From Candidatus Omnitrophota bacterium (lineage in GTDB: Bacteria > Omnitrophota > Gorgyraeia > Zapsychrales > Zapsychraceae): a stretch of DNA of 64,000 nt. The notes beneath the pieces were generated by a model. The model made no database searches. It was given only the letters and a program-made list of their open reading frames with translations, and was not told where the DNA came from. Both the position numbers and the translations under genes were made by a program. The stretch spans positions 4,451 to 68,450 of the forward strand of contig JADFXT010000002.1 in NCBI GenBank assembly GCA_015233405.1, written 5' to 3'. Positions 1 to 64,000 of this stretch are shown one piece after another. The stretch's first letter is position 1, and the number at the start of each line of letters is the position of its first letter.

Positions 1-213
1 ATGGCTTTTCGTAAGCTAAAAATGTCGATTGTCCGAGAAAATCATGATCTGCATTATGCCGCCCTTTTGTCTGAATTTTCAGACGGGAGAGAGGTCATTG
101 TTAACATTGAGCAAATTGAAAATTTTGTTTCCAAGGTTAAAATAAAGATTGGGCCCCAGGGGGACCAGCAATATTCTGACTTTCTCATGCAGACTATTAT
201 GAAGGAGCTGTAA
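1..213 (+). CDS. 3' end of an unidentified ORF (probably continues upstream of the window)
   Basis: Open frame from base 1 to TAA at 211-213, 1 nt before the next gene. No recognisable motif in the 70 aa. Confidence 0.3.
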   Translation: MAFRKLKMSIVRENHDLHYAALLSEFSDGREVIVNIEQIENFVSKVKIKIGPQGDQQYSDFLMQTIMKEL

Positions 214-214
214 A

Positions 215-583
215 ATGCAGTCTCCGCAATCGATTAATTTCTCCGAACGTCCTTGGGGGTTTTATTTCAAGCTTTTTGAAGAAAAAGGCGTGTGGGTCAA
301 GCGTGTTCAAATCAATCCGCATAGCCGCCTAAGTCTTCAAAAGCATGGACATCGGTCGGAGAAATGGACCATTGTCTCCGGTAAAGGCCTGGCCACTGTT
401 AATGGTACGGAAACGATTGTTCAACCTGGGCACATAATCGATGTCCCTGTTGGCTCTGTCCATCGCATCGCGAACGTAGGAAATGAAAAGCTGGTCTTTA
501 TTGAAGTTGCTTGTGGGGATTATTTGTCTGAGGATGATATTGTCCGTTTAGAAGATGATTATGAGAGAAAGGGCAAAGGGTAA
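215..583 (+). CDS. Cupin-domain protein, type II phosphomannose-isomerase-like (ManC C-terminal domain type)
   Basis: 122 aa. Cupin motifs SLQKHGHRSEKWTIVSG and GSVHRIAN; sits next to wecB. Confidence 0.7.
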   Translation: MQSPQSINFSERPWGFYFKLFEEKGVWVKRVQINPHSRLSLQKHGHRSEKWTIVSGKGLATVNGTETIVQPGHIIDVPVGSVHRIANVGNEKLVFIEVACGDYLSEDDIVRLEDDYERKGKG

Positions 584-594
584 GAGAACAGACC

Positions 595-1704
595 ATGCTC
601 AAAGTGATTCTCATCGCAGGTGCTCGTCCAAATTTCATGAAGGTCTCCGCTTTATATGAGGAAGTTCGAAAATATCCGCGTAAGATAAATCCCATCGTTG
701 TCCATACCGGCCAGCATTTTGACCGTCGGATGTCCCACTTATTTTTTCATGACCTTAATCTTCCTAAGCCCGATTACTATTTAAATGTCGGTTCGCTTTC
801 GCACGCCCAACAAACTGCAAAAGTTTTAGAACGCTTAGAGCCGGTTTTGTTAAAAGAGAATCCGGATATTGTTATTGTCGTTGGAGATGTCAATTCAACC
901 GTGGCCGCGGCTTTATGTGCCTCTAAACTTAACATTCCCGTGGCTCATGTCGAAGCGGGTTTGAGAAGTTTTGACCGGACTATGCCGGAAGAAACAAACA
1001 GGATTTTGACGGATGCTATTAGCGATTATCTTTTTGTGACAGAAGAAGCTGGTGTCAGGAATTTATTAAAGGAGGGCGTTTCGCGTAATAAGATTCACTT
1101 CGTCGGCAATGTCATGATCGATACGCTTAAGGCCCAGCAAAAGAAGGCGGCTGAAAGTTCTATCCTTAAAGAGTTGAGCCTCCAAGAAAAGAAGTATGCC
1201 CTTTTAACGCTTCATCGTCCGAGTAACGTTGACAATAAAGAGTCTTTCTTGAATATTTTAAAAATTCTTGAAACGATCCAGAAAGATATTACGGTTATCT
1301 GGCCAGTCCATCCGAGAACGGACAAGATGATCGATGTTTTTCGTTTAAAGTCAAAGATCTCGCCGCTAAAAAATTTAAAAATGATCCCTGCTTTAGGTTA
1401 TCTTGATTTTTTAAAACTCATGGCTGATGCAAAGTTTGTTTTGACCGATTCTGGCGGAATTCAAGAAGAAACAACCATTCTTAATGTCCCTTGCCTGACG
1501 TTAAGGGAAAATACCGAGCGGCCAGTAACTATTTCAATGGGAACGAATGTCCTTACGGGGCAGAATTACAGGAAAATTATTTCTGAAAGCCGAAATATCC
1601 TTAAAGGGAAAGGGAAGAAGGGGCGTATTCCGCCTTTGTGGGACGGTTTAGCATCTCAAAGAATTATTGCTATTCTTCTTAAAAATTGTAGTCAGCCGCG
1701 GTGA
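595..1704 (+). CDS. wecB: UDP-N-acetylglucosamine 2-epimerase (non-hydrolysing)
   Basis: 369 aa. GARPNFMK, HTGQHFD, HVEAGLRS and DSGGIQEE motifs typical of WecB/MnaA. Confidence 0.9.
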   Translation: MLKVILIAGARPNFMKVSALYEEVRKYPRKINPIVVHTGQHFDRRMSHLFFHDLNLPKPDYYLNVGSLSHAQQTAKVLERLEPVLLKENPDIVIVVGDVNSTVAAALCASKLNIPVAHVEAGLRSFDRTMPEETNRILTDAISDYLFVTEEAGVRNLLKEGVSRNKIHFVGNVMIDTLKAQQKKAAESSILKELSLQEKKYALLTLHRPSNVDNKESFLNILKILETIQKDITVIWPVHPRTDKMIDVFRLKSKISPLKNLKMIPALGYLDFLKLMADAKFVLTDSGGIQEETTILNVPCLTLRENTERPVTISMGTNVLTGQNYRKIISESRNILKGKGKKGRIPPLWDGLASQRIIAILLKNCSQPR

Positions 1705-1806
1705 GGTAGGCAAATATTCATACAATTTGTTGAAAAGAAGCGGCGCAGTGGTAGAATAAATACAAATTCAGACATTTTTTAAAAACTTTTTAATTTTTCT
1801 TTCCCC

Positions 1807-2415
1807 ATGACTAATAACCGCCGTAATCTTGTCCGATATTTTATTAAAAAAGAGTTTCAGCTCAAGATGATTTATCAATTTTGGGCGCTTTTGATTGTCA
1901 GCGCTATCCTTGCCGGGGCGGCTTTGGTCTTTATTGCGGCAAGTGTTCCGGTCAAACAATTTTTACTTTCCAGGTTTTCTATTGATTACGGCAGCAGCCA
2001 AATGCCCTATGGCTTCTTATCTGTAGGATTTATCAGCATTATATTGATCAGCTGTACCGCTTTTGTCATTATTATTTATTATGCCTATCGGGTCGCAGGT
2101 CCGCTTTTTAATATCGAAAAAAATGTGAAGCAAATAGGAGAGAGCGGTGACCTGACAAAAAAGATAAAATTAAGGAATGAAGATGAATCTCAAATCAAAG
2201 ATCTGGCAGAAAGTTTGAATAATATGTTAGAAAATATGGAATCGATGGTGTATCGCATTAAAGTAAGATCTGATCAGTTGGAAAGTGAGCTGGAAAGATT
2301 GTCCGCTTGCCGTGATGGGGAAGAGATCAAGTCTTCGTTGGAAGAAATTCAATCTTCGAAAAAAGACCTCGACCGGGCCATCGAGGCGTTTAAGTTAAAT
2401 AGCCCTAACAAATAA
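1807..2415 (+). CDS. Membrane protein with HAMP-like linker and C-terminal coiled coil
   Basis: 202 aa. Two hydrophobic helices, then a HAMP-like segment (GPLFNIEKNVKQIGESGDLTKKI...DESQIKDLAESLNNMLENM). Confidence 0.55.
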   Translation: MTNNRRNLVRYFIKKEFQLKMIYQFWALLIVSAILAGAALVFIAASVPVKQFLLSRFSIDYGSSQMPYGFLSVGFISIILISCTAFVIIIYYAYRVAGPLFNIEKNVKQIGESGDLTKKIKLRNEDESQIKDLAESLNNMLENMESMVYRIKVRSDQLESELERLSACRDGEEIKSSLEEIQSSKKDLDRAIEAFKLNSPNK

Positions 2416-2527
2416 ATCTTCAAGTCGTGTAAGCTTCCTTCCGTAGAATTAAAAAACAACCACAATATTCATAAAAAAGAAGAGACGAATTTTTCTTATT
2501 TCTTATTGAAATGAGCATAATTACATA

Positions 2528-2587
2528 TTATTATGAGCATATGCTAATAATAACGTTGATATTATTATGAGCATATGCTCATAATAA
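2528..2587 (+). promoter_or_regulatory. Two tandem 26-bp palindromes (candidate operator pair) upstream of the DUF134 gene
   Basis: TTATTATGAGCATATGCTCATAATAA at 2562-2587 is a perfect palindrome. 2528-2553 is the same with one C-to-A change, 34 bp start-to-start. A third ATGAGCATA half-site lies at 2511-2519. The pair ends 27 nt before the ATG at 2614. Confidence 0.6.
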
Positions 2588-2613
2588 AGTATTATTAAGT
2601 AAGGGGGCAAAAT

Positions 2614-3057
2614 ATGAAAAAAGGACGACAAAAAAAGGTCCGTTATGTTCAGGAAATGCCGAAAATTGCCCAGTTTAGCCCTAGGGGCAAGCCCGGAAGG
2701 CCTGATGAGGCTGAGCTTTTGATCGATCAGTTTGAGTCGATTAAGCTCCATGACTACCAGGGCTATGACCAAGATCAAGGCGCTCAAATCATGGGAATTT
2801 CCAGGCCAAGCTTTGGCAGAATTTTGCGCCAAGGCCACAAGATTGTTGCCGATGCCTTGGTTAATGCTAAAACCCTGCGTATTCGTATTGGAGATGTTCA
2901 GGTTGGTGTTCATCAGCATAGTTTGCCTCAAAGGCAGGATATTTCTTCTGGGCGTTCTGCTGAAGCGTCTATTCGTGAGAATATTTTGCAGTTTACTGCG
3001 CGTAGACGTAAATTAAAGGGAGCCAATTCTTCGGTGAATAAGACCGCAAATGTCTAA
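2614..3057 (+). CDS. DUF134 (UPF0251) family predicted DNA-binding protein
   Basis: 147 aa. Family pattern F.P.G....L..D.FE...L.D..G..Q..GA..MGISRP.F.RIL...H.K.VADALVN.K.L.I; SD-like AAGGGGG 7-14 nt upstream. Confidence 0.8.
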   Translation: MKKGRQKKVRYVQEMPKIAQFSPRGKPGRPDEAELLIDQFESIKLHDYQGYDQDQGAQIMGISRPSFGRILRQGHKIVADALVNAKTLRIRIGDVQVGVHQHSLPQRQDISSGRSAEASIRENILQFTARRRKLKGANSSVNKTANV

Positions 3058-3471
3058 AATCTGCTATAAACGGCCTTAGTCTTCCTAAACCACGAACTTC
3101 CTATAATACATCTTATGTTAACTTGTAGATATATGAATATTGTGGTGCAAGCCTTTGCGCTGCAACAAATTAACAAGTGTATTAATTTGGCCTGTGGAAA
3201 TCTCCGTTTAAACTTACTTGCTTTATAATTCAATAATAAAACAAATATCTTCTTTGCCATCCACTGGCAGATATATAATCATGGATAGATGGTTTAGAAT
3301 GCTTTATATTCTTTTATAAAATAAGATTGTTTTTATACAGATGATTGCGGAAGTTTCGAAATGGAAGGTCCTCCCTTCTAAAAATTGTGCCAGGTGAAGG
3401 GAGGTATTCGTGATAATTAGGGGATAGATATATAAAAGTCTTTAAAGAAGAGCGGAATTTAAAATCTTTAT

Positions 3472-3879
3472 TTAGAATTTAATCGTTTCTGGCTGCATAT
3501 CATGAGGAGACATAGCTTCCACATGATTAATGGAAACGACCATAAGTGTAAAATTAGGATCTTGAGGCCCGGCAAAATACATTTTCATGCTTGGGATGTT
3601 GTCCCAAAGAATGGTTTTCTTGTCCAAACTATCTACAATTTTAGCTTTTCCTGATAAGCGGCAGAAGTTCATTCTTCGGTCTACATAACAAAGTTCAACC
3701 ATGGGGTTTTCTTTGATTTGTTTTATAGTCCTAACCCCAGGCAATAAAGCCACTAAAAGTTCTCCATCAGTTGTTAAATAAGGGGACATGGGCCGTATTT
3801 TGGGACAGCCCCCTTCTATTGTTCCTAAAATGCAATATTGGGTGTCTTTGATGATATCGATAACGTCTTGCTTCGTCAT
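3472..3879 (-). CDS. Pyridoxamine 5'-phosphate oxidase-like FMN-binding protein
   Basis: 135 aa. PNPOx/general-stress-26-like layout (CILGTIEGGCPKIRPM ... IKENPMVELCY). Confidence 0.6.
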   Translation of the reverse strand: MTKQDVIDIIKDTQYCILGTIEGGCPKIRPMSPYLTTDGELLVALLPGVRTIKQIKENPMVELCYVDRRMNFCRLSGKAKIVDSLDKKTILWDNIPSMKMYFAGPQDPNFTLMVVSINHVEAMSPHDMQPETIKF

Positions 3880-3893
3880 TGCTCATTCCTCCC

Positions 3894-4700
3894 TTAATTA
3901 ATTTTTTTCATTTTAAATTTATCGGTTCCCATTAAATCTTTATTTTGAACAGCTATAATTTCCGCCATAATGGATACGGCTATTTCTTCAGGCGTTTGGG
4001 CGCCAATATCAATGCCTACGGGCATTTGTAATTTGTGTAAATCGCTTGTGCTGATTTTTAATTTTTTTAAATCCTTTAGGAATTTGAGTTGTTTAATCTG
4101 GCTTGAGATAACGCCAACATAGGCAGCTTGAGATTTTATAACTGCTTTAAGGCATTCGAAATCATGTTCGTGGCCATGGGTGACAATGATAATGTAGGTA
4201 TTTGGATTTACCGGGATTTTACAAAGGTTTTTTATATAATCACCGGAAAAAATGGCATCCGCGTGCCCAAAGCGTTTTTTGTTGGCGAAATCTTTGCGAT
4301 TATCTAAAACGGTAACTTTAAAATTAAGGATTTTAGCTATGGCCGATAAAGGCAGCGCAATATGGCCGCCACCGCAGATAACGATATGGCTTTCTGCCAA
4401 AATAGGCTCAATGAAGACCTTGATATATCCTCCGCAAACGGGTTGTCCTGGTTTGCCGAAATGTTCATAGGTCACGACTTTTGATCTTTTTGTTTTTATG
4501 GCCTTGAGGCATTCCTCCCTTGCTTTTTTTTCGCTGCTTCCCCCTCCGATAGTTCCTAATAAAGAGCCATCTTGAAGGACCACCATTTTAGCGCCTATTT
4601 TTCGTGGAGTGCCTTTTGAGGCTTCAATAATCGTGGCAAAACAGGCCGATTGGCCTGTTTTCACTGCTTGAACAGTTTTGGTAATAAGGTCAGGATCCAT
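3894..4700 (-). CDS. XdhC/CoxI family molybdenum-hydroxylase accessory (Moco insertion) protein
   Basis: 268 aa. XdhC N-domain plus Rossmann-like C-domain (IVICGGGHIALPLS...VTVLDNR...IIIVTHGHEHD). Confidence 0.85.
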   Translation of the reverse strand: MDPDLITKTVQAVKTGQSACFATIIEASKGTPRKIGAKMVVLQDGSLLGTIGGGSSEKKAREECLKAIKTKRSKVVTYEHFGKPGQPVCGGYIKVFIEPILAESHIVICGGGHIALPLSAIAKILNFKVTVLDNRKDFANKKRFGHADAIFSGDYIKNLCKIPVNPNTYIIIVTHGHEHDFECLKAVIKSQAAYVGVISSQIKQLKFLKDLKKLKISTSDLHKLQMPVGIDIGAQTPEEIAVSIMAEIIAVQNKDLMGTDKFKMKKIN

Positions 4701-4754
4701 AAATGCGTGAATTTATTTTGATAAAAAATGCTGTTGTTTTTATAGGCCGGAAAA

Positions 4755-5309
4755 CTATTTTACATAAGCCTTGATGATCTTTTGGTCTTGAAGCGGCTTG
4801 TCTCCGGGGCCTGTTGGGGCATTTTCGATTTTTTGAACAACGTCATATCCACTGATGACTTCTCCAAAAATCGTATGATGCATATTAAGCCACTGAGTTG
4901 CTGCGGTTGTGATGAAAAATTGGCTTCCATTGGTGCTAGGACCTGCATTGGCCATAGCGAGAAGACCTTTTCGGTCAAACTTGATCTGAGATGAGAATTC
5001 GTCGTCAAAAGTCCCTCCCCAAAGGCTTTCTCCTCCCCTGCCTGTTCCTGTCGGGTCTCCGCCTTGAATCATAAAGTTTTTAATGACGCGATGAAAGATG
5101 ATGCCGTTATAGTAACCTTTTTTGATAAGGCCGATCATGTTTTCACAAGCCTTGGGCGCGATATTAGGGAAAAGTTGGATTTCAATGTTTCCTTGATTTG
5201 TTTCAAAGACAATGATGGGTTGAGTTGTTGGCATGCGAGTTTCTCCTTTGGCTAATTGCGGGATTATTAAAAGAAATAAAGTAGTGAACAATAAATATTT
5301 TTTTAACAT
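4755..5309 (-). CDS. Secreted cyclophilin-type peptidyl-prolyl cis-trans isomerase
   Basis: 184 aa. N-terminal signal peptide; FHRVIKNFMIQGGDP and GLLAMANAGPSTNGSQFFIT cyclophilin motifs. Confidence 0.9.
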   Translation of the reverse strand: MLKKYLLFTTLFLLIIPQLAKGETRMPTTQPIIVFETNQGNIEIQLFPNIAPKACENMIGLIKKGYYNGIIFHRVIKNFMIQGGDPTGTGRGGESLWGGTFDDEFSSQIKFDRKGLLAMANAGPSTNGSQFFITTAATQWLNMHHTIFGEVISGYDVVQKIENAPTGPGDKPLQDQKIIKAYVK

Positions 5310-5342
5310 AATTCCCCTTTCTTTTAGAAATGCATGAAGAGA

Positions 5343-6443
5343 TTATAAGATTTTGCCTTCCTCATCGTTTTCGGCGATGTCTGGGTTTAATTTTAAGAAT
5401 CCGTCTTCAGGAAAAACGTATTCAATATCTTTTTTGGTCAATCCTGTTTTCTTTTTAGGAATGAGTGTTTTGGGGTTTTTCTGTGCGTCTTCTTCATGGA
5501 ATTGAATAATTTTATCTTGCGATGATTCTTCTTGAATATCAGGACGAGAATTATCGGCATTCGATTGTCCGATATCAATCGGCACAATGTCCGCTGATGG
5601 CAGAATGGTTCTCGGAGAATCTTGAGTAATATCAATAAGATTTAATTCAGAGAGTTTTATTTCTTCTGATGTTCTTTGAGGGTTGACCTCTGTAAGAATG
5701 ATGTCTTCGGATTTTTCGATTTTAGGCGGACGTTGGGTTTGCTGGTTAATAGGCGAAGCAAAAGAGTTTTGTTGATCTTGTTTTAGCCGTTTTAACAGTT
5801 CTTCCACTTCTTGGTCTTTCTCAAGCAGATTCTTTTCAAGATAGTTCAATCTTTGTTTGAGCTCAGCAATTTGTTCTTTGTATTCCTGGTTTTCTTTAAA
5901 GACAGCGGAAAGACCGTCTTGTGCTTTTTTTGTTTTTTGTTTTGCTGTTTCCAGTTCCTCTGTCAAAAGCGTTTTGACTTTATCAAAATCTTGCCGATTT
6001 CTTAGCTCACTGTTAAGGCCTTGTTCGAGAGTTTCTAAAGTTTTATTTTTTTCTTGGAGAAGCTGATCCATCTTTTTATATTTTTCTTCTGTGGTATTGT
6101 TTGGCAAAGAAAGGCTCTCATCTGCCGGCGCAGTTTTTAAAGAAGCCGTCCCTAGGTTATCTTTGATGGTGGCATCTTTTTCAGAAGAGAAATTCTCTTC
6201 TTGGCTGAGGGTGGATTTCTTTTTCCCAATGTTAAAATTAAACTGGCTTAAAAGAACGTCTATTTCCTGCGCAGATTCTTTCACGACGGGTTTTTTATCT
6301 AATAAGGCCGAAGGTTTTGAGGGTTCAGGAGTTTTTAAGAGGGTTGGAGGTTCTTTTCCTGGGGATTCTTCTTTTTTGAGATTCGCGAAGATAAAACCAA
6401 TGCCTCCAAGAGAAAATATGATAAGAATAAAAAATATGATCAC
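5343..6443 (-). CDS. N-terminally membrane-anchored, low-complexity coiled-coil protein of unknown function
   Basis: 366 aa. One N-terminal TM helix, then K/E/Q-rich heptad-like sequence. No catalytic motif recognised. Confidence 0.5.
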   Translation of the reverse strand: MIIFFILIIFSLGGIGFIFANLKKEESPGKEPPTLLKTPEPSKPSALLDKKPVVKESAQEIDVLLSQFNFNIGKKKSTLSQEENFSSEKDATIKDNLGTASLKTAPADESLSLPNNTTEEKYKKMDQLLQEKNKTLETLEQGLNSELRNRQDFDKVKTLLTEELETAKQKTKKAQDGLSAVFKENQEYKEQIAELKQRLNYLEKNLLEKDQEVEELLKRLKQDQQNSFASPINQQTQRPPKIEKSEDIILTEVNPQRTSEEIKLSELNLIDITQDSPRTILPSADIVPIDIGQSNADNSRPDIQEESSQDKIIQFHEEDAQKNPKTLIPKKKTGLTKKDIEYVFPEDGFLKLNPDIAENDEEGKIL

Positions 6444-6468
6444 AGGACCCTCTTTGGATTAAGTTTGA

Positions 6469-6498
6469 TTGACAAGGCCTTTAAGGCGACGATATAAT
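6469..6498 (+). promoter_or_regulatory. Near-consensus sigma70-type promoter placed for a leaderless mocA-like mRNA
   Basis: TTGACA (6469-6474), 18-nt spacer, TATAAT (6493-6498). ATG at 6506 is only 7 nt past the -10; no SD. Confidence 0.5.
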
Positions 6499-6505
6499 AA
6501 AATTT

Positions 6506-7108
6506 ATGATTTCCTGCATTCTTTTATCTGCCGGGTTAAGTAGCCGCTTTGGTTCCCCCAAGGCATTAGTTTCATTGGACCGTTCGTCTTCTACTGTCCT
6601 GATCGAAGATCTTCAACATCTTTTAATCCAGGTGCCTATTATTGATGAAATCATTGTTGTTCTAGGCGCAGAGCAAGAGAAAATAAAACCGTTCCTATTC
6701 AAACACAATCGAATTAAAGTTGTTTATAATAAAGATTATATTCTTGGTCAGACATCTTCTTTTAAAAAAGGATTGGAATATTTAAGCCCATCTTCCGACG
6801 GTATTATGTTGTTTCCAGTGGATTATCCGTTTATCCGGCAAGAAACCCTTCTTCAATTATGCGCATTATTTATGGAACAGAAGCCAGACATTCTTATCCC
6901 GACCTATCATGGCCAAAAAGGGCACCCGCCGATTTTTTCGATAAAATTAAAAGAAGAATTCCTTGGGTTGCCAAATGATGCTGGGATCAATATGTTAATC
7001 CATTCCTATTCCGGGCCAACAAGATTTGTGCCTGTTGAAGATGCTGGCATTATTAAAACATTTAATACCCCAGAAGAATTGGAAAAAATAAAAGGCCCTA
7101 ATTTTTAA
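6506..7108 (+). CDS. mocA: MobA-like nucleotidyltransferase, probable molybdenum cofactor cytidylyltransferase
   Basis: 200 aa. N-terminal LLSAGLSSRFG.PKAL motif of the NTP_transf_3/MobA/MocA family; lies beside XdhC and a molybdenum hydroxylase. Confidence 0.75.
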   Translation: MISCILLSAGLSSRFGSPKALVSLDRSSSTVLIEDLQHLLIQVPIIDEIIVVLGAEQEKIKPFLFKHNRIKVVYNKDYILGQTSSFKKGLEYLSPSSDGIMLFPVDYPFIRQETLLQLCALFMEQKPDILIPTYHGQKGHPPIFSIKLKEEFLGLPNDAGINMLIHSYSGPTRFVPVEDAGIIKTFNTPEELEKIKGPNF

Positions 7109-7475
7109 AGACAACAACAGCCGCTGTAAAGTTTGCGCGGATATACGCATTGCCGATCAATTTCTGGGCTGGCAATTTTTTCCATTCACCTGTCGCATCG
7201 GTTCGGATATCAGTAATGGCATCCCCGCCCAAGATCGCTGCCTCTCTTTTTATTTTATCTAGGACATCTTCAATGGTGTGTCGGCGTTCTGTGTTGACGG
7301 TGACATATCCGATGATTTCATGAGGTTCCGTCACGGTTTCTAAATAGACCACGTCACTTGCGGATTTCTTCGACGGATAATAATTGGTCGTGACATCCGC
7401 GGAATCCACATGGTAAAGGCTACAGGCGGAAGCCAGGAAAACAAGAGAAATTAAGGTGAGAAGTTTTTTTGTCAT
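7098..7475 (-). CDS. Small lipoprotein of unknown function
   Basis: 125 aa. Signal peptide with lipobox (LVFLASAC). Confidence 0.55.
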   Translation of the reverse strand: MTKKLLTLISLVFLASACSLYHVDSADVTTNYYPSKKSASDVVYLETVTEPHEIIGYVTVNTERRHTIEDVLDKIKREAAILGGDAITDIRTDATGEWKKLPAQKLIGNAYIRANFTAAVVVFKN

Positions 7476-9778
7476 TTTGTCATTCCTTTCAAAGCTTTTA
7501 TTATTTTATCCGGTGTAAACGGAAGTTCTTTAAGCCGTATCCCAACGGCATCTTCAATAGCATTGGCGATCGCTGCCGCCGTCGGAAGAAGAGCCGCCTC
7601 TCCCATTCCCTTGGCGCCGAACGGCCCGTTGGGGTCATTGGTTTCGATCAAAATACTTTCCATGGGCGGAATGCCAACCGACCGGGGAACTTTATAATGG
7701 CCAAAATTAGGATTGACCACGCGGCCATTTTTAAACTGTAAATTCTCATAGAGCGAATACCCAATGCCCATAATAAGCGAGCCTTCAATCTGCCCTTTGA
7801 CGGATTGAGGATTGATGGCTTTCCCGACGTCATGAGCGTCCCAAATTTTAAGGATTTTCACTTCCCCTGTTTCTTTATTGACCTCCACTTCCGCGATTTG
7901 GGCTTCGAACCCATAACTACCGGAGACGTTCCCTTCTCCTGTGCGAAAATCAATAGGAGTGGTCTTAGGGTTGAAACTACCCCGTCCGATAACTTGAGTC
8001 CCGTAATTAAATGAATAGCAAAGTTCGACGGCTTTTTCAAATGAAATTATCACAGAATTCGATGCCTTTTTAATGACCTGTTCGGCCTTAATATCGAGGT
8101 CTTCGCTTTGGCATTGATATTCTTGAGCAACAACATTTAAAATTTGCTGTTTGGCATCGCGTGCTGCGAGTAATGCGGAATTTCCCGAGATGAATGTGAC
8201 CCGGCTGGCGAAGCTTCCTGTATCAAATGGCGTAATTTCCGTGTCCGCGGCCGTGCATTTAATACGTTTAAAACTGATGCCTAATTCCTGGGCGGCAATT
8301 TGGGAAAGAGCGGTATTAGCGCCTTGCCCGGTGTCTGCAGCGCCAGTAAAGAGATATACAGAGCAATCCTCCTCTACTTTGATGATGGCTCCCCCAGACT
8401 CATGCGATTTGTACATCTTAGAGCCCATAACGTCGGCGGCAATGCCAATGCCGATGCCACGGCAGATATTTTGCTGCTTGCCGTGTTTCTGTTTCCAGCC
8501 GCTTGCCGCAGTCGCTTTCTCAATGCACTCCCGAAGGCCGTTAGAGGTAATGATCATTTTATTGGTCGTGACCATATTCGGTTCGGTAATATTTTTTAGG
8601 CGGAATTCCACCGGGTCCATGCCGATGCCTTGGGCTAAAAGGTCCATGTGCGATTCGATGGAAAATCCCGATTGTACGCCGCCAAATCCGCGAATCGCGC
8701 CGCTGACGGGATTATTGGTATAAATCCGATATGCGGTGATTTTTAAATTTGGAATTTTATAGACCATAAAAATCCGCATGGTGGCGGCCGCCAAAACAGT
8801 CGGGCCATAACTGCAATAAGCTCCTCCGTCGGCAATGACCTCGCCCGTGATCGCCACAATGGTGCCGTCTTTTTTTATCCCGCTTTTAAGTTTATAGATC
8901 ATGCTATGTTTCCGTCGAGAAAATGAAAATTCTTCTTCGCGGTTATAGCAGATTTTAACCGGTACGCCACCCGCTTTCTTCGATAGTAAGCACGCGGAAA
9001 AATCCATCGGGAGCATTTCGAGTTTTCCGCCGAAGCCGCCGCCGGATGCGAGCTTAATGACGCGAATATCGTTTAAATTCATCTTAAGACATTTGGCCAA
9101 GGCTTCCCGGACTTTAAACGGGGCTTGATGGGAGATCCATAAAGTAATTTTATTAGAAAAAGTCTCCCATTGCCCGACGCAGGTATGCGTTTCCATGCAG
9201 GCGTGCGCCGCGGATTGGCAATAGAAAACATCTTCACGGACGTAATCGGATTCCTGAAGGCCGCGCTCGGCATTGCCGAAGTTAACCGGGAGCATGACGC
9301 CGATATTATTACGGACGTGGTTATGGACTTGCGGTGCCCCGGGTTTCATGGCTTCTTCAGCGTCGAAGACTGCGGGTAAGATTTCATATTGGACATCAAT
9401 GAGCTTTATGGCTTCGTCTGCGGTTTTCTCATCGATAGCCGCAACGGCGCCGATCTCATCGCCGATATAACGGACCTTTTGGGACTCAAGCGCTTCCTGA
9501 TCGACCGTATGAGGAAAGAAATATTCGTTGGACCCGAATTTTATTTTAGAGGTGTCTTCCGCCGTGATAATGGCTTTAACCCCGGGCAATTGTTCGGCTT
9601 TGGACGTATCAATTTTAAGGATCTTGGCGTGCGGATGCGGCGAGCGCAGCATTTTACCGACGAGTATGCCGGGCAGGTTCATGTCGAAGGTATACTTCGT
9701 CTGGCCGGTCACGAGCCCTTTGCCGTCAATGCGCGGGATATTTTTTCCTACAGGATTTAAAAAGTCTTTGTTATCCAT
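7472..9778 (-). CDS. Molybdenum hydroxylase (xanthine dehydrogenase / aldehyde oxidoreductase family) molybdopterin-binding large subunit
   Basis: Family motifs GKNIPRIDGKGLVTGQTKY, GGGFGGK, IRGFGGVQ, GAKGMGEAAL. I place the start at ATG 9778 (MDNKDF...), overlapping the stop of the 2Fe-2S gene (ATGGATAA). The track ORF extends to 9889. Confidence 0.9.
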   Translation of the reverse strand: MDNKDFLNPVGKNIPRIDGKGLVTGQTKYTFDMNLPGILVGKMLRSPHPHAKILKIDTSKAEQLPGVKAIITAEDTSKIKFGSNEYFFPHTVDQEALESQKVRYIGDEIGAVAAIDEKTADEAIKLIDVQYEILPAVFDAEEAMKPGAPQVHNHVRNNIGVMLPVNFGNAERGLQESDYVREDVFYCQSAAHACMETHTCVGQWETFSNKITLWISHQAPFKVREALAKCLKMNLNDIRVIKLASGGGFGGKLEMLPMDFSACLLSKKAGGVPVKICYNREEEFSFSRRKHSMIYKLKSGIKKDGTIVAITGEVIADGGAYCSYGPTVLAAATMRIFMVYKIPNLKITAYRIYTNNPVSGAIRGFGGVQSGFSIESHMDLLAQGIGMDPVEFRLKNITEPNMVTTNKMIITSNGLRECIEKATAASGWKQKHGKQQNICRGIGIGIAADVMGSKMYKSHESGGAIIKVEEDCSVYLFTGAADTGQGANTALSQIAAQELGISFKRIKCTAADTEITPFDTGSFASRVTFISGNSALLAARDAKQQILNVVAQEYQCQSEDLDIKAEQVIKKASNSVIISFEKAVELCYSFNYGTQVIGRGSFNPKTTPIDFRTGEGNVSGSYGFEAQIAEVEVNKETGEVKILKIWDAHDVGKAINPQSVKGQIEGSLIMGIGYSLYENLQFKNGRVVNPNFGHYKVPRSVGIPPMESILIETNDPNGPFGAKGMGEAALLPTAAAIANAIEDAVGIRLKELPFTPDKIIKALKGMTK

Positions 9779-10238
9779 TTTTAAGTTTTTGTCCTGCTGA
9801 TTTAACCGCTTCGACGATTTCAACATATCCGGCGCAGCGGCAGAGATTTCCATCCAAGGCCTTTTTGATTTCTTCTTCGGTTGGTGCAAGATTTTTATTT
9901 AATAAAGATTGCGCTGCTAGGATCATGCCTGGCGTACAGAATCCGCACTGCACCGCCCCCTTTTCTAAGAATGCTTCCTGAAGAGGATGAAGATTGTCTC
10001 CCTGGGATAGTCCTTCAATGGTGGTGATATTTTGACTGTCTAGCGTAGCGGCTAAGGTGATACAAGATAACACTGATTTCCCGTCGACAAGAACCGTGCA
10101 GGCTCCGCATTCGGCTTCCTGGCACGCGCTTTTGGTCCCTGTAAAACCCAAATGGTCGCGCAAGACTTCCAGCAAGGTTTCGTGGCCCTTAAGGTTAAGT
10201 TCATATTTTTTATTGTTTACGATCAGTGTCGTTGTCAT
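9771..10238 (-). CDS. Molybdenum hydroxylase (2Fe-2S)-binding small subunit
   Basis: 155 aa. CQEAECGACTV and CGFCTPG...CRCAGY cysteine motifs for two [2Fe-2S] clusters. Confidence 0.9.
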   Translation of the reverse strand: MTTTLIVNNKKYELNLKGHETLLEVLRDHLGFTGTKSACQEAECGACTVLVDGKSVLSCITLAATLDSQNITTIEGLSQGDNLHPLQEAFLEKGAVQCGFCTPGMILAAQSLLNKNLAPTEEEIKKALDGNLCRCAGYVEIVEAVKSAGQKLKNG

Positions 10239-11083
10239 TTGGCTTTCCCAGTAATTTCTTCAAGTGCCTGTTTGATAGAAACTTCAAACATGTGTCTTTT
10301 GTAATCATCGTCTTTTGTTTCATATATTGGACTTTTTAATTGTCCTATAGCTTCAGTTGCCAGCGTCGGTGAAAACGGCTTTTGGTTTAGGAAATTTTCT
10401 AAGAGGTTGTCTCTTTGGCAAAATACTGTACCGTTATTAACGGTAACTTGTGTGTCCGCAAATGTTTTATTTTTTAAACAAGTTTTGATGCAAACGGAAA
10501 GCATCGGAATATCGATGGCTGCGGTGCGTGTGGCTCGTCGGTAGCTGACAACTAGATTCTCTTCCTTGGGAATAGTAATTTTAGTCAGGATCTTATTTGT
10601 CTTGGCTGCATTTTTAAAGAAGTTTTCTGCCTCGACAATTTCTTCCTTGCCGTTTGATGTAAAATGTAGGCGAGCATTGAGCGCCACCATAATCGTCGGC
10701 AATTCTGTCCAGGTATAACGGCAGGTCAAATTTCCGCCGACCGTGGCCATATGACGAATCGGTGTTGTGGCAATCTGAGAGCTAACTGTTTTTAGAATTC
10801 CAAATTCTTTGGCGATGACGGAGGAATTTATTATATCGTCTAAAGTGACCATAGCACCGAGCGAAAGAATTCCATTTTCTAAAGAAATTGCGTGAAGTTC
10901 AGGGATTTTTTTGAGGCTGATGATGTTGTCCGGCGTCTTGAGACCTTTGTTCTTTAAGTTCTTTAAGCTGTTAACCAGAAACGTCCCTCCTGCCAGGATC
11001 TTGATGTTATCCAATTTGGCATAAAGCTCGTCGGCTTCAGCGATTGTTTGAGGTAGATGTAATGTCAATGGATTGAGTTGCAT
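10235..11083 (-). CDS. Molybdenum hydroxylase FAD-binding medium subunit (CoxM/XdhB-like)
   Basis: 282 aa. ILAGGTFL and ATVGGNL FAD-binding-5 motifs; 4-nt overlap with the downstream subunit. Confidence 0.85.
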   Translation of the reverse strand: MQLNPLTLHLPQTIAEADELYAKLDNIKILAGGTFLVNSLKNLKNKGLKTPDNIISLKKIPELHAISLENGILSLGAMVTLDDIINSSVIAKEFGILKTVSSQIATTPIRHMATVGGNLTCRYTWTELPTIMVALNARLHFTSNGKEEIVEAENFFKNAAKTNKILTKITIPKEENLVVSYRRATRTAAIDIPMLSVCIKTCLKNKTFADTQVTVNNGTVFCQRDNLLENFLNQKPFSPTLATEAIGQLKSPIYETKDDDYKRHMFEVSIKQALEEITGKAK

Positions 11084-11091
11084 AATAAATT

Positions 11092-12924
11092 TTATTTTCC
11101 GTCGAAGTCTTCCAGGGCCACTTCCACAACAGCGATATCCCAGCCGTGGGAAAATATCTCTTTTTTGACCTCTTCTTTTGTTTTTTGAGCAAAATCTTTT
11201 TTATGAGCCTCAATAAAAGTTCTCAATATTTTAACATTATACTCCTGATGCTTGTTCAATTGCCAGCGTAAAGGCACCATCTCTTCTTTTTTGTTAAGCA
11301 GATACGCGATAACCGCTAACCCCATCGGCAGCAAAAGTACGCCTAACGAAGAATAAAAATCTACCGGTTGAGAAGGGCTTAGGAGAAATCCCGAGACGTG
11401 CCAGAAGGCATCAAAAAGATAGTGCGCCACAATAACGGGAATGATCCCAATCGAAAGATAGACGACGGATAAAAATATGCCTAAACAAGAAACTTCCACG
11501 CCACGAAACCACATAGGGAAAACCGGATAGCTGCTGTGAGCGAATCCCCAAATGAGCGACGAGAATAATACGGCGAGAAGAGTGCTTTTAAAGACTTTCT
11601 TCATCCAGTTGACGGCAAATAACCGGTAAAGAATTTCTTCCGAGAAACCGGCTTTCCAGCCGATCGTAAGTGCAGTGATAAACGGTAGATAGGTCGTCGA
11701 GAGCTGGCCCATCCAGGTATTCTCGACCCAAACGCCCCAATAGGCTTGTCCGATCTTTACAAGCAGCGCTTGAAGCCCAAGCATGATGATGCTAATGAAA
11801 TATCCTAGAATAATGAGCTCAGCAAAGGACCGCGTCCAAAAACTTGAGAGCCGGTAAAATAAGAAAGACCCTTTCTTTTGCTCGGGCGAAACTTCAAAGT
11901 GCATAAGCTCTCCGGATAAGCCGGGAATAATGCAAATCAATGAAGCAAGGATCATCGGGGCGATGTTATTGACGCCATAGCGCATCAGGTAGGAATTTAA
12001 TGGGCCTGTGGTCCCATAACCGTAAAGCACGTTTTGAAAAAAGTTGAAGATCGATAAGATGGACAAAAAGAAAAATATCCCGGCCATGGCCAGATAGAAA
12101 TTTTTGGTTTTGTTCATGGCCAGATGATTCCGTCGGGAAAAAAGAACAAAGGCGGCCATTGCATAGAGAATAGCATAAAGGATCCGGACAAAAGATGTAA
12201 GGTTCTCCCCTACTTCTTGTTTTTGTCCCAAGAAACGGTTGAACTGGTCAGGGACAGCAAAAATGTTTTTAGAAAAAGACAGGATTTCATTTCCCGAGAT
12301 GCTTGCCCCCGTCAGCAATTTTCCGGTTCCGGAATCTTTTTTATCGCTCCAGGGAATATGGACGCTCTTTTTTTCCCAGGTAAAAGAATAATCAATGCGG
12401 TTATCTTTGGCGATTTCCGTATCATCTTTGAGTTTGTAAAGGTCAAAATTAATGTGAAATTGGTCTTTTAAGAAAGTCTGGACGCGCTGTAAAGATTCTT
12501 CTTTGGAAATCTTTGGGCGATAAGCGCTGTCTTCAATGACATGGCGGAAAGAAGTGGCTTCTCCCGTCGAAGAACTGACGGTAATCCGGTATTCTTCCTT
12601 TTCCTGTTCTTTAAAAAAACGGACAGCCCAGAAGAATGTCTCAAAATCGTTATCGTGGATAAATTTTTTAAATCCTTTAAATCCGATCGTTTTTTGAAGA
12701 TAGCGGTCCGTCGGGGAGTCTTGAGTAAAGACGATAGCTGTTTTATACTGCGACGGATTTGTTCCGGTTTTAGAAAGATAATCCTTGGCGATCGTGAGGG
12801 CTTTTGCCCTGCTGGTGGAGAAATTCCCAAAGCTGAGCTGAGGATAGCTATAGGCATACCAAAACCAGAGGCTTAAAAGGCAAAGGATAAAAAAGGTGAA
12901 CCTTGTGGCACGTTTAATGTTCAT
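11092..12924 (-). CDS. Polytopic membrane protein with C-terminal CPBP (CAAX/Abi-type) intramembrane glutamic protease domain
   Basis: 610 aa. Large N-terminal extracytoplasmic domain. CPBP motifs EEILYR, FAHSSY and HYLFDAFW in the TM region. Confidence 0.75.
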   Translation of the reverse strand: MNIKRATRFTFFILCLLSLWFWYAYSYPQLSFGNFSTSRAKALTIAKDYLSKTGTNPSQYKTAIVFTQDSPTDRYLQKTIGFKGFKKFIHDNDFETFFWAVRFFKEQEKEEYRITVSSSTGEATSFRHVIEDSAYRPKISKEESLQRVQTFLKDQFHINFDLYKLKDDTEIAKDNRIDYSFTWEKKSVHIPWSDKKDSGTGKLLTGASISGNEILSFSKNIFAVPDQFNRFLGQKQEVGENLTSFVRILYAILYAMAAFVLFSRRNHLAMNKTKNFYLAMAGIFFFLSILSIFNFFQNVLYGYGTTGPLNSYLMRYGVNNIAPMILASLICIIPGLSGELMHFEVSPEQKKGSFLFYRLSSFWTRSFAELIILGYFISIIMLGLQALLVKIGQAYWGVWVENTWMGQLSTTYLPFITALTIGWKAGFSEEILYRLFAVNWMKKVFKSTLLAVLFSSLIWGFAHSSYPVFPMWFRGVEVSCLGIFLSVVYLSIGIIPVIVAHYLFDAFWHVSGFLLSPSQPVDFYSSLGVLLLPMGLAVIAYLLNKKEEMVPLRWQLNKHQEYNVKILRTFIEAHKKDFAQKTKEEVKKEIFSHGWDIAVVEVALEDFDGK

Positions 12925-12933
12925 GGCGTAAGT

Positions 12934-13656
12934 CTATAGTAAATCCAGGACTTCTTTGGGAAGTTTGTTGAGTTCTTGAATCCCTAACACTTTGACCGAC
13001 CAGCGCAGGATGTTTAATTTTTGTTTAAGCGGCTCATCGGGATCTTTAACATCAGCGAGGCGTTTACGTGACAGAAAAAATATGTTTCTTAGCGCATTAA
13101 AAATGATCCGGGCTTCCCGCGGACGGTTATTGCCGGATTCGATCAGCTCATTGATGCTGTCATAAGCAAATGCGTTGACGGTCTTATTATAATGATTCAG
13201 TTTTTGAATCAGAGCCGGGACCATGGTCTTGAAATATTTGTAACGGTCGATTTTGCACAACGTGTGCATAATTTCCACCTGGACAAACGGAGAAGTGTTT
13301 AGATTAAGTCTTCTTAAAAGGATCCGTTCCGTCACTTCTTTCTCATCGGCGACAACCTCTTTGCTATATTTTTCTTTAAAGACGCCTACAGCGGCGGCAA
13401 TTTGATAGGCGGACAACGTGTCATCCTGAATCATTGCTAAAAGGACATCTTGGGAAAGGTTTGTGTATTGTTGCGCATATCCTTCTAAAAGTGTTTTGTC
13501 GTCGAAGATGGCGTAAGGATTAAAGGGTTGTGTGGCAGGAGCTGTTGAGCTTTCAGATGTCCTGGCCAGTCCTTGTGAGTCCTGGGCATACAATGAACCA
13601 ATAGAAACAAATAATACGCTGATTATGGTTGTGATGTGAAAAAAGATTTTCTTCAT
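12934..13656 (-). CDS. Secreted alpha-helical protein of unknown function
   Basis: 240 aa with N-terminal signal peptide. No motif recognised. Confidence 0.5.
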   Translation of the reverse strand: MKKIFFHITTIISVLFVSIGSLYAQDSQGLARTSESSTAPATQPFNPYAIFDDKTLLEGYAQQYTNLSQDVLLAMIQDDTLSAYQIAAAVGVFKEKYSKEVVADEKEVTERILLRRLNLNTSPFVQVEIMHTLCKIDRYKYFKTMVPALIQKLNHYNKTVNAFAYDSINELIESGNNRPREARIIFNALRNIFFLSRKRLADVKDPDEPLKQKLNILRWSVKVLGIQELNKLPKEVLDLL

Positions 13657-14519
13657 TGTGTCAGGATCTCCATCGACACATCAACCGTTTTATAGGTGTG
13701 CGTGAGTGCTCCCGTGGAGATGCGGTCCACTCCTGTCTTAGCGATAGAGCGGACATTTTTTAAGGTCACTCCGCCGGAAGCTTCCAAAAGAGGATGCTTT
13801 CCTTTAAACGCCTTCACGATTTTGACAGCGTCCCTCATTTGCCGGTTATTCATATTATCAAGTAAAACAATATCCGGTTTGGCCTTGAGCACTCGCCTTA
13901 ATTGGGCGAGCGTGTCCACTTCGATAATGACGGATTTTGTACTTATTTTTCGAAATTTTTTTAAAATCCCGACCAGCTCATCTAAATGTTCTGAGATTTC
14001 ACGGTGGTTGTCTTTGATCAAGACCATCTCATTTAAATTGTGACGGTGATTAACGCCGCCGCCGCAGCGGACCGCGTATTTTTCAAGTTTCCGTAAACAG
14101 GGTGTTGTTTTTCGTGTGTCCAAGATTTTCGCTTTGGTGTGACGGACTTTTTCCGCGAACCGATTGGTATTGGTCGCAATGCCCGAAAGATATCCCAGGA
14201 AATTTAAAGCGGTCCTCTCTCCCGTCAAAATGGTGCGTGTTTTGCCTTTTAAGAAAGCGATCTTTGTCCCTTTTTTGACTTTATCACCGTCGGAAAATGA
14301 CGTGTTGAATTTTAGGTTTTTATCAATCCTGTGAAAAACTTGTTTAGCGATTTTAAGGCCGCAAAGAACAGCATCTTCCTTGACGATCATATAGGCCTCG
14401 GAGATTTTTTCTTTAGGAACAAGAAGGTTCGTCGTGATGTCCTGGTCAAAAGTGTCCTCTAATAACGCCTGAAGGACGATTTGTCGGGTTTCTTTAGAGT
14501 TCATTGCGAGTTCTCTCAT
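13653..14519 (-). CDS. nadC: Nicotinate-nucleotide pyrophosphorylase (quinolinate phosphoribosyltransferase)
   Basis: 288 aa. TGERTALNFL, DTRKTTP and RCGGGVNHRHNL motifs; ATGA overlap with the valS stop. Confidence 0.9.
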   Translation of the reverse strand: MRELAMNSKETRQIVLQALLEDTFDQDITTNLLVPKEKISEAYMIVKEDAVLCGLKIAKQVFHRIDKNLKFNTSFSDGDKVKKGTKIAFLKGKTRTILTGERTALNFLGYLSGIATNTNRFAEKVRHTKAKILDTRKTTPCLRKLEKYAVRCGGGVNHRHNLNEMVLIKDNHREISEHLDELVGILKKFRKISTKSVIIEVDTLAQLRRVLKAKPDIVLLDNMNNRQMRDAVKIVKAFKGKHPLLEASGGVTLKNVRSIAKTGVDRISTGALTHTYKTVDVSMEILTQ

Positions 14520-17143
14520 ATTAAGCCTTTGATAGCTTGTTGGAGTTTTTCGATTTTTTTCTGAAGGTCTTGAAGCCGTTCTTTATCTTTGGCGACGACC
14601 TCTGCTGGTGCTTTTTCGACAAAAGCTGCATTGGCTAGTCGGTCAGCCAAGCCTTGCTCGGCTTTTTTATATTCATCCAGTTGTTTTAAAATGCGCCCCT
14701 TCTCTTTCTCGACGTCAATCACACCTTCAAGGCTAATGGCATTTTCCGAATCTTCAAAGACATTGCGGATGACGTTTTGTGTTTGAGACAAGCTAGGCAA
14801 AATGACAGGGTCTTTGATCTTGGCTAAACTTTTCAAAAGGCCGATATTGTTTTCTAATATGTTCCGTACCGCGGCTGACGACGAGGCAAATTGGCAAGAC
14901 AATTCCTCGTTGGGTTTGATTTCCCACTCGGCCCGCGAGTTTCGGATAGACACGATATGTTCAATAAGAATCCGCATATTTTTTTCTGCTTGCGGGTCGA
15001 TCAGATTGTCTTCAACGGTTGGCCAAGGTTGTATGCAGAGTTCGCTTTGGCCGCTTTTTTTGATGTTCTCCCAGATCTCTTCGGTGACAAACGGCATAAA
15101 AGGGTGGATTATTTTTAAAGATTCCGCGAGGATTTTAAAGACGATATTCTGTGTCGTCGGATTCGCCCAATCGTTTTTGATGATCTCCAGATACCAATCG
15201 CAAAAATTATTCCAGAAGAATTCATAGATCAGCGATTCGGCTTCGGAATACCGGTAATGTTCGATGGCATCTGATACGTCTTTGATCGTCGTATAAAGCC
15301 GGGAAATGATCCATTTCGACGGCAAATCAAGGTCCGGCATGTTTTTTATGGCCGAAAGTTTAAACGAAGGGTCGATCGTTTGAGCGTTCATTAAAATCAA
15401 TCTCGACGCGTTCCAGATCTTATTGGCGAAATTCCGGCCGATCTCGAATTTTTCCTTCGAGATAAAAAGATCCTGTCCGGAGTTGATGATCAAACTAAAG
15501 CGTAAGGCGTCCGCGCCGTATTCCTCGATGATCTCCAAGGGATCAATAGCGTTTCCTAAGGACTTCGACATTTTTCGACCCTTAGCGTCGCGCACCGTGC
15601 CGTGGATATACACGTCGGAAAATGGGATATCTCCTCGAAATTCAAACCCGGCCATGATCATGCGCGCCACCCAGAAAAAGATGATCTCGCTTGCGGTAAA
15701 AAGTGATGACGTCGGATAAAAATATTTAAGGTCTGCATTCTCTTGTGGCCAGCCTAAGGTCGCAAACGGCCATAGCCACGATGAGAACCAGGTATCCAAG
15801 ACGTCCTCATCCTGTTTAAGATTTTTGGAATGGCACTTCGGGCACGCTGCCGGCGTATCTTTGACAACAATTTCCATCTGGCAATCTTGGCAATACCAAA
15901 CAGGAATTCTATGCCCCCACCAGATCTGCCGTGAAATACACCAATCGCGAATCCCTTCCATCCAATTCAAATAGACCTTCGACCAGCGTTCGGGATAAAA
16001 TTTGATGCGACCATCCTTGACCGCCTCAATTCCCGGCTGGGCGAGCGGCGTCATCCGTACAAACCATTGTTTGGATAAATACGGTTCGACCACGGTATCG
16101 CAGCGATAGCAATGCCCGACGGCGTGCAAATGATCGTCGGTCTTCACCAAAAGTCCTTGGGCTTCCAGATCTTCCAGGATTTTTTTGCGTGCCACAAAAC
16201 GGTCGAGGCCGTTATAAACTCCACCCTGCTCATTAATTTTTCCGTCGGGATGCATAATGTTAATGAACTCTAAGTTGTGGCGTTTGCCCATCTGATAGTC
16301 ATTCGGGTCGTGGGCCGGGGTCACTTTGACCGCGCCAGAGCCGAATTCTCTATCGACAAGTTCGTCGGTAATAATAGGAATTTCACGGTTTACCAATGGT
16401 AAAATCAAAATTTTTCCAATAAGATTCTGATAGCGTTCATCTTTCGGATTGACGGCGACCGCGGTATCGCCCAGCATGGTTTCCGGACGAGTTGTGGCAA
16501 CAACGATGAATTGGTCAGGGTTCTCTTTAAGCGGATAACGGATATGATACAAATGCCCTTTGGTATCTTTGTGCTCGGCTTCCTCGTCGGAAAGAGCGGT
16601 GTGGCAGCGCGGGCACCAGTTGATAATATATGTGCCACGGTAAATGAGATCTTTTTCATAAAGACGGACAAAAACTTCTTTGACCGCGTTACTGTATGCG
16701 TCGTCCATGGTAAAGCGCGTGCGTTTCCAGTCGCAGGACGCGCCGATTTTCTTTAGCTGATTGATAATGGTGTCGCCATACTGCTTCTTCCACGCCCAAA
16801 GTTTTTCTAAGAATGCCTCGCGGCCAAGATCGTGGCGTTTCTTCCCTTCTTTCGCGAGCGCTTTCTCGACGACGTTTTGCGTGGCAATGCCGGCATGATC
16901 GGTCCCGGGCATCCAGAGCGCTTCAAAACCTTTCATGCGTTTATAGCGGATAATAATATCTTGTAATGTATTATTGAGCGCGTGGCCCATATGCAGAATG
17001 CCGGTCACATTTGGCGGCGGAATGACAATGGTATACGGCGGCTTGCCAGTATCGGCCTTGGCATGGAAAAGGTTCTTGTCTTCCCAATCTTTGCTCCACT
17101 TGGCATCGACAGTTTTAAAATCGAATCGTTTAGAGAGTTCCAT
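14516..17143 (-). CDS. valS: Valine--tRNA ligase
   Basis: Class I HIGH (HMGHALN) and KMSKS motifs, CP1 editing domain, C-terminal coiled coil. Start taken at ATG 17143 (MELSKRF...). The track uses an upstream TTG at 17155. Confidence 0.95.
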   Translation of the reverse strand: MELSKRFDFKTVDAKWSKDWEDKNLFHAKADTGKPPYTIVIPPPNVTGILHMGHALNNTLQDIIIRYKRMKGFEALWMPGTDHAGIATQNVVEKALAKEGKKRHDLGREAFLEKLWAWKKQYGDTIINQLKKIGASCDWKRTRFTMDDAYSNAVKEVFVRLYEKDLIYRGTYIINWCPRCHTALSDEEAEHKDTKGHLYHIRYPLKENPDQFIVVATTRPETMLGDTAVAVNPKDERYQNLIGKILILPLVNREIPIITDELVDREFGSGAVKVTPAHDPNDYQMGKRHNLEFINIMHPDGKINEQGGVYNGLDRFVARKKILEDLEAQGLLVKTDDHLHAVGHCYRCDTVVEPYLSKQWFVRMTPLAQPGIEAVKDGRIKFYPERWSKVYLNWMEGIRDWCISRQIWWGHRIPVWYCQDCQMEIVVKDTPAACPKCHSKNLKQDEDVLDTWFSSWLWPFATLGWPQENADLKYFYPTSSLFTASEIIFFWVARMIMAGFEFRGDIPFSDVYIHGTVRDAKGRKMSKSLGNAIDPLEIIEEYGADALRFSLIINSGQDLFISKEKFEIGRNFANKIWNASRLILMNAQTIDPSFKLSAIKNMPDLDLPSKWIISRLYTTIKDVSDAIEHYRYSEAESLIYEFFWNNFCDWYLEIIKNDWANPTTQNIVFKILAESLKIIHPFMPFVTEEIWENIKKSGQSELCIQPWPTVEDNLIDPQAEKNMRILIEHIVSIRNSRAEWEIKPNEELSCQFASSSAAVRNILENNIGLLKSLAKIKDPVILPSLSQTQNVIRNVFEDSENAISLEGVIDVEKEKGRILKQLDEYKKAEQGLADRLANAAFVEKAPAEVVAKDKERLQDLQKKIEKLQQAIKGLI

Positions 17144-17323
17144 AGAATATTCCAATAATATTATTAATTTAATAGATATATTTAGATTATTATAAATTTA
17201 CACTTGTGCCAATATACCATAGGACTTGCGTGCTGAGAAGAGAAAATTCAGGTTAAAACATGAAATATTTACTGTCGTTTAGCTTGACAACCGTATATAT
17301 CTATAAGAATATGAAGCCTATAT

Positions 17324-17347
17324 AAGCGGAATCCAGGTTCCGCTTTT
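17324..17347 (+). terminator. Terminator/attenuator-like hairpin in the leader of the MFS gene
   Basis: AAGCGGAA-TCCAGG-TTCCGCTT followed by TT then an A-run. It begins inside the stop codon of a 4-codon mini-ORF (ATG AAG CCT ATA TAA, 17311-17325). Confidence 0.35.
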
Positions 17348-17390
17348 AAAAAAAGTCGTTGATTTAGAAAGTCTGGATAAAGGAAGTCTT

Positions 17391-18644
17391 ATGGCAAATA
17401 GTTCATCCTCTCCTCATTTTATGGAAGCGTTAAAAGAACGAGACATTCGTCTTTTTATTAGCTCGGTTGGTTTCTTTACATTGGCCAGCCGCGCCTTGGC
17501 GGTTGTTATCGCATTTCAAATTTATCAAATCACCAAAAGTGCTCTTTCTTTAGGTTGGTTGGGATTGTTTGAGGCTATTCCGGCAATTACGTTGGCGCCT
17601 TTCGGCGGGTATGTCGCGGATCATTTTAATCGGCGCAAAGTCCTTTTAATTACCCGCGGCGCCTCCGTTATTTGTGTGGGCGTTCTTGCGGGGGTGTCTT
17701 TAAAAACACACGGTCATACTTTGTTCTGGCTTTACGCCATGATATTTTTAGCTGGTGTCGCTCGCGGGTTTGCCGACCCAGCCGGAACCGCTTTCGAGGC
17801 GCAGGTGGTCCCCAAGCATTTGACAGTCAATGCCTCGTCGTGGATTGGCACGGTATGGATCAGCTGTGCGGTCATCGGCCCAGCCGCGATCGGTTTTATT
17901 TTCGACGCAGTTGGCGCAGCCAAATGTTACCTAATTCTCGCGGGGTCTTTTCTTATCTCGTGGGTATGCACGGCGTTCATCGCTCCTAAAGCCCAGACGA
18001 TCCTTAAGGATAAACCAAATATTTTTGGAAGTATTCGCGAAGGTTGGCAAGCCCTTTTTAATATTCAGCCTTTGGTAGCGGCAATGGCGTTGGACTTGTT
18101 CGCGGTCTTTTTCGGCGGAGCGATCATTTTGCTTCCTGTTTACGCAAGCGACATCCTTCACGTCGGAGCCAAAGGGCTTGGTCTCTTAAATGCCGCACCG
18201 TCGTTGGGGGCGTTGTTGATGACATTACGCTCGACTAAGCATCCCCCTATTGCGCGGGCCGGACGAAATCTTTTCTGGATGATTACGGGCTTTGGCATCA
18301 GTATGATCGTCTTCGCGTTCTCGAAAAATTTTATTTTGTCTTTAGTGGCGTTATTTTTTAGCGGTGTGTTCGATGGGGTCAGCATGGTCATCCGCCGGTC
18401 GATGGTTAGACTTTTATCTCCGGATCATTTACGTGGAAGGATTGCCGCAGCGGGTTCCATTTTCATCTGTGCCTCGAATGAACTCGGCGCCTTTGAAAGC
18501 GGAATGGTTGCTGCGTGGATAGGAACGGTGCCTTGTGTTGCCGCCGGAGGGTTGGTTACTCTCATCGTTGTTGCCCTAACAGCTCGCCTCGCCCCTCAGC
18601 TTCGCGCTCTACGTTTCGACACCTCGACGATGGATAGAAAATAA
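17391..18644 (+). CDS. MFS transporter (DHA3/EntS/MefA-like layout)
   Basis: 417 aa, about 12 TM helices. G.ADHFNRRKVL motif between TM2 and TM3. Confidence 0.85.
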   Translation: MANSSSSPHFMEALKERDIRLFISSVGFFTLASRALAVVIAFQIYQITKSALSLGWLGLFEAIPAITLAPFGGYVADHFNRRKVLLITRGASVICVGVLAGVSLKTHGHTLFWLYAMIFLAGVARGFADPAGTAFEAQVVPKHLTVNASSWIGTVWISCAVIGPAAIGFIFDAVGAAKCYLILAGSFLISWVCTAFIAPKAQTILKDKPNIFGSIREGWQALFNIQPLVAAMALDLFAVFFGGAIILLPVYASDILHVGAKGLGLLNAAPSLGALLMTLRSTKHPPIARAGRNLFWMITGFGISMIVFAFSKNFILSLVALFFSGVFDGVSMVIRRSMVRLLSPDHLRGRIAAAGSIFICASNELGAFESGMVAAWIGTVPCVAAGGLVTLIVVALTARLAPQLRALRFDTSTMDRK

Positions 18645-18659
18645 ATTTGGGCTTCAATT

Positions 18660-18923
18660 TTATGAATCTCTGTAAATATTTTTTCTATGCCCGACACGGG
18701 CAATAAGGATGAGAATTTCTTTGTCAGCGATTTTGTAGATGACCCTGAAATCTCCGACGCGGTAACGCCAGAGACCTTTGAGTGGTCCGGTGAGCGGCTT
18801 TCCTAATCCCTTGGGGTCTTTGGCTAAATGGTTTTCGATTTTATCGAGGACTCGTCTGCGGACCTGCTTATCCAGGGATTCGAAGTCTTGTTCAACGCTG
18901 TCCAAATAGAAAACTTTATACAC
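18660..18923 (-). CDS. RelE/ParE family type II toxin
   Basis: 87 aa. Typical ...GKPLTGPLKGLWRYRVGDFRVIYKI...ILILIARVGHRKNIY. Confidence 0.85.
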   Translation of the reverse strand: MYKVFYLDSVEQDFESLDKQVRRRVLDKIENHLAKDPKGLGKPLTGPLKGLWRYRVGDFRVIYKIADKEILILIARVGHRKNIYRDS

Positions 18924-19134
18924 CTAATCGTTTCCTCATTTCCGAGCTAGAAATCACCTTGCTTTTGGGGTCATTGAACCTGTCTTTGGCGATCTGGCCG
19001 TCTTCATACTCTGCGAAATAGTGCTTTAAGGCTTCTTCGACGTAGAATTTTTCCGTGCGGTTTGTTTTCTTGGCCAACACGTTTAACTTGCCGACCAACG
19101 ATTCTTCAATGCGGAACGCTTTAAGAATATTCAT
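18916..19134 (-). CDS. Ribbon-helix-helix type antitoxin
   Basis: 72 aa, 8-nt overlap with the toxin gene. N-terminal beta-strand plus two helices pattern; SD AAAGGAG. Confidence 0.7.
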   Translation of the reverse strand: MNILKAFRIEESLVGKLNVLAKKTNRTEKFYVEEALKHYFAEYEDGQIAKDRFNDPKSKVISSSEMRKRLGV

Positions 19135-19160
19135 GGATGAGCTCCTTTCTGTGATATATG

Positions 19161-19177
19161 TATAACATCATATAACA
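19161..19177 (-). promoter_or_regulatory. Direct repeat TATAACA-N3-TATAACA upstream of the antitoxin gene (candidate TA operator/promoter)
   Basis: Seen 27-43 nt upstream of ATG 19134. RHH antitoxins usually autoregulate through such repeats. Confidence 0.35.
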
Positions 19178-19271
19178 GAGAAATCAAGTGATTAATTACT
19201 AGTGGGACGTGTTTGGCGCCATTTCTGCGAAAGCCTTGCTCCGTCGCTTTATGCCACGGGCAAGTGGTAGT

Positions 19272-19290
19272 GGCGCCCCGAAGGGGCGTC
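19272..19290. other. GC-rich hairpin inside a ~100-bp GC-rich island (19196-19300)
   Basis: GGCGCCCC-GAA-GGGGCGTC. It shares the 10-mer GGCGCCCCGA with tRNA-Thr leader module copy B (copy A has GGCGCCCCGC). Confidence 0.3.
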
Positions 19291-19322
19291 TCTTGGCACC
19301 TTAACGATGGATAGAAGATAAT

Positions 19323-19730
19323 TTAATCGGGATAATTAAAGGAAATTTGATACTGAATGTCCGGATGAAGACTGTTGTGGACGGGGCAAGCATAAACAGC
19401 TTTTTCAAGCGTTGGACGTAGTGAGGCCGGAATTCCCGAACACATTTTGAAAGATAAGCCAATCTTGCCGACCATGTTTTTAGGAGAAGCGGCCATTTCT
19501 TTACTGACGTCAACAAAGGAGCCTTTGATGTCCACATTGTGTCGGCGCATAGAGTAAGCCATTATAGTTAAAGAACAGGATGCCAGAGCTAACGCCACCG
19601 CATCCGTCGGAGAAAAAGCCTCTCCCTTGCCCTGAAATTCTACGGTCGCATCTGTGGCACAATCAAATCCAAAATTATTCCGTGCTCGACAACGTAAATC
19701 GCCTTCATAAACAACTTTAACAGTTTCCAT
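19323..19730 (-). CDS. OsmC/Ohr family peroxiredoxin-like protein
   Basis: 135 aa. Two conserved Cys contexts (LASCSL and YACPVH) typical of OsmC. Confidence 0.85.
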   Translation of the reverse strand: METVKVVYEGDLRCRARNNFGFDCATDATVEFQGKGEAFSPTDAVALALASCSLTIMAYSMRRHNVDIKGSFVDVSKEMAASPKNMVGKIGLSFKMCSGIPASLRPTLEKAVYACPVHNSLHPDIQYQISFNYPD

Positions 19731-19796
19731 GAAAAGTTCCTTTCAGTTTATTAAACAATTAAATGCGAGTCCTTGATTGATTCGAAGAATTGCAGA

Positions 19797-21365
19797 TTAT
19801 TTTTTTTGTTCTTTTAATAGTTTATATTCGATGCTGTCGATGAGGGCTTCCCAGCTGGCTTCGATGATGTTTTCATGGACGCCGACGGTGGTCCAGGAGT
19901 CTGTGTCATCTTGAGATTCGATAAGGACGCGCACCTTGGCCGCGGTCGCTTCCTGAGCGTCGAGGACGCGGACCTTATAATCGGTCAGGCGCATTTCGGT
20001 AAGACAAGAATAAAATTTGGTCAAGGCCTGGCGAAGCGCCTTGTCGAGCGCATCGACCGGACCGTCGCCTTCAGAGGCCTGGAAACGTTTTTCTCCGTTA
20101 ACACTCAGGCGTACGGAGGCTTCCGCAAAAATTTTTCCGTCAAAGCGTTTTTCCGTCGACACTTTAAAGCCTTCCAGCGTAAAGAATGGCGGATATTTGC
20201 TTAAAAATCGTTTGATGAAAAGCTCGAACGACGCATCGGCCGCTTCGAATTGATAGCCTTCGTGTTCCTTCTTCTGAAGTTCTTCCAAAAGTTTTTTCGC
20301 CTCCGGAGATTTCTTGTCGAGCGTGACGTTCATCTTCTGCGCTTTAATAAGAATGGGCATCTTACCGGCTAATTCTGATGTTAAAAATCGGCTATGATTA
20401 CCGACGAGCTTTGGGTCCATATGCTCATAGGCCTTAGGATTTTTGATCATCGCATCAATATGGACGCCTCCCTTATGCGCAAAAGCCGAGTGTCCGACAA
20501 AAGCCGCGTTATCCAAAACGGTGGTATTACTGATCTCACTGATGAAATACGACGTTTCCATCAGTTTGTTTAAATTTTTTTCAGGGATGGCCTTGAGGTT
20601 CATCTTGGTCTGCAGAATCCCGATGATGGTGCACAAATCCGCATTGCCGCAACGCTCGCCGATACCGTTAAAAGTGCCTTGGATATGGCGGCAGCCTTCC
20701 TTAACAGCGGCAACAGAGTTCGCAACTGCCAGGCCTAAATCATTATGCGTATGAAATCCTAAAGGCGTTTTGACATGTTTCTTGACTTCTCTAATGATGG
20801 CGCAAACCTCGTCGGTCAAACATCCGCCGTTGGTGTCACAAAGGACAATACAATCAGCCTTGGCTTCTTCGGCCTTTAATATGGTTTTAATGGCGTACTC
20901 GGGATTATTTTTATATCCGTCAAAAAAATGTTCCGCGTCAAAGAAGACCTCTTTTTTATGTGCCTTAAAGAACGCGATAGTGTCATAGATCATGGCGAGG
21001 TTTTCTTCCAAAGAAGTCTTTAAGACGTCAGTGACATGCAAGTCCCATGTTTTTCCAAAGATCGTAACAGCAGGAGTCTGAGATTCCAGGAGCTCTTTAA
21101 GATTTTCGTCCTCTTCGACCTTGACGTTCGCTCGACGGGTTGAACTAAAAGCCGCAAGCTTGGCGCTTTTAAGTTTTTTATTCTTAAAAAGTTCGAAAAA
21201 TTCACGGTCCTTCGGATTAGAGCCCGGCCAGCCGCCTTCGATATAAAGCACTCCAAGATCGTCGAGTTTTTCCGCAATTTTGACCTTGTCGGTCACGGAA
21301 AACGAGATCCCTTCGGCCTGAGCGCCGTCGCGAAGCGTTGTGTCGTAGATGACGACCTTATCCAT
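19797..21365 (-). CDS. cimA: Citramalate synthase (LeuA/CimA family)
   Basis: 522 aa. YDTTLRDGAQAEGISFS, HTHNDLGLAVANS and a C-terminal LeuA-dimer-like domain, as in long-form CimA. Confidence 0.8.
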   Translation of the reverse strand: MDKVVIYDTTLRDGAQAEGISFSVTDKVKIAEKLDDLGVLYIEGGWPGSNPKDREFFELFKNKKLKSAKLAAFSSTRRANVKVEEDENLKELLESQTPAVTIFGKTWDLHVTDVLKTSLEENLAMIYDTIAFFKAHKKEVFFDAEHFFDGYKNNPEYAIKTILKAEEAKADCIVLCDTNGGCLTDEVCAIIREVKKHVKTPLGFHTHNDLGLAVANSVAAVKEGCRHIQGTFNGIGERCGNADLCTIIGILQTKMNLKAIPEKNLNKLMETSYFISEISNTTVLDNAAFVGHSAFAHKGGVHIDAMIKNPKAYEHMDPKLVGNHSRFLTSELAGKMPILIKAQKMNVTLDKKSPEAKKLLEELQKKEHEGYQFEAADASFELFIKRFLSKYPPFFTLEGFKVSTEKRFDGKIFAEASVRLSVNGEKRFQASEGDGPVDALDKALRQALTKFYSCLTEMRLTDYKVRVLDAQEATAAKVRVLIESQDDTDSWTTVGVHENIIEASWEALIDSIEYKLLKEQKK

Positions 21366-21368
21366 GAA

Positions 21369-22595
21369 TTAACCAACCTTTTCGAGTTGAAATTCTTTAT
21401 GCAAAGTTTTAACGGCTTTATTGACTTGGTCCTGGTTGATGATACAGGAAATGCTGATCTCGGAGGTCGAGATCATTTCGATATTGATCTTGGCTTTGGC
21501 CAGCGCTTTAAACATGCGCGCGGCAATGCCCTGATAAGAGCGCATCCCCGCTCCGACGATAGAAACGCGGGCGATATTCTTATCAAAGCTCACTTCACCG
21601 GCATTGATCTTTTTGGCGATCTTTTTGGTCGCGGCAATGGCTTTGGTGATGTCCACTTTCGGGACGGTAAAAGAAATGTCCGTGTGTTTAGTATGGCTGA
21701 CGTTCTGGACGATAACGTCAACGTTGACGCCAGCTTTGGATATTTCGGTAAATATTTTTGCAGCGACGCCGGCTTGGTCCGGAACCGCACAGATAGTGAT
21801 CTTGGCCTCCGAGGAATTACTGGTAACGCCACGGACGGTGATTTCTTCTAATTTTTCGTTGCCTTGAGTGATCATGGTTCCTTCCTCCTTCGAATAACTT
21901 GATCTGACGTGAATAGGAATATTAAATCTTCGGGCGACTTCAATGGAGCGCGCTTGCATGACCTGAGCCCCTAAAGACGCCATTTCGAGCATTTCATCAA
22001 ATGTGATCGTTTTGATCTTTTTTGCTTCTTTGACCTTGCGCGGGTCTGTCGTATAAATTCCGTCGACATCGGTGAAGATCTCGCAGACAGATGCCTTTAA
22101 GGCCTGAGCCAAGGCAACGGCAGTTAGATCCGAGCCTCCGCGGCCTAAGGTTGTAATATCATTTTCATCCGTAATGCCTTGATATCCGGCGACAATTACG
22201 ATCTTATTTTCTTCGAGGGCTTTTTTGATTCTGTGTCCGCTGATGGTTTCAATGCGCGCTTTTGTATGAGAGGTGTCGGTCTTTATGCCCACTTGCCCGC
22301 CGGTAAACGAAATAGAATCGCGGCCCAGCGCCTTGACCGCCATGGCCAAAAGGGCGCAGGAGATCTGTTCGCCGGTCGACATAAGCATATCCATTTCCCG
22401 CTCCGGAGGGTTTCCATTAAGCTGCAGCGCCAGGGCTTCCAATTCATCCGTGGTATCTCCCATGGCCGAAACGACGACGACAACGTCATTGTCTTTGGTC
22501 TTACGCTCGGCAACGCGCTGCGCTACCGCTTTGATTCGTTCGACGTTCTTGACGGAAGAGCCGCCGTATTTCTGGACAATAATAGGTCTGTTCAT
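21369..22595 (-). CDS. lysC: Aspartate kinase
   Basis: 408 aa. VQKYGGSSV, VVVVSAMGDTTD and two C-terminal ACT domains. Confidence 0.95.
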   Translation of the reverse strand: MNRPIIVQKYGGSSVKNVERIKAVAQRVAERKTKDNDVVVVVSAMGDTTDELEALALQLNGNPPEREMDMLMSTGEQISCALLAMAVKALGRDSISFTGGQVGIKTDTSHTKARIETISGHRIKKALEENKIVIVAGYQGITDENDITTLGRGGSDLTAVALAQALKASVCEIFTDVDGIYTTDPRKVKEAKKIKTITFDEMLEMASLGAQVMQARSIEVARRFNIPIHVRSSYSKEEGTMITQGNEKLEEITVRGVTSNSSEAKITICAVPDQAGVAAKIFTEISKAGVNVDVIVQNVSHTKHTDISFTVPKVDITKAIAATKKIAKKINAGEVSFDKNIARVSIVGAGMRSYQGIAARMFKALAKAKINIEMISTSEISISCIINQDQVNKAVKTLHKEFQLEKVG

Positions 22596-22615
22596 TCTTG
22601 GTTCTGTTCTCCTTT

Positions 22616-23818
22616 TTAAAGGTGTTCTTTAATGAAGAAATTGATCAACGATTCGCCGTTTTCAAAAGCCCAATCGCTTTCTTTGGCGGTTTTTTCGTTA
22701 AATTCCTGAGTCCCACTCTCCGGGATGTTTTTCCCGAACATGATAAATCCGACGGGGTCGTCTGTGTGCGTCCGTAGTTTTATCGGTGTCGGATGGTCCG
22801 GTACAACCAGGATGCGGATATCGTCGTGGCTCTTAAAATAATTTAAGACGGTCCCGACAATGTCTTTGTCAATATGTTCAATGCAGCTGATCTTGGCTTT
22901 GATATCGCCATTATGCCCAGCCTCATCGGGCGCTTCGATATGGATATAAACAAAATCATTTTTCTTTAAAGCCTTAAGCGCATACTCAGCCTTGCCGAGA
23001 TAGTTGGTGTCATAATAACCGGTAATGCCGGGAACTTTCACGATTTCTAGGCCAATCAGTTTTCCCAAACCGTTGACGAGGTCTACCGCTGAAATGATGC
23101 CGCCTTTAAGATTATATTTCTCGACGAATAACGGCATTTGCGGCTTCTGTCCCTGGCTCCAGAGCCAGATCATATTGGCCGGGTTTTCTTTTAAGTCAAT
23201 CCGCACCTGATTAATAGGATGATCTCTTAAGACCTCCCGGGATTTTTCCATGAATCCCAGGATGAGCTCGGCGAATTTTCCTTTAGGTAAATATTTTTTA
23301 ATGTCTTTTCCTAAAATATCATGCGGAGGCGTCGTCTCAATGTCCAGATAGCGTTTGACATCCGGGTCTTTCACCACGAGAAGATGCCGGTAACTTTTTC
23401 CTTCATAAAATTTGATTTTGTCCGACCCAAGTTTCTGATTTAATTCCTGAATAAGGACTTTGGCCTCTTCATTACGGATATGTCCGGCGCTATAATCTGC
23501 CATTTTTTCGTCTTCCACGGTAACGAGGTTACAGCGGAAAGCGACTTCATCTTCATGTAGATGAATGTTAAGATTTGCCGCTTCTAAGGGCGCACGGCCA
23601 TAAAGATATTTTTTAGGGTCATATCCGAGCAAAGACATGTTGGCGACGTCGGAACCTGCAGACATTCCTTTAGGGATAGTCCGGACACGTCCAACCCGGC
23701 CGTGTTGAGCCAGATAATCCATGTTCGGGGTCTTGGCTACCTCCAGAGGCGTTTTCTCTGCCAATAGTTCTAAAGGTAAATCGGCCATTCCGTCGGGGAC
23801 AATGAGGATGTATTTCAT
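22616..23818 (-). CDS. ApgM-family cofactor-independent phosphoglycerate mutase homologue (family also proposed as alternative homoserine kinase)
   Basis: 400 aa. VPDGMAD, HIEAPDEAGH and VVPDHPTP metalloenzyme motifs; sits between thrC and lysC. Confidence 0.85.
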   Translation of the reverse strand: MKYILIVPDGMADLPLELLAEKTPLEVAKTPNMDYLAQHGRVGRVRTIPKGMSAGSDVANMSLLGYDPKKYLYGRAPLEAANLNIHLHEDEVAFRCNLVTVEDEKMADYSAGHIRNEEAKVLIQELNQKLGSDKIKFYEGKSYRHLLVVKDPDVKRYLDIETTPPHDILGKDIKKYLPKGKFAELILGFMEKSREVLRDHPINQVRIDLKENPANMIWLWSQGQKPQMPLFVEKYNLKGGIISAVDLVNGLGKLIGLEIVKVPGITGYYDTNYLGKAEYALKALKKNDFVYIHIEAPDEAGHNGDIKAKISCIEHIDKDIVGTVLNYFKSHDDIRILVVPDHPTPIKLRTHTDDPVGFIMFGKNIPESGTQEFNEKTAKESDWAFENGESLINFFIKEHL

Positions 23819-24456
23819 AAATTTTCCTTAATTGCTTTAATTAAAAGTTTTGATAACCCTTCTTTTTTTGATGCTTTCGCTAAAATGTTTCCTTTTGTGT
23901 CTACGATATACGCCAGATATTGATTGCCGGAAATACTGTTAACAACCGCCAAATTGCATTGGGCCTTTTCGAATAAATTTTTGGTGTAACGTTTAATGTT
24001 TCCTTCGGAAATCTTCGGCTCTAACTTAAATCCTACCAAAAAAGATTTTGGAGCTATTCTTTTTAACTGCTCAATGATTTTCTTCGTCGGAACAAGCTTA
24101 AGGTCAAGGCGTGTCAAATGAGAACTTAATTTCGACCTAAAAGTTTTTTTTAGCTGATAATCCGAAACCGCAGCCAGATGAATGATAACGTCAAAATGAT
24201 CAGTCAGTTGTTTCTTTAAAAGAGCAAAAAGTTCGTCGTAAAGTTTAAATTTAAGGATCTTAATCGTTTTCGATTCGAGCGGCCGTTGGACCGGCCCTTC
24301 GATTAAGGTGACCTTGCCTCCGGCGCGGGCGAAATCCTGAGCCAGCATTTGTCCTAGTGTGCCGGTCGAAATATTACTGATCACGCGTACATCGTCGATC
24401 GGGACCCAAGTCGGCCCGCAGGTGATAAGGACTTTTATCAAAGAACGTTTCATCAT
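23815..24456 (-). CDS. CoaB-like (phosphopantothenate--cysteine ligase domain) protein, stand-alone
   Basis: 213 aa. ITCGPT...IDDVRVISNISTGTLG, AAVSDY and VGFKLE align with Dfp/CoaB motifs. No CoaC domain. Confidence 0.7.
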   Translation of the reverse strand: MMKRSLIKVLITCGPTWVPIDDVRVISNISTGTLGQMLAQDFARAGGKVTLIEGPVQRPLESKTIKILKFKLYDELFALLKKQLTDHFDVIIHLAAVSDYQLKKTFRSKLSSHLTRLDLKLVPTKKIIEQLKRIAPKSFLVGFKLEPKISEGNIKRYTKNLFEKAQCNLAVVNSISGNQYLAYIVDTKGNILAKASKKEGLSKLLIKAIKENL

Positions 24457-25532
24457 TAAAATCCGATGTGCTTTAAAATCACTTTTAAATCCGCGTCGAG
24501 GACTGTCGGCTCTTTAACGTTTCCGATCGCGATATTTGGGTCTTTAAGCCCATGGCCGGTCAAGGTGCAGGCAATTCGTGCGCCTTGGGCATTCTTAAAA
24601 TAGCCAGCTTCGGATAATTTAAGCATCCCCGCGACTGATGCGGCAGACGCAGGCTCGACGAAAACGCCGTCTTTCTGCGCTAAAAGTTTATAGGCGTTTA
24701 AAATTTCTTCGTCAGTCACCATATCAATCAAGCCGCCGGATTCATCTCTCGCCGCCTCGGCTTGTTTCCAGCTCGCCGGGTTTCCAATACGAATCGCGGT
24801 CGCTATGGTTTCAGGTTTTTCAACGATTTTTTTGCGGACAATCGGCGCAGCTCCTTCAGCTTGAAATCCCAGCATTTTAGGCAGCTGCGTATTTTTCCCG
24901 ACTTGTTTATATTCTTTATACCCTTTCCAGTAAGCCGTGATGTTACCGGCGTTTCCGACGGGAATGGCGTGAAATTCCGGCGCATCGCCCAAAACATAGC
25001 TGATCTCAAACGCCGCGGTTTTCTGTCCTTCGATACGGTAAGGGTTCAGTGAATTGACTAAAGTAATTGGATATTGCGATGTAATGCTTTTGACCATGTT
25101 CAAGGCTTCATCGAAGTTGCCTTTAAGCGCGATGACATCAGCATTATGCATCATGGCCTGCGCTAATTTTCCTAAGGCGATTTTTCCGTCTGGAATAAGG
25201 ACGATACATTTCATGCCGGCGCGGCAGGCATAAGCTGCGGCGGACGCGGAGGTGTTTCCCGTCGACGCACACATAACTGCTTTGGAGCCCTCTTCCTTGG
25301 CTTTCGAGATGGCCATGGTCATGCCGCGGTCTTTAAACGAGCCCGTTGGGTTTAGTCCTTCATATTTAAGGTAGACTTTAAGTCCCGTTTTTTCTGAGAG
25401 ATACTCCGACGGAATTAGCGGCGTGTGGCCTTCTAAGAGGCTTACGATAGGCGTTTTATCCGTGACCGGTAAATATTCGCGGAAGCGTTCAATGATCCCT
25501 TTATAAATTAGTTTCGGTGGCTGGTTTACCAT
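24456..25532 (-). CDS. thrC: Threonine synthase
   Basis: 358 aa. PLP-Lys motif [10 protein letters not shown] and GNAGN loop. Confidence 0.95.
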
Positions 25533-26821
25533 AATTGCTCCATGATACGGATGGCGACCGGCTGGCTCTTGACGATAGGAAGTTTTTGGATTCTTTCCAA
25601 GGCGTCCTGAAGCATTTTATTCGTAGCAAAATCCGTGAGCATGACGACGGGCACAGCGGACGTCTTGTCATGGACTTTTTGATTGACCGAATTAATACTG
25701 ATGCCGTGTTTTCCTAAGATTCCAGCGATGGCAGCCAAAACACCGGGTTTGTCGATGGCCATAAATCGGATATAAAATTTGTTTTTGACCTGGTCGATCT
25801 TACGGATTTTTAATTTTACGTTCTCGTCGTAAAGATTGCAGAACAGATTGGCATTCGGTTCTTTGCCGGACAAATTGATGAGGTCGCTCACCACCCCGGA
25901 GGCTGCGGCCATTTGCCCTGCCCCTTCGCCGGATAACAGAATGCTTCCTAAAGGATCGCAATCCAAAAACACCGCGTTATAAACGTCGTTGATGGACGCT
26001 AAAGGATTATCATTTGAAATCAGCGTCGGATGGACTCGCGCTTCAATCTCATCGTCTTCTTTTTTCGCGATGGCCAATAATTTCACTGTATAGTTAAGAT
26101 GGCTCACGTATTCGATATCGGACTGGGCGATCTGGGTGATCCCCTCGACGTACATGTCGGTGGCTTTGATCTTTTTCCCAAACGCTAAATAGATCAGGAT
26201 CGCCAATTTATGCGCGGAATCCATACCATTAATATCCAACGTCGGGTCACTTTCGGCATACCCTTTCTTCTGGGCTTCCTTAAGCGCCTGGGCGAAGGTA
26301 AAACCCTTCTTGGTCATTTCGGTCAAGATATAATTACAGGTCCCGTTGATGATGCCATAAACACCTTTAAATTTATTACCGACCAAACCTTCGGTCATGC
26401 TTTTGATGATAGGAATACCCGCTCCGACGGATGATTCGAAAAATAGATGGCAATTTTCTTTTTTGGCGAGTTCAAAGAGTTCCTTGCCGCTGTCGGAAAT
26501 GAGCGCTTTATTGGCAGTTACGATGTGTTTTTTGGCTTTAAGAGCCCGGACAACAATATCTTTTGCCGGATTAAGTCCACCGATAAGCTCAATGACGACG
26601 TTGATTTCTGGGTCGTTGACAATATCTTCATAATTCGTCGTGAGTTTCGCGTCTTTAATATGCTGGGTGTCTTTTTGATGAATGGCAAGGTCACAAACGG
26701 TTTTTATGATAAATTCCGTATTAAATCTGTTTTGGATATAGGCCTTCCGCTTTTCTAAAAGTTGGACTACGCCGGAGCCGACGGTGCCATATCCGATAAG
26801 TCCTACATTGATTTTATTCAT
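25526..26821 (-). CDS. hom: Homoserine dehydrogenase
   Basis: [14 protein letters not shown] fold, catalytic domain, C-terminal ACT domain. Start taken at ATG 26821 (MNKINVG...), overlapping the pilZ stop (ATGAATAA). The track ORF starts at 26845. Confidence 0.9.
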
Positions 26822-27233
26822 GGATATTGTCTCCTTGGGTATCAAAAACTTCCATCATTTTGGTGATCAGAAAATCAGCCTGCGGGCTTAAAGTTTCAAA
26901 TTGAAGCCGGGTTTCATAAATGATCCCCTCCACCTTCGGGTGAGACGCCAGGACAAAGCCTTCGAGATAAGTGATATCGGATAGGTACGGGGTTCTTAGC
27001 TCCATCGCGATTTTTGTCGACGGTGGATAGGCTTTGGTGGTAATAAAACAAAGCCCCCCTTTGCTGATGTTCTTAAGCTGTGTTAATTCAATTTTTGTTG
27101 ATGGATTATCTTTTTCAAAATAATTTAAGATAAAATTTTTGTTAATACGTCTATGGGTGCGGCGTTCGACCCATTTAGCCTCTTCTTCTTGTTCTTTGGG
27201 AGTTGATGGTTTCTGCGGTTTATTATTAAACAT
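26814..27233 (-). CDS. PilZ domain protein (putative c-di-GMP receptor)
   Basis: 139 aa. RRTHRR...N.SKGGL motifs (RxxxR and D/NxSxxG). Confidence 0.75.
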   Translation of the reverse strand: MFNNKPQKPSTPKEQEEEAKWVERRTHRRINKNFILNYFEKDNPSTKIELTQLKNISKGGLCFITTKAYPPSTKIAMELRTPYLSDITYLEGFVLASHPKVEGIIYETRLQFETLSPQADFLITKMMEVFDTQGDNIHE

Positions 27234-27274
27234 CGTTCCCCTTTTTGTTTACCTGGAATGCGGATTAAAATCAA

Positions 27275-27348
27275 TCGGAGCGGATGGTTTCGAACCATCG
27301 ACCTCTTGTACCCCATACAAGTGCGCTAGCCAGCTGCGCTACGCTCCG
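27275..27348 (-). tRNA. tRNA-Pro (GGG)
   Basis: Hand-folded cloverleaf: CGGAGCG acceptor, GCGC D-stem, anticodon loop AUGGGGU, GATGG-TTCGAAA-CCATC T-arm. 74 nt, CCA not encoded. Confidence 0.9.
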
Positions 27349-27398
27349 GAAATTTTGCTCACTATAATAATATTATTAATATATAAAAATTGAAGCTA

Positions 27399-27426
27399 AT
27401 TATACACTAGGAGGCGGAAACTGCAA
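27399..27426 (-). promoter_or_regulatory. Candidate promoter for tRNA-Pro / pilZ-hom operon
   Basis: TTGCAG, 16-nt spacer, TATAAT on the minus strand, about 50 nt upstream of the tRNA 5' end. Confidence 0.35.
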
Positions 27427-27527
27427 AGGAAAAATTCTTTATGTGTTCCTTTGAGTCTGTTCTATTATTCAGGGAAACATTTCTCTGGCTGCGGTCGATG
27501 GAGCTGTCTATTTAGAGCGGAATCAGA

Positions 27528-28199
27528 TCATTCTTCCAAGAGTTCTCGGTGGTGTTTGACGACCTTGGCGTGGGTCATATAAATGACGTCTTCGGCAATG
27601 GAAGCGGCGAGGTCGCTGATTCGTTCTAAGTCGCGGGCGATTAATAAAAGTGGAACCGCCTGGGGAGCGGTTGTGCCGTCTTTGAGCATATAATCATAAA
27701 TGAGCTCTTTGATGATGGCCGTCCGAAGACCGTTGGAGATTTTATCTGAGACAATCACCTCTTTGGCCAAATTTTCGTCACGACGGACAAAAGCGTCAAT
27801 GGAATTTTTGACCATCCACTGGGCTTGTTCAGCAAGCATGGGAATGTCGATTAAGGGTTTTAATAAAGGTTTTTCCGCGGTTTCTAAAACGCGTTGGCAA
27901 ATATTGACGGTCAAATCTGCAATACGCTCGAGTTCTGAATTGATATGAATGCCTTTGGCAATGAGACGTAAGTCGCCAGCCATCGGCTGGAACAGGGCTA
28001 AAAGGTCAATGGCCTTTTCTTCGATAGCATTTTCCATCTCATCGATCTGTTTGTCTTCGCGAATCACGGTTTCCGCCAGCTCTTTGTTCTGTTGTTTTAA
28101 TGCCTGAATGGATTTATAGATCGATTCTTCGACCTTGGCGGCCATTTTTAAAAGGTCTGTTTTAAAATCCTGCAATTCCTGGTCAAAGTGTCGTTCCAT
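27528..28199 (-). CDS. phoU: Phosphate signalling complex protein PhoU
   Basis: 223 aa. Two PhoU repeats with E(R)I(A/S)D motifs; SD AAGGAG. Confidence 0.95.
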   Translation of the reverse strand: MERHFDQELQDFKTDLLKMAAKVEESIYKSIQALKQQNKELAETVIREDKQIDEMENAIEEKAIDLLALFQPMAGDLRLIAKGIHINSELERIADLTVNICQRVLETAEKPLLKPLIDIPMLAEQAQWMVKNSIDAFVRRDENLAKEVIVSDKISNGLRTAIIKELIYDYMLKDGTTAPQAVPLLLIARDLERISDLAASIAEDVIYMTHAKVVKHHRELLEE

Positions 28200-28221
28200 A
28201 ATGACTGGTCTCCTTGTGTGG

Positions 28222-28647
28222 TCAACGTCTATAGGCTGGACGTCGGCGGTCGATTTTTTCTTTAATAAAAATAGTTAAATTTTCTTTAATCTGGTCCCGA
28301 GTCTTTCGAAAAAAAACGATATCTTTTCCGCTGGGGTCGTCAATATCCCATTCAATATGGTTCGCCGCCGGAATAAAAGGACAATGATCTTTGCATCCTA
28401 AGGTAATGGCATAATCAAATTTTATTTTAGGAAGATCATTAAACCCTTTGGAAGTGCTCTGAGAGATATCGATGCCGATCTCCTTCATCGCTTCGATGGC
28501 AAGCGGGTTGACTTTTCCCGACGGTTTTGAGCCGGCGCTAAAGGCCTCCAGTATGTTTTTGCCCAAGGCGTTCGCCAGGCCTTCTGCCATTTGGCTGCGG
28601 CAGGAATTTTCCACGCAAACAAATAAAATTCTTTTGACGGTATACAT
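28222..28647 (-). CDS. LMW-PTP-fold arsenate reductase (ArsC)-like phosphatase
   Basis: P-loop CVENSCRS (CX5R) and a downstream CKDHC Cys pair. Start taken at ATG 28647 with SD GGGAGG, 1 nt after the pstB stop. The track ORF extends to 28731 inside pstB. Confidence 0.8.
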   Translation of the reverse strand: MYTVKRILFVCVENSCRSQMAEGLANALGKNILEAFSAGSKPSGKVNPLAIEAMKEIGIDISQSTSKGFNDLPKIKFDYAITLGCKDHCPFIPAANHIEWDIDDPSGKDIVFFRKTRDQIKENLTIFIKEKIDRRRPAYRR

Positions 28648-28648
28648 T

Positions 28649-29410
28649 TTATCCAAACCTCCCTGTGATATAGGCTTCCGTTTTATCATCTTTCGGTGCG
28701 GTAAAGATTTCCTGGGTCTTTCCGAATTCAATCAGCTCTCCCATCAGAAAAAATGCCGTATAATCCGAAACGCGCGCCGCCTGCTGCATATTATGCGTCA
28801 CGATAACGATTGTATAGTCTTTTTTGAGTTCCAGGATGAGTTCCTCGATTTTTGCCGTTGAGATCGGGTCCAGGCTCGCGCAGGGCTCATCGAAAAGGAT
28901 CGTTTCTGATTCTACCGCCAACGTTCGTGCGATACAAAGCCTTTGCTGCTGCCCGCCGGAAAGTTTAAGCGCGCTTTCATGAAGACGGTCTTTGACCTCT
29001 TGCCATAGCGCTGCTTTTTTTAGGGATTCTTCCACTTTATCATCAATAAAATTTTTGTCCTTGACCCCGTTAACTGTAAGTCCGTAGCTGATATTATCAA
29101 AAATGCTTTTGGGGAACGGATTGGGTTTCTGAAAAACCATGCCGACGCGTTTGCGGACCTCAACCGCATCAACGGATGCGTCAAAAATATCCGCGCCATC
29201 CAATAAAATTTTCCCCGTGAGGTTTGTATGAGGAACCAGTTCGTTCATCCGGTTTAACAACCGGATAAACGTCGATTTTCCGCATCCCGATGGCCCGATG
29301 ATCGCGGTTACTTGATTTTCATAAAACTTTAGATTGATATTTTTTAACGCGTGCGTTTTACCGTAAAAGAAATCAACGTTTTCCGCCTTGATTTTTGTTC
29401 TTTTATCCAT
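28649..29410 (-). CDS. pstB: Phosphate ABC transporter ATP-binding protein
   Basis: 253 aa. Walker [10 protein letters not shown], signature LSGGQQQR, Walker B ILFDEP. Confidence 0.95.
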
Positions 29411-30260
29411 GTAGTCCTTTCTGTCTTTGACGAATGAAAATGGCTATGCCGGAAATACATAACACCATGAGTAGTAGCACAAGGCTACACCCGTAGGCAA
29501 TGGCCCTCTGTTTATCCGGATGTGCACCCTCGGTCATGAGCGCATAAATATGATATGGCAGCGCCATGACTTCGGAGAACGCTGATTTCGGAAACCCACG
29601 GGTATAAAACGCGGCTGCCGTAAAAAGAATCGGCGCGGTTTCGCCAGCCACGCGGCCGATGCTTAAGATGACGCCCGTTAAAATCCCGGGCAAGGCCGTC
29701 GGCAAAACAATATTCTTAATGGTTTTCCACTTGGTCGCCCCCAACGACAACGAAGCTTCCCTGATCGATTGCGGTACGGCCAATAAGGCTTCTTGCGTCG
29801 AAGAAATAATAAGCGGTAAAACTAAGATGCCCAGCGTTAGACTTCCCGAAAGAATAGAAACACCAAATTTGAAATATTTCACAAAAACGGCCAGGCCAAA
29901 GAGTCCAAAGACAACGGACGGAACACCGGCCAGGTTGTTGATACTGATGCGAATAATATTGACCACGATTCCTTTCGGAGAATACTCGCATAAATAAATG
30001 GCGCAGGCCAATCCCAACGGCAACGCAAATAAGATCGCACCAAGCGTTATATAAAAAGTCCCGACGATAGCCGGGGCAATCCCGCCCGCTGTCATTCCTG
30101 AGCGTGGCACCTGCGTCAAAAATTCCCACGAGATGACCTTGATGCCGCGTGCGGTGATAAAAAAGATAATGGCCCCTAAGAATAAAAGCGTTATGCTGAT
30201 GCACAGGAATAAACCTAAGAATCCTAATTTTTGAGTAATGTGATTTTTCATCTTAGCCAC
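29403..30260 (-). CDS. pstA: Phosphate ABC transporter permease PstA
   Basis: 285 aa, 6 TM helices, EAA-like loop ([11 protein letters not shown]). Confidence 0.9.
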
Positions 30261-31143
30261 TAAGTCCTAATTTTATCCGAAATCGCCGGCTGATGAATTC
30301 AGCGACGATGTTAAAAACAAACGTCGTTAAAAAGAGTACTAGTGCGATCGCAAAAAGCGCATGGTAATGGTCCCCTCCCATAGGAGCTTCCCCCATTTCC
30401 GCGGCAATGGCCGCAGTCATGGGACGGACCGGTTCCAGATAGGAATGGGGAATTACCGCGGCCCCGCCGGAGACCATCAAAACGGTCATGGTCTCGCCGA
30501 TCGCCCGGCTCATGCCTAAAATGATGGCCGTCGAGATCCCGGAACCTGCGGCCGGAATGACCACTTGTGTTAATGTCTGCCACCGATTTGCCCCGACGGC
30601 AAACGAGGCTTCCCGAAATGATTTGGGCACATAACTTAAGGCATCATCTGCTAAACTGCAAACGGTCGGGGTCGCCATGATGCCTAAGATCAGACTGGCG
30701 TTTAAGGCGGTTAATCCTGTCGGGAGATGAAACAAGTTTTGCAAAAACGGTGTTAGGATAACCATTCCGAAAAATCCGTAGACGACCGACGGAATACTGG
30801 CCAATAATTCGACCAAAGGTTTTAAAATAGTCCTTTGTTTATGTCCGGCGAGTTCATGAAGGTATAACGCGCTGCCCACGCCTAAAGGCACACAAACTAT
30901 AACTGCGCCTAACGTTACCCACACCGACGCTAAAATGAGCGGTAAAATACCAAATTCCGGCGTGGAATAAGTCGGATACCAGTTTTGTCCAAATAAAAAT
31001 TGAGAAATGCTGACCCGTTTAAAGATTGGGAGTCCTTCCTTAAAAAGAACGATCACAATTCCGACGAGAAATACTAGCGACGCAAACGCCAGCACAGTAA
31101 AAATTCCCTGATAAATTTTTTCTTTGATTCGAGCTCTTTTCAT
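30253..31143 (-). CDS. pstC: Phosphate ABC transporter permease PstC
   Basis: TM permease with EASFAVGANRWQT loop. Start taken at ATG 31143 (MKRARIK...). The track GTG at 31167 lies inside the intercistronic hairpin. Confidence 0.9.
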   Translation of the reverse strand: MKRARIKEKIYQGIFTVLAFASLVFLVGIVIVLFKEGLPIFKRVSISQFLFGQNWYPTYSTPEFGILPLILASVWVTLGAVIVCVPLGVGSALYLHELAGHKQRTILKPLVELLASIPSVVYGFFGMVILTPFLQNLFHLPTGLTALNASLILGIMATPTVCSLADDALSYVPKSFREASFAVGANRWQTLTQVVIPAAGSGISTAIILGMSRAIGETMTVLMVSGGAAVIPHSYLEPVRPMTAAIAAEMGEAPMGGDHYHALFAIALVLFLTTFVFNIVAEFISRRFRIKLGLSG

Positions 31144-31157
31144 AAGATATGCGCCTC

Positions 31158-31185
31158 GTAGGGACACGGCATGCCGTGCCCCTAC
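31158..31185 (-). promoter_or_regulatory. Intercistronic GC-rich stem-loop between pstS and pstC
   Basis: 28-nt near-palindrome. On the mRNA strand GTAGGGGCACGGCATGCCGTGTCCCTAC pairs throughout with one G:U; on the opposite strand that pair is an A.C mismatch. Confidence 0.6.
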
Positions 31186-31194
31186 AAAGTTTTT

Positions 31195-32007
31195 TTATTT
31201 TAACGGTACAAAGCCTTCTTCATCGACTAATTTCTGGCCATCTGGGCTCAAAATAAAATCAATAAACTCTTTAGCCAATCCTTGCGGAGTGCCATTGGTG
31301 TACATGAATAACGGTCGTCCGATAGGATATTTATTGGTCAGGACAGTTTCTTTGGATGCTTTAACTCCGTCGACATCCACGGCTTTAACAGAAGAAGTTA
31401 CATAGCCTAATCCGACATATCCGATAGCACCAGGAGTGCTGGCAACGGTTGTAGCAACGGCTTGATTCGATGCTTGTAATAGCGCATCTGCCCGAACTTT
31501 TGAACCTTCTAAAACAAGAGTTCCCCAGGCTTCAAAGGTACCGCTTGAGCTATCACGGGAAATGACTACAATTTTATCGTCGGGGCCGTCTAATTGGTTC
31601 CAATTGGAAATGGCTCCGGTAAAAATATCCCTGATCTGTTTTTTCGTCAAGGCATTGACTTTGTTAGCTGGATTAACAATTACGACAATCCCATCCATGG
31701 CGACAACATTGGCTTTGAGGCTTCTGCCATTTGTGACAGCTTTATCGAGCTCCGTGTCTTTAATGGGGCGAGAAGAATCTGCAATATCGCAATTCCCGTC
31801 GATTAAAGAAGCAATTCCAACACCTGACCCTCCGCCACGCACTGAAATATCAGCGCCGGAATTCTTATCCATGAACGTTTCCGCGGCCTTTTGGGCAATG
31901 GGTAAAACTGTAGTTGATCCTTCCACCACGATTTTGTCCGCGTAGCTGGGTATGGTTAATCCTAAGATCACGAGCGCTAGCAGGACTACTTTATTGAAAC
32001 CTTTCAT
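31195..32007 (-). CDS. pstS: Phosphate ABC transporter substrate-binding protein PstS
   Basis: 270 aa. Signal peptide; PBP motifs (GSTTVLPI, SVRGGGSGVG, SRDSSSGT); strong SD AAGGAGGAG. Confidence 0.9.
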   Translation of the reverse strand: MKGFNKVVLLALVILGLTIPSYADKIVVEGSTTVLPIAQKAAETFMDKNSGADISVRGGGSGVGIASLIDGNCDIADSSRPIKDTELDKAVTNGRSLKANVVAMDGIVVIVNPANKVNALTKKQIRDIFTGAISNWNQLDGPDDKIVVISRDSSSGTFEAWGTLVLEGSKVRADALLQASNQAVATTVASTPGAIGYVGLGYVTSSVKAVDVDGVKASKETVLTNKYPIGRPLFMYTNGTPQGLAKEFIDFILSPDGQKLVDEEGFVPLK

Positions 32008-32040
32008 TTTACTCCTCCTTAATTGTTTTTTATTTATTTT

Positions 32041-32062
32041 AGCCCCGCTGTTTTGCGGGGCT
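32041..32062 (-). other. GC-rich hairpin between porin and pstS genes
   Basis: AGCCCCGC-N6-GCGGGGCT, 8-bp stem. No U-tract after it on the transcribed strand, so probably not a terminator. Confidence 0.4.
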
Positions 32063-32107
32063 AACTCCGCTCTCGCCCTAAGAGACCAGGACGTCGCGCC
32101 CTTCGAG

Positions 32108-33394
32108 TTAGAACTTTACGTTCCAATCCACCTGAACGACATGCGCAATTTGTCGGGCGCTTTGCGTCCCATGCAAAACACGACCTTGATAATAATCGAG
32201 TGCAAGATAGGTGTTTTTACCTAACCCATACTGGAATATCGCCTCGTGGGCAAACATGTCAGTTTTACCGCCCATACGGTCGGAATCCGGTAAAATATCA
32301 AGCACGGCATCTTTTTGTAATAGCCCGTAATTGTACTGCGCCTGCCAATCGCCCTTGTTGGCTATTTTGGCCGCGCCGAATTTGACCCCGCCCATATATC
32401 CGTTGGCGTTTTTTCCGTCTTTAATCCGCGGATTGGTGACATATTCTCCGAATAAACTAATTTGAGGAATATCAAGAAATCCGACATTAAGCGCTTTGAA
32501 AGGATCCACAATGGTAAGTTCAAGAGCCGGTGTAATGGTATCATACTCGTTAAGCAAATTTCCGAGGCTGTCTTTCGAGTTTGTGCCCACAGTTCCATCA
32601 AGGGCTCTATTTTTTACGCCGGATGTGGTGTAAAAGGAAACAGCACTTTTTAGCGATACTTTATCATTGAATTTAAAATTTGTTCCACCTTGCGTCACAT
32701 ACATCGTCGGGTCATCTCCATCGCCAGAATTCTCATCCAGAATTAAAACGCCCGAATTGATAAACCAGTCCAAATTGGAATTGAACTTTCCGGACAGCTG
32801 CAGAGCGCCTCCTTCGGGATTGATGTCTGTGTCCCAAATCAAATCGCCGGGTTCCCATAAAACGTTTTTAAATTTACCGACGGTGATGGTTGACCAGGAA
32901 AGTGGCGTATATTGAGCGTACGCGTAATCCAGCGTAATCGGGTGCTTGGAAAATCCGTTACCTAATGTTTGGTTGGTAGAGCGCGCGGTATCTTTGTCAA
33001 TGGCTGTTGCGTCATCTTTTCCCGTTGCCAAACCAATTCCGACGTTGAGTTTATCATTCGCTTTGGCTTCCATGCCTAAACGCAGCCTCACTCTGCCGCG
33101 GTTCTGGTCAGCGTGAGATTTCGCGGTATGGTCAAGCTGATATCTCGCCCGGAAATCCCCTTTTAACTTGATAGTCTGGACCCAGGAAGGTAATGAGGAA
33201 TCCGTGCCCTTGGCAATATCTGCTTTGATTTGTTCTTTGGTTTCTGTTCCGATCTGCTGTGCCTCGCCGGCGGTCAGGATCCCTTTCTCGACGAGCTTAT
33301 TAAGCAAAATGTCAATCTCCCCTGCCTGTGCCGACAGGCTCGCCAGCCCTAAAAATAGAACTGCGACGATAATGGTTAAAAAACGTTTCTTCAT
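32108..33394 (-). CDS. Outer-membrane beta-barrel porin (phosphate-selective by context only)
   Basis: 428 aa. Signal peptide, alternating beta-strand pattern, C-terminal ...VDWNVKF with terminal Phe. Directly upstream of pstS. Confidence 0.7.
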   Translation of the reverse strand: MKKRFLTIIVAVLFLGLASLSAQAGEIDILLNKLVEKGILTAGEAQQIGTETKEQIKADIAKGTDSSLPSWVQTIKLKGDFRARYQLDHTAKSHADQNRGRVRLRLGMEAKANDKLNVGIGLATGKDDATAIDKDTARSTNQTLGNGFSKHPITLDYAYAQYTPLSWSTITVGKFKNVLWEPGDLIWDTDINPEGGALQLSGKFNSNLDWFINSGVLILDENSGDGDDPTMYVTQGGTNFKFNDKVSLKSAVSFYTTSGVKNRALDGTVGTNSKDSLGNLLNEYDTITPALELTIVDPFKALNVGFLDIPQISLFGEYVTNPRIKDGKNANGYMGGVKFGAAKIANKGDWQAQYNYGLLQKDAVLDILPDSDRMGGKTDMFAHEAIFQYGLGKNTYLALDYYQGRVLHGTQSARQIAHVVQVDWNVKF

Positions 33395-33448
33395 GTCTCC
33401 TCCTTTTTAATTGTTGAATTGTTTTTTTCTACAACAACTATAAAAGAG

Positions 33449-33493
33449 GAACGTGAACGCTATAGGGCTAGAATGTGACAAGTTGGTGAATCC
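33449..33493 (-). promoter_or_regulatory. Candidate tandem Pho boxes upstream of the porin-pst operon
   Basis: Minus strand GATTCAC-CAAC-TTGTCAC-ATTC-TAGCCCT-ATAG-CGTTCAC. TCAC cores are phased at 11/22 bp. The array ends 10 nt before TATAGT (33437-33442). Confidence 0.45.
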
Positions 33494-33517
33494 TTGAAAA
33501 AATAAAGTGGGAGTTTT

Positions 33518-35296
33518 TTATGCTTTTGGCAGGGTAAAAGAAAATGCGGAACCACGGCCCAATTGACTCTCGACGGAAACTTCTCCGCTGTGGGCCTGGA
33601 TGATATGCTTGACGATAGACAAGCCTAACCCGGTGCCACCAAGTTCCCGAGAACGGGCTTTGTCGACACGGTAAAACCGTTCAAAGATCCTAGAGACGTC
33701 TTCTGACGGGATTCCTTCGCCGGTGTCTGCGACGGTCACAGACGCCGTGCGGGGACCTTTTTCTTCAGCAGAAATCTTGATCAATCCGCCTTCCTTATTA
33801 TATTTGATGGCGTTGTCCATGAGGTTATAAAAGACTTGGGTGATGCTTTTTTGGTCTACCCACACTTTCGGGAAATTGGACGGGATATAATTGGTAACAG
33901 TGAGATTCTTTTTTTGGATCTCACGAGACAAGGCTTCTAAGACTTGGGTCAACATCTCATTTAGATCGACAGGGACAAAATCCAGTTTTAACTTTCCGGA
34001 TTCGATCCGTGATAGATCCAGCAAATCGTTAATCAAGCTGGCTAAGCGGTTCGCGTCGGAATGAATAATTTCCACAAAATCCCGGGCGTTCTCTTTATCT
34101 TCTAAGGCCCCGTCTAGAAGTGTTTCCGCATAACCCTTGATGGTCGAGACCGGAGTGCGTAGCTCGTGGGATACGTTCGCAACAAAATCCTGGCGGATTT
34201 TTTCCAAACGCCGTAGTTCCGTAATGTCATGAAATACCAAGACCGCGCCATCATTCTGCTCTTCCTTTAGAATGGGCGTGGCATGGATCCATAAAATTTT
34301 TTCTTCGGGGATAAAAACCGCCAGCTGGCGGCTTTCCACACCCTGTTTTTTCTCGAGTGCTTTGTCCGTTAACTCCTGAATTTCGATGTTCCGGATCATT
34401 TCAAGCGGTTTTTGATGGAGATAGTCCTGATGGATATGAAACATGCGTTTTAAGGAATCATTGATAAAAAGGACCTGTCCCTTGGCATCAACCACCATCA
34501 GTCCGTCGAACATGCTTAAAAGGACGGTTTCCAATTTTGATTTATTGGATATCACTTCCTTCATCCTCAGTTTGATCTGATCAGACATTTCATTAATAGC
34601 GTCGGATAAATCCTGTATCTCATCGTTCGTCCTTATATGGCTATGTTTCGTGAAATACCCTTGGGCAATGCCTTTGGCAATCGCGGAAAGTTCCCGAACA
34701 GGTTTGGAAATAAACAAAGACGTCCAGAAGCTTAAAAGGATGGCTAAAGCAAACGCCAGGAGTAGCGCCCATAAAAGGAGTTGTTTTAACTTTGCGGAGA
34801 TCAGAGCGATCTCAGATAAGGGAATGGCTAGCCGGACAACCCCTTGAAAGTTTTTCTCAGATAATAAACCCGCGACGTAGAGCAAGTCCACTTTTAACGT
34901 CGAGCTAAATCGCCGGCTTAACCCAAAGCCGGTGTGCAAGGCTTGTTGGACTTCAGGACGATAAAGATGATTTTCAATCCCTTTGACTTGAGACAGATCC
35001 AGCTTTGAATCTCCCAAAACCACGCCGTCATTTCGGATGATCGTCACTCGTTCGTCAAGATTCTCTCCAAGTCGGTCGGCGATTGTGTCCAGGGATTCAA
35101 ACGATGGATTCTCGGGTAAATTTTCCTTTAGAGAGTTCGTCGCAACATTGAGCTTTCTGGATAAATCGGAAAGAATTCTTTGGTAAGCATTCTCGGTGAG
35201 ATTTTGGTTAAGGTCGTAATAAATAAACGTCAAGACAACGGCTGTTATAAACACCGTCACTAGAATGATCTTGGCGCGAATATTCAGATGGATCAC
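33518..35296 (-). CDS. phoR: PhoR-like sensor histidine kinase
   Basis: 592 aa. TM-periplasmic-TM, HAMP, PAS, HisKA (SHELRTPVSTIKGY) and HATPase (GTGLGLSIV); 4-nt overlap with the response regulator gene. Confidence 0.8.
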   Translation of the reverse strand: MIHLNIRAKIILVTVFITAVVLTFIYYDLNQNLTENAYQRILSDLSRKLNVATNSLKENLPENPSFESLDTIADRLGENLDERVTIIRNDGVVLGDSKLDLSQVKGIENHLYRPEVQQALHTGFGLSRRFSSTLKVDLLYVAGLLSEKNFQGVVRLAIPLSEIALISAKLKQLLLWALLLAFALAILLSFWTSLFISKPVRELSAIAKGIAQGYFTKHSHIRTNDEIQDLSDAINEMSDQIKLRMKEVISNKSKLETVLLSMFDGLMVVDAKGQVLFINDSLKRMFHIHQDYLHQKPLEMIRNIEIQELTDKALEKKQGVESRQLAVFIPEEKILWIHATPILKEEQNDGAVLVFHDITELRRLEKIRQDFVANVSHELRTPVSTIKGYAETLLDGALEDKENARDFVEIIHSDANRLASLINDLLDLSRIESGKLKLDFVPVDLNEMLTQVLEALSREIQKKNLTVTNYIPSNFPKVWVDQKSITQVFYNLMDNAIKYNKEGGLIKISAEEKGPRTASVTVADTGEGIPSEDVSRIFERFYRVDKARSRELGGTGLGLSIVKHIIQAHSGEVSVESQLGRGSAFSFTLPKA

Positions 35297-35985
35297 GCTT
35301 CCTCCTCGGAAAATTTATAACCGTAGCCGCGAATGGTCTCCAAATGCTTTCCTGCGCGGCCCAGTTTCTGACGAAGCCTTTTAACGTGTGTATCGACGGT
35401 GCGGGTGGTCACATCTGCCTGGATGTCCCAGACATCGTCTAAAAGCTGGTCTCTCGATTGAACGCGTCCAACACGGGTCATTAATGTGATCAAAAGCTTG
35501 AATTCCATCGCCGTTAACTCAACGATTTTTTCAGCAACCGTTACGGTATGGCGCGGGATATCAATGGTTATGTCCCCGATGGTGATAATATCTTTAGAGC
35601 CTTCGGGTTTCTTATTTTGAGCTCTTTTGAGGATGGCCTTGATTCTTAAAACAAGCTCTCGAGGACTAAAGGGCTTTACAATATAATCATCGGCGCCAAG
35701 CTCAAATCCCACGACGCGGTCGACCTCTTCCCCTTTGGCTGTCAACATGACAATTGGCACGCTTTGAAACTTGTTATGGGACCGAATTTGTTTACAAACT
35801 TCCAACCCGTCTATTTTAGGAAGCATGATGTCTAAGAGAATCAAGTCAACGCTCTGGGTATCCAAAACGTCAAAGGCCTCTTCGCCGGTAATCACGGCCG
35901 TGCAGGTATAGCCGGATTTCTCCAGAGCATATTTGACCAGCTTGGAAATGTTTTTGTCGTCTTCAACAATTAAAATGTGCGCCAT
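35293..35985 (-). CDS. phoB: PhoB-like OmpR-family response regulator
   Basis: REC domain (ILIVEDD...DLILLDIMLP) plus winged-helix (RGYGYKF). Start at ATG 35985 behind SD GGAGGA. The track ORF starts at 36015. Confidence 0.85.
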   Translation of the reverse strand: MAHILIVEDDKNISKLVKYALEKSGYTCTAVITGEEAFDVLDTQSVDLILLDIMLPKIDGLEVCKQIRSHNKFQSVPIVMLTAKGEEVDRVVGFELGADDYIVKPFSPRELVLRIKAILKRAQNKKPEGSKDIITIGDITIDIPRHTVTVAEKIVELTAMEFKLLITLMTRVGRVQSRDQLLDDVWDIQADVTTRTVDTHVKRLRQKLGRAGKHLETIRGYGYKFSEEEA

Positions 35986-36042
35986 ATTCCTCCAGTTTTT
36001 AACCGATGCAAACATCCTTTTCTCAAAGAATAACTTGCGGAT

Positions 36043-36060
36043 GTGACAATTTGGTGACAG
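36043..36060 (-). promoter_or_regulatory. Canonical Pho box upstream of phoB-phoR
   Basis: Minus strand CTGTCAC-CAAA-TTGTCAC matches the E. coli-type consensus CTGTCAT-A(A/T)A(A/T)-CTGTCA(C/T). A -10-like TATTCT follows 10 nt downstream. 58 nt upstream of the ATG. Confidence 0.7.
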
Positions 36061-36123
36061 CCATGTAATAAGTTCGAAAATTGCGGAAATTTTGTGAATT
36101 TTTAATCTGCTAAGGCAGAAAAG

Positions 36124-38139
36124 TTATTTTGCCTTGTGTTTTAGGTATTCCATCGCCGAAAGGATATTGATCATGACTCGCGCTTTTTCGATGGCAAACC
36201 CTCCCATGAAAAGGAGCGATTCTAAGTCGCCATACACCAGATGCTTGATGATTTTATCATGAGGATCCAGAGGAAAATCCATGTCGGCTAAAATTCGTTC
36301 ATAACGAAGCCCGACGTAAATGGTCCGCCTTAGATCCACTTGGCGAATCCCGTTAAAAAGTTGCACGCCCAGATTGGTCCTGCCGCCGTATTCCTGAACG
36401 TTTAATCCCTTTTTGACATACCCTAATTCCGAAAAAATAAGAGTTTCCGCCGTGCTAAACGGAGCGACGATCAAAAAGTCCGCATAATTGGTTTCGACCT
36501 CTTTGGCGATCTTTTTGTCGATCTGAAGCCGGCTGCGATATTCCAAGCTCCGTTCGAGCGGAGTTGGAATACAGCTCGTGGTCCGCCGGTTAAATGGTAA
36601 AAGGTTATAACAGCTGTCTGCCATGGTGCTAGAAAAGGGGCAATGATTTTCATAGATTAAGCGATAATCGCAATCGTTAGGATAATTAAACCCATACGCA
36701 CAGAAAAATGTGAACAGGATTAGCAGGATAAAACTAAAATGAATCAGCCTTGGCGTTAGAAGAACGAAGACGATCAGAAAGGCCAGAGCAAATAAAATCC
36801 ATGGCGGGAGAATATGAAAAAATAGATACAGATAGCCGGTGACGCCAGCGACGAGGATCTTGACAAAAAGCCGGGCGGTGCGTAAAGATTGGACGGTAAA
36901 GATAAATAGAAACGCCATAAACGGGGCCAATAAAAGTTGATAACGCGGAAGCATGGCGGAAAAGTTGAGATAAACCAGAAACCATAAAGCGCTGATGGTC
37001 AGCATGATCAAGACGATATAATGTTCTGTAAAAAATAATGCAAGCCTCCCTCGTTTTTCCCTCGGCTGCCGCCACCAGATGACTGATTGAATGAGAAAAA
37101 TAATCAAAGCTATTAAAAGGAGTTTTCCCCAAGGGTTTGCGGTCAGAAACGGCAAGCCGCAAAAAGCGGCTATACGGTTACCGGCAAGTTGTTCTCCGGC
37201 GATAACAGCGCGGATTTTAAACTTCACGAGCGAGATGATGAGGACCACGAGCCCGCACAATAAAAATTTCCAGCGCTTCTTTGTATCTGTTTCTTTTAAG
37301 AATAATCCGATACTAAAAATAAAGACCGTTAAACAGGCAATGACTCCGGGATCTTTAACGAAATTGGACAAGAGCGCCGTCACAGATGCGCTCACCAGCC
37401 GTCGTTGCCAGAGAAAATAGACGGCAAGCATGGCAAAAAATAAACATGGCATTTCCAAATTGAGAAGTTCCAGCATGCTTTGAAAAAGTGGCAGAGACAC
37501 AAGCAGGATGGCGCCATAGATGGCGATTTTCTCGTCGAAGGTTTGACGTAATATTTCTCGAAAAGTAACGATAACGATTGTGGCAAAGATGAAATGGAGC
37601 AAATGCATGACCAGAAGAAATATCGGCGTGCTGGGAATGATCTTCATCAGCGTGGCGATAAATAATGTATAGAAACATGTCGGATAGATCGGCGGGCCGC
37701 CTTTTGTAAACAAGTCCAGCTGAATCATGCCGATATAATTCAGGGAATGTTTATAAAGCCAAATGACGTCGATAAAAGGTCCAGTGATCGCCTCGCCATA
37801 CGGAGGGTCGAGCAAAACCTCAAACCGCGTTATGAACAAATAGGCAAAGATGATGAGCCCGAAACGGCGCGGCGTCAGTTTGTTTTGATAAATAAAACAA
37901 ATACTTAATAAGAGGACCCCGGCGAGAACTGATTTGATGGGACCTAAAAAAACAGTTTCAATCCTTCCTAAATAATAATCAAGCGGCATGCCTCCTTGGT
38001 TTCCTGCAAGCTTGTTAAGAAGGTCGTAGGATTGATGCTGGTAAAGATATTCAATGATCGGTTGGCCAAAGAATCTGAAAAAAAGAAAAAGGGCCGCCAC
38101 AGGAATAAAAATAATCCAGGGATTCCTAAAAAATTTCAC
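36124..38139 (-). CDS. Large polytopic membrane protein, possible GT-C-type glycosyltransferase / glycan polymerase
   Basis: 671 aa. At least 12 predicted TM helices plus a ~170-aa soluble C-terminus. Located 21 nt downstream of the sugar cluster. No firm motif. Confidence 0.45.
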   Translation of the reverse strand: MKFFRNPWIIFIPVAALFLFFRFFGQPIIEYLYQHQSYDLLNKLAGNQGGMPLDYYLGRIETVFLGPIKSVLAGVLLLSICFIYQNKLTPRRFGLIIFAYLFITRFEVLLDPPYGEAITGPFIDVIWLYKHSLNYIGMIQLDLFTKGGPPIYPTCFYTLFIATLMKIIPSTPIFLLVMHLLHFIFATIVIVTFREILRQTFDEKIAIYGAILLVSLPLFQSMLELLNLEMPCLFFAMLAVYFLWQRRLVSASVTALLSNFVKDPGVIACLTVFIFSIGLFLKETDTKKRWKFLLCGLVVLIISLVKFKIRAVIAGEQLAGNRIAAFCGLPFLTANPWGKLLLIALIIFLIQSVIWWRQPREKRGRLALFFTEHYIVLIMLTISALWFLVYLNFSAMLPRYQLLLAPFMAFLFIFTVQSLRTARLFVKILVAGVTGYLYLFFHILPPWILFALAFLIVFVLLTPRLIHFSFILLILFTFFCAYGFNYPNDCDYRLIYENHCPFSSTMADSCYNLLPFNRRTTSCIPTPLERSLEYRSRLQIDKKIAKEVETNYADFLIVAPFSTAETLIFSELGYVKKGLNVQEYGGRTNLGVQLFNGIRQVDLRRTIYVGLRYERILADMDFPLDPHDKIIKHLVYGDLESLLFMGGFAIEKARVMINILSAMEYLKHKAK

Positions 38140-38160
38140 CTACCCCTCCTCTTTTGTTCA

Positions 38161-39087
38161 TTATTTCGATTGGCAAGCGTCGATGATCGTCTTGGTGATG
38201 CTGGCGGTATCTAATCCGACTTGATTTCTGGCTGTTTGTTGGCAGTAAGCTTTTTCCAAAAAAATATCCGGCACTCCTAACGAGATGACCTGACAATGAC
38301 GCGGTTTTAATCCGGCCACCACCGAAGCAATGGCGCTTCCTAGTCCGCCGGTCACTTGAGCTTCTTCCAAAGAAATAATGACCGGATAACGTTCAGCGGC
38401 TTTCATAACGCCTTCGTTGTCAAAAGGCTTGAGCCACGGGGAGCTCCAAACTCCGACGGAAAATCCTTTTGCTTCTGTCTGTTTTTGGGCTTCGAGTGCT
38501 GTTATTAACATCCCGCCGGTCGAAATAATAAGCGCGTCTCGTCCATCTTTAACGGGAATCATCTTGCCGACGGTAAAGTCTGGTTTTGTTTGATGAACAA
38601 CCGGCTCGCCGGCTTTGCCTAACCGTAAATAACATGGGCCGGGCAATTCGCTGATCAATTTTGTAATGGCTTTACTCTCGACGGGGTCAGCCGGCGCGGT
38701 AACGGTCATGTTCGGTAAAGTGCGTAAAATAGCTAAATCTTCCAATCCATGGTGCGTGGCGCCTTGGGCGCCATAGGCAAATCCACCGCCGACCGCGACA
38801 ATTTTAACATTGGCTTTATGATAACAAATATCGTTACGGATCTGTTCCAGGCAACGCAGCGTCGGGAAATTTGCGATGGAATAGGTGAAAACGATTTTGC
38901 CAGACATGGCAAGCCCGGCAGCGATACCGGCCATGTTTTGTTCCGCCACACCAACGTTGACGAACCGTTTGGGAAAGCGGCTTATAAAACATTCCAGGAC
39001 GGAAAACCCGAGGTCTCCGCACAAAAGCCAGATGCGTTCGTCTTTCTCGGCTAATTCGCAAAGCGTTTCAATAAACGAAGTCCTCAC
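38161..39087 (-). CDS. Transketolase-family protein, C-terminal (pyrimidine-binding) subunit
   Basis: 308 aa. VGVAEQNMAGIAAGLA and C-terminal transketolase domain; 4-nt overlap with the N-terminal subunit gene. Confidence 0.9.
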   Translation of the reverse strand: MRTSFIETLCELAEKDERIWLLCGDLGFSVLECFISRFPKRFVNVGVAEQNMAGIAAGLAMSGKIVFTYSIANFPTLRCLEQIRNDICYHKANVKIVAVGGGFAYGAQGATHHGLEDLAILRTLPNMTVTAPADPVESKAITKLISELPGPCYLRLGKAGEPVVHQTKPDFTVGKMIPVKDGRDALIISTGGMLITALEAQKQTEAKGFSVGVWSSPWLKPFDNEGVMKAAERYPVIISLEEAQVTGGLGSAIASVVAGLKPRHCQVISLGVPDIFLEKAYCQQTARNQVGLDTASITKTIIDACQSK

Positions 39088-39896
39088 GACTCTTTCTCCA
39101 ATTCATTTAAAGCGTCTTTTAATTGTTCGTCTTTGGGCGATTTATAATGCCATTCGAGTTTGTTTTCCATAAAACTGATCCCCTTACCCTTGACGGTATG
39201 GGCAATGACGACGCTCGGTCGGTTTTGTTCAAAAGGTAGATTGCCTAACGTCGTTTCAATCGTTTCAAAATCGTGACCGTTGATTTCACGGACAGACCAG
39301 CCAAATGATTTCCATTTCTCAGCGAGAGGCTCTAAGTTCAGGACATCTTTGACGGTGCCGAAGCTTTGGATCTTGTTGTAATCCACGATAACGGTTAAAT
39401 TGTCCAGTTGATGATGTCCGGCAAAAAGAATCGCTTCCCAATTTGAGCCTTCATCTAATTCTCCGTCGCTTAATAGCGCGAAAACTCGGTATGGTTTGCC
39501 GTCTCTCTTGGCGGCCAAGGCCATGCCACAGGCGATAGGTAGTCCGTGTCCCAAAGAACCCGTCGAGACTTCTACGCCGGGAACGTGATGGCTGATATGT
39601 CCTGTCAATAACGCGCCGTCCTTGCAATAATCCTTCAGCCATTCTTTGGGGAAAAAACCTTTCTCAGCGAGGACCGCGTAAAGAATCGCGGCGGCGTGGC
39701 CTTTGCTTAAAATAAAACGGTCACGTTCTGGCCAGTCGCTTCGACGAGAGTCAACGCGTAAAATTTTGTTATATAAAACAGCGAGAATGTCGGCGATGCT
39801 TAAGCAGCTGCCGATATGCGAGGCGTTCGCCTGGTGGACCATTTTAAGCGCGTGGCTGCGGATGATCTTCGCTAATTGTTGGGATGTTGGAACCAT
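39084..39896 (-). CDS. Transketolase-family protein, N-terminal (ThDP-binding) subunit
   Basis: 270 aa. SHIGSCLS, SKGHAA and GDGELDEGSNWEA ThDP motifs. Confidence 0.9.
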   Translation of the reverse strand: MVPTSQQLAKIIRSHALKMVHQANASHIGSCLSIADILAVLYNKILRVDSRRSDWPERDRFILSKGHAAAILYAVLAEKGFFPKEWLKDYCKDGALLTGHISHHVPGVEVSTGSLGHGLPIACGMALAAKRDGKPYRVFALLSDGELDEGSNWEAILFAGHHQLDNLTVIVDYNKIQSFGTVKDVLNLEPLAEKWKSFGWSVREINGHDFETIETTLGNLPFEQNRPSVVIAHTVKGKGISFMENKLEWHYKSPKDEQLKDALNELEKES

Positions 39897-40795
39897 TGGA
39901 CGGTCTTTTCTAATCCTTGTTTTAAATTTGTTTGCGGCGTCCAGCCTGTTATTTTCTTGATCTTACGGATATCCGCCTCCAAATGCATCACTTGGTCTGG
40001 TCGATATTCTATAGCGCCAAATTGAGGCTGAATCTTAGGATTAACCAATTTTTGGATTATTTCAATGATTTTTCTTAACGGCACGGCCTTGCCGGATCCG
40101 AGATTGAAAATCCCCGGCGCGTTTGCGTAGGCTACACTTAAAATCCCTGTTGCGACATCGTCGATATAGAGATAATCCCAAAGCTGCTCGCATTTGGTGA
40201 GTTTTGGCGCGCGTCCTTGAGACAGTTCTTTAATGACATAAGGAATAAACCAGTCTGGATTGTCGTCGGGGCCGTAAGGAGAAAAAAGCCGGACCCAAGA
40301 GCCGGTCATTCCCGAAGCTTGGCAAAGCCCCAAAGCGGACCAAGAAGTGGCCACCTTAGACTTGCCGTAAAGCGTCGTCGGGTTTGTCGGAAACAGTTCA
40401 TCAACTTTTTGATTCGGGTTGCCGTATTCCGCCTGGGAACCTATGCCGATCCAATGAGCGCATCCGACGTCATAAGCCAGTTGCACGAGGTCCAGCGTAA
40501 AGGGAAGATTGTTTGTGATTTGAAATAATTCATTTCGGTCTTTCCCTCCCACGCCCTGCCACGCCGCATGAATAAAAATATCAGGCTTTAATGATTTGAT
40601 CTTTTGAAGGTTCTTTTTCTCGAGGAGAGTTTCATAATTAAACAGATAAACGCCTTTAACATTTTTGATGCGTGTTAAGTCGGAAGATTCTCTTTTAAGC
40701 GCAATGACCCGGTTGCCGTCTTTAGCGGCTTGTTTGATCAAGGCCGCGCCGACAAATCCGCTTGCGCCTGTTATGATAATGGTTTTTTTTGTCAT
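39872..40795 (-). CDS. NAD-dependent sugar epimerase/reductase (SDR family)
   Basis: 307 aa. TGASGFVG Rossmann motif and YGKSK catalytic YxxxK. Confidence 0.85.
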   Translation of the reverse strand: MTKKTIIITGASGFVGAALIKQAAKDGNRVIALKRESSDLTRIKNVKGVYLFNYETLLEKKNLQKIKSLKPDIFIHAAWQGVGGKDRNELFQITNNLPFTLDLVQLAYDVGCAHWIGIGSQAEYGNPNQKVDELFPTNPTTLYGKSKVATSWSALGLCQASGMTGSWVRLFSPYGPDDNPDWFIPYVIKELSQGRAPKLTKCEQLWDYLYIDDVATGILSVAYANAPGIFNLGSGKAVPLRKIIEIIQKLVNPKIQPQFGAIEYRPDQVMHLEADIRKIKKITGWTPQTNLKQGLEKTVQWFQHPNN

Positions 40796-40796
40796 A

Positions 40797-42041
40797 TTAA
40801 TTCCATTTCCCCGCCATCACGTCGATCACTGACTTAAACTGGGCAGCAGAATATCCTAATGGCAAGCAATCTTCCAAAATTTCTTTCATATAACCGTAAC
40901 TGAATACAATGACCTCATCGACGGGAGATTTTTTTAGATGGTCGAGCCCGTACACAGGAAGATGAGACTTCGGAGAATAAATCCCTTCCCCTTTTAATTT
41001 TTTATCGATCAGATATTTCATTTTTCCGGCGGAAGATGTTGCCGCCAGCGTCATAATGGCCCGGCCACCTGCGCCATAGCCAGCGACGGATTTCCCTGCA
41101 CGCACAGTTTTTTCAATGAACGCGTCTAAATTTTTTATGCCCTCTTTGATTTTGTCCGCTTGTTCGGTATAGAAACTCAGGCGATTGTATTGTTCCAATT
41201 GAACTTTAGGTGTTTTCCTGGACGAAAACCGCGAGGATTTGGGCGTGGCAATAAAAATCAATGAATTGGCGCGGCGGACAGATTCCGGGATCAGGTCAAA
41301 ATCGATCACCGTTAGTCCGGCTTTTTCCATGACCATCTGGGCTGTCGCCCGCGTTAAATAAATGGTATGTTCATGTTCTAAAAGGCAATATTCCCGACGG
41401 GATAACAATTTTTCGAGGTCGTGGACTTCAATGACCAAAAGCCCTGTTTGAGGGTCGAGAATCGAGCTTACTGCTTCCAGGAATTTAAAAGGCTCTGGAA
41501 GATGGTCAAACGTGTAGGATAAAAGAATAATGTCGGCTTTTTTAAAATCCGCTGGAAGTTTGGAAATGGATGACGAGTCGAATAATCCTTGAATCGACGG
41601 CACACCTTTTTCTTCAGCTTTCTTGACCAATGGCGCGGAAGGTTCATAGCCTAAAACCCGGCAGCCTTTTTCTTTAAAGAAGCGCAATTGTTCGCCGTCC
41701 CCGCTTCCTACCTCCAAAACTTTAAGCCCAGGGGCGTTATCGAAATAAGTTTTTAGGACAGATGCGGCGACATATTCCATGAATTGAGATGCAATTTTTG
41801 ATGCAGCGACGGAATAATGATAGGTATCGTAATAGGCGGATAAATCCGCATTATGTAAGGTCTGAACGGTCTGGCAGTCTTCGCAGAAATAAATATCGAT
41901 GTCCGCCAGAAATTCTTTTCCGAAGGTTTTGTCCGTGACATATTCATCCGTTAAAGGCATCTGAGGCAGCGTAAGGATTTTAACGACGCGAGTGGATTGG
42001 CAAATGCGGCAGGTTTTTTGATAAGCGATCTTAACGCTCAT
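40797..42041 (-). CDS. SAM-dependent NDP-hexose C-methyltransferase-like protein
   Basis: N-terminal Zn-ribbon (CRIC...CEDC), class I SAM motif VLEVGSGDG, C-terminal C-methyltransferase-type domain. Start taken at ATG 42041; the track uses GTG 42077. Confidence 0.8.
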   Translation of the reverse strand: MSVKIAYQKTCRICQSTRVVKILTLPQMPLTDEYVTDKTFGKEFLADIDIYFCEDCQTVQTLHNADLSAYYDTYHYSVAASKIASQFMEYVAASVLKTYFDNAPGLKVLEVGSGDGEQLRFFKEKGCRVLGYEPSAPLVKKAEEKGVPSIQGLFDSSSISKLPADFKKADIILLSYTFDHLPEPFKFLEAVSSILDPQTGLLVIEVHDLEKLLSRREYCLLEHEHTIYLTRATAQMVMEKAGLTVIDFDLIPESVRRANSLIFIATPKSSRFSSRKTPKVQLEQYNRLSFYTEQADKIKEGIKNLDAFIEKTVRAGKSVAGYGAGGRAIMTLAATSSAGKMKYLIDKKLKGEGIYSPKSHLPVYGLDHLKKSPVDEVIVFSYGYMKEILEDCLPLGYSAAQFKSVIDVMAGKWN

Positions 42042-43086
42042 GGGTGTATTCCTGGATTTGGTTGAGGCAAAGCGCACGGGCGTTTTGTTTGTTTTCCTGT
42101 TTGTACCAGTTAACGGTCATTTCGACGGATTCTTTAATATTTAAGCGTGGATGCCAGTTTAATTCCTTCTTCGCTTTTGAAATGTTAAGGCTTAAGAGTT
42201 TTGTTTCGTGGAGATCTTTGGACGTGTGGATGTCCTGCCAACGGCCTTGTCCCCAATATTTGATGACCAGATCTGCTATTTTTCCGACGGGAACAATGGA
42301 TTGCCTTTCGGGCCCAAAGTTAAAGGCCTGCGCAAATTGTTTTTCATTATTAAGTAACTTTTCACCCAGAAGCAAATATCCGTAAAGAGGTTCCAACACA
42401 AATTGCCACGGACGCGTGGATTTGGGATTTCGAATTTTAATTGGCTGATTTTTTTTAAGCGCGCGGATACAATCCGGCAAAAGCCGGTCTTTGGAAAAAT
42501 CCCCTCCGCCGATAATATTTCCTGCCCGGGCAGATGCGACTAAGATGCCTTTCTCGGCAAAGAAAGACTTGCGGTAGGATTCTATAATGAGCTCTGCGAC
42601 CGCTTTGCTGGTGCTGTAAGGGTCATGCCCGCCCAGCTCGTCGGTTTCTTTATATCCTTTATTCGTTTCTTTATTTTTGTAGCATTTGTCCGTCGTGATA
42701 ATAACGCCTTTGTTTAAGAAGGGAAATTCTCTCAAGCACTCAAGGACATTGACGGTTCCTAAGGCATTACTTTCAAAGGTCGTTTTGGGATTCGCATAAG
42801 AGTCTCTGACCAATGGCTGGGCCGCGAGATGAAAAACCATTTGGGGTTTGTATTTGAGGATTACGTTCTTTAAAGATTTAAAGTCTGCGACGTCTCCTCT
42901 TTGATCAACAATATCTTTGGCGAGGTTGGTTTCTTTAAAAAGATAGTTATTGTCCCACTGAGGAAGGGAATATCCGATGACTTTCGCGCCGAGCTGATGA
43001 AGCCAAAGGCTTAACCACGCGCCTTTAAATCCCGTATGCCCTGTGACGAGAATTTTTTTATTTTTATAAATTCCGGAAAAATTCAT
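42031..43086 (-). CDS. rfbG: CDP-glucose 4,6-dehydratase
   Basis: VTGHTGFKGAWL, YSTSK (YxxxK) and overall RfbG layout. Start taken at ATG 43086, 5 nt after the rfbF stop; the track uses GTG 43128. Confidence 0.9.
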   Translation of the reverse strand: MNFSGIYKNKKILVTGHTGFKGAWLSLWLHQLGAKVIGYSLPQWDNNYLFKETNLAKDIVDQRGDVADFKSLKNVILKYKPQMVFHLAAQPLVRDSYANPKTTFESNALGTVNVLECLREFPFLNKGVIITTDKCYKNKETNKGYKETDELGGHDPYSTSKAVAELIIESYRKSFFAEKGILVASARAGNIIGGGDFSKDRLLPDCIRALKKNQPIKIRNPKSTRPWQFVLEPLYGYLLLGEKLLNNEKQFAQAFNFGPERQSIVPVGKIADLVIKYWGQGRWQDIHTSKDLHETKLLSLNISKAKKELNWHPRLNIKESVEMTVNWYKQENKQNARALCLNQIQEYTHER

Positions 43087-43091
43087 CGAGG

Positions 43092-43874
43092 TTACCACAA
43101 TTTCCACGGAGCTTGGTTTTGAGCCCACAATTCATTCAGAAGTTTCATGTCTCTTAAGGTGTCCATCGGCTGCCAGAATCCGTCGTGCAGATACGCCATG
43201 AGCTGGCGTTTAGAAACCAGTTTTTCAATGGGGTCTTGCTCGAACGGCATATGGTCTCCGGCGATATAATCTAAGACCTCCGGCTCTAAGACAAAAAATC
43301 CACCGTTGATCCATCCTTCGCGTAAACGCGATTTTTCAAAAAATTTCGTGACGGTTTGGTTTTCCAAATCAAGACCGCCGAACCGCGCTTCGGGACGAAC
43401 GGCCGTGACTGTGGCTAATTTGCCGTGCTTTTTATGAAAGCGGATAAGTTTTTCAATGTCCACATTGGAAACCCCGTCGCCGTATGTCATCAAGAATGTA
43501 TCATTCCCGATCCATTCTTTAAGCCTTTTGATACGTCCGCCGGTTTGTGTTTTATATCCGGTATCAATTAAATGCACTTTCCAGTCTTCCGGCGGCTGGC
43601 CGTGGACCACAGCCTTTCCGTTTTTGGTGTGAACGGTCAAGTCTCGTCCGAAATAATGGTAGTCGAGAAAATAACGTTTAATAAATTCGCTTTTATACCC
43701 TAAGGCCACCAGGAATTCATTAAATCCAAAGGAGGAATAGATCTTCATGATATGCCAGAGAATGGGTTTCTCTCCGATTTGCACCATCGGCTTGGGCATG
43801 CTGGAGGTTTCTTCCTGAAGGCGCGACCCGACCCCTCCGGCGAGAATAACCACTTTCATGCTTTTTTTCGTCAT
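43092..43874 (-). CDS. rfbF: Glucose-1-phosphate cytidylyltransferase
   Basis: 260 aa. VILAGGVGSRL...PKPMV, YGDGVSNVDI and DTLRD motifs typical of RfbF. Confidence 0.9.
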   Translation of the reverse strand: MTKKSMKVVILAGGVGSRLQEETSSMPKPMVQIGEKPILWHIMKIYSSFGFNEFLVALGYKSEFIKRYFLDYHYFGRDLTVHTKNGKAVVHGQPPEDWKVHLIDTGYKTQTGGRIKRLKEWIGNDTFLMTYGDGVSNVDIEKLIRFHKKHGKLATVTAVRPEARFGGLDLENQTVTKFFEKSRLREGWINGGFFVLEPEVLDYIAGDHMPFEQDPIEKLVSKRQLMAYLHDGFWQPMDTLRDMKLLNELWAQNQAPWKLW

Positions 43875-43899
43875 AATATTTTCTCCGTCTCGGTTTCGC

Positions 43900-44838
43900 T
43901 TAGTCGAAATTAATGCGTTCTTTTTCTACCACCATCGGCCTTTTTAGGCTTCGGATATGCATAAGGCCGATATATTCGCCGAGAATTCCGATAAAAAATA
44001 ATTGAACAGAAAACAGGAAAAAAACGGCGATGATCAGAGGCGCCATTCCCATGGGGAACATGGGCCAGAAAAGTAATTTGGCTATCAAATATCCGACGGC
44101 AATTAAAAAGCTCAAGCTCGCCATAAAAAAACCGGCAATGGTCGCAATTTTTAAAGGCACGCGGGAGTGGCTGGTAATGCCGATCATGGCATAATCGTAA
44201 AGTTTGTAAACGTTTCGATATTTGCTTCTCCCCCGTTTTCGTTCGGCCTGACGATATTCGATCTTAGCACTTTCAAACCCGAGCTCGGCGATAAGCCCCC
44301 GCAAATAGGGATAAGTGTCCGGCATCTCCCGAAAGATGGCAACGACTTTTTTGTCGTACAATCCGAAACCGTTAAAGTGCGTGTCCAGTTCAACGTCGGA
44401 TAATTTGTTGGCGAAACGATAGTAACAGCTTCTTAATTTATATATGAAATGATTTTCCTCGCTGGAGGTCTTGATGCCTTTAACCACGGGAAAGCCTTCT
44501 TCCCATTTGCGGATGAATTCCGGAATCATGGCCGGAGGGTCTTGCATGTCTGCCGCGATAAACACAACTCCGTCGCCGCGGGCTTGGCAAAGTCCGTAAA
44601 AAATCGAGCGGATATCTCCGAAATTTCTTGTGTTAACGATGATCTTGACGTTGTGGTCTTTTTTAGCCAAGTCTTTGAGGATGCTGACGGTTTTATCCTC
44701 GGAGGAATTGTCGATAAAGATGTGTTCGTAGTCATATTTTTCTAGACGATTAAAGATGTCTTTGATCTGGCGATAAATTTCTTCGACATTTTCTTCCTCA
44801 TTGTAACAAGGCGTCACGATGCTGATCAATTTCTTCAT
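43900..44838 (-). CDS. GT2 polyprenyl-phosphate glycosyltransferase (GtrB/ArnC/DPM1-like)
   Basis: 312 aa. N-terminal GT-A fold (VTPCYNEE...IDNSSEDKT...ADMQDPP) plus two C-terminal TM helices. Confidence 0.85.
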   Translation of the reverse strand: MKKLISIVTPCYNEEENVEEIYRQIKDIFNRLEKYDYEHIFIDNSSEDKTVSILKDLAKKDHNVKIIVNTRNFGDIRSIFYGLCQARGDGVVFIAADMQDPPAMIPEFIRKWEEGFPVVKGIKTSSEENHFIYKLRSCYYRFANKLSDVELDTHFNGFGLYDKKVVAIFREMPDTYPYLRGLIAELGFESAKIEYRQAERKRGRSKYRNVYKLYDYAMIGITSHSRVPLKIATIAGFFMASLSFLIAVGYLIAKLLFWPMFPMGMAPLIIAVFFLFSVQLFFIGILGEYIGLMHIRSLKRPMVVEKERINFD

Positions 44839-44859
44839 AAATGTTTTCCTTTGGATAAA

Positions 44860-45867
44860 TTATTCGGATTTCATTTTTCTGGACATAAGGTCTGAAACGG
44901 CTAAAAGAGGTTTCTTATTCTTTGTGATGATATGGTAAACTTCCGTCGTGATTGGCATGGTCACATGATGTTTTTCGCTTAATTTGTAAACCGCGATAAC
45001 CGTGTCCACGCCTTCGGCCACCATATCCATCGAAGAGGTGATGTGCCGAATGGTTTTCCCCTTCCCTAATTGTTCTCCGACCGAACGGTTACGGCTTTGA
45101 GGGCTCACACAGGTTGTGACCAAATCGCCTAAGCCGCTTAATCCGACGAATGTTTTTTCTTTTGCGCCAAACGCTTTTCCCAGACGGGCCATTTCCGCCA
45201 AACCGCGCGTTAAGATAGCAGCTTTGGTGTTTGAGCCAAAACCAAGCCCGTCGCAAACGCCGCAAGCGATCGCGATGATATTTTTTATGCTTCCGCCTAA
45301 TTCAACACCAATGACGTCGGTGTTGGTGTAAATTCGAAAACTCGAAGAATTGAAGATCTCTTGGATGATTTTGGCTGTCTTGATCTTCCGCGAGGCGACA
45401 ACCGCTGTCGACGGAATTCCTTTGGCGACTTCTATCGCAATCGTTGGCCCGGATAAGACGGCAAAGGATACGTCCCCTAATTCTTTTTGAACGATCTGGG
45501 ATATCCGTAAAAGTGATTTTGTATCAATCCCCTTCGTTACGCTTAAGAAAATTTTCTTGGAAAGGTCGACGTTTGTTTTTTTGATATTTTTTAGGACCTG
45601 CGTGGCGTATTTTGACGGAACGGCAAAGACGATAATATCCGCATCCGTAAGAGATTCTTTTAAGTCGTCGGTAATGAGGACTTCTTGGGGGATGGCTATC
45701 CCGGACAGGAATTTTGAATTAGTGCGGGTTTTGCGGACCTCTTTGAGATATTCCGGGAAAGGCCCCCAGAGTTTGACGGGATAATTCTTTTTAGCCAGGT
45801 GAACCGCTAACGTGGTTCCCCATCCTCCGTCTCCAATGATGGCAATGTTTTGTATTTTAGTCGGCAT
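44860..45867 (-). CDS. gpsA: NAD(P)H-dependent glycerol-3-phosphate dehydrogenase
   Basis: 335 aa. IGDGGWGTTLA Rossmann motif and GVELGGSIKNIIAIA. Confidence 0.95.
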   Translation of the reverse strand: MPTKIQNIAIIGDGGWGTTLAVHLAKKNYPVKLWGPFPEYLKEVRKTRTNSKFLSGIAIPQEVLITDDLKESLTDADIIVFAVPSKYATQVLKNIKKTNVDLSKKIFLSVTKGIDTKSLLRISQIVQKELGDVSFAVLSGPTIAIEVAKGIPSTAVVASRKIKTAKIIQEIFNSSSFRIYTNTDVIGVELGGSIKNIIAIACGVCDGLGFGSNTKAAILTRGLAEMARLGKAFGAKEKTFVGLSGLGDLVTTCVSPQSRNRSVGEQLGKGKTIRHITSSMDMVAEGVDTVIAVYKLSEKHHVTMPITTEVYHIITKNKKPLLAVSDLMSRKMKSE

Positions 45868-45935
45868 TCGTTTTCCTTAAAAATTGGTTGTATTATATAA
45901 GATTCCCCAAAATCTTTCCAGTTGCATTATGGATT

Positions 45936-47804
45936 TCATGGATGAGGCCGTGAGACCTGATATAAAGAGAATATTTTATTACTATAAATATGTTTTAATA
46001 ATGCATTATCGGACGGCGGGCGAGCATAATGCATAAAAACGATATAATCGACGTTGTATTTGAAAATGGCCTTCTGAAGCGCCAGGGTATATGGTTCGGA
46101 AGGAAAGACTTTGAAGGTTTCAATGTCTTTGATTCGTCTTTCCCACTCTAAAGCGGCGTTATAGTCAAATCCGACAATCCCGCAATCGCGAAAACAGGCA
46201 ATGATTTTCCGTTCAGAAAAAATGCGGAAGCCGCCCATTTCCATATTATAAGGCACGAGGAGCATAGCGTCTTTGGGTGTGTTTTGCTGGACGTATCGTT
46301 GCATCTCTTCCCACTGGTCCTGAAGTTCCCAAAATCCTGACTGCCTGTTTTGAGGCTGATCAAAGGTGTAGTGATAATAGGAAAATTGGAAGGAAAACAT
46401 GACCAAGGGAATAACATAAAAGAATTTTCTTAGAGAACCAAAAGACGTGTTTTTTCTCGCCCAGGTTTCGTAACAGTAAATCAACGTCAGTAATACGAGA
46501 ATGACTCCTAGGTTAATTCTTGCAAATGACCGTAAAGGCAATGTGCTCTGGAGATAGATGATCAGGATAATACCCGCAAGAAAAGTGACGGCGGTCAACG
46601 CAAGCAGCGTATGCTGAAGCGGCGTCTTATTTTCCCGACGTGAAATTGTCACAAACGTAAATGTCAGTAATATTAAAATTATAGCGATGGGCTCGATCGG
46701 ATGCCCATATTTTAAAAGAGTTAGAAAAATAGCCAGGATAAATCCGATCCATAACGGTCCGTTTTCAATCGTTTCCATTAAAAGGATTAGTAAATATCCC
46801 ATGAGGAAGAATGACAGAAATTGAATGTTCCGGATGAGATTGAGGTCCAGGGCGAATTTATTGGGAGCGACGTAGGAAAACAAGAAACAAAAGAACAATA
46901 AAATTGAGGCGGAGAAACATAGTGCTTGTGTTTTTTTATCCTTGATAAAACGAGGATTGAAAAAAATGTTCGTGAGAAATATTACGGCGAGCACGGCATA
47001 GGGAATGGCTTCTTTGAGATTCATGGTTAACGGAGCGCCGGGCGTTAAAAGAAAGTTCTGTGGGCAGGCGATCTTATAAAGAGTTAGCCAGTCGGAAGCC
47101 CCGGGAATAGGGATGATCGGCGGTTTATTAAAACGGGTGCTGATCGTCCAGATCAGAAAAGGTAAGCTGAAAATCGCATAGAAGAAAACGGATTGGACCA
47201 GCGTCTTTACGCCGTGTTTTTTGTTTTGCCATAACAGGTAGCTTCCTATAAAGACCATCGGAAACAGGCTGTAAAGGGCATGGAAGTTGGCGGCGATTCC
47301 TAAAATGACTGCTGCCAGGACAAAGCGTTCTTTGTAGAAAAAATAAATTCCGGCAAAGACAAAGGCCAGAGTAAACTCCTCGTGGGACATGGTCCGGTAC
47401 AGAAATTCATCCACGCGCACCATGACGATAAAGGCGATGATATACCAGAAGGCCCGCGATCCATTTTCGGCTAAAAGCCGCCAGAGTTTAAACATCCAGA
47501 AAAACATGAAGTATCTAGAAAGAAGAAATAAAATAAAATAAACGGTTGGGATCTGCTTAACGGTGATCAATCGTGCCAGGATAGGAAAGAAAAACGAGGT
47601 GAAATTTTTCTTGAGGCTCTCGACGTAATAATCCCCCTGATAGAGCGAGTGGTCGATGAGGCTTTTGAGCATCGGGAGTTCCAGATGCTGGTCGTCCCAG
47701 CCGTAGTGATAACCGTTCGAGGCCAGGAAGATCAAGAGAATGATGAGCGCGATAAACCAATCGGATCGTAGGAATTTGGGAAGATGCGTTCTAAGAGAAT
47801 CCAT
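45936..47804 (-). CDS. Large polytopic membrane protein, possible GT-C-type glycosyltransferase
   Basis: 622 aa. Many TM helices; acidic first-loop motif YGWDDQH; soluble C-terminal domain. No SD in front of the ATG. Confidence 0.45.
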   Translation of the reverse strand: MDSLRTHLPKFLRSDWFIALIILLIFLASNGYHYGWDDQHLELPMLKSLIDHSLYQGDYYVESLKKNFTSFFFPILARLITVKQIPTVYFILFLLSRYFMFFWMFKLWRLLAENGSRAFWYIIAFIVMVRVDEFLYRTMSHEEFTLAFVFAGIYFFYKERFVLAAVILGIAANFHALYSLFPMVFIGSYLLWQNKKHGVKTLVQSVFFYAIFSLPFLIWTISTRFNKPPIIPIPGASDWLTLYKIACPQNFLLTPGAPLTMNLKEAIPYAVLAVIFLTNIFFNPRFIKDKKTQALCFSASILLFFCFLFSYVAPNKFALDLNLIRNIQFLSFFLMGYLLILLMETIENGPLWIGFILAIFLTLLKYGHPIEPIAIILILLTFTFVTISRRENKTPLQHTLLALTAVTFLAGIILIIYLQSTLPLRSFARINLGVILVLLTLIYCYETWARKNTSFGSLRKFFYVIPLVMFSFQFSYYHYTFDQPQNRQSGFWELQDQWEEMQRYVQQNTPKDAMLLVPYNMEMGGFRIFSERKIIACFRDCGIVGFDYNAALEWERRIKDIETFKVFPSEPYTLALQKAIFKYNVDYIVFMHYARPPSDNALLKHIYSNKIFSLYQVSRPHP

Positions 47805-47842
47805 AATTTTTTTAAAATTGGCTGATGGAAAGAAGTTTGTTT

Positions 47843-47998
47843 ACCCCGTCAGTTGGCGGGATTCGGCTCGAGCTTTATCCTGTCCGTTGACTGGATTCCG
47901 TCCGATTCCGCTTTTGGCGGAATTCATCGGACTTCATCCTGTCCGTTGACTGGATTCCGCTCGATTCCGTCTTTGGACGGAACCAATCGAGCTTCATC
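47843..47998 (-). repeat. 59-bp tandem repeat (2 full units plus 1 collapsed unit) with bulged hairpins
   Basis: The 24-nt core ATCCTGTCCGTTGACTGGATTCCG occurs at 47877-47900 and 47936-47959, with a degenerate copy at 47843-47866. Hairpins lie at 47900-47932 and 47960-47991. The array abuts the GT2 stop codon. Confidence 0.8.
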
Positions 47999-48698
47999 GC
48001 CAGTAGAAAATTTCACGGAAAACTTCGTACATATAGGCAGCGCCCCAGCGTAAGACTTGAAGTTTCCTCTCCCCTCCATCTCTGGCGGGTTCATCGCCGG
48101 GAATTTCAGCGATCTTGAGTTTCCGTTTTGCGGCGCGGATAGATAACAGAGGCTCCCAGCTAATGTTCGTCTTAAAGAGCTTTTCTTCGGTCTCATAACT
48201 GGAGTCTTGGTCCAGATTTAATTCATAAATAAGATTTTTGCGGTAAGCGCGGTAAATGACCATGGCGTCGGTATAATTCCCGCCGTGAAACCAATTGATA
48301 AAAGAGGTGAACATTTTATTCCCAAAAGAGGTGACGGCATCATCGTCGTAGCTTTTGGCTCCCTGGGCATATCGGGAGACTATGACCATATCATAGCCTT
48401 CCTTCATTTTTGCGATACACGGCGGAATCAGTTCTGGAATGGAATTGCCGTCCGGGCTAAAGGTCAAAACCACATCTCCACGCACCAAAGGCCAGGCTTC
48501 CATATAGGCGTGGCGCATTCCCTTTTTTTTCTGAATGACATATTCACAGCCATGCTCTTTGAAGTAATCCAAAGTTCCGTCGGTGGATTGACCGTCCACA
48601 TAAAGGATCTGGTCCACCCATTCGGGCTGGACGCGGGGCATAATGCTTTTGAGCCCGTCGATTTCATTTAAAGTGGGAATCAGTAAGGTGATTTTCAT
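47994..48698 (-). CDS. GT2 family glycosyltransferase (DPM1-like, soluble)
   Basis: 234 aa. IPTLNE...VDGQSTDGT...SPDGN GT-A motifs. ATG is 21 nt after the tRNA-Gly 3' end. Confidence 0.85.
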   Translation of the reverse strand: MKITLLIPTLNEIDGLKSIMPRVQPEWVDQILYVDGQSTDGTLDYFKEHGCEYVIQKKKGMRHAYMEAWPLVRGDVVLTFSPDGNSIPELIPPCIAKMKEGYDMVIVSRYAQGAKSYDDDAVTSFGNKMFTSFINWFHGGNYTDAMVIYRAYRKNLIYELNLDQDSSYETEEKLFKTNISWEPLLSIRAAKRKLKIAEIPGDEPARDGGERKLQVLRWGAAYMYEVFREIFYWR

Positions 48699-48719
48699 AA
48701 AATCTTTCGTGAAAATTAA

Positions 48720-48793
48720 TGGAGCGGGCGATGAGAATCGAACTCACGTATCCAGCTTGGAAGGCTAGTGTTCTACCACTGAACTACGCCCGC
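48720..48793 (-). tRNA. tRNA-Gly (UCC)
   Basis: Hand-folded: GCGGGCG acceptor, GTTC/GAAC D-stem, anticodon loop CUUCCAA, TTCGATT T-loop, CCA encoded. 74 nt. Confidence 0.95.
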
Positions 48794-48904
48794 AAATAAC
48801 CACAGAATCTTTTCAATGGTTTTGCCTGATGCTCAACCATTCCCTCGGACATTTCGTCCTCGGTCAAACTTGCCAGTCCCGCCGGTGTTAGGCGGGGCGC
48901 CCGC
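48794..48904 (-). repeat. tRNA-leader module copy A (heptamer GCGGGCG + GC-rich structured core + leader)
   Basis: Homologous to 49546-49659. Hairpins at 48878-48896 and 48815-48841. The distal heptamer at 48898-48904 is identical to the tRNA-Gly 5' end. Confidence 0.6.
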
Positions 48905-48908
48905 AAAA

Positions 48909-48945
48909 AAGTTATAAGCAATAGGTGATAAGTTATAAGAAAAAA
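48909..48945 (-). repeat. Left inverted repeat of the four-helix-bundle cassette
   Basis: AAGTTATAAGCAATAGGTGATAAGTTATAAGAAAAA pairs with 49334-49362: 25/29 matching positions including G:U, plus a 7-nt bulge. Confidence 0.7.
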
Positions 48946-49296
48946 TTAAGACCGTAATGATCGAATCAAACCGGTGAGTAATTTGCCGATTTCTTCTGAC
49001 TGAAATTTTAACTCCAAATATTTTTCTTCACGATAATAATGCAGGTCTTTTGCGAGAATAAGATAATATTTGGTTTCTTCCAAAGAGCCTTGTGCTATAT
49101 CGAGAAAGCGCGCAAAATCTTTTCTTGTTTTTTTATGCCCTTCGGCAATATTTACACAAATGGAAAACGTTGAACGTCTGATTTGGCTAATAATCCCGAC
49201 GGATTCTTCTTTCGGGAAATCTTTTGTTATTCTGTAGATTTCTATAACAAAGATGTGTGCTTTTTGCCAAACAATAAGATTCTCAAAACTGTTCAT
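48946..49296 (-). CDS. Four-helix-bundle protein (23S rRNA intervening-sequence protein / Avd-like family)
   Basis: 116 aa. Family hallmarks: LIVWQKAH...IYRITKDFPKEE...ISQIRRS..SI..NIAEG, QGSL.E and a helical C-terminus. Strong SD GGAGGGG. Confidence 0.85.
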   Translation of the reverse strand: MNSFENLIVWQKAHIFVIEIYRITKDFPKEESVGIISQIRRSTFSICVNIAEGHKKTRKDFARFLDIAQGSLEETKYYLILAKDLHYYREEKYLELKFQSEEIGKLLTGLIRSLRS

Positions 49297-49299
49297 AAA

Positions 49300-49334
49300 A
49301 TCACCCCTCCTTTTTATGATTTTAGGGGGATGAT
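49300..49334 (-). promoter_or_regulatory. Hairpin pairing the SD of the four-helix-bundle gene with an upstream CCCCC tract
   Basis: mRNA ATCA-U-CCCC ... GGGG-UGAU; 8 Watson-Crick pairs around a 13-nt AU loop. Confidence 0.35.
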
Positions 49335-49362
49335 TTTTCTTACTACTTATTACTTATAACTT
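49334..49362 (-). repeat. Right inverted repeat of the four-helix-bundle cassette
   Basis: Reverse complement AAGTTATAAGTAATAAGTAGTAAGAAAAA matches 48909-48945. Confidence 0.7.
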
Positions 49363-49372
49363 AGAACTAAAA

Positions 49373-49455
49373 TGGGCAGTGCAGGATTCGAACCTACGTA
49401 GCGCAAGCGCAGCAGATTTACAGTCTGCCCTCGTTGACCACTTGAGTAACTGCCC
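49373..49455 (-). tRNA. tRNA-Tyr (GUA)
   Basis: Hand-folded class II tRNA: GGGCAGT acceptor, 3-bp D-stem, anticodon loop CUGUAAA, long variable arm, TTCGAAT T-loop. 83 nt, no CCA. Confidence 0.95.
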
Positions 49456-49472
49456 AATGACAACTATATTTA

Positions 49473-49545
<73 letters not shown>

Positions 49546-49659
49546 AATTTTCCACTAAAATGTTTTCAAAGATGGTTTCGCAGATGCTCAACCACTCCCT
49601 CGGACATTACGTCTTCGGTCAGAATTGCCAGTCCCGACGACTTTTGTCGGGGCGCCAGC
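49546..49659 (-). repeat. tRNA-leader module copy B (heptamer GCTGGCG + GC-rich structured core + leader)
   Basis: Homologous to 48794-48904. Hairpins at 49633-49651 and 49572-49595. The distal heptamer at 49653-49659 is identical to the tRNA-Thr 5' end. Confidence 0.6.
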
Positions 49660-49701
49660 GTTTTCCACTAAAAAATTTTCAAGATATGAAAATGGAAATC
49701 C

Positions 49702-49730
49702 TTTATATCAGATTTTTCACAGGCTGTAAA
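49702..49730 (-). promoter_or_regulatory. Candidate promoter of the tRNA operon
   Basis: Minus strand TTTACA, 17-nt spacer, TATAAA, located just after the SGNH gene stop and about 40 nt before module B. Confidence 0.5.
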
Positions 49731-49746
49731 GGAAGTTTTCGTCCGA

Positions 49747-51111
49747 TTATTCAAAAGATTTCAGGATCACATTGGCCACATTATTAGCGATGATGCGGTA
49801 TCCTTTAGGCGTACAATGGCCGAAATTCCCGCCAGCGCGGTCTTTGAAATATTCTGAATAGCTCCCTCGTTTTAATGCTTCGCGAAATGAGGAATTATTA
49901 TCAACATAATGGGCTTCAGAAGCCCCATCAATATCTTCCAGAAGGTTCTTTAATAAAGATAATGACCGCATCGGATATTGGACAACAACCGCCGTAATAT
50001 CTTTTTGTTTTAAAATAGAGAAGAATTTTGTAAAACTTATATGGGTAATGGGATTTTTCCCGAGCCCGCGCAACTCTTCCGCTTTTGCCCAATGTTTTTC
50101 AGCTTCAGCTTTTTGTCCCGTCTCCGCTAAGCATCCGCCCAGAATATCATGCAGCCCGCGGGTATTAGGATGTGTTTTGATCAGATCATTTAATGCCTCA
50201 ACGATTTCTTGGTCTTTAGGATTGTCGCGGCACATTCTCCAGGTTTGTTCTGCGACCCAGGGATCTTCAGGATTTTTTTCTAATTTATGCCGCATGACTT
50301 TTACATATTCCGTGTAATTTTTGGACTCGCAAGCAGTATCTCCCCACTTTTGAAAGGTCCATTCGGTTAAAACAGGGTCGAGGTTTGCTTCGGTTAATTT
50401 CTGAAAAAGAAACGAAGCCGCTTCATAATGTTTTTTGCCTTCATGAAAAAGAGCAACCAAATATACCCTTGTCAGGTCCGGCGGCAGTTTCTTGAGCTTT
50501 TCTTCAATAATATCCGGGAGCGATTTGATTTGTCCAAAGGATTGCGTTGCCTGAATCTGCCGCGCAGTATTGCTAGGAAAATCTTTTTCCAAAGTCTGTT
50601 TTTGCGGGAAGGCGTCTTTGACGAGCGTTTTGGCTACTTTATACACGCGCACGTTATCTAATAACCCGAGGAATTTTTGCGGCCATGTTTTCTTGTCGAA
50701 CGGAACGCTGTCCACATAATCATTAATGCCCATCATCGCGACGACAATGTGCGGATGATATTCTTCGATCCAACTATTTAACCGTTGGACAGCGACATCA
50801 GAGCCTTCGCCGGGGATCGCTTTATTGATTATTTTAAAATGATGTTTTTGGGACCTTGCATTTAAAATGGTTTCAAGCTGGGTCGGATAGGAAAAGTTCT
50901 CTCCGTCATACGACATGGATTCCCCAATGCATAAGATGCGGAATGTGTTTTCTTGGTTTAACTTGTAGCGATTCTGATAATCTTGAAGAATGATGGATAA
51001 TCCGCCGTCGATATAAAAGAAAAGTTCCAGGAATGCGAGAAAAAGAATGACCCGCAATAAGGCCCTTAAAGAATTTCTTTCTTGTTGTTTAGTGTTTTTG
51101 TCCATAGCCAA
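49747..51111 (-). CDS. Membrane-anchored SGNH/GDSL-family hydrolase/acyltransferase with TPR-like middle region
   Basis: 454 aa. N-terminal TM; block I CIGESMS, block III MMGINDY, block V GNFGHCTPKGY. Adjacent to the MBOAT gene with no gap. Confidence 0.75.
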   Translation of the reverse strand: MAMDKNTKQQERNSLRALLRVILFLAFLELFFYIDGGLSIILQDYQNRYKLNQENTFRILCIGESMSYDGENFSYPTQLETILNARSQKHHFKIINKAIPGEGSDVAVQRLNSWIEEYHPHIVVAMMGINDYVDSVPFDKKTWPQKFLGLLDNVRVYKVAKTLVKDAFPQKQTLEKDFPSNTARQIQATQSFGQIKSLPDIIEEKLKKLPPDLTRVYLVALFHEGKKHYEAASFLFQKLTEANLDPVLTEWTFQKWGDTACESKNYTEYVKVMRHKLEKNPEDPWVAEQTWRMCRDNPKDQEIVEALNDLIKTHPNTRGLHDILGGCLAETGQKAEAEKHWAKAEELRGLGKNPITHISFTKFFSILKQKDITAVVVQYPMRSLSLLKNLLEDIDGASEAHYVDNNSSFREALKRGSYSEYFKDRAGGNFGHCTPKGYRIIANNVANVILKSFE

Positions 51112-52548
51112 TTAGAATTGAAAATAGATAAATTCTTCCGCTTTGAGGACCCCCCACCCTAAGATCAAATAAGTCATAAGCGCATAGAGGAACGTTTTGA
51201 CGAACCAATGTTGATGGAAAAGAACAGACAAGTCTTTCTTATAATACTGCCATAACTGTATGCCCAAAAGCGGCAGCATGATGCCGACAAAATGTAAGAA
51301 CATTTCTTGAGCTTCATTGTTAAAATGAAAATGGAAACAAAGTCCTTTGAGCATCGCGATGACTTGCGTTAAAGATCCTGCTCGGAACAATAACCAGCCG
51401 AATACGACCAAATGAAAGAAAAACAGTGTTTTTAGGAAAGTCAGCCAAGGCTGTTCATTTTTCTGCGCGGGTTCAGGTTCTGATGCATTTCGAGATGTGA
51501 TGATGCGGTGCGAGATCAAAAGAATCGCATGATAAACTCCCCATAAAACAAAGGTCCACGATGCGCCATGCCATAAACCTCCTAAGAACATTGTGATAAA
51601 AAGATTGCGATAGGTCAGAAGCGTGGATTGCCGGCTTCCGCCTAGCGGAATGTAGAGATAATCCCTTAACCAGCTCGACAAGCTGATGTGCCACCGTCGC
51701 CAAAAATCCACAGGATTCGTCACAAAATACGGCCATTTAAAATTGATGGTGATTTCAAATCCCATGCATTTGCCCAATCCCCTGGCGATGTTGGAATAGG
51801 CGTCAAAATCACAGAAGATCTGAAAGGCAAAGGCGTATAGCGCAATTAATACGCTTGCCCCATCATAAGGCGGTGCTGCGGTAAAAACCGGATTTACGAT
51901 CTTGGCAAGGTTGTCCGCGATAAAAAGCTTCTCGAAGTATCCCCAAAAAACCAGAGAACATCCTTCATAAAATTGTTCTAGCGAAAGCACTCGAGGCGCG
52001 ATGATTTGAGGCAGAAAGTCTTTCGCCCGCATGATCGGCCCGGCGACAAGATGGGGAAAATAAATAACAAAGATGACATAGTCCCAATACCGTTGAGCGG
52101 GTTTGATAATTCGGCGATAAACGTCAAAAGTATAGCTGATGGCCTCAAAGGTATAAAACGAGATCCCGACGGGCAAAATAATGTTTAATGTCCACTTTGA
52201 TAAAGCGGCGTGGCTCGTGGGAAAAATGGTCGCAAGGAGTGCGGAAAGATTGCTGGAGAAAAAATTAAAATATTTAAAAAATCCAAGGATCGTTAAATTG
52301 ACGCCGATGCTTAAGGCCAACAGGAGCCTCCGCCTTTTTTCGTCGTTGGTCTGGTCCATATATTTCGCGCAAAAATAATCTGTCGTGATGGACACAAACA
52401 TCAAGGCGAGAAATTTCCAGTTCCAGGCGGCGTAAAACAAGCAGCTGGCGACGATCAAAAGGCGATTCTGCCAACGAAAGGGTGAAATAAGATATAAACC
52501 GTAAACGGCGATAAAAAAGAAAAAGAATTCTAATGAATTAAAAAGCAT
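51112..52548 (-). CDS. MBOAT family O-acyltransferase (AlgI/DltB/PatA-like)
   Basis: 478 aa. Polytopic; FWRRWHISLSSWLRDYLYIPLGG with the catalytic His. Confidence 0.9.
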   Translation of the reverse strand: MLFNSLEFFFFFIAVYGLYLISPFRWQNRLLIVASCLFYAAWNWKFLALMFVSITTDYFCAKYMDQTNDEKRRRLLLALSIGVNLTILGFFKYFNFFSSNLSALLATIFPTSHAALSKWTLNIILPVGISFYTFEAISYTFDVYRRIIKPAQRYWDYVIFVIYFPHLVAGPIMRAKDFLPQIIAPRVLSLEQFYEGCSLVFWGYFEKLFIADNLAKIVNPVFTAAPPYDGASVLIALYAFAFQIFCDFDAYSNIARGLGKCMGFEITINFKWPYFVTNPVDFWRRWHISLSSWLRDYLYIPLGGSRQSTLLTYRNLFITMFLGGLWHGASWTFVLWGVYHAILLISHRIITSRNASEPEPAQKNEQPWLTFLKTLFFFHLVVFGWLLFRAGSLTQVIAMLKGLCFHFHFNNEAQEMFLHFVGIMLPLLGIQLWQYYKKDLSVLFHQHWFVKTFLYALMTYLILGWGVLKAEEFIYFQF

Positions 52549-52612
52549 AAATACTAATTGAAAAGTTTAGTTTAGAAAGAAATGTTGTTAATATGTCTGC
52601 TTGGGGTGATTT

Positions 52613-52990
52613 TTAATGATTGAAGATCTCATTGATCTTGTCTAACAATTCTTGGGCGGTGAACGGTTTACCTAAAGTCGGATAGTGGATCCCTCCCACC
52701 GTTATGCTGGAACTTGGCCCCTCATCTTTTGCGATAATGCCTGACAGAAAAAGGATGGGGATGTTCTTTGTTACAGGGTCATCCTGAAGAATCCGGACGG
52801 CTTCCGGTCCGTCAATGTCTGGGATCATGATATCCATCAAAACAAGGTCTGGCAGATATTTTTGTGTTTTCTCGACGGCTTCTCTACCGGAAGCCATTTT
52901 GATTACTTGATATCCTAATAGGGATAATTTTTTATCCAGGATATCTAAGATTTCCTTCTCATCATCAACGATCAATATTCTTTTGGACAT
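52613..52990 (-). CDS. Single-domain (CheY-like) response regulator
   Basis: 125 aa. REC domain: ILIVDDE, DLVLMDIMIP, ILFLSG, K in GKPF. Confidence 0.85.
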   Translation of the reverse strand: MSKRILIVDDEKEILDILDKKLSLLGYQVIKMASGREAVEKTQKYLPDLVLMDIMIPDIDGPEAVRILQDDPVTKNIPILFLSGIIAKDEGPSSSITVGGIHYPTLGKPFTAQELLDKINEIFNH

Positions 52991-53122
52991 GCATTGCCCT
53001 TTCTCAAATTTTTAACACATAAGAAACAGCGAAAACTTTTGATTTATTATAACAATCGGATAATTTTTTGTATATAATAATAGGCGAAATTTTTAGAAAG
53101 TCAGAATGCGTTCAAAATTTCT

Positions 53123-54796
53123 ATGTTAACTCAACTTACCATCCAGAACTTCGGCCTGATCGATTCCCTTTCAATTGATTTTGAAAAAGGACTCAATGTC
53201 TTTACCGGCGAGACCGGTGCCGGAAAATCCATCCTTATTGATGCCTTACGCATCGCTCTGGGGGAGCGGATTTCTCCTTCTTTAGTCCGTGAGGACACGA
53301 AAGCCTGTATCATTGAGGCGGTGTTCGATCTGTCCAAGAACGAGCTCAAATCGTCCGAGACCTTGCGGGATTTTTTTCAGGACAAGGATTTCACCCTGAT
53401 TATCAACAGAACTTATTCTTCCGACGGAAAAAATAAGATCAAGATCAACGGCCTCAATATTACTTTAAGTCAGCTCAAAGACGTGGGAAACTGCCTGATG
53501 GATTTTCATGGGCCCCATGACCATCAGATGCTCTTGTCCTCCTCTTCTCATTTAGGGATGCTCGATCGATTGACGGATTTCGGAAAGCTGCTGAGCGATT
53601 ACGCAAATCATTACGAGGGTTATGTAAAGCTTAAGGAAAAACTCGGTGAAATCGAGGCGCTGGCCTCCTCCCACGACCGGGACCTTGATTTATTATCTCA
53701 TCAAATTGGTGAGTTAAAGCAAGTTCCTCTTGATGAGGATAAGTTTCAGGAATTGCTTGGGCAGCAGACAAAGGTGAATAATGCCGAGAAACTTTATGAT
53801 TATATCCAGAAAATTCTGAGCTTATTAGAGGCCGGCGATAATAGCCCTGGGGAAAATATCCGGCAGGCCTTCTCTCCTATGCGGGATTTAAACCAGACGG
53901 ATGAGAAAACCGCGTATTTGATGGAGAGCTTGTCACAACTTCAAGGGCTTAATGACCAGATCATTGCGGATTTAAAAGATTACGCCGACAGCATTTCATT
54001 TGATCCTTCCGAAGCCCAGGAGATCAATGCCAAATGTGATATTTACGACGACATTAAAAGAAAATATGGCCCAACCTTAGCTGACGCAAAGATTTTTTTT
54101 GAAGAGGCTTTAAGGAAACATCAGCTTTTATCCAATCTTGAACAGAATGACGCTGATTTAAAAAAGGAAATCCAAGCGGCCGAGGCTGCGCTTGTTCAGA
54201 TTGCTAAGAAAATGACCAAATGCCGTCAGAAAACAGCGGAAAATCTTAAAACAACGATCGAGAAAGAATTGTCTGAGCTAGGGATCATTCATGTTCAGTT
54301 TGAAGCGCGTATCGACAAGGTTGAGCTTGGCGCAAGCGGTCAGGATTCGGTGACGTTTTATATTAGTCCCAATGCCGGCGAGGAATTAAAGCCATTATCA
54401 GAAATCGTTTCTTCCGGGGAAGCCGCCCGTGTTATGCTTGCCCTTAAAAAGGCGCTGATTGAAGTTGACCCGATCCCGGTTCTGATCTTTGATGAAATCG
54501 ACGCGCAGATCGGCGGACGGCTCGGAACCGTGACCGGTAAGAAATTAAAAAGCCTTTCGTCGCATCGGCAGGTCATTTTGATCACCCATCTTCCCCAAAT
54601 CGCCTCTTTTGCCGACCAGCATTTTAAAGTTTTAAAAATGGTCAAGAATGGCCGCACAATCACATCGGTCGAGGCTTTAGATAAGAACGCCAGGGTCAAA
54701 GAATTAGCGAAAATGATGAGCGGTGAAAAGGAAACGCAGATCTCCCTTCAACATGCTGAGGACCTTTTGTCGAAGGCAACCGTTTCTAAAAAATAG
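53123..54796 (+). CDS. recN: DNA repair protein RecN
   Basis: 557 aa. Walker A GETGAGKS, long coiled coil, C-terminal SGGE signature and LIFDEIDAQIGG. Confidence 0.95.
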   Translation: MLTQLTIQNFGLIDSLSIDFEKGLNVFTGETGAGKSILIDALRIALGERISPSLVREDTKACIIEAVFDLSKNELKSSETLRDFFQDKDFTLIINRTYSSDGKNKIKINGLNITLSQLKDVGNCLMDFHGPHDHQMLLSSSSHLGMLDRLTDFGKLLSDYANHYEGYVKLKEKLGEIEALASSHDRDLDLLSHQIGELKQVPLDEDKFQELLGQQTKVNNAEKLYDYIQKILSLLEAGDNSPGENIRQAFSPMRDLNQTDEKTAYLMESLSQLQGLNDQIIADLKDYADSISFDPSEAQEINAKCDIYDDIKRKYGPTLADAKIFFEEALRKHQLLSNLEQNDADLKKEIQAAEAALVQIAKKMTKCRQKTAENLKTTIEKELSELGIIHVQFEARIDKVELGASGQDSVTFYISPNAGEELKPLSEIVSSGEAARVMLALKKALIEVDPIPVLIFDEIDAQIGGRLGTVTGKKLKSLSSHRQVILITHLPQIASFADQHFKVLKMVKNGRTITSVEALDKNARVKELAKMMSGEKETQISLQHAEDLLSKATVSKK

Positions 54797-54821
54797 GCCT
54801 AAAATTATAAAGGAAAAGATT

Positions 54822-55787
54822 ATGACCCAGAAAATTTTTGTAGGCATTGATGTCGGCGGGACAAAAATCGCCACAGGGCTTGTAAGTCCGTCAGGGAAAA
54901 TCCTCTCCCGTGCCAAATCTCCGACGCCTCCTAATGCGTCTTCGGCAGAGATTATCCGCTCGATCTCTTTTCTTTGTGATGAAATGTTTTCTAATTGTAA
55001 TCTTAAGAAAAAGAATTTAGCGGGTTTGGGGATCGGAATTCCAGGTATTGTTGATGATAAAGGCGTGGTCATTCGCACGCCTAATATGAGTTTGTCTAAG
55101 GTGAATCTTAAGAAACAATTAGAACAAAAGTTTAAAGTGAAGGTTGCGTTAGGGAATGATGCGAATTTTGGAGTTCTCGGCGAGAAATGGCTAGGCGCTG
55201 CACGGAAAGTCCATAATGTCGTGGGATTGTTTTTGGGGACTGGTCTTGGCGCGGGAGTTGTGATCAATGACCGGATTTTTACCGGCAGTCATGGTGCGGC
55301 GGCAGAGCTCGGGCATATGATCCTTCAGGATAGGGGCGGCCCGAAATGCGGGTGCGGCAATCAAGGGTGTTTGGAAGCTTTGACCGGAAGATGGGCCATG
55401 GAACGCGATATTAAAAAAGCGATTGCAGAAGGTAAGAAAACGATTGTCACAAAGCTCGTCGATAATATTCATAAGCCGATTAAAAGTAGAATTTTATATG
55501 AATCTCTCGAGAGGCATGACCCTCTTGTCTCAAAAATCGTGACCGAGGCCTCCTATCAATTGGGAATCGCCTGTATATCGGTCAAACATATCTTTGACCC
55601 TGAAATGATCGTCCTAGGCGGCGGAGTGATGAAGGCTTGCGGGGATTTTATCCTGCCTATCGTCAAGAAAGTCGCTCAAAAAGATAAATTTTTTTTAGGG
55701 ATTGGTAGTTGCGAAATTGTGGCATCCGAGCTCGAAGATGATGCGATTATTTTAGGCGCTGTGGCGGCTTTGGCGGGCAGCCGGTAG
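54822..55787 (+). CDS. ROK family sugar kinase (glucokinase-like)
   Basis: GIDVGGTKIA ATP motif and ROK signature with Zn-Cys cluster (GHM...CGCGNQGCLE). Start taken at ATG 54822; the track ORF starts at 54723 inside recN. Confidence 0.85.
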   Translation: MTQKIFVGIDVGGTKIATGLVSPSGKILSRAKSPTPPNASSAEIIRSISFLCDEMFSNCNLKKKNLAGLGIGIPGIVDDKGVVIRTPNMSLSKVNLKKQLEQKFKVKVALGNDANFGVLGEKWLGAARKVHNVVGLFLGTGLGAGVVINDRIFTGSHGAAAELGHMILQDRGGPKCGCGNQGCLEALTGRWAMERDIKKAIAEGKKTIVTKLVDNIHKPIKSRILYESLERHDPLVSKIVTEASYQLGIACISVKHIFDPEMIVLGGGVMKACGDFILPIVKKVAQKDKFFLGIGSCEIVASELEDDAIILGAVAALAGSR

Positions 55788-56376
55788 TGAAAGTGATCCG
55801 CACAATTTTTTTAAAGGCGTCTTTAAGAAGATCTGCCTTTCTCCTTCCGATTGTAATATCTTCAGGAACCAGTCGTTTCCCTTTTAATTGCACGAGGATT
55901 TGTTTGCTAGAGGTTTTACAAATTACATCTTCAACAGAAGATTGATGCGTTCTATCAAGCCCGTCGGCCAGCCTTAAAAAGGATGCCAAGATCTTTACAA
56001 TCCTTTTTGATTTCTCATCGAGATCACAAAAATATTTATGGCTTGCTTCCGGAAGGCTTTTACGGTGATACCGTGCGATCAATCCGATGCGGATTCGTTG
56101 TTGTCTGGGAATCCCAAGTTGTTGGGATTGGATGATAAGCGCTTGGGACGTTTTGTGATGTTTTTGTTGGCCCTTGACCCAGCCGATATCGTGTAGGATT
56201 GCCGCAGCTTCCAGAAGGGTTCGTTCTTTTTCTCCTAATTTATGAAGAGGACTTAATTGGTCAAAAAAACTTTTGGCTAGTTTAGCGACGTGAAGAGCGT
56301 GGCGTTCTTCATAATGAAATACTTTTGCCAAGGAAATGGCGCGAAGACTTAAATTATTTTTTTGAGATGTTCCCAT
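55747..56376 (-). CDS. Stand-alone HD-domain protein resembling the C-terminal half of Ppx/GppA
   Basis: 209 aa. HALHVAKLA...AAAILHDIGW...HHK motif series as in Ppx domain III; overlaps the CHAD gene by 28 nt. Confidence 0.75.
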   Translation of the reverse strand: MGTSQKNNLSLRAISLAKVFHYEERHALHVAKLAKSFFDQLSPLHKLGEKERTLLEAAAILHDIGWVKGQQKHHKTSQALIIQSQQLGIPRQQRIRIGLIARYHRKSLPEASHKYFCDLDEKSKRIVKILASFLRLADGLDRTHQSSVEDVICKTSSKQILVQLKGKRLVPEDITIGRRKADLLKDAFKKIVRITFTTGCPPKPPQRLK

Positions 56377-57236
56377 GTATTTTTTTCTTTAAGGCATTCC
56401 CACTCTTTTATGAAATCTTTATAGGTTTTTGCTCGCAGCGCCGTGCAGGTTTTCTCAAGATAGAAAACAGCCCTTTTTAGATTTTTGGATTGGCCACCTT
56501 TTTTCTTAAGTTTGGGAAAATATTCCAACCACACATCAAGCTCGTGCAAGTCTCCTAAAACGTCCTGAATGCGACGGGCCGCAGTAATCGCTGGGTTGAT
56601 TTTCTTACCGTAAGAAGATTTAAAAATTTCCAGGACATACCGTAATTTTTTGGCGGCGATGCGCGTGTGATGCAGTAGCTTTGTTTTTTTAGGTTTATAG
56701 ACGTGATCTTCACAATGAAGAAAGTTGGATAATTTTTTTATGATCACGTCCCTTCTTTTAATTTCAAGGGGTTTGTTTAAGGATTCCGCTTTGCTGAGAT
56801 TAGATTGGAAATTTATTGTCTTAAATTGATCCAAGACGTCGAGGATTTTTTTCTGGGCTATTGCACGTCTTTCTTGAAGGATCTCGGCAAGCTCATTTAT
56901 ACCGACGATGAGGTGTTTGTTCTTGAGCTGGCGTTTTATGGAAAAAAGAAATCTAAGCTGAATATCGAGCTCTCTGGCTTCGCCGAGCGCTCGGCCGACT
57001 AAAGATATGCGTCTTGACCAGTCGAGGGTTTCTTTTGCCGGCAATAATCCAATCGCTTGAAAGGCCTTAAGGGCGGCTCGAAGCCGGCGGGAAGCGACCC
57101 TCATGCGATGGAGCGGTTCAATCGCGGTTCCATTTTGAACGCGGGTTTTTTCTTTTAAGAAATTATTGAGATAGCAGGATAGTGTTTTCTGGGCGTGAGA
57201 TTGGGGGTGTATTTTTTCATTTTGCATAGTATCCAA
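56349..57236 (-). CDS. CHAD domain protein (polyphosphate-granule associated family)
   Basis: 295 aa. All-helical with repeated His/Arg motifs (HRMRVASRRLRAALKAF, HHTRIAAKKLRYVLEIF); 20-nt overlap with ppk1. Confidence 0.8.
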   Translation of the reverse strand: MDTMQNEKIHPQSHAQKTLSCYLNNFLKEKTRVQNGTAIEPLHRMRVASRRLRAALKAFQAIGLLPAKETLDWSRRISLVGRALGEARELDIQLRFLFSIKRQLKNKHLIVGINELAEILQERRAIAQKKILDVLDQFKTINFQSNLSKAESLNKPLEIKRRDVIIKKLSNFLHCEDHVYKPKKTKLLHHTRIAAKKLRYVLEIFKSSYGKKINPAITAARRIQDVLGDLHELDVWLEYFPKLKKKGGQSKNLKRAVFYLEKTCTALRAKTYKDFIKEWECLKEKNTWEHLKKII

Positions 57237-59250
57237 TCAGACTTTCCTGGGCGTTGAAGGGATTGTCAGTTTTTTCCGGACGGACATATCCTTTGCTGGA
57301 CGTTAAAATGCGGGATTTTACGGTGTCTTTCCAATATTCCTCCAGGATGAATTTCAGGTGTTGTTTAAGCTCTTCCTTATTGACTTCAAAGAGAAGCTCG
57401 ACGCGCCGGTCGAAATTGCGGGTCATCCAGTCGGCTGAAGCCAAAAACATCCGGGAATCGGAATTATTATTAAACATATAGATACGGGAATGTTCCAAGA
57501 ATCGCCCGACGATACTTTTGACTTCAATATTTTCGCTCATTCCTTCCACTCCTGGGATCAAACAGCAGATTCCACGGACGATTAAATTTATTTTTACTCC
57601 GGCGTTGGACGCCTCATATAATTTCTCGATCATCCGGGGATCTTCCAGAGAATTAAATTTAGCGAAAATAAGGCCGTTCTTATATTTTTTCTGAGCAGCT
57701 ATTTCTTTGTCGATGAGCTCGAAAAAATATTGCCTTAGATCATACGGAGCGGAAATGATCCTTTTCCAGCGCGACGGAAGCGAATAACCGGTAATGACAT
57801 TAAAGACATCCGAGATGTCCTTAGCGAAGTCGTCATTGGCGGTGAAATAGCCGATATCGGTATAGATTTCCGCGGTCTTTTCATTGTAGTTTCCCGTCGA
57901 AAGATGAACATAGCGACGAATCCCGCCTTCTTCTCGTCTAACGATCATCGTCATTTTGGAATGGATCTTCATGCCCAAAATGCCGTAAATGACGTGGCAC
58001 CCGGCCGCTTCCAGCTCTCTGGTCCAGTAAATATTTTTTTCTTCATCAAATCGGGCTTTGATTTCAACGAGGACCGTGACCTGCTTTTTATTTTTGGCCG
58101 CTTCAATCAGTGCTTTAATAATGGCAGAATTTTCATTCGCGCGATAAAGGGTCATTTTGATGGCCAAGACGTCATTGTCCCGTGCCGCGGACTGAATCAG
58201 GTCTACCGTCGGATGAAAGGATTGATAGGGAAAATGAAGAATAAAGTCGCTCTCCTTGATCTTATCAAAAATATTTTCAAATCCTGTTTTGACGGGCACA
58301 TAACTTTGATAGAAAAGGTCCGGCTTGTTGACCTGGCCTGGGAGTTCAAAGAGATACGTTAAATCTAAGTCTCCGTCGATAAGGCTGACTTGGTCTTTGG
58401 AGAAATCAATTCCGGTGGAGAGCATTTCCAGTAATTGTGGATGATGGTTCTTTTCGATTTGAAGGCAGACAACTTTTGCCTTGGGCCTTTTTTGGATCTC
58501 GCTTTCGATAACTTTAAGCAGGTCCAGACTATATTCTTCCTCTGCTGACAATTCGCTGTCGCGGATGACTCTAAATAGAAAGCTCCCGAGGATCTTGAAT
58601 CCTTTAAAAAATGTTTCTAGGTTTTCGCGGATAATATCGTCGATCAAGATAAAACAAAACTCGTTTTTCTCTGACGGCAATTTAAAAAGCCTGGGGATTG
58701 ATTTTGGTACTGTGATTAAAGCCAAATAGGGGGAATCATTGCGTCCCAAATAGACGCCGAACGCTTTTGTTTTGGAGACCAACACCGGAAATGGATGCCC
58801 GGGGTCAATCGCCATAGGTGTGACGATCGGAAAAATCGTCGTTTCAAAATAGCGTTTTGCGGCTTTTTTTTGTTCCGCATTGAGCTGGTCGGCTCTGAGA
58901 ATGAAGATTTTGTTTTTTTCAAGTTCTTTGGTGATATCTCCTTTGTAGAGAGAATAAAGACGTTCTAAAAGAGATTCGATTCGGCTTTGAATTTCAGAGA
59001 ACAATTCCTGAGGATAATAGCCAAAATTGTCTTTGTGATTATATCCGGCATCCAAAAGCCTTTTGAGCCCAGCGACGCGGACCATTAAAAACTCGTCGAG
59101 GTTATTGGCAAAGATAGCGAGAAATTTTACTTTTTCTAAAAGAGGGTTCCCTCGGTCCATCGCTTCTTCAAGGACGCGTTCATTAAATGAAAGCCAGCTT
59201 AGGTCGCGGTGAATAAATATGTTTTTGGGGTCTTGGTTCTTGATATCCAT
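57217..59250 (-). CDS. ppk1: Polyphosphate kinase 1
   Basis: 677 aa. N-terminal FIHRDLSWLSFNERVLEEA, autophosphorylation-His region (HSKMTMIVR) and two PLD-like C-domains. Confidence 0.95.
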   Translation of the reverse strand: MDIKNQDPKNIFIHRDLSWLSFNERVLEEAMDRGNPLLEKVKFLAIFANNLDEFLMVRVAGLKRLLDAGYNHKDNFGYYPQELFSEIQSRIESLLERLYSLYKGDITKELEKNKIFILRADQLNAEQKKAAKRYFETTIFPIVTPMAIDPGHPFPVLVSKTKAFGVYLGRNDSPYLALITVPKSIPRLFKLPSEKNEFCFILIDDIIRENLETFFKGFKILGSFLFRVIRDSELSAEEEYSLDLLKVIESEIQKRPKAKVVCLQIEKNHHPQLLEMLSTGIDFSKDQVSLIDGDLDLTYLFELPGQVNKPDLFYQSYVPVKTGFENIFDKIKESDFILHFPYQSFHPTVDLIQSAARDNDVLAIKMTLYRANENSAIIKALIEAAKNKKQVTVLVEIKARFDEEKNIYWTRELEAAGCHVIYGILGMKIHSKMTMIVRREEGGIRRYVHLSTGNYNEKTAEIYTDIGYFTANDDFAKDISDVFNVITGYSLPSRWKRIISAPYDLRQYFFELIDKEIAAQKKYKNGLIFAKFNSLEDPRMIEKLYEASNAGVKINLIVRGICCLIPGVEGMSENIEVKSIVGRFLEHSRIYMFNNNSDSRMFLASADWMTRNFDRRVELLFEVNKEELKQHLKFILEEYWKDTVKSRILTSSKGYVRPEKTDNPFNAQESLIGYYAK

Positions 59251-59254
59251 GGAA

Positions 59255-60808
59255 TTATCCGGCCTGTTGAATTTTAAGATGGACTTTTTTTCCTGAGATT
59301 TCTTCGAACATCTCTTTTTTATCGATAAATTCGAGCTTTTCCAGGGCGAAATTGCTTGTGACAGAGACGGTCAGAACAATATCCTGGGACCGGTTTAAGC
59401 TAACTTCGAGATTCTTGACCTTTTGTTTATGCGAACGGTCCAGCGAGTTAGAGATCCTTAAAATCGAGCTTAATTTCTGGATGAGAATTTGTTTGTCTTT
59501 AGGAAGCGACCGGTAAAGCAAATGCGTATCCGCGGGAAGTCCCCGACGATGATAACGGGCGATACAGGCAATGACCTTGATTTCTTCATCGGTTAAACGG
59601 AACAAATTCAAATTTGAAATGAGGTATTCTGTATGTTTATGGTGGGCGCGATTATAAATAAACAGCCCGATCGGGTGAAGATAAGTCGCCAATAACAAAT
59701 AGAGCAATTCGGTCTTTTTTAAGCCTAGCGTTTCTTTAAAATTATCGAAAAGTTTCTCAGACAATTCAGCCACATGCTGGACGTGGGATAAATCGACGTT
59801 ATATTTTTTACAGATCCATTTGGCGATGGAGATGAGCTGGTTGGTTTTGTTATATTTTTGGGAAACTTCAAAATCCATGACCATGTTCGTTAAGACAGCT
59901 TCCGAAAGCGACGCTTCGAGGATATAAATATTTTTGTTTTCATTAAGGTCCGCGAATGTGTTTAAGATCATCGCATAGCCGGGAAACGTATCTGCGCTTT
60001 CAGGCGGAATTTTATATTCGTCGGCAATTTGCTCAGAATTCTTATCTAAAATTTTTCCAAGAAGCTCCTCTGTTTCCGCTTGGCTTAGCTTAAAGAATTT
60101 ATCCTGAAAGGTTTCTTTGGAAAGAATGCCTGGCAAATAAGTGGTATAATTTTCATCGATCAGGATAATGTCGTCGAGCTTAATGGAGAACAGTTCCCGT
60201 TTTAAATAGGCGAACTCCCCCTCGATATTTTCTCTGACGGCTTCGTAATTTTCCTGAAGGCTTCCGTCTAATTTACTTAAAAGTTGTTTAAGCCGTAACA
60301 TCCCTAAAGGAAGTCCGATATTCATCAGGGTATATCCTTGCGCCATGACGGAAATATCAAGGCTTCCCGCTCCCAATTCCGCGATCAGAAGATTTTTCGT
60401 GTGAATAGGATATTTGTCTTTTAGGATATGATAAAGATACGCGTCGATATAATAGATGACATCGCCAACGGTGAAAACTTCAATATTAAAACCGGTCCGT
60501 CGGGAAATGGTGTCGATAAAGACATCCCTGTTATCGGCTTCCCGCACCGCGGTCGTTGCAATGACGCGGACATCCAAAATCCCATACTCTTTTAATTTTT
60601 CACGGTATTTTTCCAGGATCGCGACCGTATGATTGATCGTCTCTTGGGTGAAGCGGCCTTTATAAAAGGTGTCTTTTCCTAAGAGGGCCACGTTCTTAAG
60701 CGATTCTAAGATCTTGATATCTTCTTTCGCTTCTTCCGCAATCAAGAGTTTGATCGAGTGGGTTCCAATATCGATAATTCCTGCTCGGATGGGTTCTTTA
60801 TCTTTCAT
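59255..60808 (-). CDS. ppx: Exopolyphosphatase (Ppx/GppA family)
   Basis: 517 aa. ASKHA fold (IIDIGTHSIKLLI, ELGAGSLD) plus C-terminal HD-like domain. Confidence 0.9.
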   Translation of the reverse strand: MKDKEPIRAGIIDIGTHSIKLLIAEEAKEDIKILESLKNVALLGKDTFYKGRFTQETINHTVAILEKYREKLKEYGILDVRVIATTAVREADNRDVFIDTISRRTGFNIEVFTVGDVIYYIDAYLYHILKDKYPIHTKNLLIAELGAGSLDISVMAQGYTLMNIGLPLGMLRLKQLLSKLDGSLQENYEAVRENIEGEFAYLKRELFSIKLDDIILIDENYTTYLPGILSKETFQDKFFKLSQAETEELLGKILDKNSEQIADEYKIPPESADTFPGYAMILNTFADLNENKNIYILEASLSEAVLTNMVMDFEVSQKYNKTNQLISIAKWICKKYNVDLSHVQHVAELSEKLFDNFKETLGLKKTELLYLLLATYLHPIGLFIYNRAHHKHTEYLISNLNLFRLTDEEIKVIACIARYHRRGLPADTHLLYRSLPKDKQILIQKLSSILRISNSLDRSHKQKVKNLEVSLNRSQDIVLTVSVTSNFALEKLEFIDKKEMFEEISGKKVHLKIQQAG

Positions 60809-60813
60809 AGAGT

Positions 60814-61653
60814 TTAATTGATCCTAATATTTTTAAAATTTTTTTCCGGTTTCGGGTAGTGCATGTTTAATCTTTTTAGTGTTTCGATAATAAGAATCGA
60901 AATAGAAAGGTTTCTCTGCCATTTTTTGTTGGAAGGAATGATGAACCACGGCGCCCAGGTGGTGCTGGTTGCCTTGATGGCATCTTCATAGGCATCCATA
61001 TATTTGGGCCATAACTTTCTTTCCAAAAGGTCCGCGGAGCTTAATTTCCAGTTTTTATTCTTATCATCAAGCCGTTCTTCTAATCGTTGGGTCTGTTCCT
61101 CTTTGCTGATGTTTAAGAATATCTTTAAGATGGTCGTCCCTTCTTCGACGAGCATCCGTTCAAAATTGTTAATGTGCTCATAGCGTTTTTGTAAAAGGTC
61201 TGTGGGCACCAGATCATGAACGCGTGTAATGATCACGTCTTCATAATGGCTTCGGTTAAAGATAACAATCTCCCCCTTGACGGGAACTTTTTGATGAATG
61301 CGCCAGAGATAATCGTGGTCTAATTCTTCCTTGCTGGGGACTTTAAAGGTGGCGACCCTTACTCCCTGGGGATTGACCCCTTTAAAGACATGTTGAATCG
61401 TCCCATCCTTGCCGGAAGCATCCATGCCTTGAAGGACGATCAGGATTTTATGCTTATGCTCGGCATAAAGCAGATATTGGAGTTCTGCGAGCTTGTCTTG
61501 CAGTTCTCCAATCATGTCCTGTTCGTCTTTTTTCTTTAAACCGGGAACAATAATATCCTCCGGGTCCTGTTTGCACAGTTTTAGCTTGGCGTGAGGAGCG
61601 ACACGGTATTTTTTAAAGACAATGGGCGTTATTTGATCGAAAATTTTGTTCAT
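60814..61653 (-). CDS. ppk2: Polyphosphate kinase 2 family protein
   Basis: 279 aa. Walker A-like QGMDASGKDGTI and lid FNRSHYED, typical of PPK2. Confidence 0.9.
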   Translation of the reverse strand: MNKIFDQITPIVFKKYRVAPHAKLKLCKQDPEDIIVPGLKKKDEQDMIGELQDKLAELQYLLYAEHKHKILIVLQGMDASGKDGTIQHVFKGVNPQGVRVATFKVPSKEELDHDYLWRIHQKVPVKGEIVIFNRSHYEDVIITRVHDLVPTDLLQKRYEHINNFERMLVEEGTTILKIFLNISKEEQTQRLEERLDDKNKNWKLSSADLLERKLWPKYMDAYEDAIKATSTTWAPWFIIPSNKKWQRNLSISILIIETLKRLNMHYPKPEKNFKNIRIN

Positions 61654-61665
61654 AATCGAGCTTCA

Positions 61666-61694
61666 ATTATAGACATAATGCATTGGTTTATCAA
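61666..61694 (-). promoter_or_regulatory. Near-consensus promoter of the polyP operon, giving a very short or absent leader
   Basis: Minus strand TTGATA, 17-nt spacer, TATAAT. Only 12 nt separate the -10 from the ppk2 ATG; no SD. Confidence 0.5.
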
Positions 61695-61858
61695 GAGGTT
61701 TCTGGCTTCTATGGCTGGTTTTCGGCTGATTTTTTCGGCGACAAGGAGAAAAAGGTATTTCTATGGAAATAAGATTGATTTTGTTATTTGAGTATGTTAA
61801 TTTATCATCTTAACTAAAGGACTTAACTTAATTAATCATTCTTAAATAGGAGATTAAC

Positions 61859-63073
61859 ATGAAAAAAATAGGCGTTATTACAAGCGGTGGAGATTGCGGT
61901 GGATTAAATGCGGTCATAAAAGGTGCGGCCCAAATGGCCCAGGCATATAGCGGCGCATGTTATGTGATCCCCAACGGTTATGCCGGGCTTTATAATTTAA
62001 TCGAATTTGATAGTCTTGTTGAGTTAACCGTCGACCGGGTTGATTCCGTCAATGCCAATAACGCCGGGTCGGAAGCCGGGCATTCCAGGGTCAAGGTCAA
62101 GAAAATCAATGATGAAAAAAAATATGAGCGCATCAAGCAGGGATTGAATAAATTCGGGATTGAAGGCCTGGTCATTAGCGGCGGGGATGATTCCGGAAGC
62201 GTGATGGTAGATTTGTCCGAACAGGGTATTAAATGCGTCCATGCGCCTAAGACCATGGATTTGGATTTGCAGACGTATTCCGTCGGATTTGATTCCACCG
62301 TTAACCGTATCGCCAGCTTTGCCGAAGACATTAAAACCACCGGCCGTACGCATAATCGCGTGATGGTCATGGAAGTTTTTGGCCGTTATGCCGGGCATAC
62401 CGCTTTCCGTGCCGGAGTCGCGTCGGACGCTGATGCGATCTTAATTCCTGAAGTCCCAGTCGATTTTGATGCCCTTTATGAGCATTGCAAAAAAGTTTAT
62501 ATGCGCCGTGTTTTAACCAGCGACGTCAAAGCCGGGACCTACCTTATTATTGTCGCCGAAGGTTTACGTAACGCTAATGGCGAAGAGCTTTATGATGAAG
62601 CGGCCGGCATTGATGCCTTTGGCCATAAAAAGCTCGCTGGCGCCGGACTTTACGTCCAGAATGAATTATCCAAACGGTTCAAAGCTGATCCGTCGATCAA
62701 AGCCTTTATGAAGGAATCGAAGATGTTTGTGGAAGGTATTTATGAAAAACCGGAAGTCCGGACTGTGGCTCCAGGGCATTTGGTCCGTTGCGGGCGCTCG
62801 TCGGTCTATGATGTTAATTTCGGTAAAGAAGCTGGTGCCGGTGCGGTGGTCCTTTTACAAAATGGCATTTCCGGTGTGACCATTTGCGGCTTTAGCCAGG
62901 GAAAAATTGTTTATCTTCCGTCTAAAGAAGCGATCAAACAAAGACATGTTGATGCCGAATCGGTTTCTTTTTATGAGAAATTAGGCATTTGTTTTGGACG
63001 AAAGTTTCAGCAATCTTCTTTCCCAGGATTTCAGGAAAAGACCGGACACATCGAGAGATATTTAAGCTTATAA
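61859..63073 (+). CDS. pfp: 6-phosphofructokinase, predicted pyrophosphate-dependent
   Basis: 404 aa. SGGDCGGLNA. GGDDS (Asp111) and PKTMDLD (Lys131) occupy the positions of E. coli PfkA Gly104/Gly124. SD AGGAG. Confidence 0.8.
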   Translation: MKKIGVITSGGDCGGLNAVIKGAAQMAQAYSGACYVIPNGYAGLYNLIEFDSLVELTVDRVDSVNANNAGSEAGHSRVKVKKINDEKKYERIKQGLNKFGIEGLVISGGDDSGSVMVDLSEQGIKCVHAPKTMDLDLQTYSVGFDSTVNRIASFAEDIKTTGRTHNRVMVMEVFGRYAGHTAFRAGVASDADAILIPEVPVDFDALYEHCKKVYMRRVLTSDVKAGTYLIIVAEGLRNANGEELYDEAAGIDAFGHKKLAGAGLYVQNELSKRFKADPSIKAFMKESKMFVEGIYEKPEVRTVAPGHLVRCGRSSVYDVNFGKEAGAGAVVLLQNGISGVTICGFSQGKIVYLPSKEAIKQRHVDAESVSFYEKLGICFGRKFQQSSFPGFQEKTGHIERYLSL

Positions 63074-63141
63074 GCTGATTCATCGTCCCCGGGAGCTTTG
63101 ATGCCTTGAAGGATGAGTGTTTTTAAGCTTTTCCATTTTCT

Positions 63142-64000
63142 ATGGCCAACCCTCTGTCCTATTTGTCTTTCCGTGAATTTAAGCGGTCTTTGTTTAATGC
63201 CATTAAACAAGAAGATAAAACGTATCTGTTTTTTCTTTTTATCCTGACGTTATGGGCTCTTGTTGTTCGGGCGATTTATTTAAGTCAGCCCATGCGTTAC
63301 GATGAAGCTTATACGTATATTGTTTTTGTTGCAAGGCCGCTTAGTATCGGTCTTTCTTCTTATACGGTCCCCAATAATCATATCTTCCATACGCTTTTAG
63401 CTCATATTTTTTGTTCTTTCTTGGGCAATCATCCTTGGGTTGTGCGATTACCGGCTTTTCTCGCCGGGGTCGCTATGGTCCCTGCCTCCTATTTGGCCAT
63501 GCGTCTTTTGTACAATAAAAATGCCGCGATCCTTACGGCCGCATTTGTTGCCTCTTCGGAAATCTTCATTGAATATTCCAGCAATGCCCGAGGGTACACG
63601 ATAATTTGTTTATTTTTTCTGCTGATTTTATCTCTGGCGAAATATCTTAAAGATCACGATAATTCTTTCGCGTGGCTGCTTTTTATTCTTTTATCCAGTT
63701 TAGGTTTTTATACGGTCTTTGCCATGTCATATCCTTTTGGCGTTATTTTGATTTGGCTTCTTCTTTCCGCTGTTTTGAAGGACATAAAAATTTCCTGGGG
63801 GACATTTCTCAAGCGTTTGTTGGCAGCTATCTTTTTAACTGTGGTGTTGGTCTTTGTGTTTTACTCACCTGTGATTATGACGTCAGGGATTCAACCAATT
63901 GTTGGAAATACTTACATAAAGAAGTTTATCGCGCCCGAATCGCTTTTGCCTTTTCTTCAGTCAATAAACCAAATTGTTGAACGTGGGCTCTTGAATGTTC
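63142..64000 (+). CDS. GT-C family (ArnT/PMT-like, GT39/GT83-type) membrane glycosyltransferase, 5' part (runs off the window)
   Basis: Missing from the ORF track because it has no stop in the window. My translation is open from ATG 63142 to 64000 (MANPLSYLSF...). First-loop YDEAYTY acidic motif; multiple TM helices. Confidence 0.65.
   Translation, partial: MANPLSYLSFREFKRSLFNAIKQEDKTYLFFLFILTLWALVVRAIYLSQPMRYDEAYTYIVFVARPLSIGLSSYTVPNNHIFHTLLAHIFCSFLGNHPWVVRLPAFLAGVAMVPASYLAMRLLYNKNAAILTAAFVASSEIFIEYSSNARGYTIICLFFLLILSLAKYLKDHDNSFAWLLFILLSSLGFYTVFAMSYPFGVILIWLLLSAVLKDIKISWGTFLKRLLAAIFLTVVLVFVFYSPVIMTSGIQPIVGNTYIKKFIAPESLLPFLQSINQIVERGLLNV

Follow-up and report, generated by a model that had tools for sequence, protein, structure and literature searches.

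Here we report a tightly packed polyphosphate (polyP) gene cluster in an uncultured Omnitrophota bacterium, carried on a 64,000-nucleotide stretch of DNA that we refer to as the window. Five genes occupy positions 55747-61653 of the minus strand in the open reading frame listing of the window. In gene order they encode PPK2 (60814-61653, 279 aa; PF03976), a Ppx-like protein (59255-60808, 517 aa; PF02541 and PF21447), PPK1 (57217-59250, 677 aa; four PPK1 Pfam domains), a CHAD protein (56349-57236, 295 aa from a TTG start; PF05235) and an HD protein (55747-56376, 209 aa; PF21447 and PF01966). Every one of these assignments exceeds its Pfam gathering score, in agreement with the original prediction of five polyP-related families on one strand. 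The junctions had been described as gaps of 5 and 4 nt followed by overlaps of 20 and 28 nt, and the coordinates return these values, although the 20 nt ppk1/CHAD overlap hinges on the TTG start and becomes 11 nt if the in-frame ATG at 57227 is used. Judged by the N-terminal length of orthologs, the ATG at 57227 is more likely to be the CHAD start than the TTG at 57236. The 28 nt CHAD/HD overlap is identical in three related genomes (L001, L087 and L088) and on the contig of P0011, in which the HD proteins share 46-64% identity with that of the window.

Plus-strand genes flank the cluster on both sides. A ROK-family sugar kinase gene (54822-55787; PF00480, 223.6 bits), whose product finds its best structural matches in the ATP-glucokinases 2qm1 and 3vgk, is convergent with the HD gene and overlaps its 3' end by 41 nt. 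At the other end, a phosphofructokinase gene (61859-63073; PF00365, 203 bits) diverges from the operon promoter, and its product has, in GGDDS and PKTMD, an Asp/Lys pair of the kind usually seen in PPi-dependent enzymes.

The single near-consensus promoter that had been predicted upstream is present as a sigma-70-type TTGATA-N17-TATAAT site (61694-61666, minus strand; 11 of 12 positions). Its -10 hexamer ends 12 nt upstream of the ppk2 ATG, so the predicted mRNA leader would be only ~5 nt long, with no Shine-Dalgarno sequence. Across the 64 kb window, two sites reach at least 11/12, compared with 2.0 +/- 1.3 in shuffled sequence, so the promoter count by itself is not above chance; the site is nonetheless credible because both hexamers and their flanking bases are kept at the operon head in L001, L087 and L088, where the spacers have diverged. 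Inside the operon, neither promoter-like hits (20, against 14.2 +/- 3.6 in shuffles) nor terminator-like hits (10, against 9.2 +/- 3.1) were enriched, and the operon scan gave no convincing terminator between the five genes. The shared strand, minimal spacing, one promoter and absence of internal terminators are those of a single operon, as first proposed, and from this layout we infer that the cluster is probably transcribed from the conserved promoter as one nearly leaderless polycistronic mRNA. Translational coupling of the genes, which the original prediction also suggested, would likewise follow from this layout.

PPK1 contains all four expected domains (N, middle, C1 and C2; PF13089, PF02503, PF17941 and PF13090) and scores 832.3 bits against TIGR03705, for which the cutoff is 465.85. 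Its translation includes the PLD-like His motifs KIHSKM and LEHSRI, presumably the counterpart of the E. coli phospho-His. PPK2 is a single-domain protein (PF03976, 243.5 bits; TIGR03709, 372.8 bits against a cutoff of 247.2) with the Walker A motif GMDASGKDG. Its top structures are 5lc9/5o6k (1e-98) and 6an9/6au0 (down to 1e-66), the latter pair named "Class III", whereas entries that we take to be class I match at just 1e-28 to 1e-31. The class III enzymes of Meiothermus ruber (5lc9, 1e-98) and Cytophaga hutchinsonii (6an9, 6.5e-69) are likewise single PPK2 domains of ~280 aa, and the window's PPK2 appears most similar to this class, which carries out polyP-driven AMP/ADP phosphorylation, its membership being a matter of best-hit similarity only.

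The Ppx-like protein, named "hypothetical protein" at NCBI, consists of ASKHA domains I-II followed by domains III-IV (PF02541, 85.7 bits; PF21447, 81.6 bits). Its structural model (pLDDT 89.5) matches full-length PPX/GppA structures in Foldseek at E ~1e-24, with a TMt of 0.85 to A. aeolicus Ppx/GppA (1t6c). The overall PPX fold is present, but the protein, to which degradation was first ascribed, is atypical: it falls below the cutoffs of TIGR03706 (114.6 against 307 bits) and NF008108 (83 against 864 bits), and in place of the canonical catalytic-Glu motif SGxEEA it has an invariant VGDV(V/I)YYIDA. The PPX catalytic core comprises D7, R86, E114, D136, E143 and a REG motif in D. radiodurans numbering (PMC11234463); here the first two are kept as D13 and R89, while E144, D151 and SEA stand in place of D136, E143 and REG, respectively. 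In hhalign alignments the catalytic Glu falls on D122 when the comparison is with canonical Ppx and on V117 when it is with the Planctomycetota type, and a continuous helix at 114-128 in the model favors V117 or I118 as the catalytic-Glu position. Domain III of the same protein has Pro and Asn where the HD motif has its two Asp residues. We regard the protein as an Omnitrophota-specific subtype that combines a PPX fold with a remodeled catalytic motif.

The CHAD protein is strongly basic (pI 10.1), scores 126.8 bits against PF05235 (threshold 25.6) and has the CHAD entry 6qv5 as its best solved structure (1.5e-10). The CHAD family has been shown to bind polyP and polyP granules, and stand-alone CHADs often lie within polyP operons (PMC6537752). 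A basic CHAD-only protein among polyP enzymes, as in the window, is accordingly a known arrangement (Iyer & Aravind 2002; Tumlirsch & Jendrossek 2017; Lorenzo-Orts et al. 2019, PMC6537752). What sets the present case apart is the consistent pairing or overlap of CHAD with an HD protein resembling Ppx domains III/IV, to which it is fused elsewhere.

This HD protein had been proposed to resemble the C-terminal half of Ppx, and profile search and predicted structure both place it there. It scores 72.8 bits against PF21447 (cutoff 27.3; 4e-20) and 37.6 bits against PF01966 (cutoff 22; 3e-9), with a weak GppA C-terminal match in NCBIfam (NF008260, 33.9 bits); it matches residues 350-488 of D. radiodurans PPX at 2e-20 and is 30% identical to the C-terminus of the operon's own Ppx. 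Its AlphaFold model (pLDDT 92.8), an all-helical core, spans PPX/GppA domains III+IV over ~200 of its 209 residues (Foldseek TMq ~0.7), with hits to E. coli PPX 2flo (1e-8) and to a Y. pestis PPX C-terminal fragment (3rf0, TMt 0.77), while the best non-PPX HD fold reaches just E = 0.05. The two-domain fold is thus common to the window's HD protein and to PPX/GppA (E. coli 1u6z/2flo, Y. pestis 3rf0, D. radiodurans 8jgo), and the D. radiodurans PPX entries share with it 28-30% identity and the motifs HHK, RYHRK and LRxADxLDR. In PPX/GppA, however, domains III+IV are joined to an ASKHA catalytic half, whereas the window's protein is free-standing, with no ASKHA domain in its 209-aa reading frame, and both Asp residues of its HD motif are present, unlike in Ppx copies of the E. 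coli type and in many neighboring ones.

In a neighbor-joining tree, calculated with no support values, Ppx-fused domains group apart from stand-alone, metallophosphoesterase (MPE)-fused and CHAD-fused HDs, among which the stand-alone and MPE-fused forms interleave. Sequence comparison therefore suggests that the HD protein is a paralog of Ppx domains III+IV belonging to a separate clade. The earlier picture, in which the module had been separated from an ASKHA domain, is too simple for this clade, whose partners are CHAD and MPE, including in single-chain fusions. JGI labels such proteins as Ppx-family exopolyphosphatases, a designation that we reject because the protein has no ASKHA fusion and clusters outside the Ppx-fused clade.

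Members of the clade occur in Omnitrophota, Planctomycetota, Anaerolineae and methanogen/ANME archaea, either as stand-alone proteins or in fusions with CHAD, with a YfcE-type MPE or with both domains. CHAD lies directly upstream of HD or is fused to it in 54 of the 69 loci with enough upstream sequence, and PPK1, Ppx or PPK2 lies within the retrieved flanks in 58 of 77. Pfam confirms single-chain CHAD-HD (P0127, P0135 and P0154) and CHAD-MPE-HD proteins (L086, P0165 and P0204). In most other lineages HD is also fused to, or adjoins, a YfcE-type MPE with its DxHxN, GD, GN[Y]D, H and GHxH motifs intact; the window encodes no MPE. The family is thus widespread and uncharacterized, and is almost always found beside or fused to the polyP-binding CHAD, a partnership for which we found no description in the searchable literature.

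The metal motif of the family, H26...H62-D63...D138, is intact in the window's protein and essentially invariant elsewhere. Among non-Ppx HDs at the loci, D63 is present in 88/88 and D138 in 87/88, whereas domain III of Ppx proteins at the same loci has each Asp in just 18 of 44. The top hits of an exhaustive HMMER search give 142/142 and 141/143 for the two residues. Since the peptide pattern used for the genome scan included LHDIGW and the top hits resemble the query, this invariance is partly an ascertainment effect; in second HD genes that lay outside the pattern's selection, the motif Asp residues are present in 8 of 8.

The five-gene order put forward in the original prediction is not the conserved unit, and its exact form was seen in just one other locus (L001). 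Among 16 Omnitrophota-type loci, ppk2 heads the operon only in the window and L001, while ppx-ppk1-CHAD-(MPE-)HD is found in 14, and a ROK kinase gene adjoins the HD or MPE-HD gene in 15 and lies one gene away in the other (L029). The unit kept in relatives is accordingly ppx-ppk1-CHAD-(MPE-)HD with its flanking ROK kinase, to which ppk2 is a variable add-on. A phosphofructokinase gene also adjoins the cluster in L001, L087 and L088, and in nine Planctomycetota-labeled loci.

Several elements of this cluster have precedents. In the E. coli ppk-ppx operon, as outlined in PMC6537752 (citing Akiyama, Crooke & Kornberg 1993), PPK1 and a Ppx/GppA-fold gene are likewise adjacent, co-directional and tightly spaced; in the window ppx precedes ppk1, the Ppx protein lacks the canonical SGxEEA, and ppk2, CHAD and HD are additional. 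For enzymes fused to CHAD, among them the TTM domain of YgiF, a role of CHAD in substrate recruitment has been proposed (PMC6537752). The YgiF-type CYTH/TTM-CHAD short-chain polyphosphatases thus also couple a phosphohydrolase domain to a proposed polyP recruiter, but in the HD family the place of the triphosphate-tunnel domain as putative catalytic partner is taken by HD, alone or together with MPE, and in the window CHAD and HD are not joined in a single chain but encoded by two overlapping genes. For the MPE domain that accompanies HD in other lineages, yeast Ppn2, a metallophosphoesterase-family endopolyphosphatase in the summary given in PMC6537752, provides a superfamily-level precedent for polyP cleavage by a calcineurin-like phosphoesterase.

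Taken as a whole, we read the locus as a conserved Omnitrophota polyP cluster in which the very basic HD protein, a putative metal-dependent phosphohydrolase, is anchored to polyP by CHAD, an interpretation that we prefer while giving it about an even chance of being correct. PPK1 would synthesize polyP from ATP, and the class-III-like PPK2 would re-phosphorylate AMP and ADP at the expense of polyP; the divergent Ppx-fold protein may also act on the polymer, its activity being uncertain. The products of the last two, overlapping genes would form a functional pair, and we infer a physical complex in which the CHAD protein, likewise basic, attaches to the polymer or to the granule and the tethered HD protein may hydrolyze polyP or some short phosphoanhydride derived from it.

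Metal-mediated polyP binding could instead be what the strict HD motif serves, and the chief competing explanation, which we hold to be possible though clearly less probable, is that HD is a non-catalytic subunit: the "polyP-binding domain" of the PPX C-terminus, occurring naturally as a protein of its own. It would cap or bundle polyP chains or pass them on to PPK1, PPK2, Ppx or CHAD, in the way that domains III-IV act as part of PPX. The HD protein shares its fold and domain pair with that half of PPX, to which support for processivity, for polyP binding or for N-terminal domain geometry has been ascribed, and which in the E. coli enzyme is tied to processivity and serves as a polyP-binding probe ("PPBD"). 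No enzymatic activity is assigned to domain III in the accessible papers on characterized PPX/GppA proteins. The pI of 10.2 is also consistent with binding, as, by analogy, may be the position of HD-type domains C-terminal to a clearly catalytic domain in Ppx and MPE-HD. What binding by itself leaves unexplained is the near-invariance of H26, H62, D63 and D138 in the CHAD-associated clade, given that E, N or P has come to occupy these sites in the Ppx-fused copies, whose binding of polyP is presumably intact.

If the HD protein instead hydrolyzed nucleoside polyphosphates or nucleotide alarmones, for instance (p)ppGpp, pppGpp or Ap4A, it would tie stringent-type signaling to polyP turnover, an explanation that we consider improbable. 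Nucleotide-directed hydrolases exist in the HD superfamily, Ppx/GppA relatives act on pppGpp, and besides the GppA match noted above, Planctomycetota-labeled and Anaerolineae clusters have P-loop genes of guanylate-kinase-like or thymidylate-kinase-like type next to CHAD-HD. However, the nucleotide/polyP active site of GppA and PPX lies in the ASKHA half rather than in domain III (PMC11234463), structural matches to YpgQ and HD-GYP are weak (E 0.05 or worse), and fusion and adjacency to CHAD point to the polymer. It is slightly less probable still that the five genes are adjacent but not one expression unit, with internal promoters driving ppk1 or CHAD-HD and HD decaying after loss of its MPE partner: a 10/12 promoter-like site within ppx (59679-59651), the lack of ppk2 in the operon of the closest relatives and repeated loss or splitting-off of MPE within the HD clade would fit, but they stand against the scan results, the gaps of at most 5 nt or overlaps, the 28 nt CHAD/HD overlap kept in relatives, a confident HD model with all of the family's invariant residues and the frequency of stand-alone HDs adjoining CHAD in several phyla.

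Beyond the window, our preferred reading of a CHAD-tethered HD hydrolase extends to a broader proposal that we offer as speculative and rather unlikely: bacteria and archaea may widely possess, in CHAD-(MPE-)HD, a so far unrecognized phosphohydrolase system tethered to polyP, and in Omnitrophota lineages with no MPE and with a Ppx-fold protein lacking the canonical catalytic Glu motif, the CHAD-held HD would be the actual polyP degrader or trimmer. The near-constant linkage of the HD family to CHAD makes the HD protein a candidate new polyP-acting enzyme.

The last gene of the polyphosphate (polyP) operon, at 55747-56376 on the minus strand, encodes a 209-aa HD protein that matches the Pfam families Ppx-GppA_III (4e-20) and HD (3e-9). 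The original prediction that it resembles the C-terminal half of Ppx is borne out in both sequence and fold. Its nearest solved relative by sequence is the segment 350-488 of D. radiodurans PPX (2e-20), and about 200 of the 209 residues of its AlphaFold model (pLDDT 92.8) superpose on domains III and IV of the PPX/GppA structures from E. coli, Y. pestis, K. pneumoniae, D. radiodurans and H. pylori at a TMq of ~0.7; in the same fold search the next HD folds, HD-GYP and YpgQ, appear at E 0.05 or worse. With the Ppx of its own operon it shares 30% identity, over the C-terminal half of the latter.

The HD protein is not, as had been supposed, a module split off Ppx. When HD domains from the window and 86 loci are arranged in a neighbour-joining tree, all Ppx-fused copies fall in one group and all others in a second, in which the window HD groups with other Omnitrophota stand-alone copies. 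Within this second group, stand-alone forms and forms fused to a YfcE-type metallophosphoesterase (MPE) are interleaved, implying repeated loss or splitting of the MPE. Split PpxN and HD gene pairs do exist (comparison loci L064, L071 and L075), and they branch apart from the remaining non-Ppx HDs; since the window also encodes a full-length Ppx, we reject the idea that its HD protein is a fragment of a split one. In an exhaustive HMMER search, cluster representatives (50% identity level) numbered 187 at E<=1e-30, rising to 2677 at E<=1e-10. The best 150 matches comprise 88 HD-only proteins of ~200 aa, 41 MPE-HD, 10 CHAD-HD and 3 CHAD-MPE-HD fusions, 1 MPE-HD-HD protein and only 7 Ppx; examples of every fusion type were confirmed with Pfam.

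With one genome scanned per species, at least 491 genomes proved to have a relative, and 80 loci were fetched from Planctomycetota (Pirellulales, Sedimentisphaerales, Phycisphaerae, Brocadiia), Omnitrophota, Anaerolineae, methanogenic and ANME archaea, and scattered other groups. Flanks were annotated with domain-envelope HMMs, as iterated whole-ORF HMMs drifted through multidomain fusions. CHAD, a polyP-binding domain family, lies directly upstream of, or is fused to, the HD or MPE-HD gene at 54 of the 69 loci with at least 1.2 kb of upstream sequence, and elsewhere in the cluster at several of the rest; PPK1, Ppx or PPK2 occurs within the fetched flanks of 58/77 loci. A full ppx-ppk1-CHAD-(MPE-)HD run, with a ROK kinase alongside, is present in 14/16 Omnitrophota loci. 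A frequent Planctomycetota order, in which a phosphofructokinase (PFK) gene precedes the cluster, is HD-(guanylate-kinase-like)-CHAD-MPE-HD-ppx-ppk1, and the Anaerolineae order is pst-phoU-(two thymidylate-kinase-like genes)-CHAD-MPE-HD. What recurs is thus not the five-gene order first proposed as a unit: exact ppk2-ppx-ppk1-CHAD-HD is confined to the window and L001, and the two closest relatives, L087 and L088, are without ppk2 and carry the same promoter ahead of ppx.

Several further features of these neighbourhoods were observed. Two HD paralogues flank CHAD, one before and one after, in Planctomycetota-labelled clusters (L003, L007, L008, L010, L012, L014, L024, L031, L076 and L089), often with the guanylate-kinase-like gene between, and the two thymidylate-kinase-like P-loop genes of Anaerolineae stand in tandem between phoU and CHAD; the dual-HD and P-loop kinase loci also include L005, L017, L032, L036, L042 and others. 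The guanylate- and thymidylate-kinase-like proteins may act as nucleotide kinases supplied from polyP. In L002 and in Anaerolineae loci, the CHAD/HD cluster has the pst-phoU genes as immediate neighbours. The window itself holds a complete phosphate-starvation cluster at 27528-36015 on the minus strand, ~20 kb from the polyP operon and on the same strand, consisting of a phoB-like regulator, a phoR-like kinase, a porin, pstS, pstC, pstA, pstB and phoU. Immediately upstream of the phoB-like gene, a 671-aa ORF (36124-38139, minus strand) has no Pfam match at E<=1e-5.

The HD family alignment contains invariant residues H26, H62-D63, H73-H74-K75, R102-Y103-H104-R105 and D138, the last within RLADGLD. 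D63 is present in 88/88 non-Ppx HDs of the loci and D138 in 87/88, and among the best matches of the exhaustive search the counts are 142/142 and 141/143; these figures are to be read with the caveat that the scan peptide pattern contained LHDIGW and that high-scoring matches resemble the query. Included in the locus figures are eight 'second' HD genes, which were unselected by the pattern and keep both Asp residues in all eight cases. In the neighbouring Ppx proteins, by contrast, each Asp is kept in only 18/44 and is otherwise E, N or P, with Pro and Asn in the Ppx of the window. The difference points to selection that preserves the metal site in the CHAD-associated clade in particular. The partner MPE of other lineages has a complete set of active-site motifs, so the ancestral module may have had two hydrolytic centres; no MPE gene is encoded anywhere in the 64-kb window.

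The affinity of CHAD domains for polyP is micromolar to nanomolar, and they are found at granules; where fused to a hydrolase, such as the TTM domain of YgiF, they have been proposed to bring it its substrate (PMC6537752). By analogy with YgiF, and in view of the CHAD-HD and CHAD-MPE-HD chains that occur naturally, we propose that the overlapping CHAD and HD genes would encode a protein pair assembling on polyP, in which CHAD would contribute affinity and HD would act as a metal-dependent phosphohydrolase on the polymer or a short product. We consider the chances of this catalytic role to be about even. A role in binding only is a weaker contender and on balance doubtful. On its side, published work credits Ppx domain III with support for polyP binding, for processivity or for N-terminal domain geometry, the C-terminal half of E. 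coli PPX serves as a polyP probe, and our searches of the PPX/GppA literature found no assignment of catalysis to domain III; the two retained Asp residues are the observation on the other side. Both HD and CHAD are strongly basic (pI 10.2 and 10.1). That the substrate is instead a nucleotide or alarmone seems improbable, with nucleotide-kinase-like genes in some clusters to be set beside the adjacency and fusion to CHAD.

Least credible of all is that the genes are decaying or not co-expressed. Five minus-strand ORFs lie at exactly the coordinates originally predicted, and each exceeds its Pfam gathering score: PPK2 (60814-61653), a Ppx/GppA protein with domain III (59255-60808; locus tag HQL24_01825), PPK1 with all four domains (57217-59250), CHAD (56349-57236) and HD. 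Co-transcription of the five, predicted from this layout, is well supported. As claimed, the first two junctions are gaps of 5 and 4 nt and the last two are overlaps, but the ppk1/CHAD overlap is 20 nt only if CHAD starts at TTG; starting from the in-frame ATG at 57227 would shorten it to 11 nt and agrees better with orthologues in N-terminal length. The ATGA start/stop overlap with ppk1 that the CHAD genes of L001 and L087 use is also found at 57220-57217 (minus strand), out of frame with CHAD. Adding one A to the A6 run that follows would restore the frame (MKKIHPQSHAQ...) and give the N-terminal length seen in L087, so either there is a true indel, for which the ATG upstream at 57227 makes up, or the assembly is in error at the homopolymer. 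At its 3' end, where no terminator was found, the operon converges with a 41 nt overlap on the ROK kinase gene.

The 28 nt CHAD/HD overlap (56349-56376, minus strand) is unchanged in four related contigs, a constancy that follows from a conserved Trp codon (aTGG) lying nine codons ahead of the stop of CHAD. HD lies in the -1 frame relative to CHAD, the overlap holds an A7 run, and that of L087/L088 (8001-8028) holds a perfect A AAA AAA slippery heptamer. A programmed -1 frameshift fusing the two proteins is nevertheless unsupported and unlikely, because L001 is without an A run. Natural CHAD-HD fusions occur in other genomes.

The predicted promoter, TTGATA-N17-TATAAT, is present ahead of ppk2 at 61694-61666, and its credibility comes from conservation rather than from its rarity: the 64 kb contain two sites matching at least 11/12 positions, a non-significant count against 2.0 +/- 1.3 in shuffles. 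In L001, L087 and L088, the first gene of the operon likewise follows the hexamers and their flanks (cTTGATA ... g[t/c]cTATAATt), with unrelated spacers and with HD proteins only 56-64% identical to that of the window, a comparison that speaks well for the promoter being real. Promoter-like and terminator-like sites inside the operon, a check named in the original prediction, occur at chance frequency, and candidate internal terminators were rejected as weak stems of 5-6 bp. An Rfam search of 54500-63500 for riboswitches or other known RNAs in the leader or junctions gave no match at E<=0.1. The ppk2 ATG lies 12 nt past the end of the -10 hexamer and lacks a Shine-Dalgarno sequence; from this spacing the operon transcript, whose predicted start is at about 61659-61660, would be almost leaderless. 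The sole perfect 12/12 promoter in the window, TTGACA-N18-TATAAT at 6469-6498 (plus strand), sits 7 nt before the ATG of an ORF at 6506 and implies the same, so leaderless or nearly leaderless mRNAs may be common in this organism.

The identity of PPK1 is unambiguous by its TIGR03705 score (832 bits against a cutoff of 466). PPK2 passes TIGR03709, and its nearest solved structures are 5lc9 (1e-98) and 6an9/6au0, the last carrying the name 'Class III'; matches at 1e-28 to 1e-31 are what we take to be class I entries. To the original question of its class, best-hit similarity thus gives class III as the probable answer.

The exopolyphosphatase label for the operon's Ppx is less safe than it looked. 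Its model (pLDDT 89.5) has the PPX fold over its whole length (Foldseek E ~1e-24; TMt 0.85 to A. aeolicus Ppx/GppA), but it scores below the curated exopolyphosphatase models (114.6 versus 307 bits) and is named 'hypothetical protein' by NCBI. It is a member of a strongly conserved subtype: its best 120 homologues are 55-84% identical, mainly from Omnitrophota MAGs with some from Elusimicrobia and Firestonebacteria. Compared with the core residues in a D. radiodurans PPX study (PMC11234463), the catalytic-Glu motif SGxEEARL is replaced in the subtype by an invariant VGDV(V/I)YYIDA, DIGGGSTE by ELGAGSLD and REG by SEA, and domain III of the window protein reads LHP where at least 90% of members show LHD. 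Two hhalign alignments disagree: with one comparator the catalytic Glu falls opposite Asp122, with the other opposite Val117. The model, used for secondary structure only, has a continuous helix at 114-128 and favours a hydrophobic residue at this position with Asp116 just ahead. Many invariant acidic residues suggest that the protein is still an enzyme.

Kinase genes flank the operon on both sides. The ROK kinase (54822-55787, plus strand) adjoins HD or MPE-HD in 15/16 Omnitrophota-type loci and is one gene off in L029; in several Omnitrophota loci it is co-directional and directly downstream of HD, and such co-directional ROKs are ~450 aa long, without the CxCGxxGC zinc motif. The window ROK looks like an ATP-glucokinase: it is not a recognised polyphosphate-glucokinase (NF045942, 55.5 bits against a cutoff of 250), and its best structures are ATP-glucokinases. 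By genomic context only, it is a candidate polyP-dependent sugar kinase. The PFK (61859-63073, plus strand) is divergent from the operon, and we take the Asp of its GGDDS and the Lys of its PKTMD motif to be the two positions at which, reportedly in the work of Chi and Kemp from 2000, Asp and Lys mark PPi-dependent rather than ATP-dependent enzymes. A PFK with the Lys signature adjoins the polyP/CHAD/HD cluster in many Planctomycetota-labelled loci, the observation covering the window, L001, L087, L088, L089, L007, L008, L010, L031, L054, L065 and L077.

There is precedent for ppk-ppx operons, for stand-alone CHAD genes within polyP clusters and for class III PPK2, and the cluster as such is therefore of a familiar kind. 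Full-text literature searches returned no description of the CHAD-(MPE)-HD module or of CHAD-HD, with mention in Iyer & Aravind 2002 possible, and none of domain III/IV proteins that form a clade distinct from Ppx; a further departure from known systems is the Omnitrophota Ppx subtype, whose catalytic motif is remodelled. The module is also carried by the cultured Longilinea arvoryzae KOME-1 and Methanoculleus frigidifontis, which makes the finding directly testable, and by Leptolinea sp. HRD-7 (complete 3.57 Mb record).

The flanking ROK kinase and PPi-type PFK hint that polyP and PPi are wired directly into upper glycolysis of these anaerobes. According to two published accounts, deletion of CHAD gave no phenotype and its role beyond polyP binding is an outstanding question (PMC6537752, PMC10892726); a conserved, often fused candidate enzymatic partner offers a concrete, testable answer. 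If the catalytic role holds, a candidate family of polyP-acting enzymes, comprising no fewer than 187 clusters at E<=1e-30 (50% identity level), would join the short prokaryotic list.
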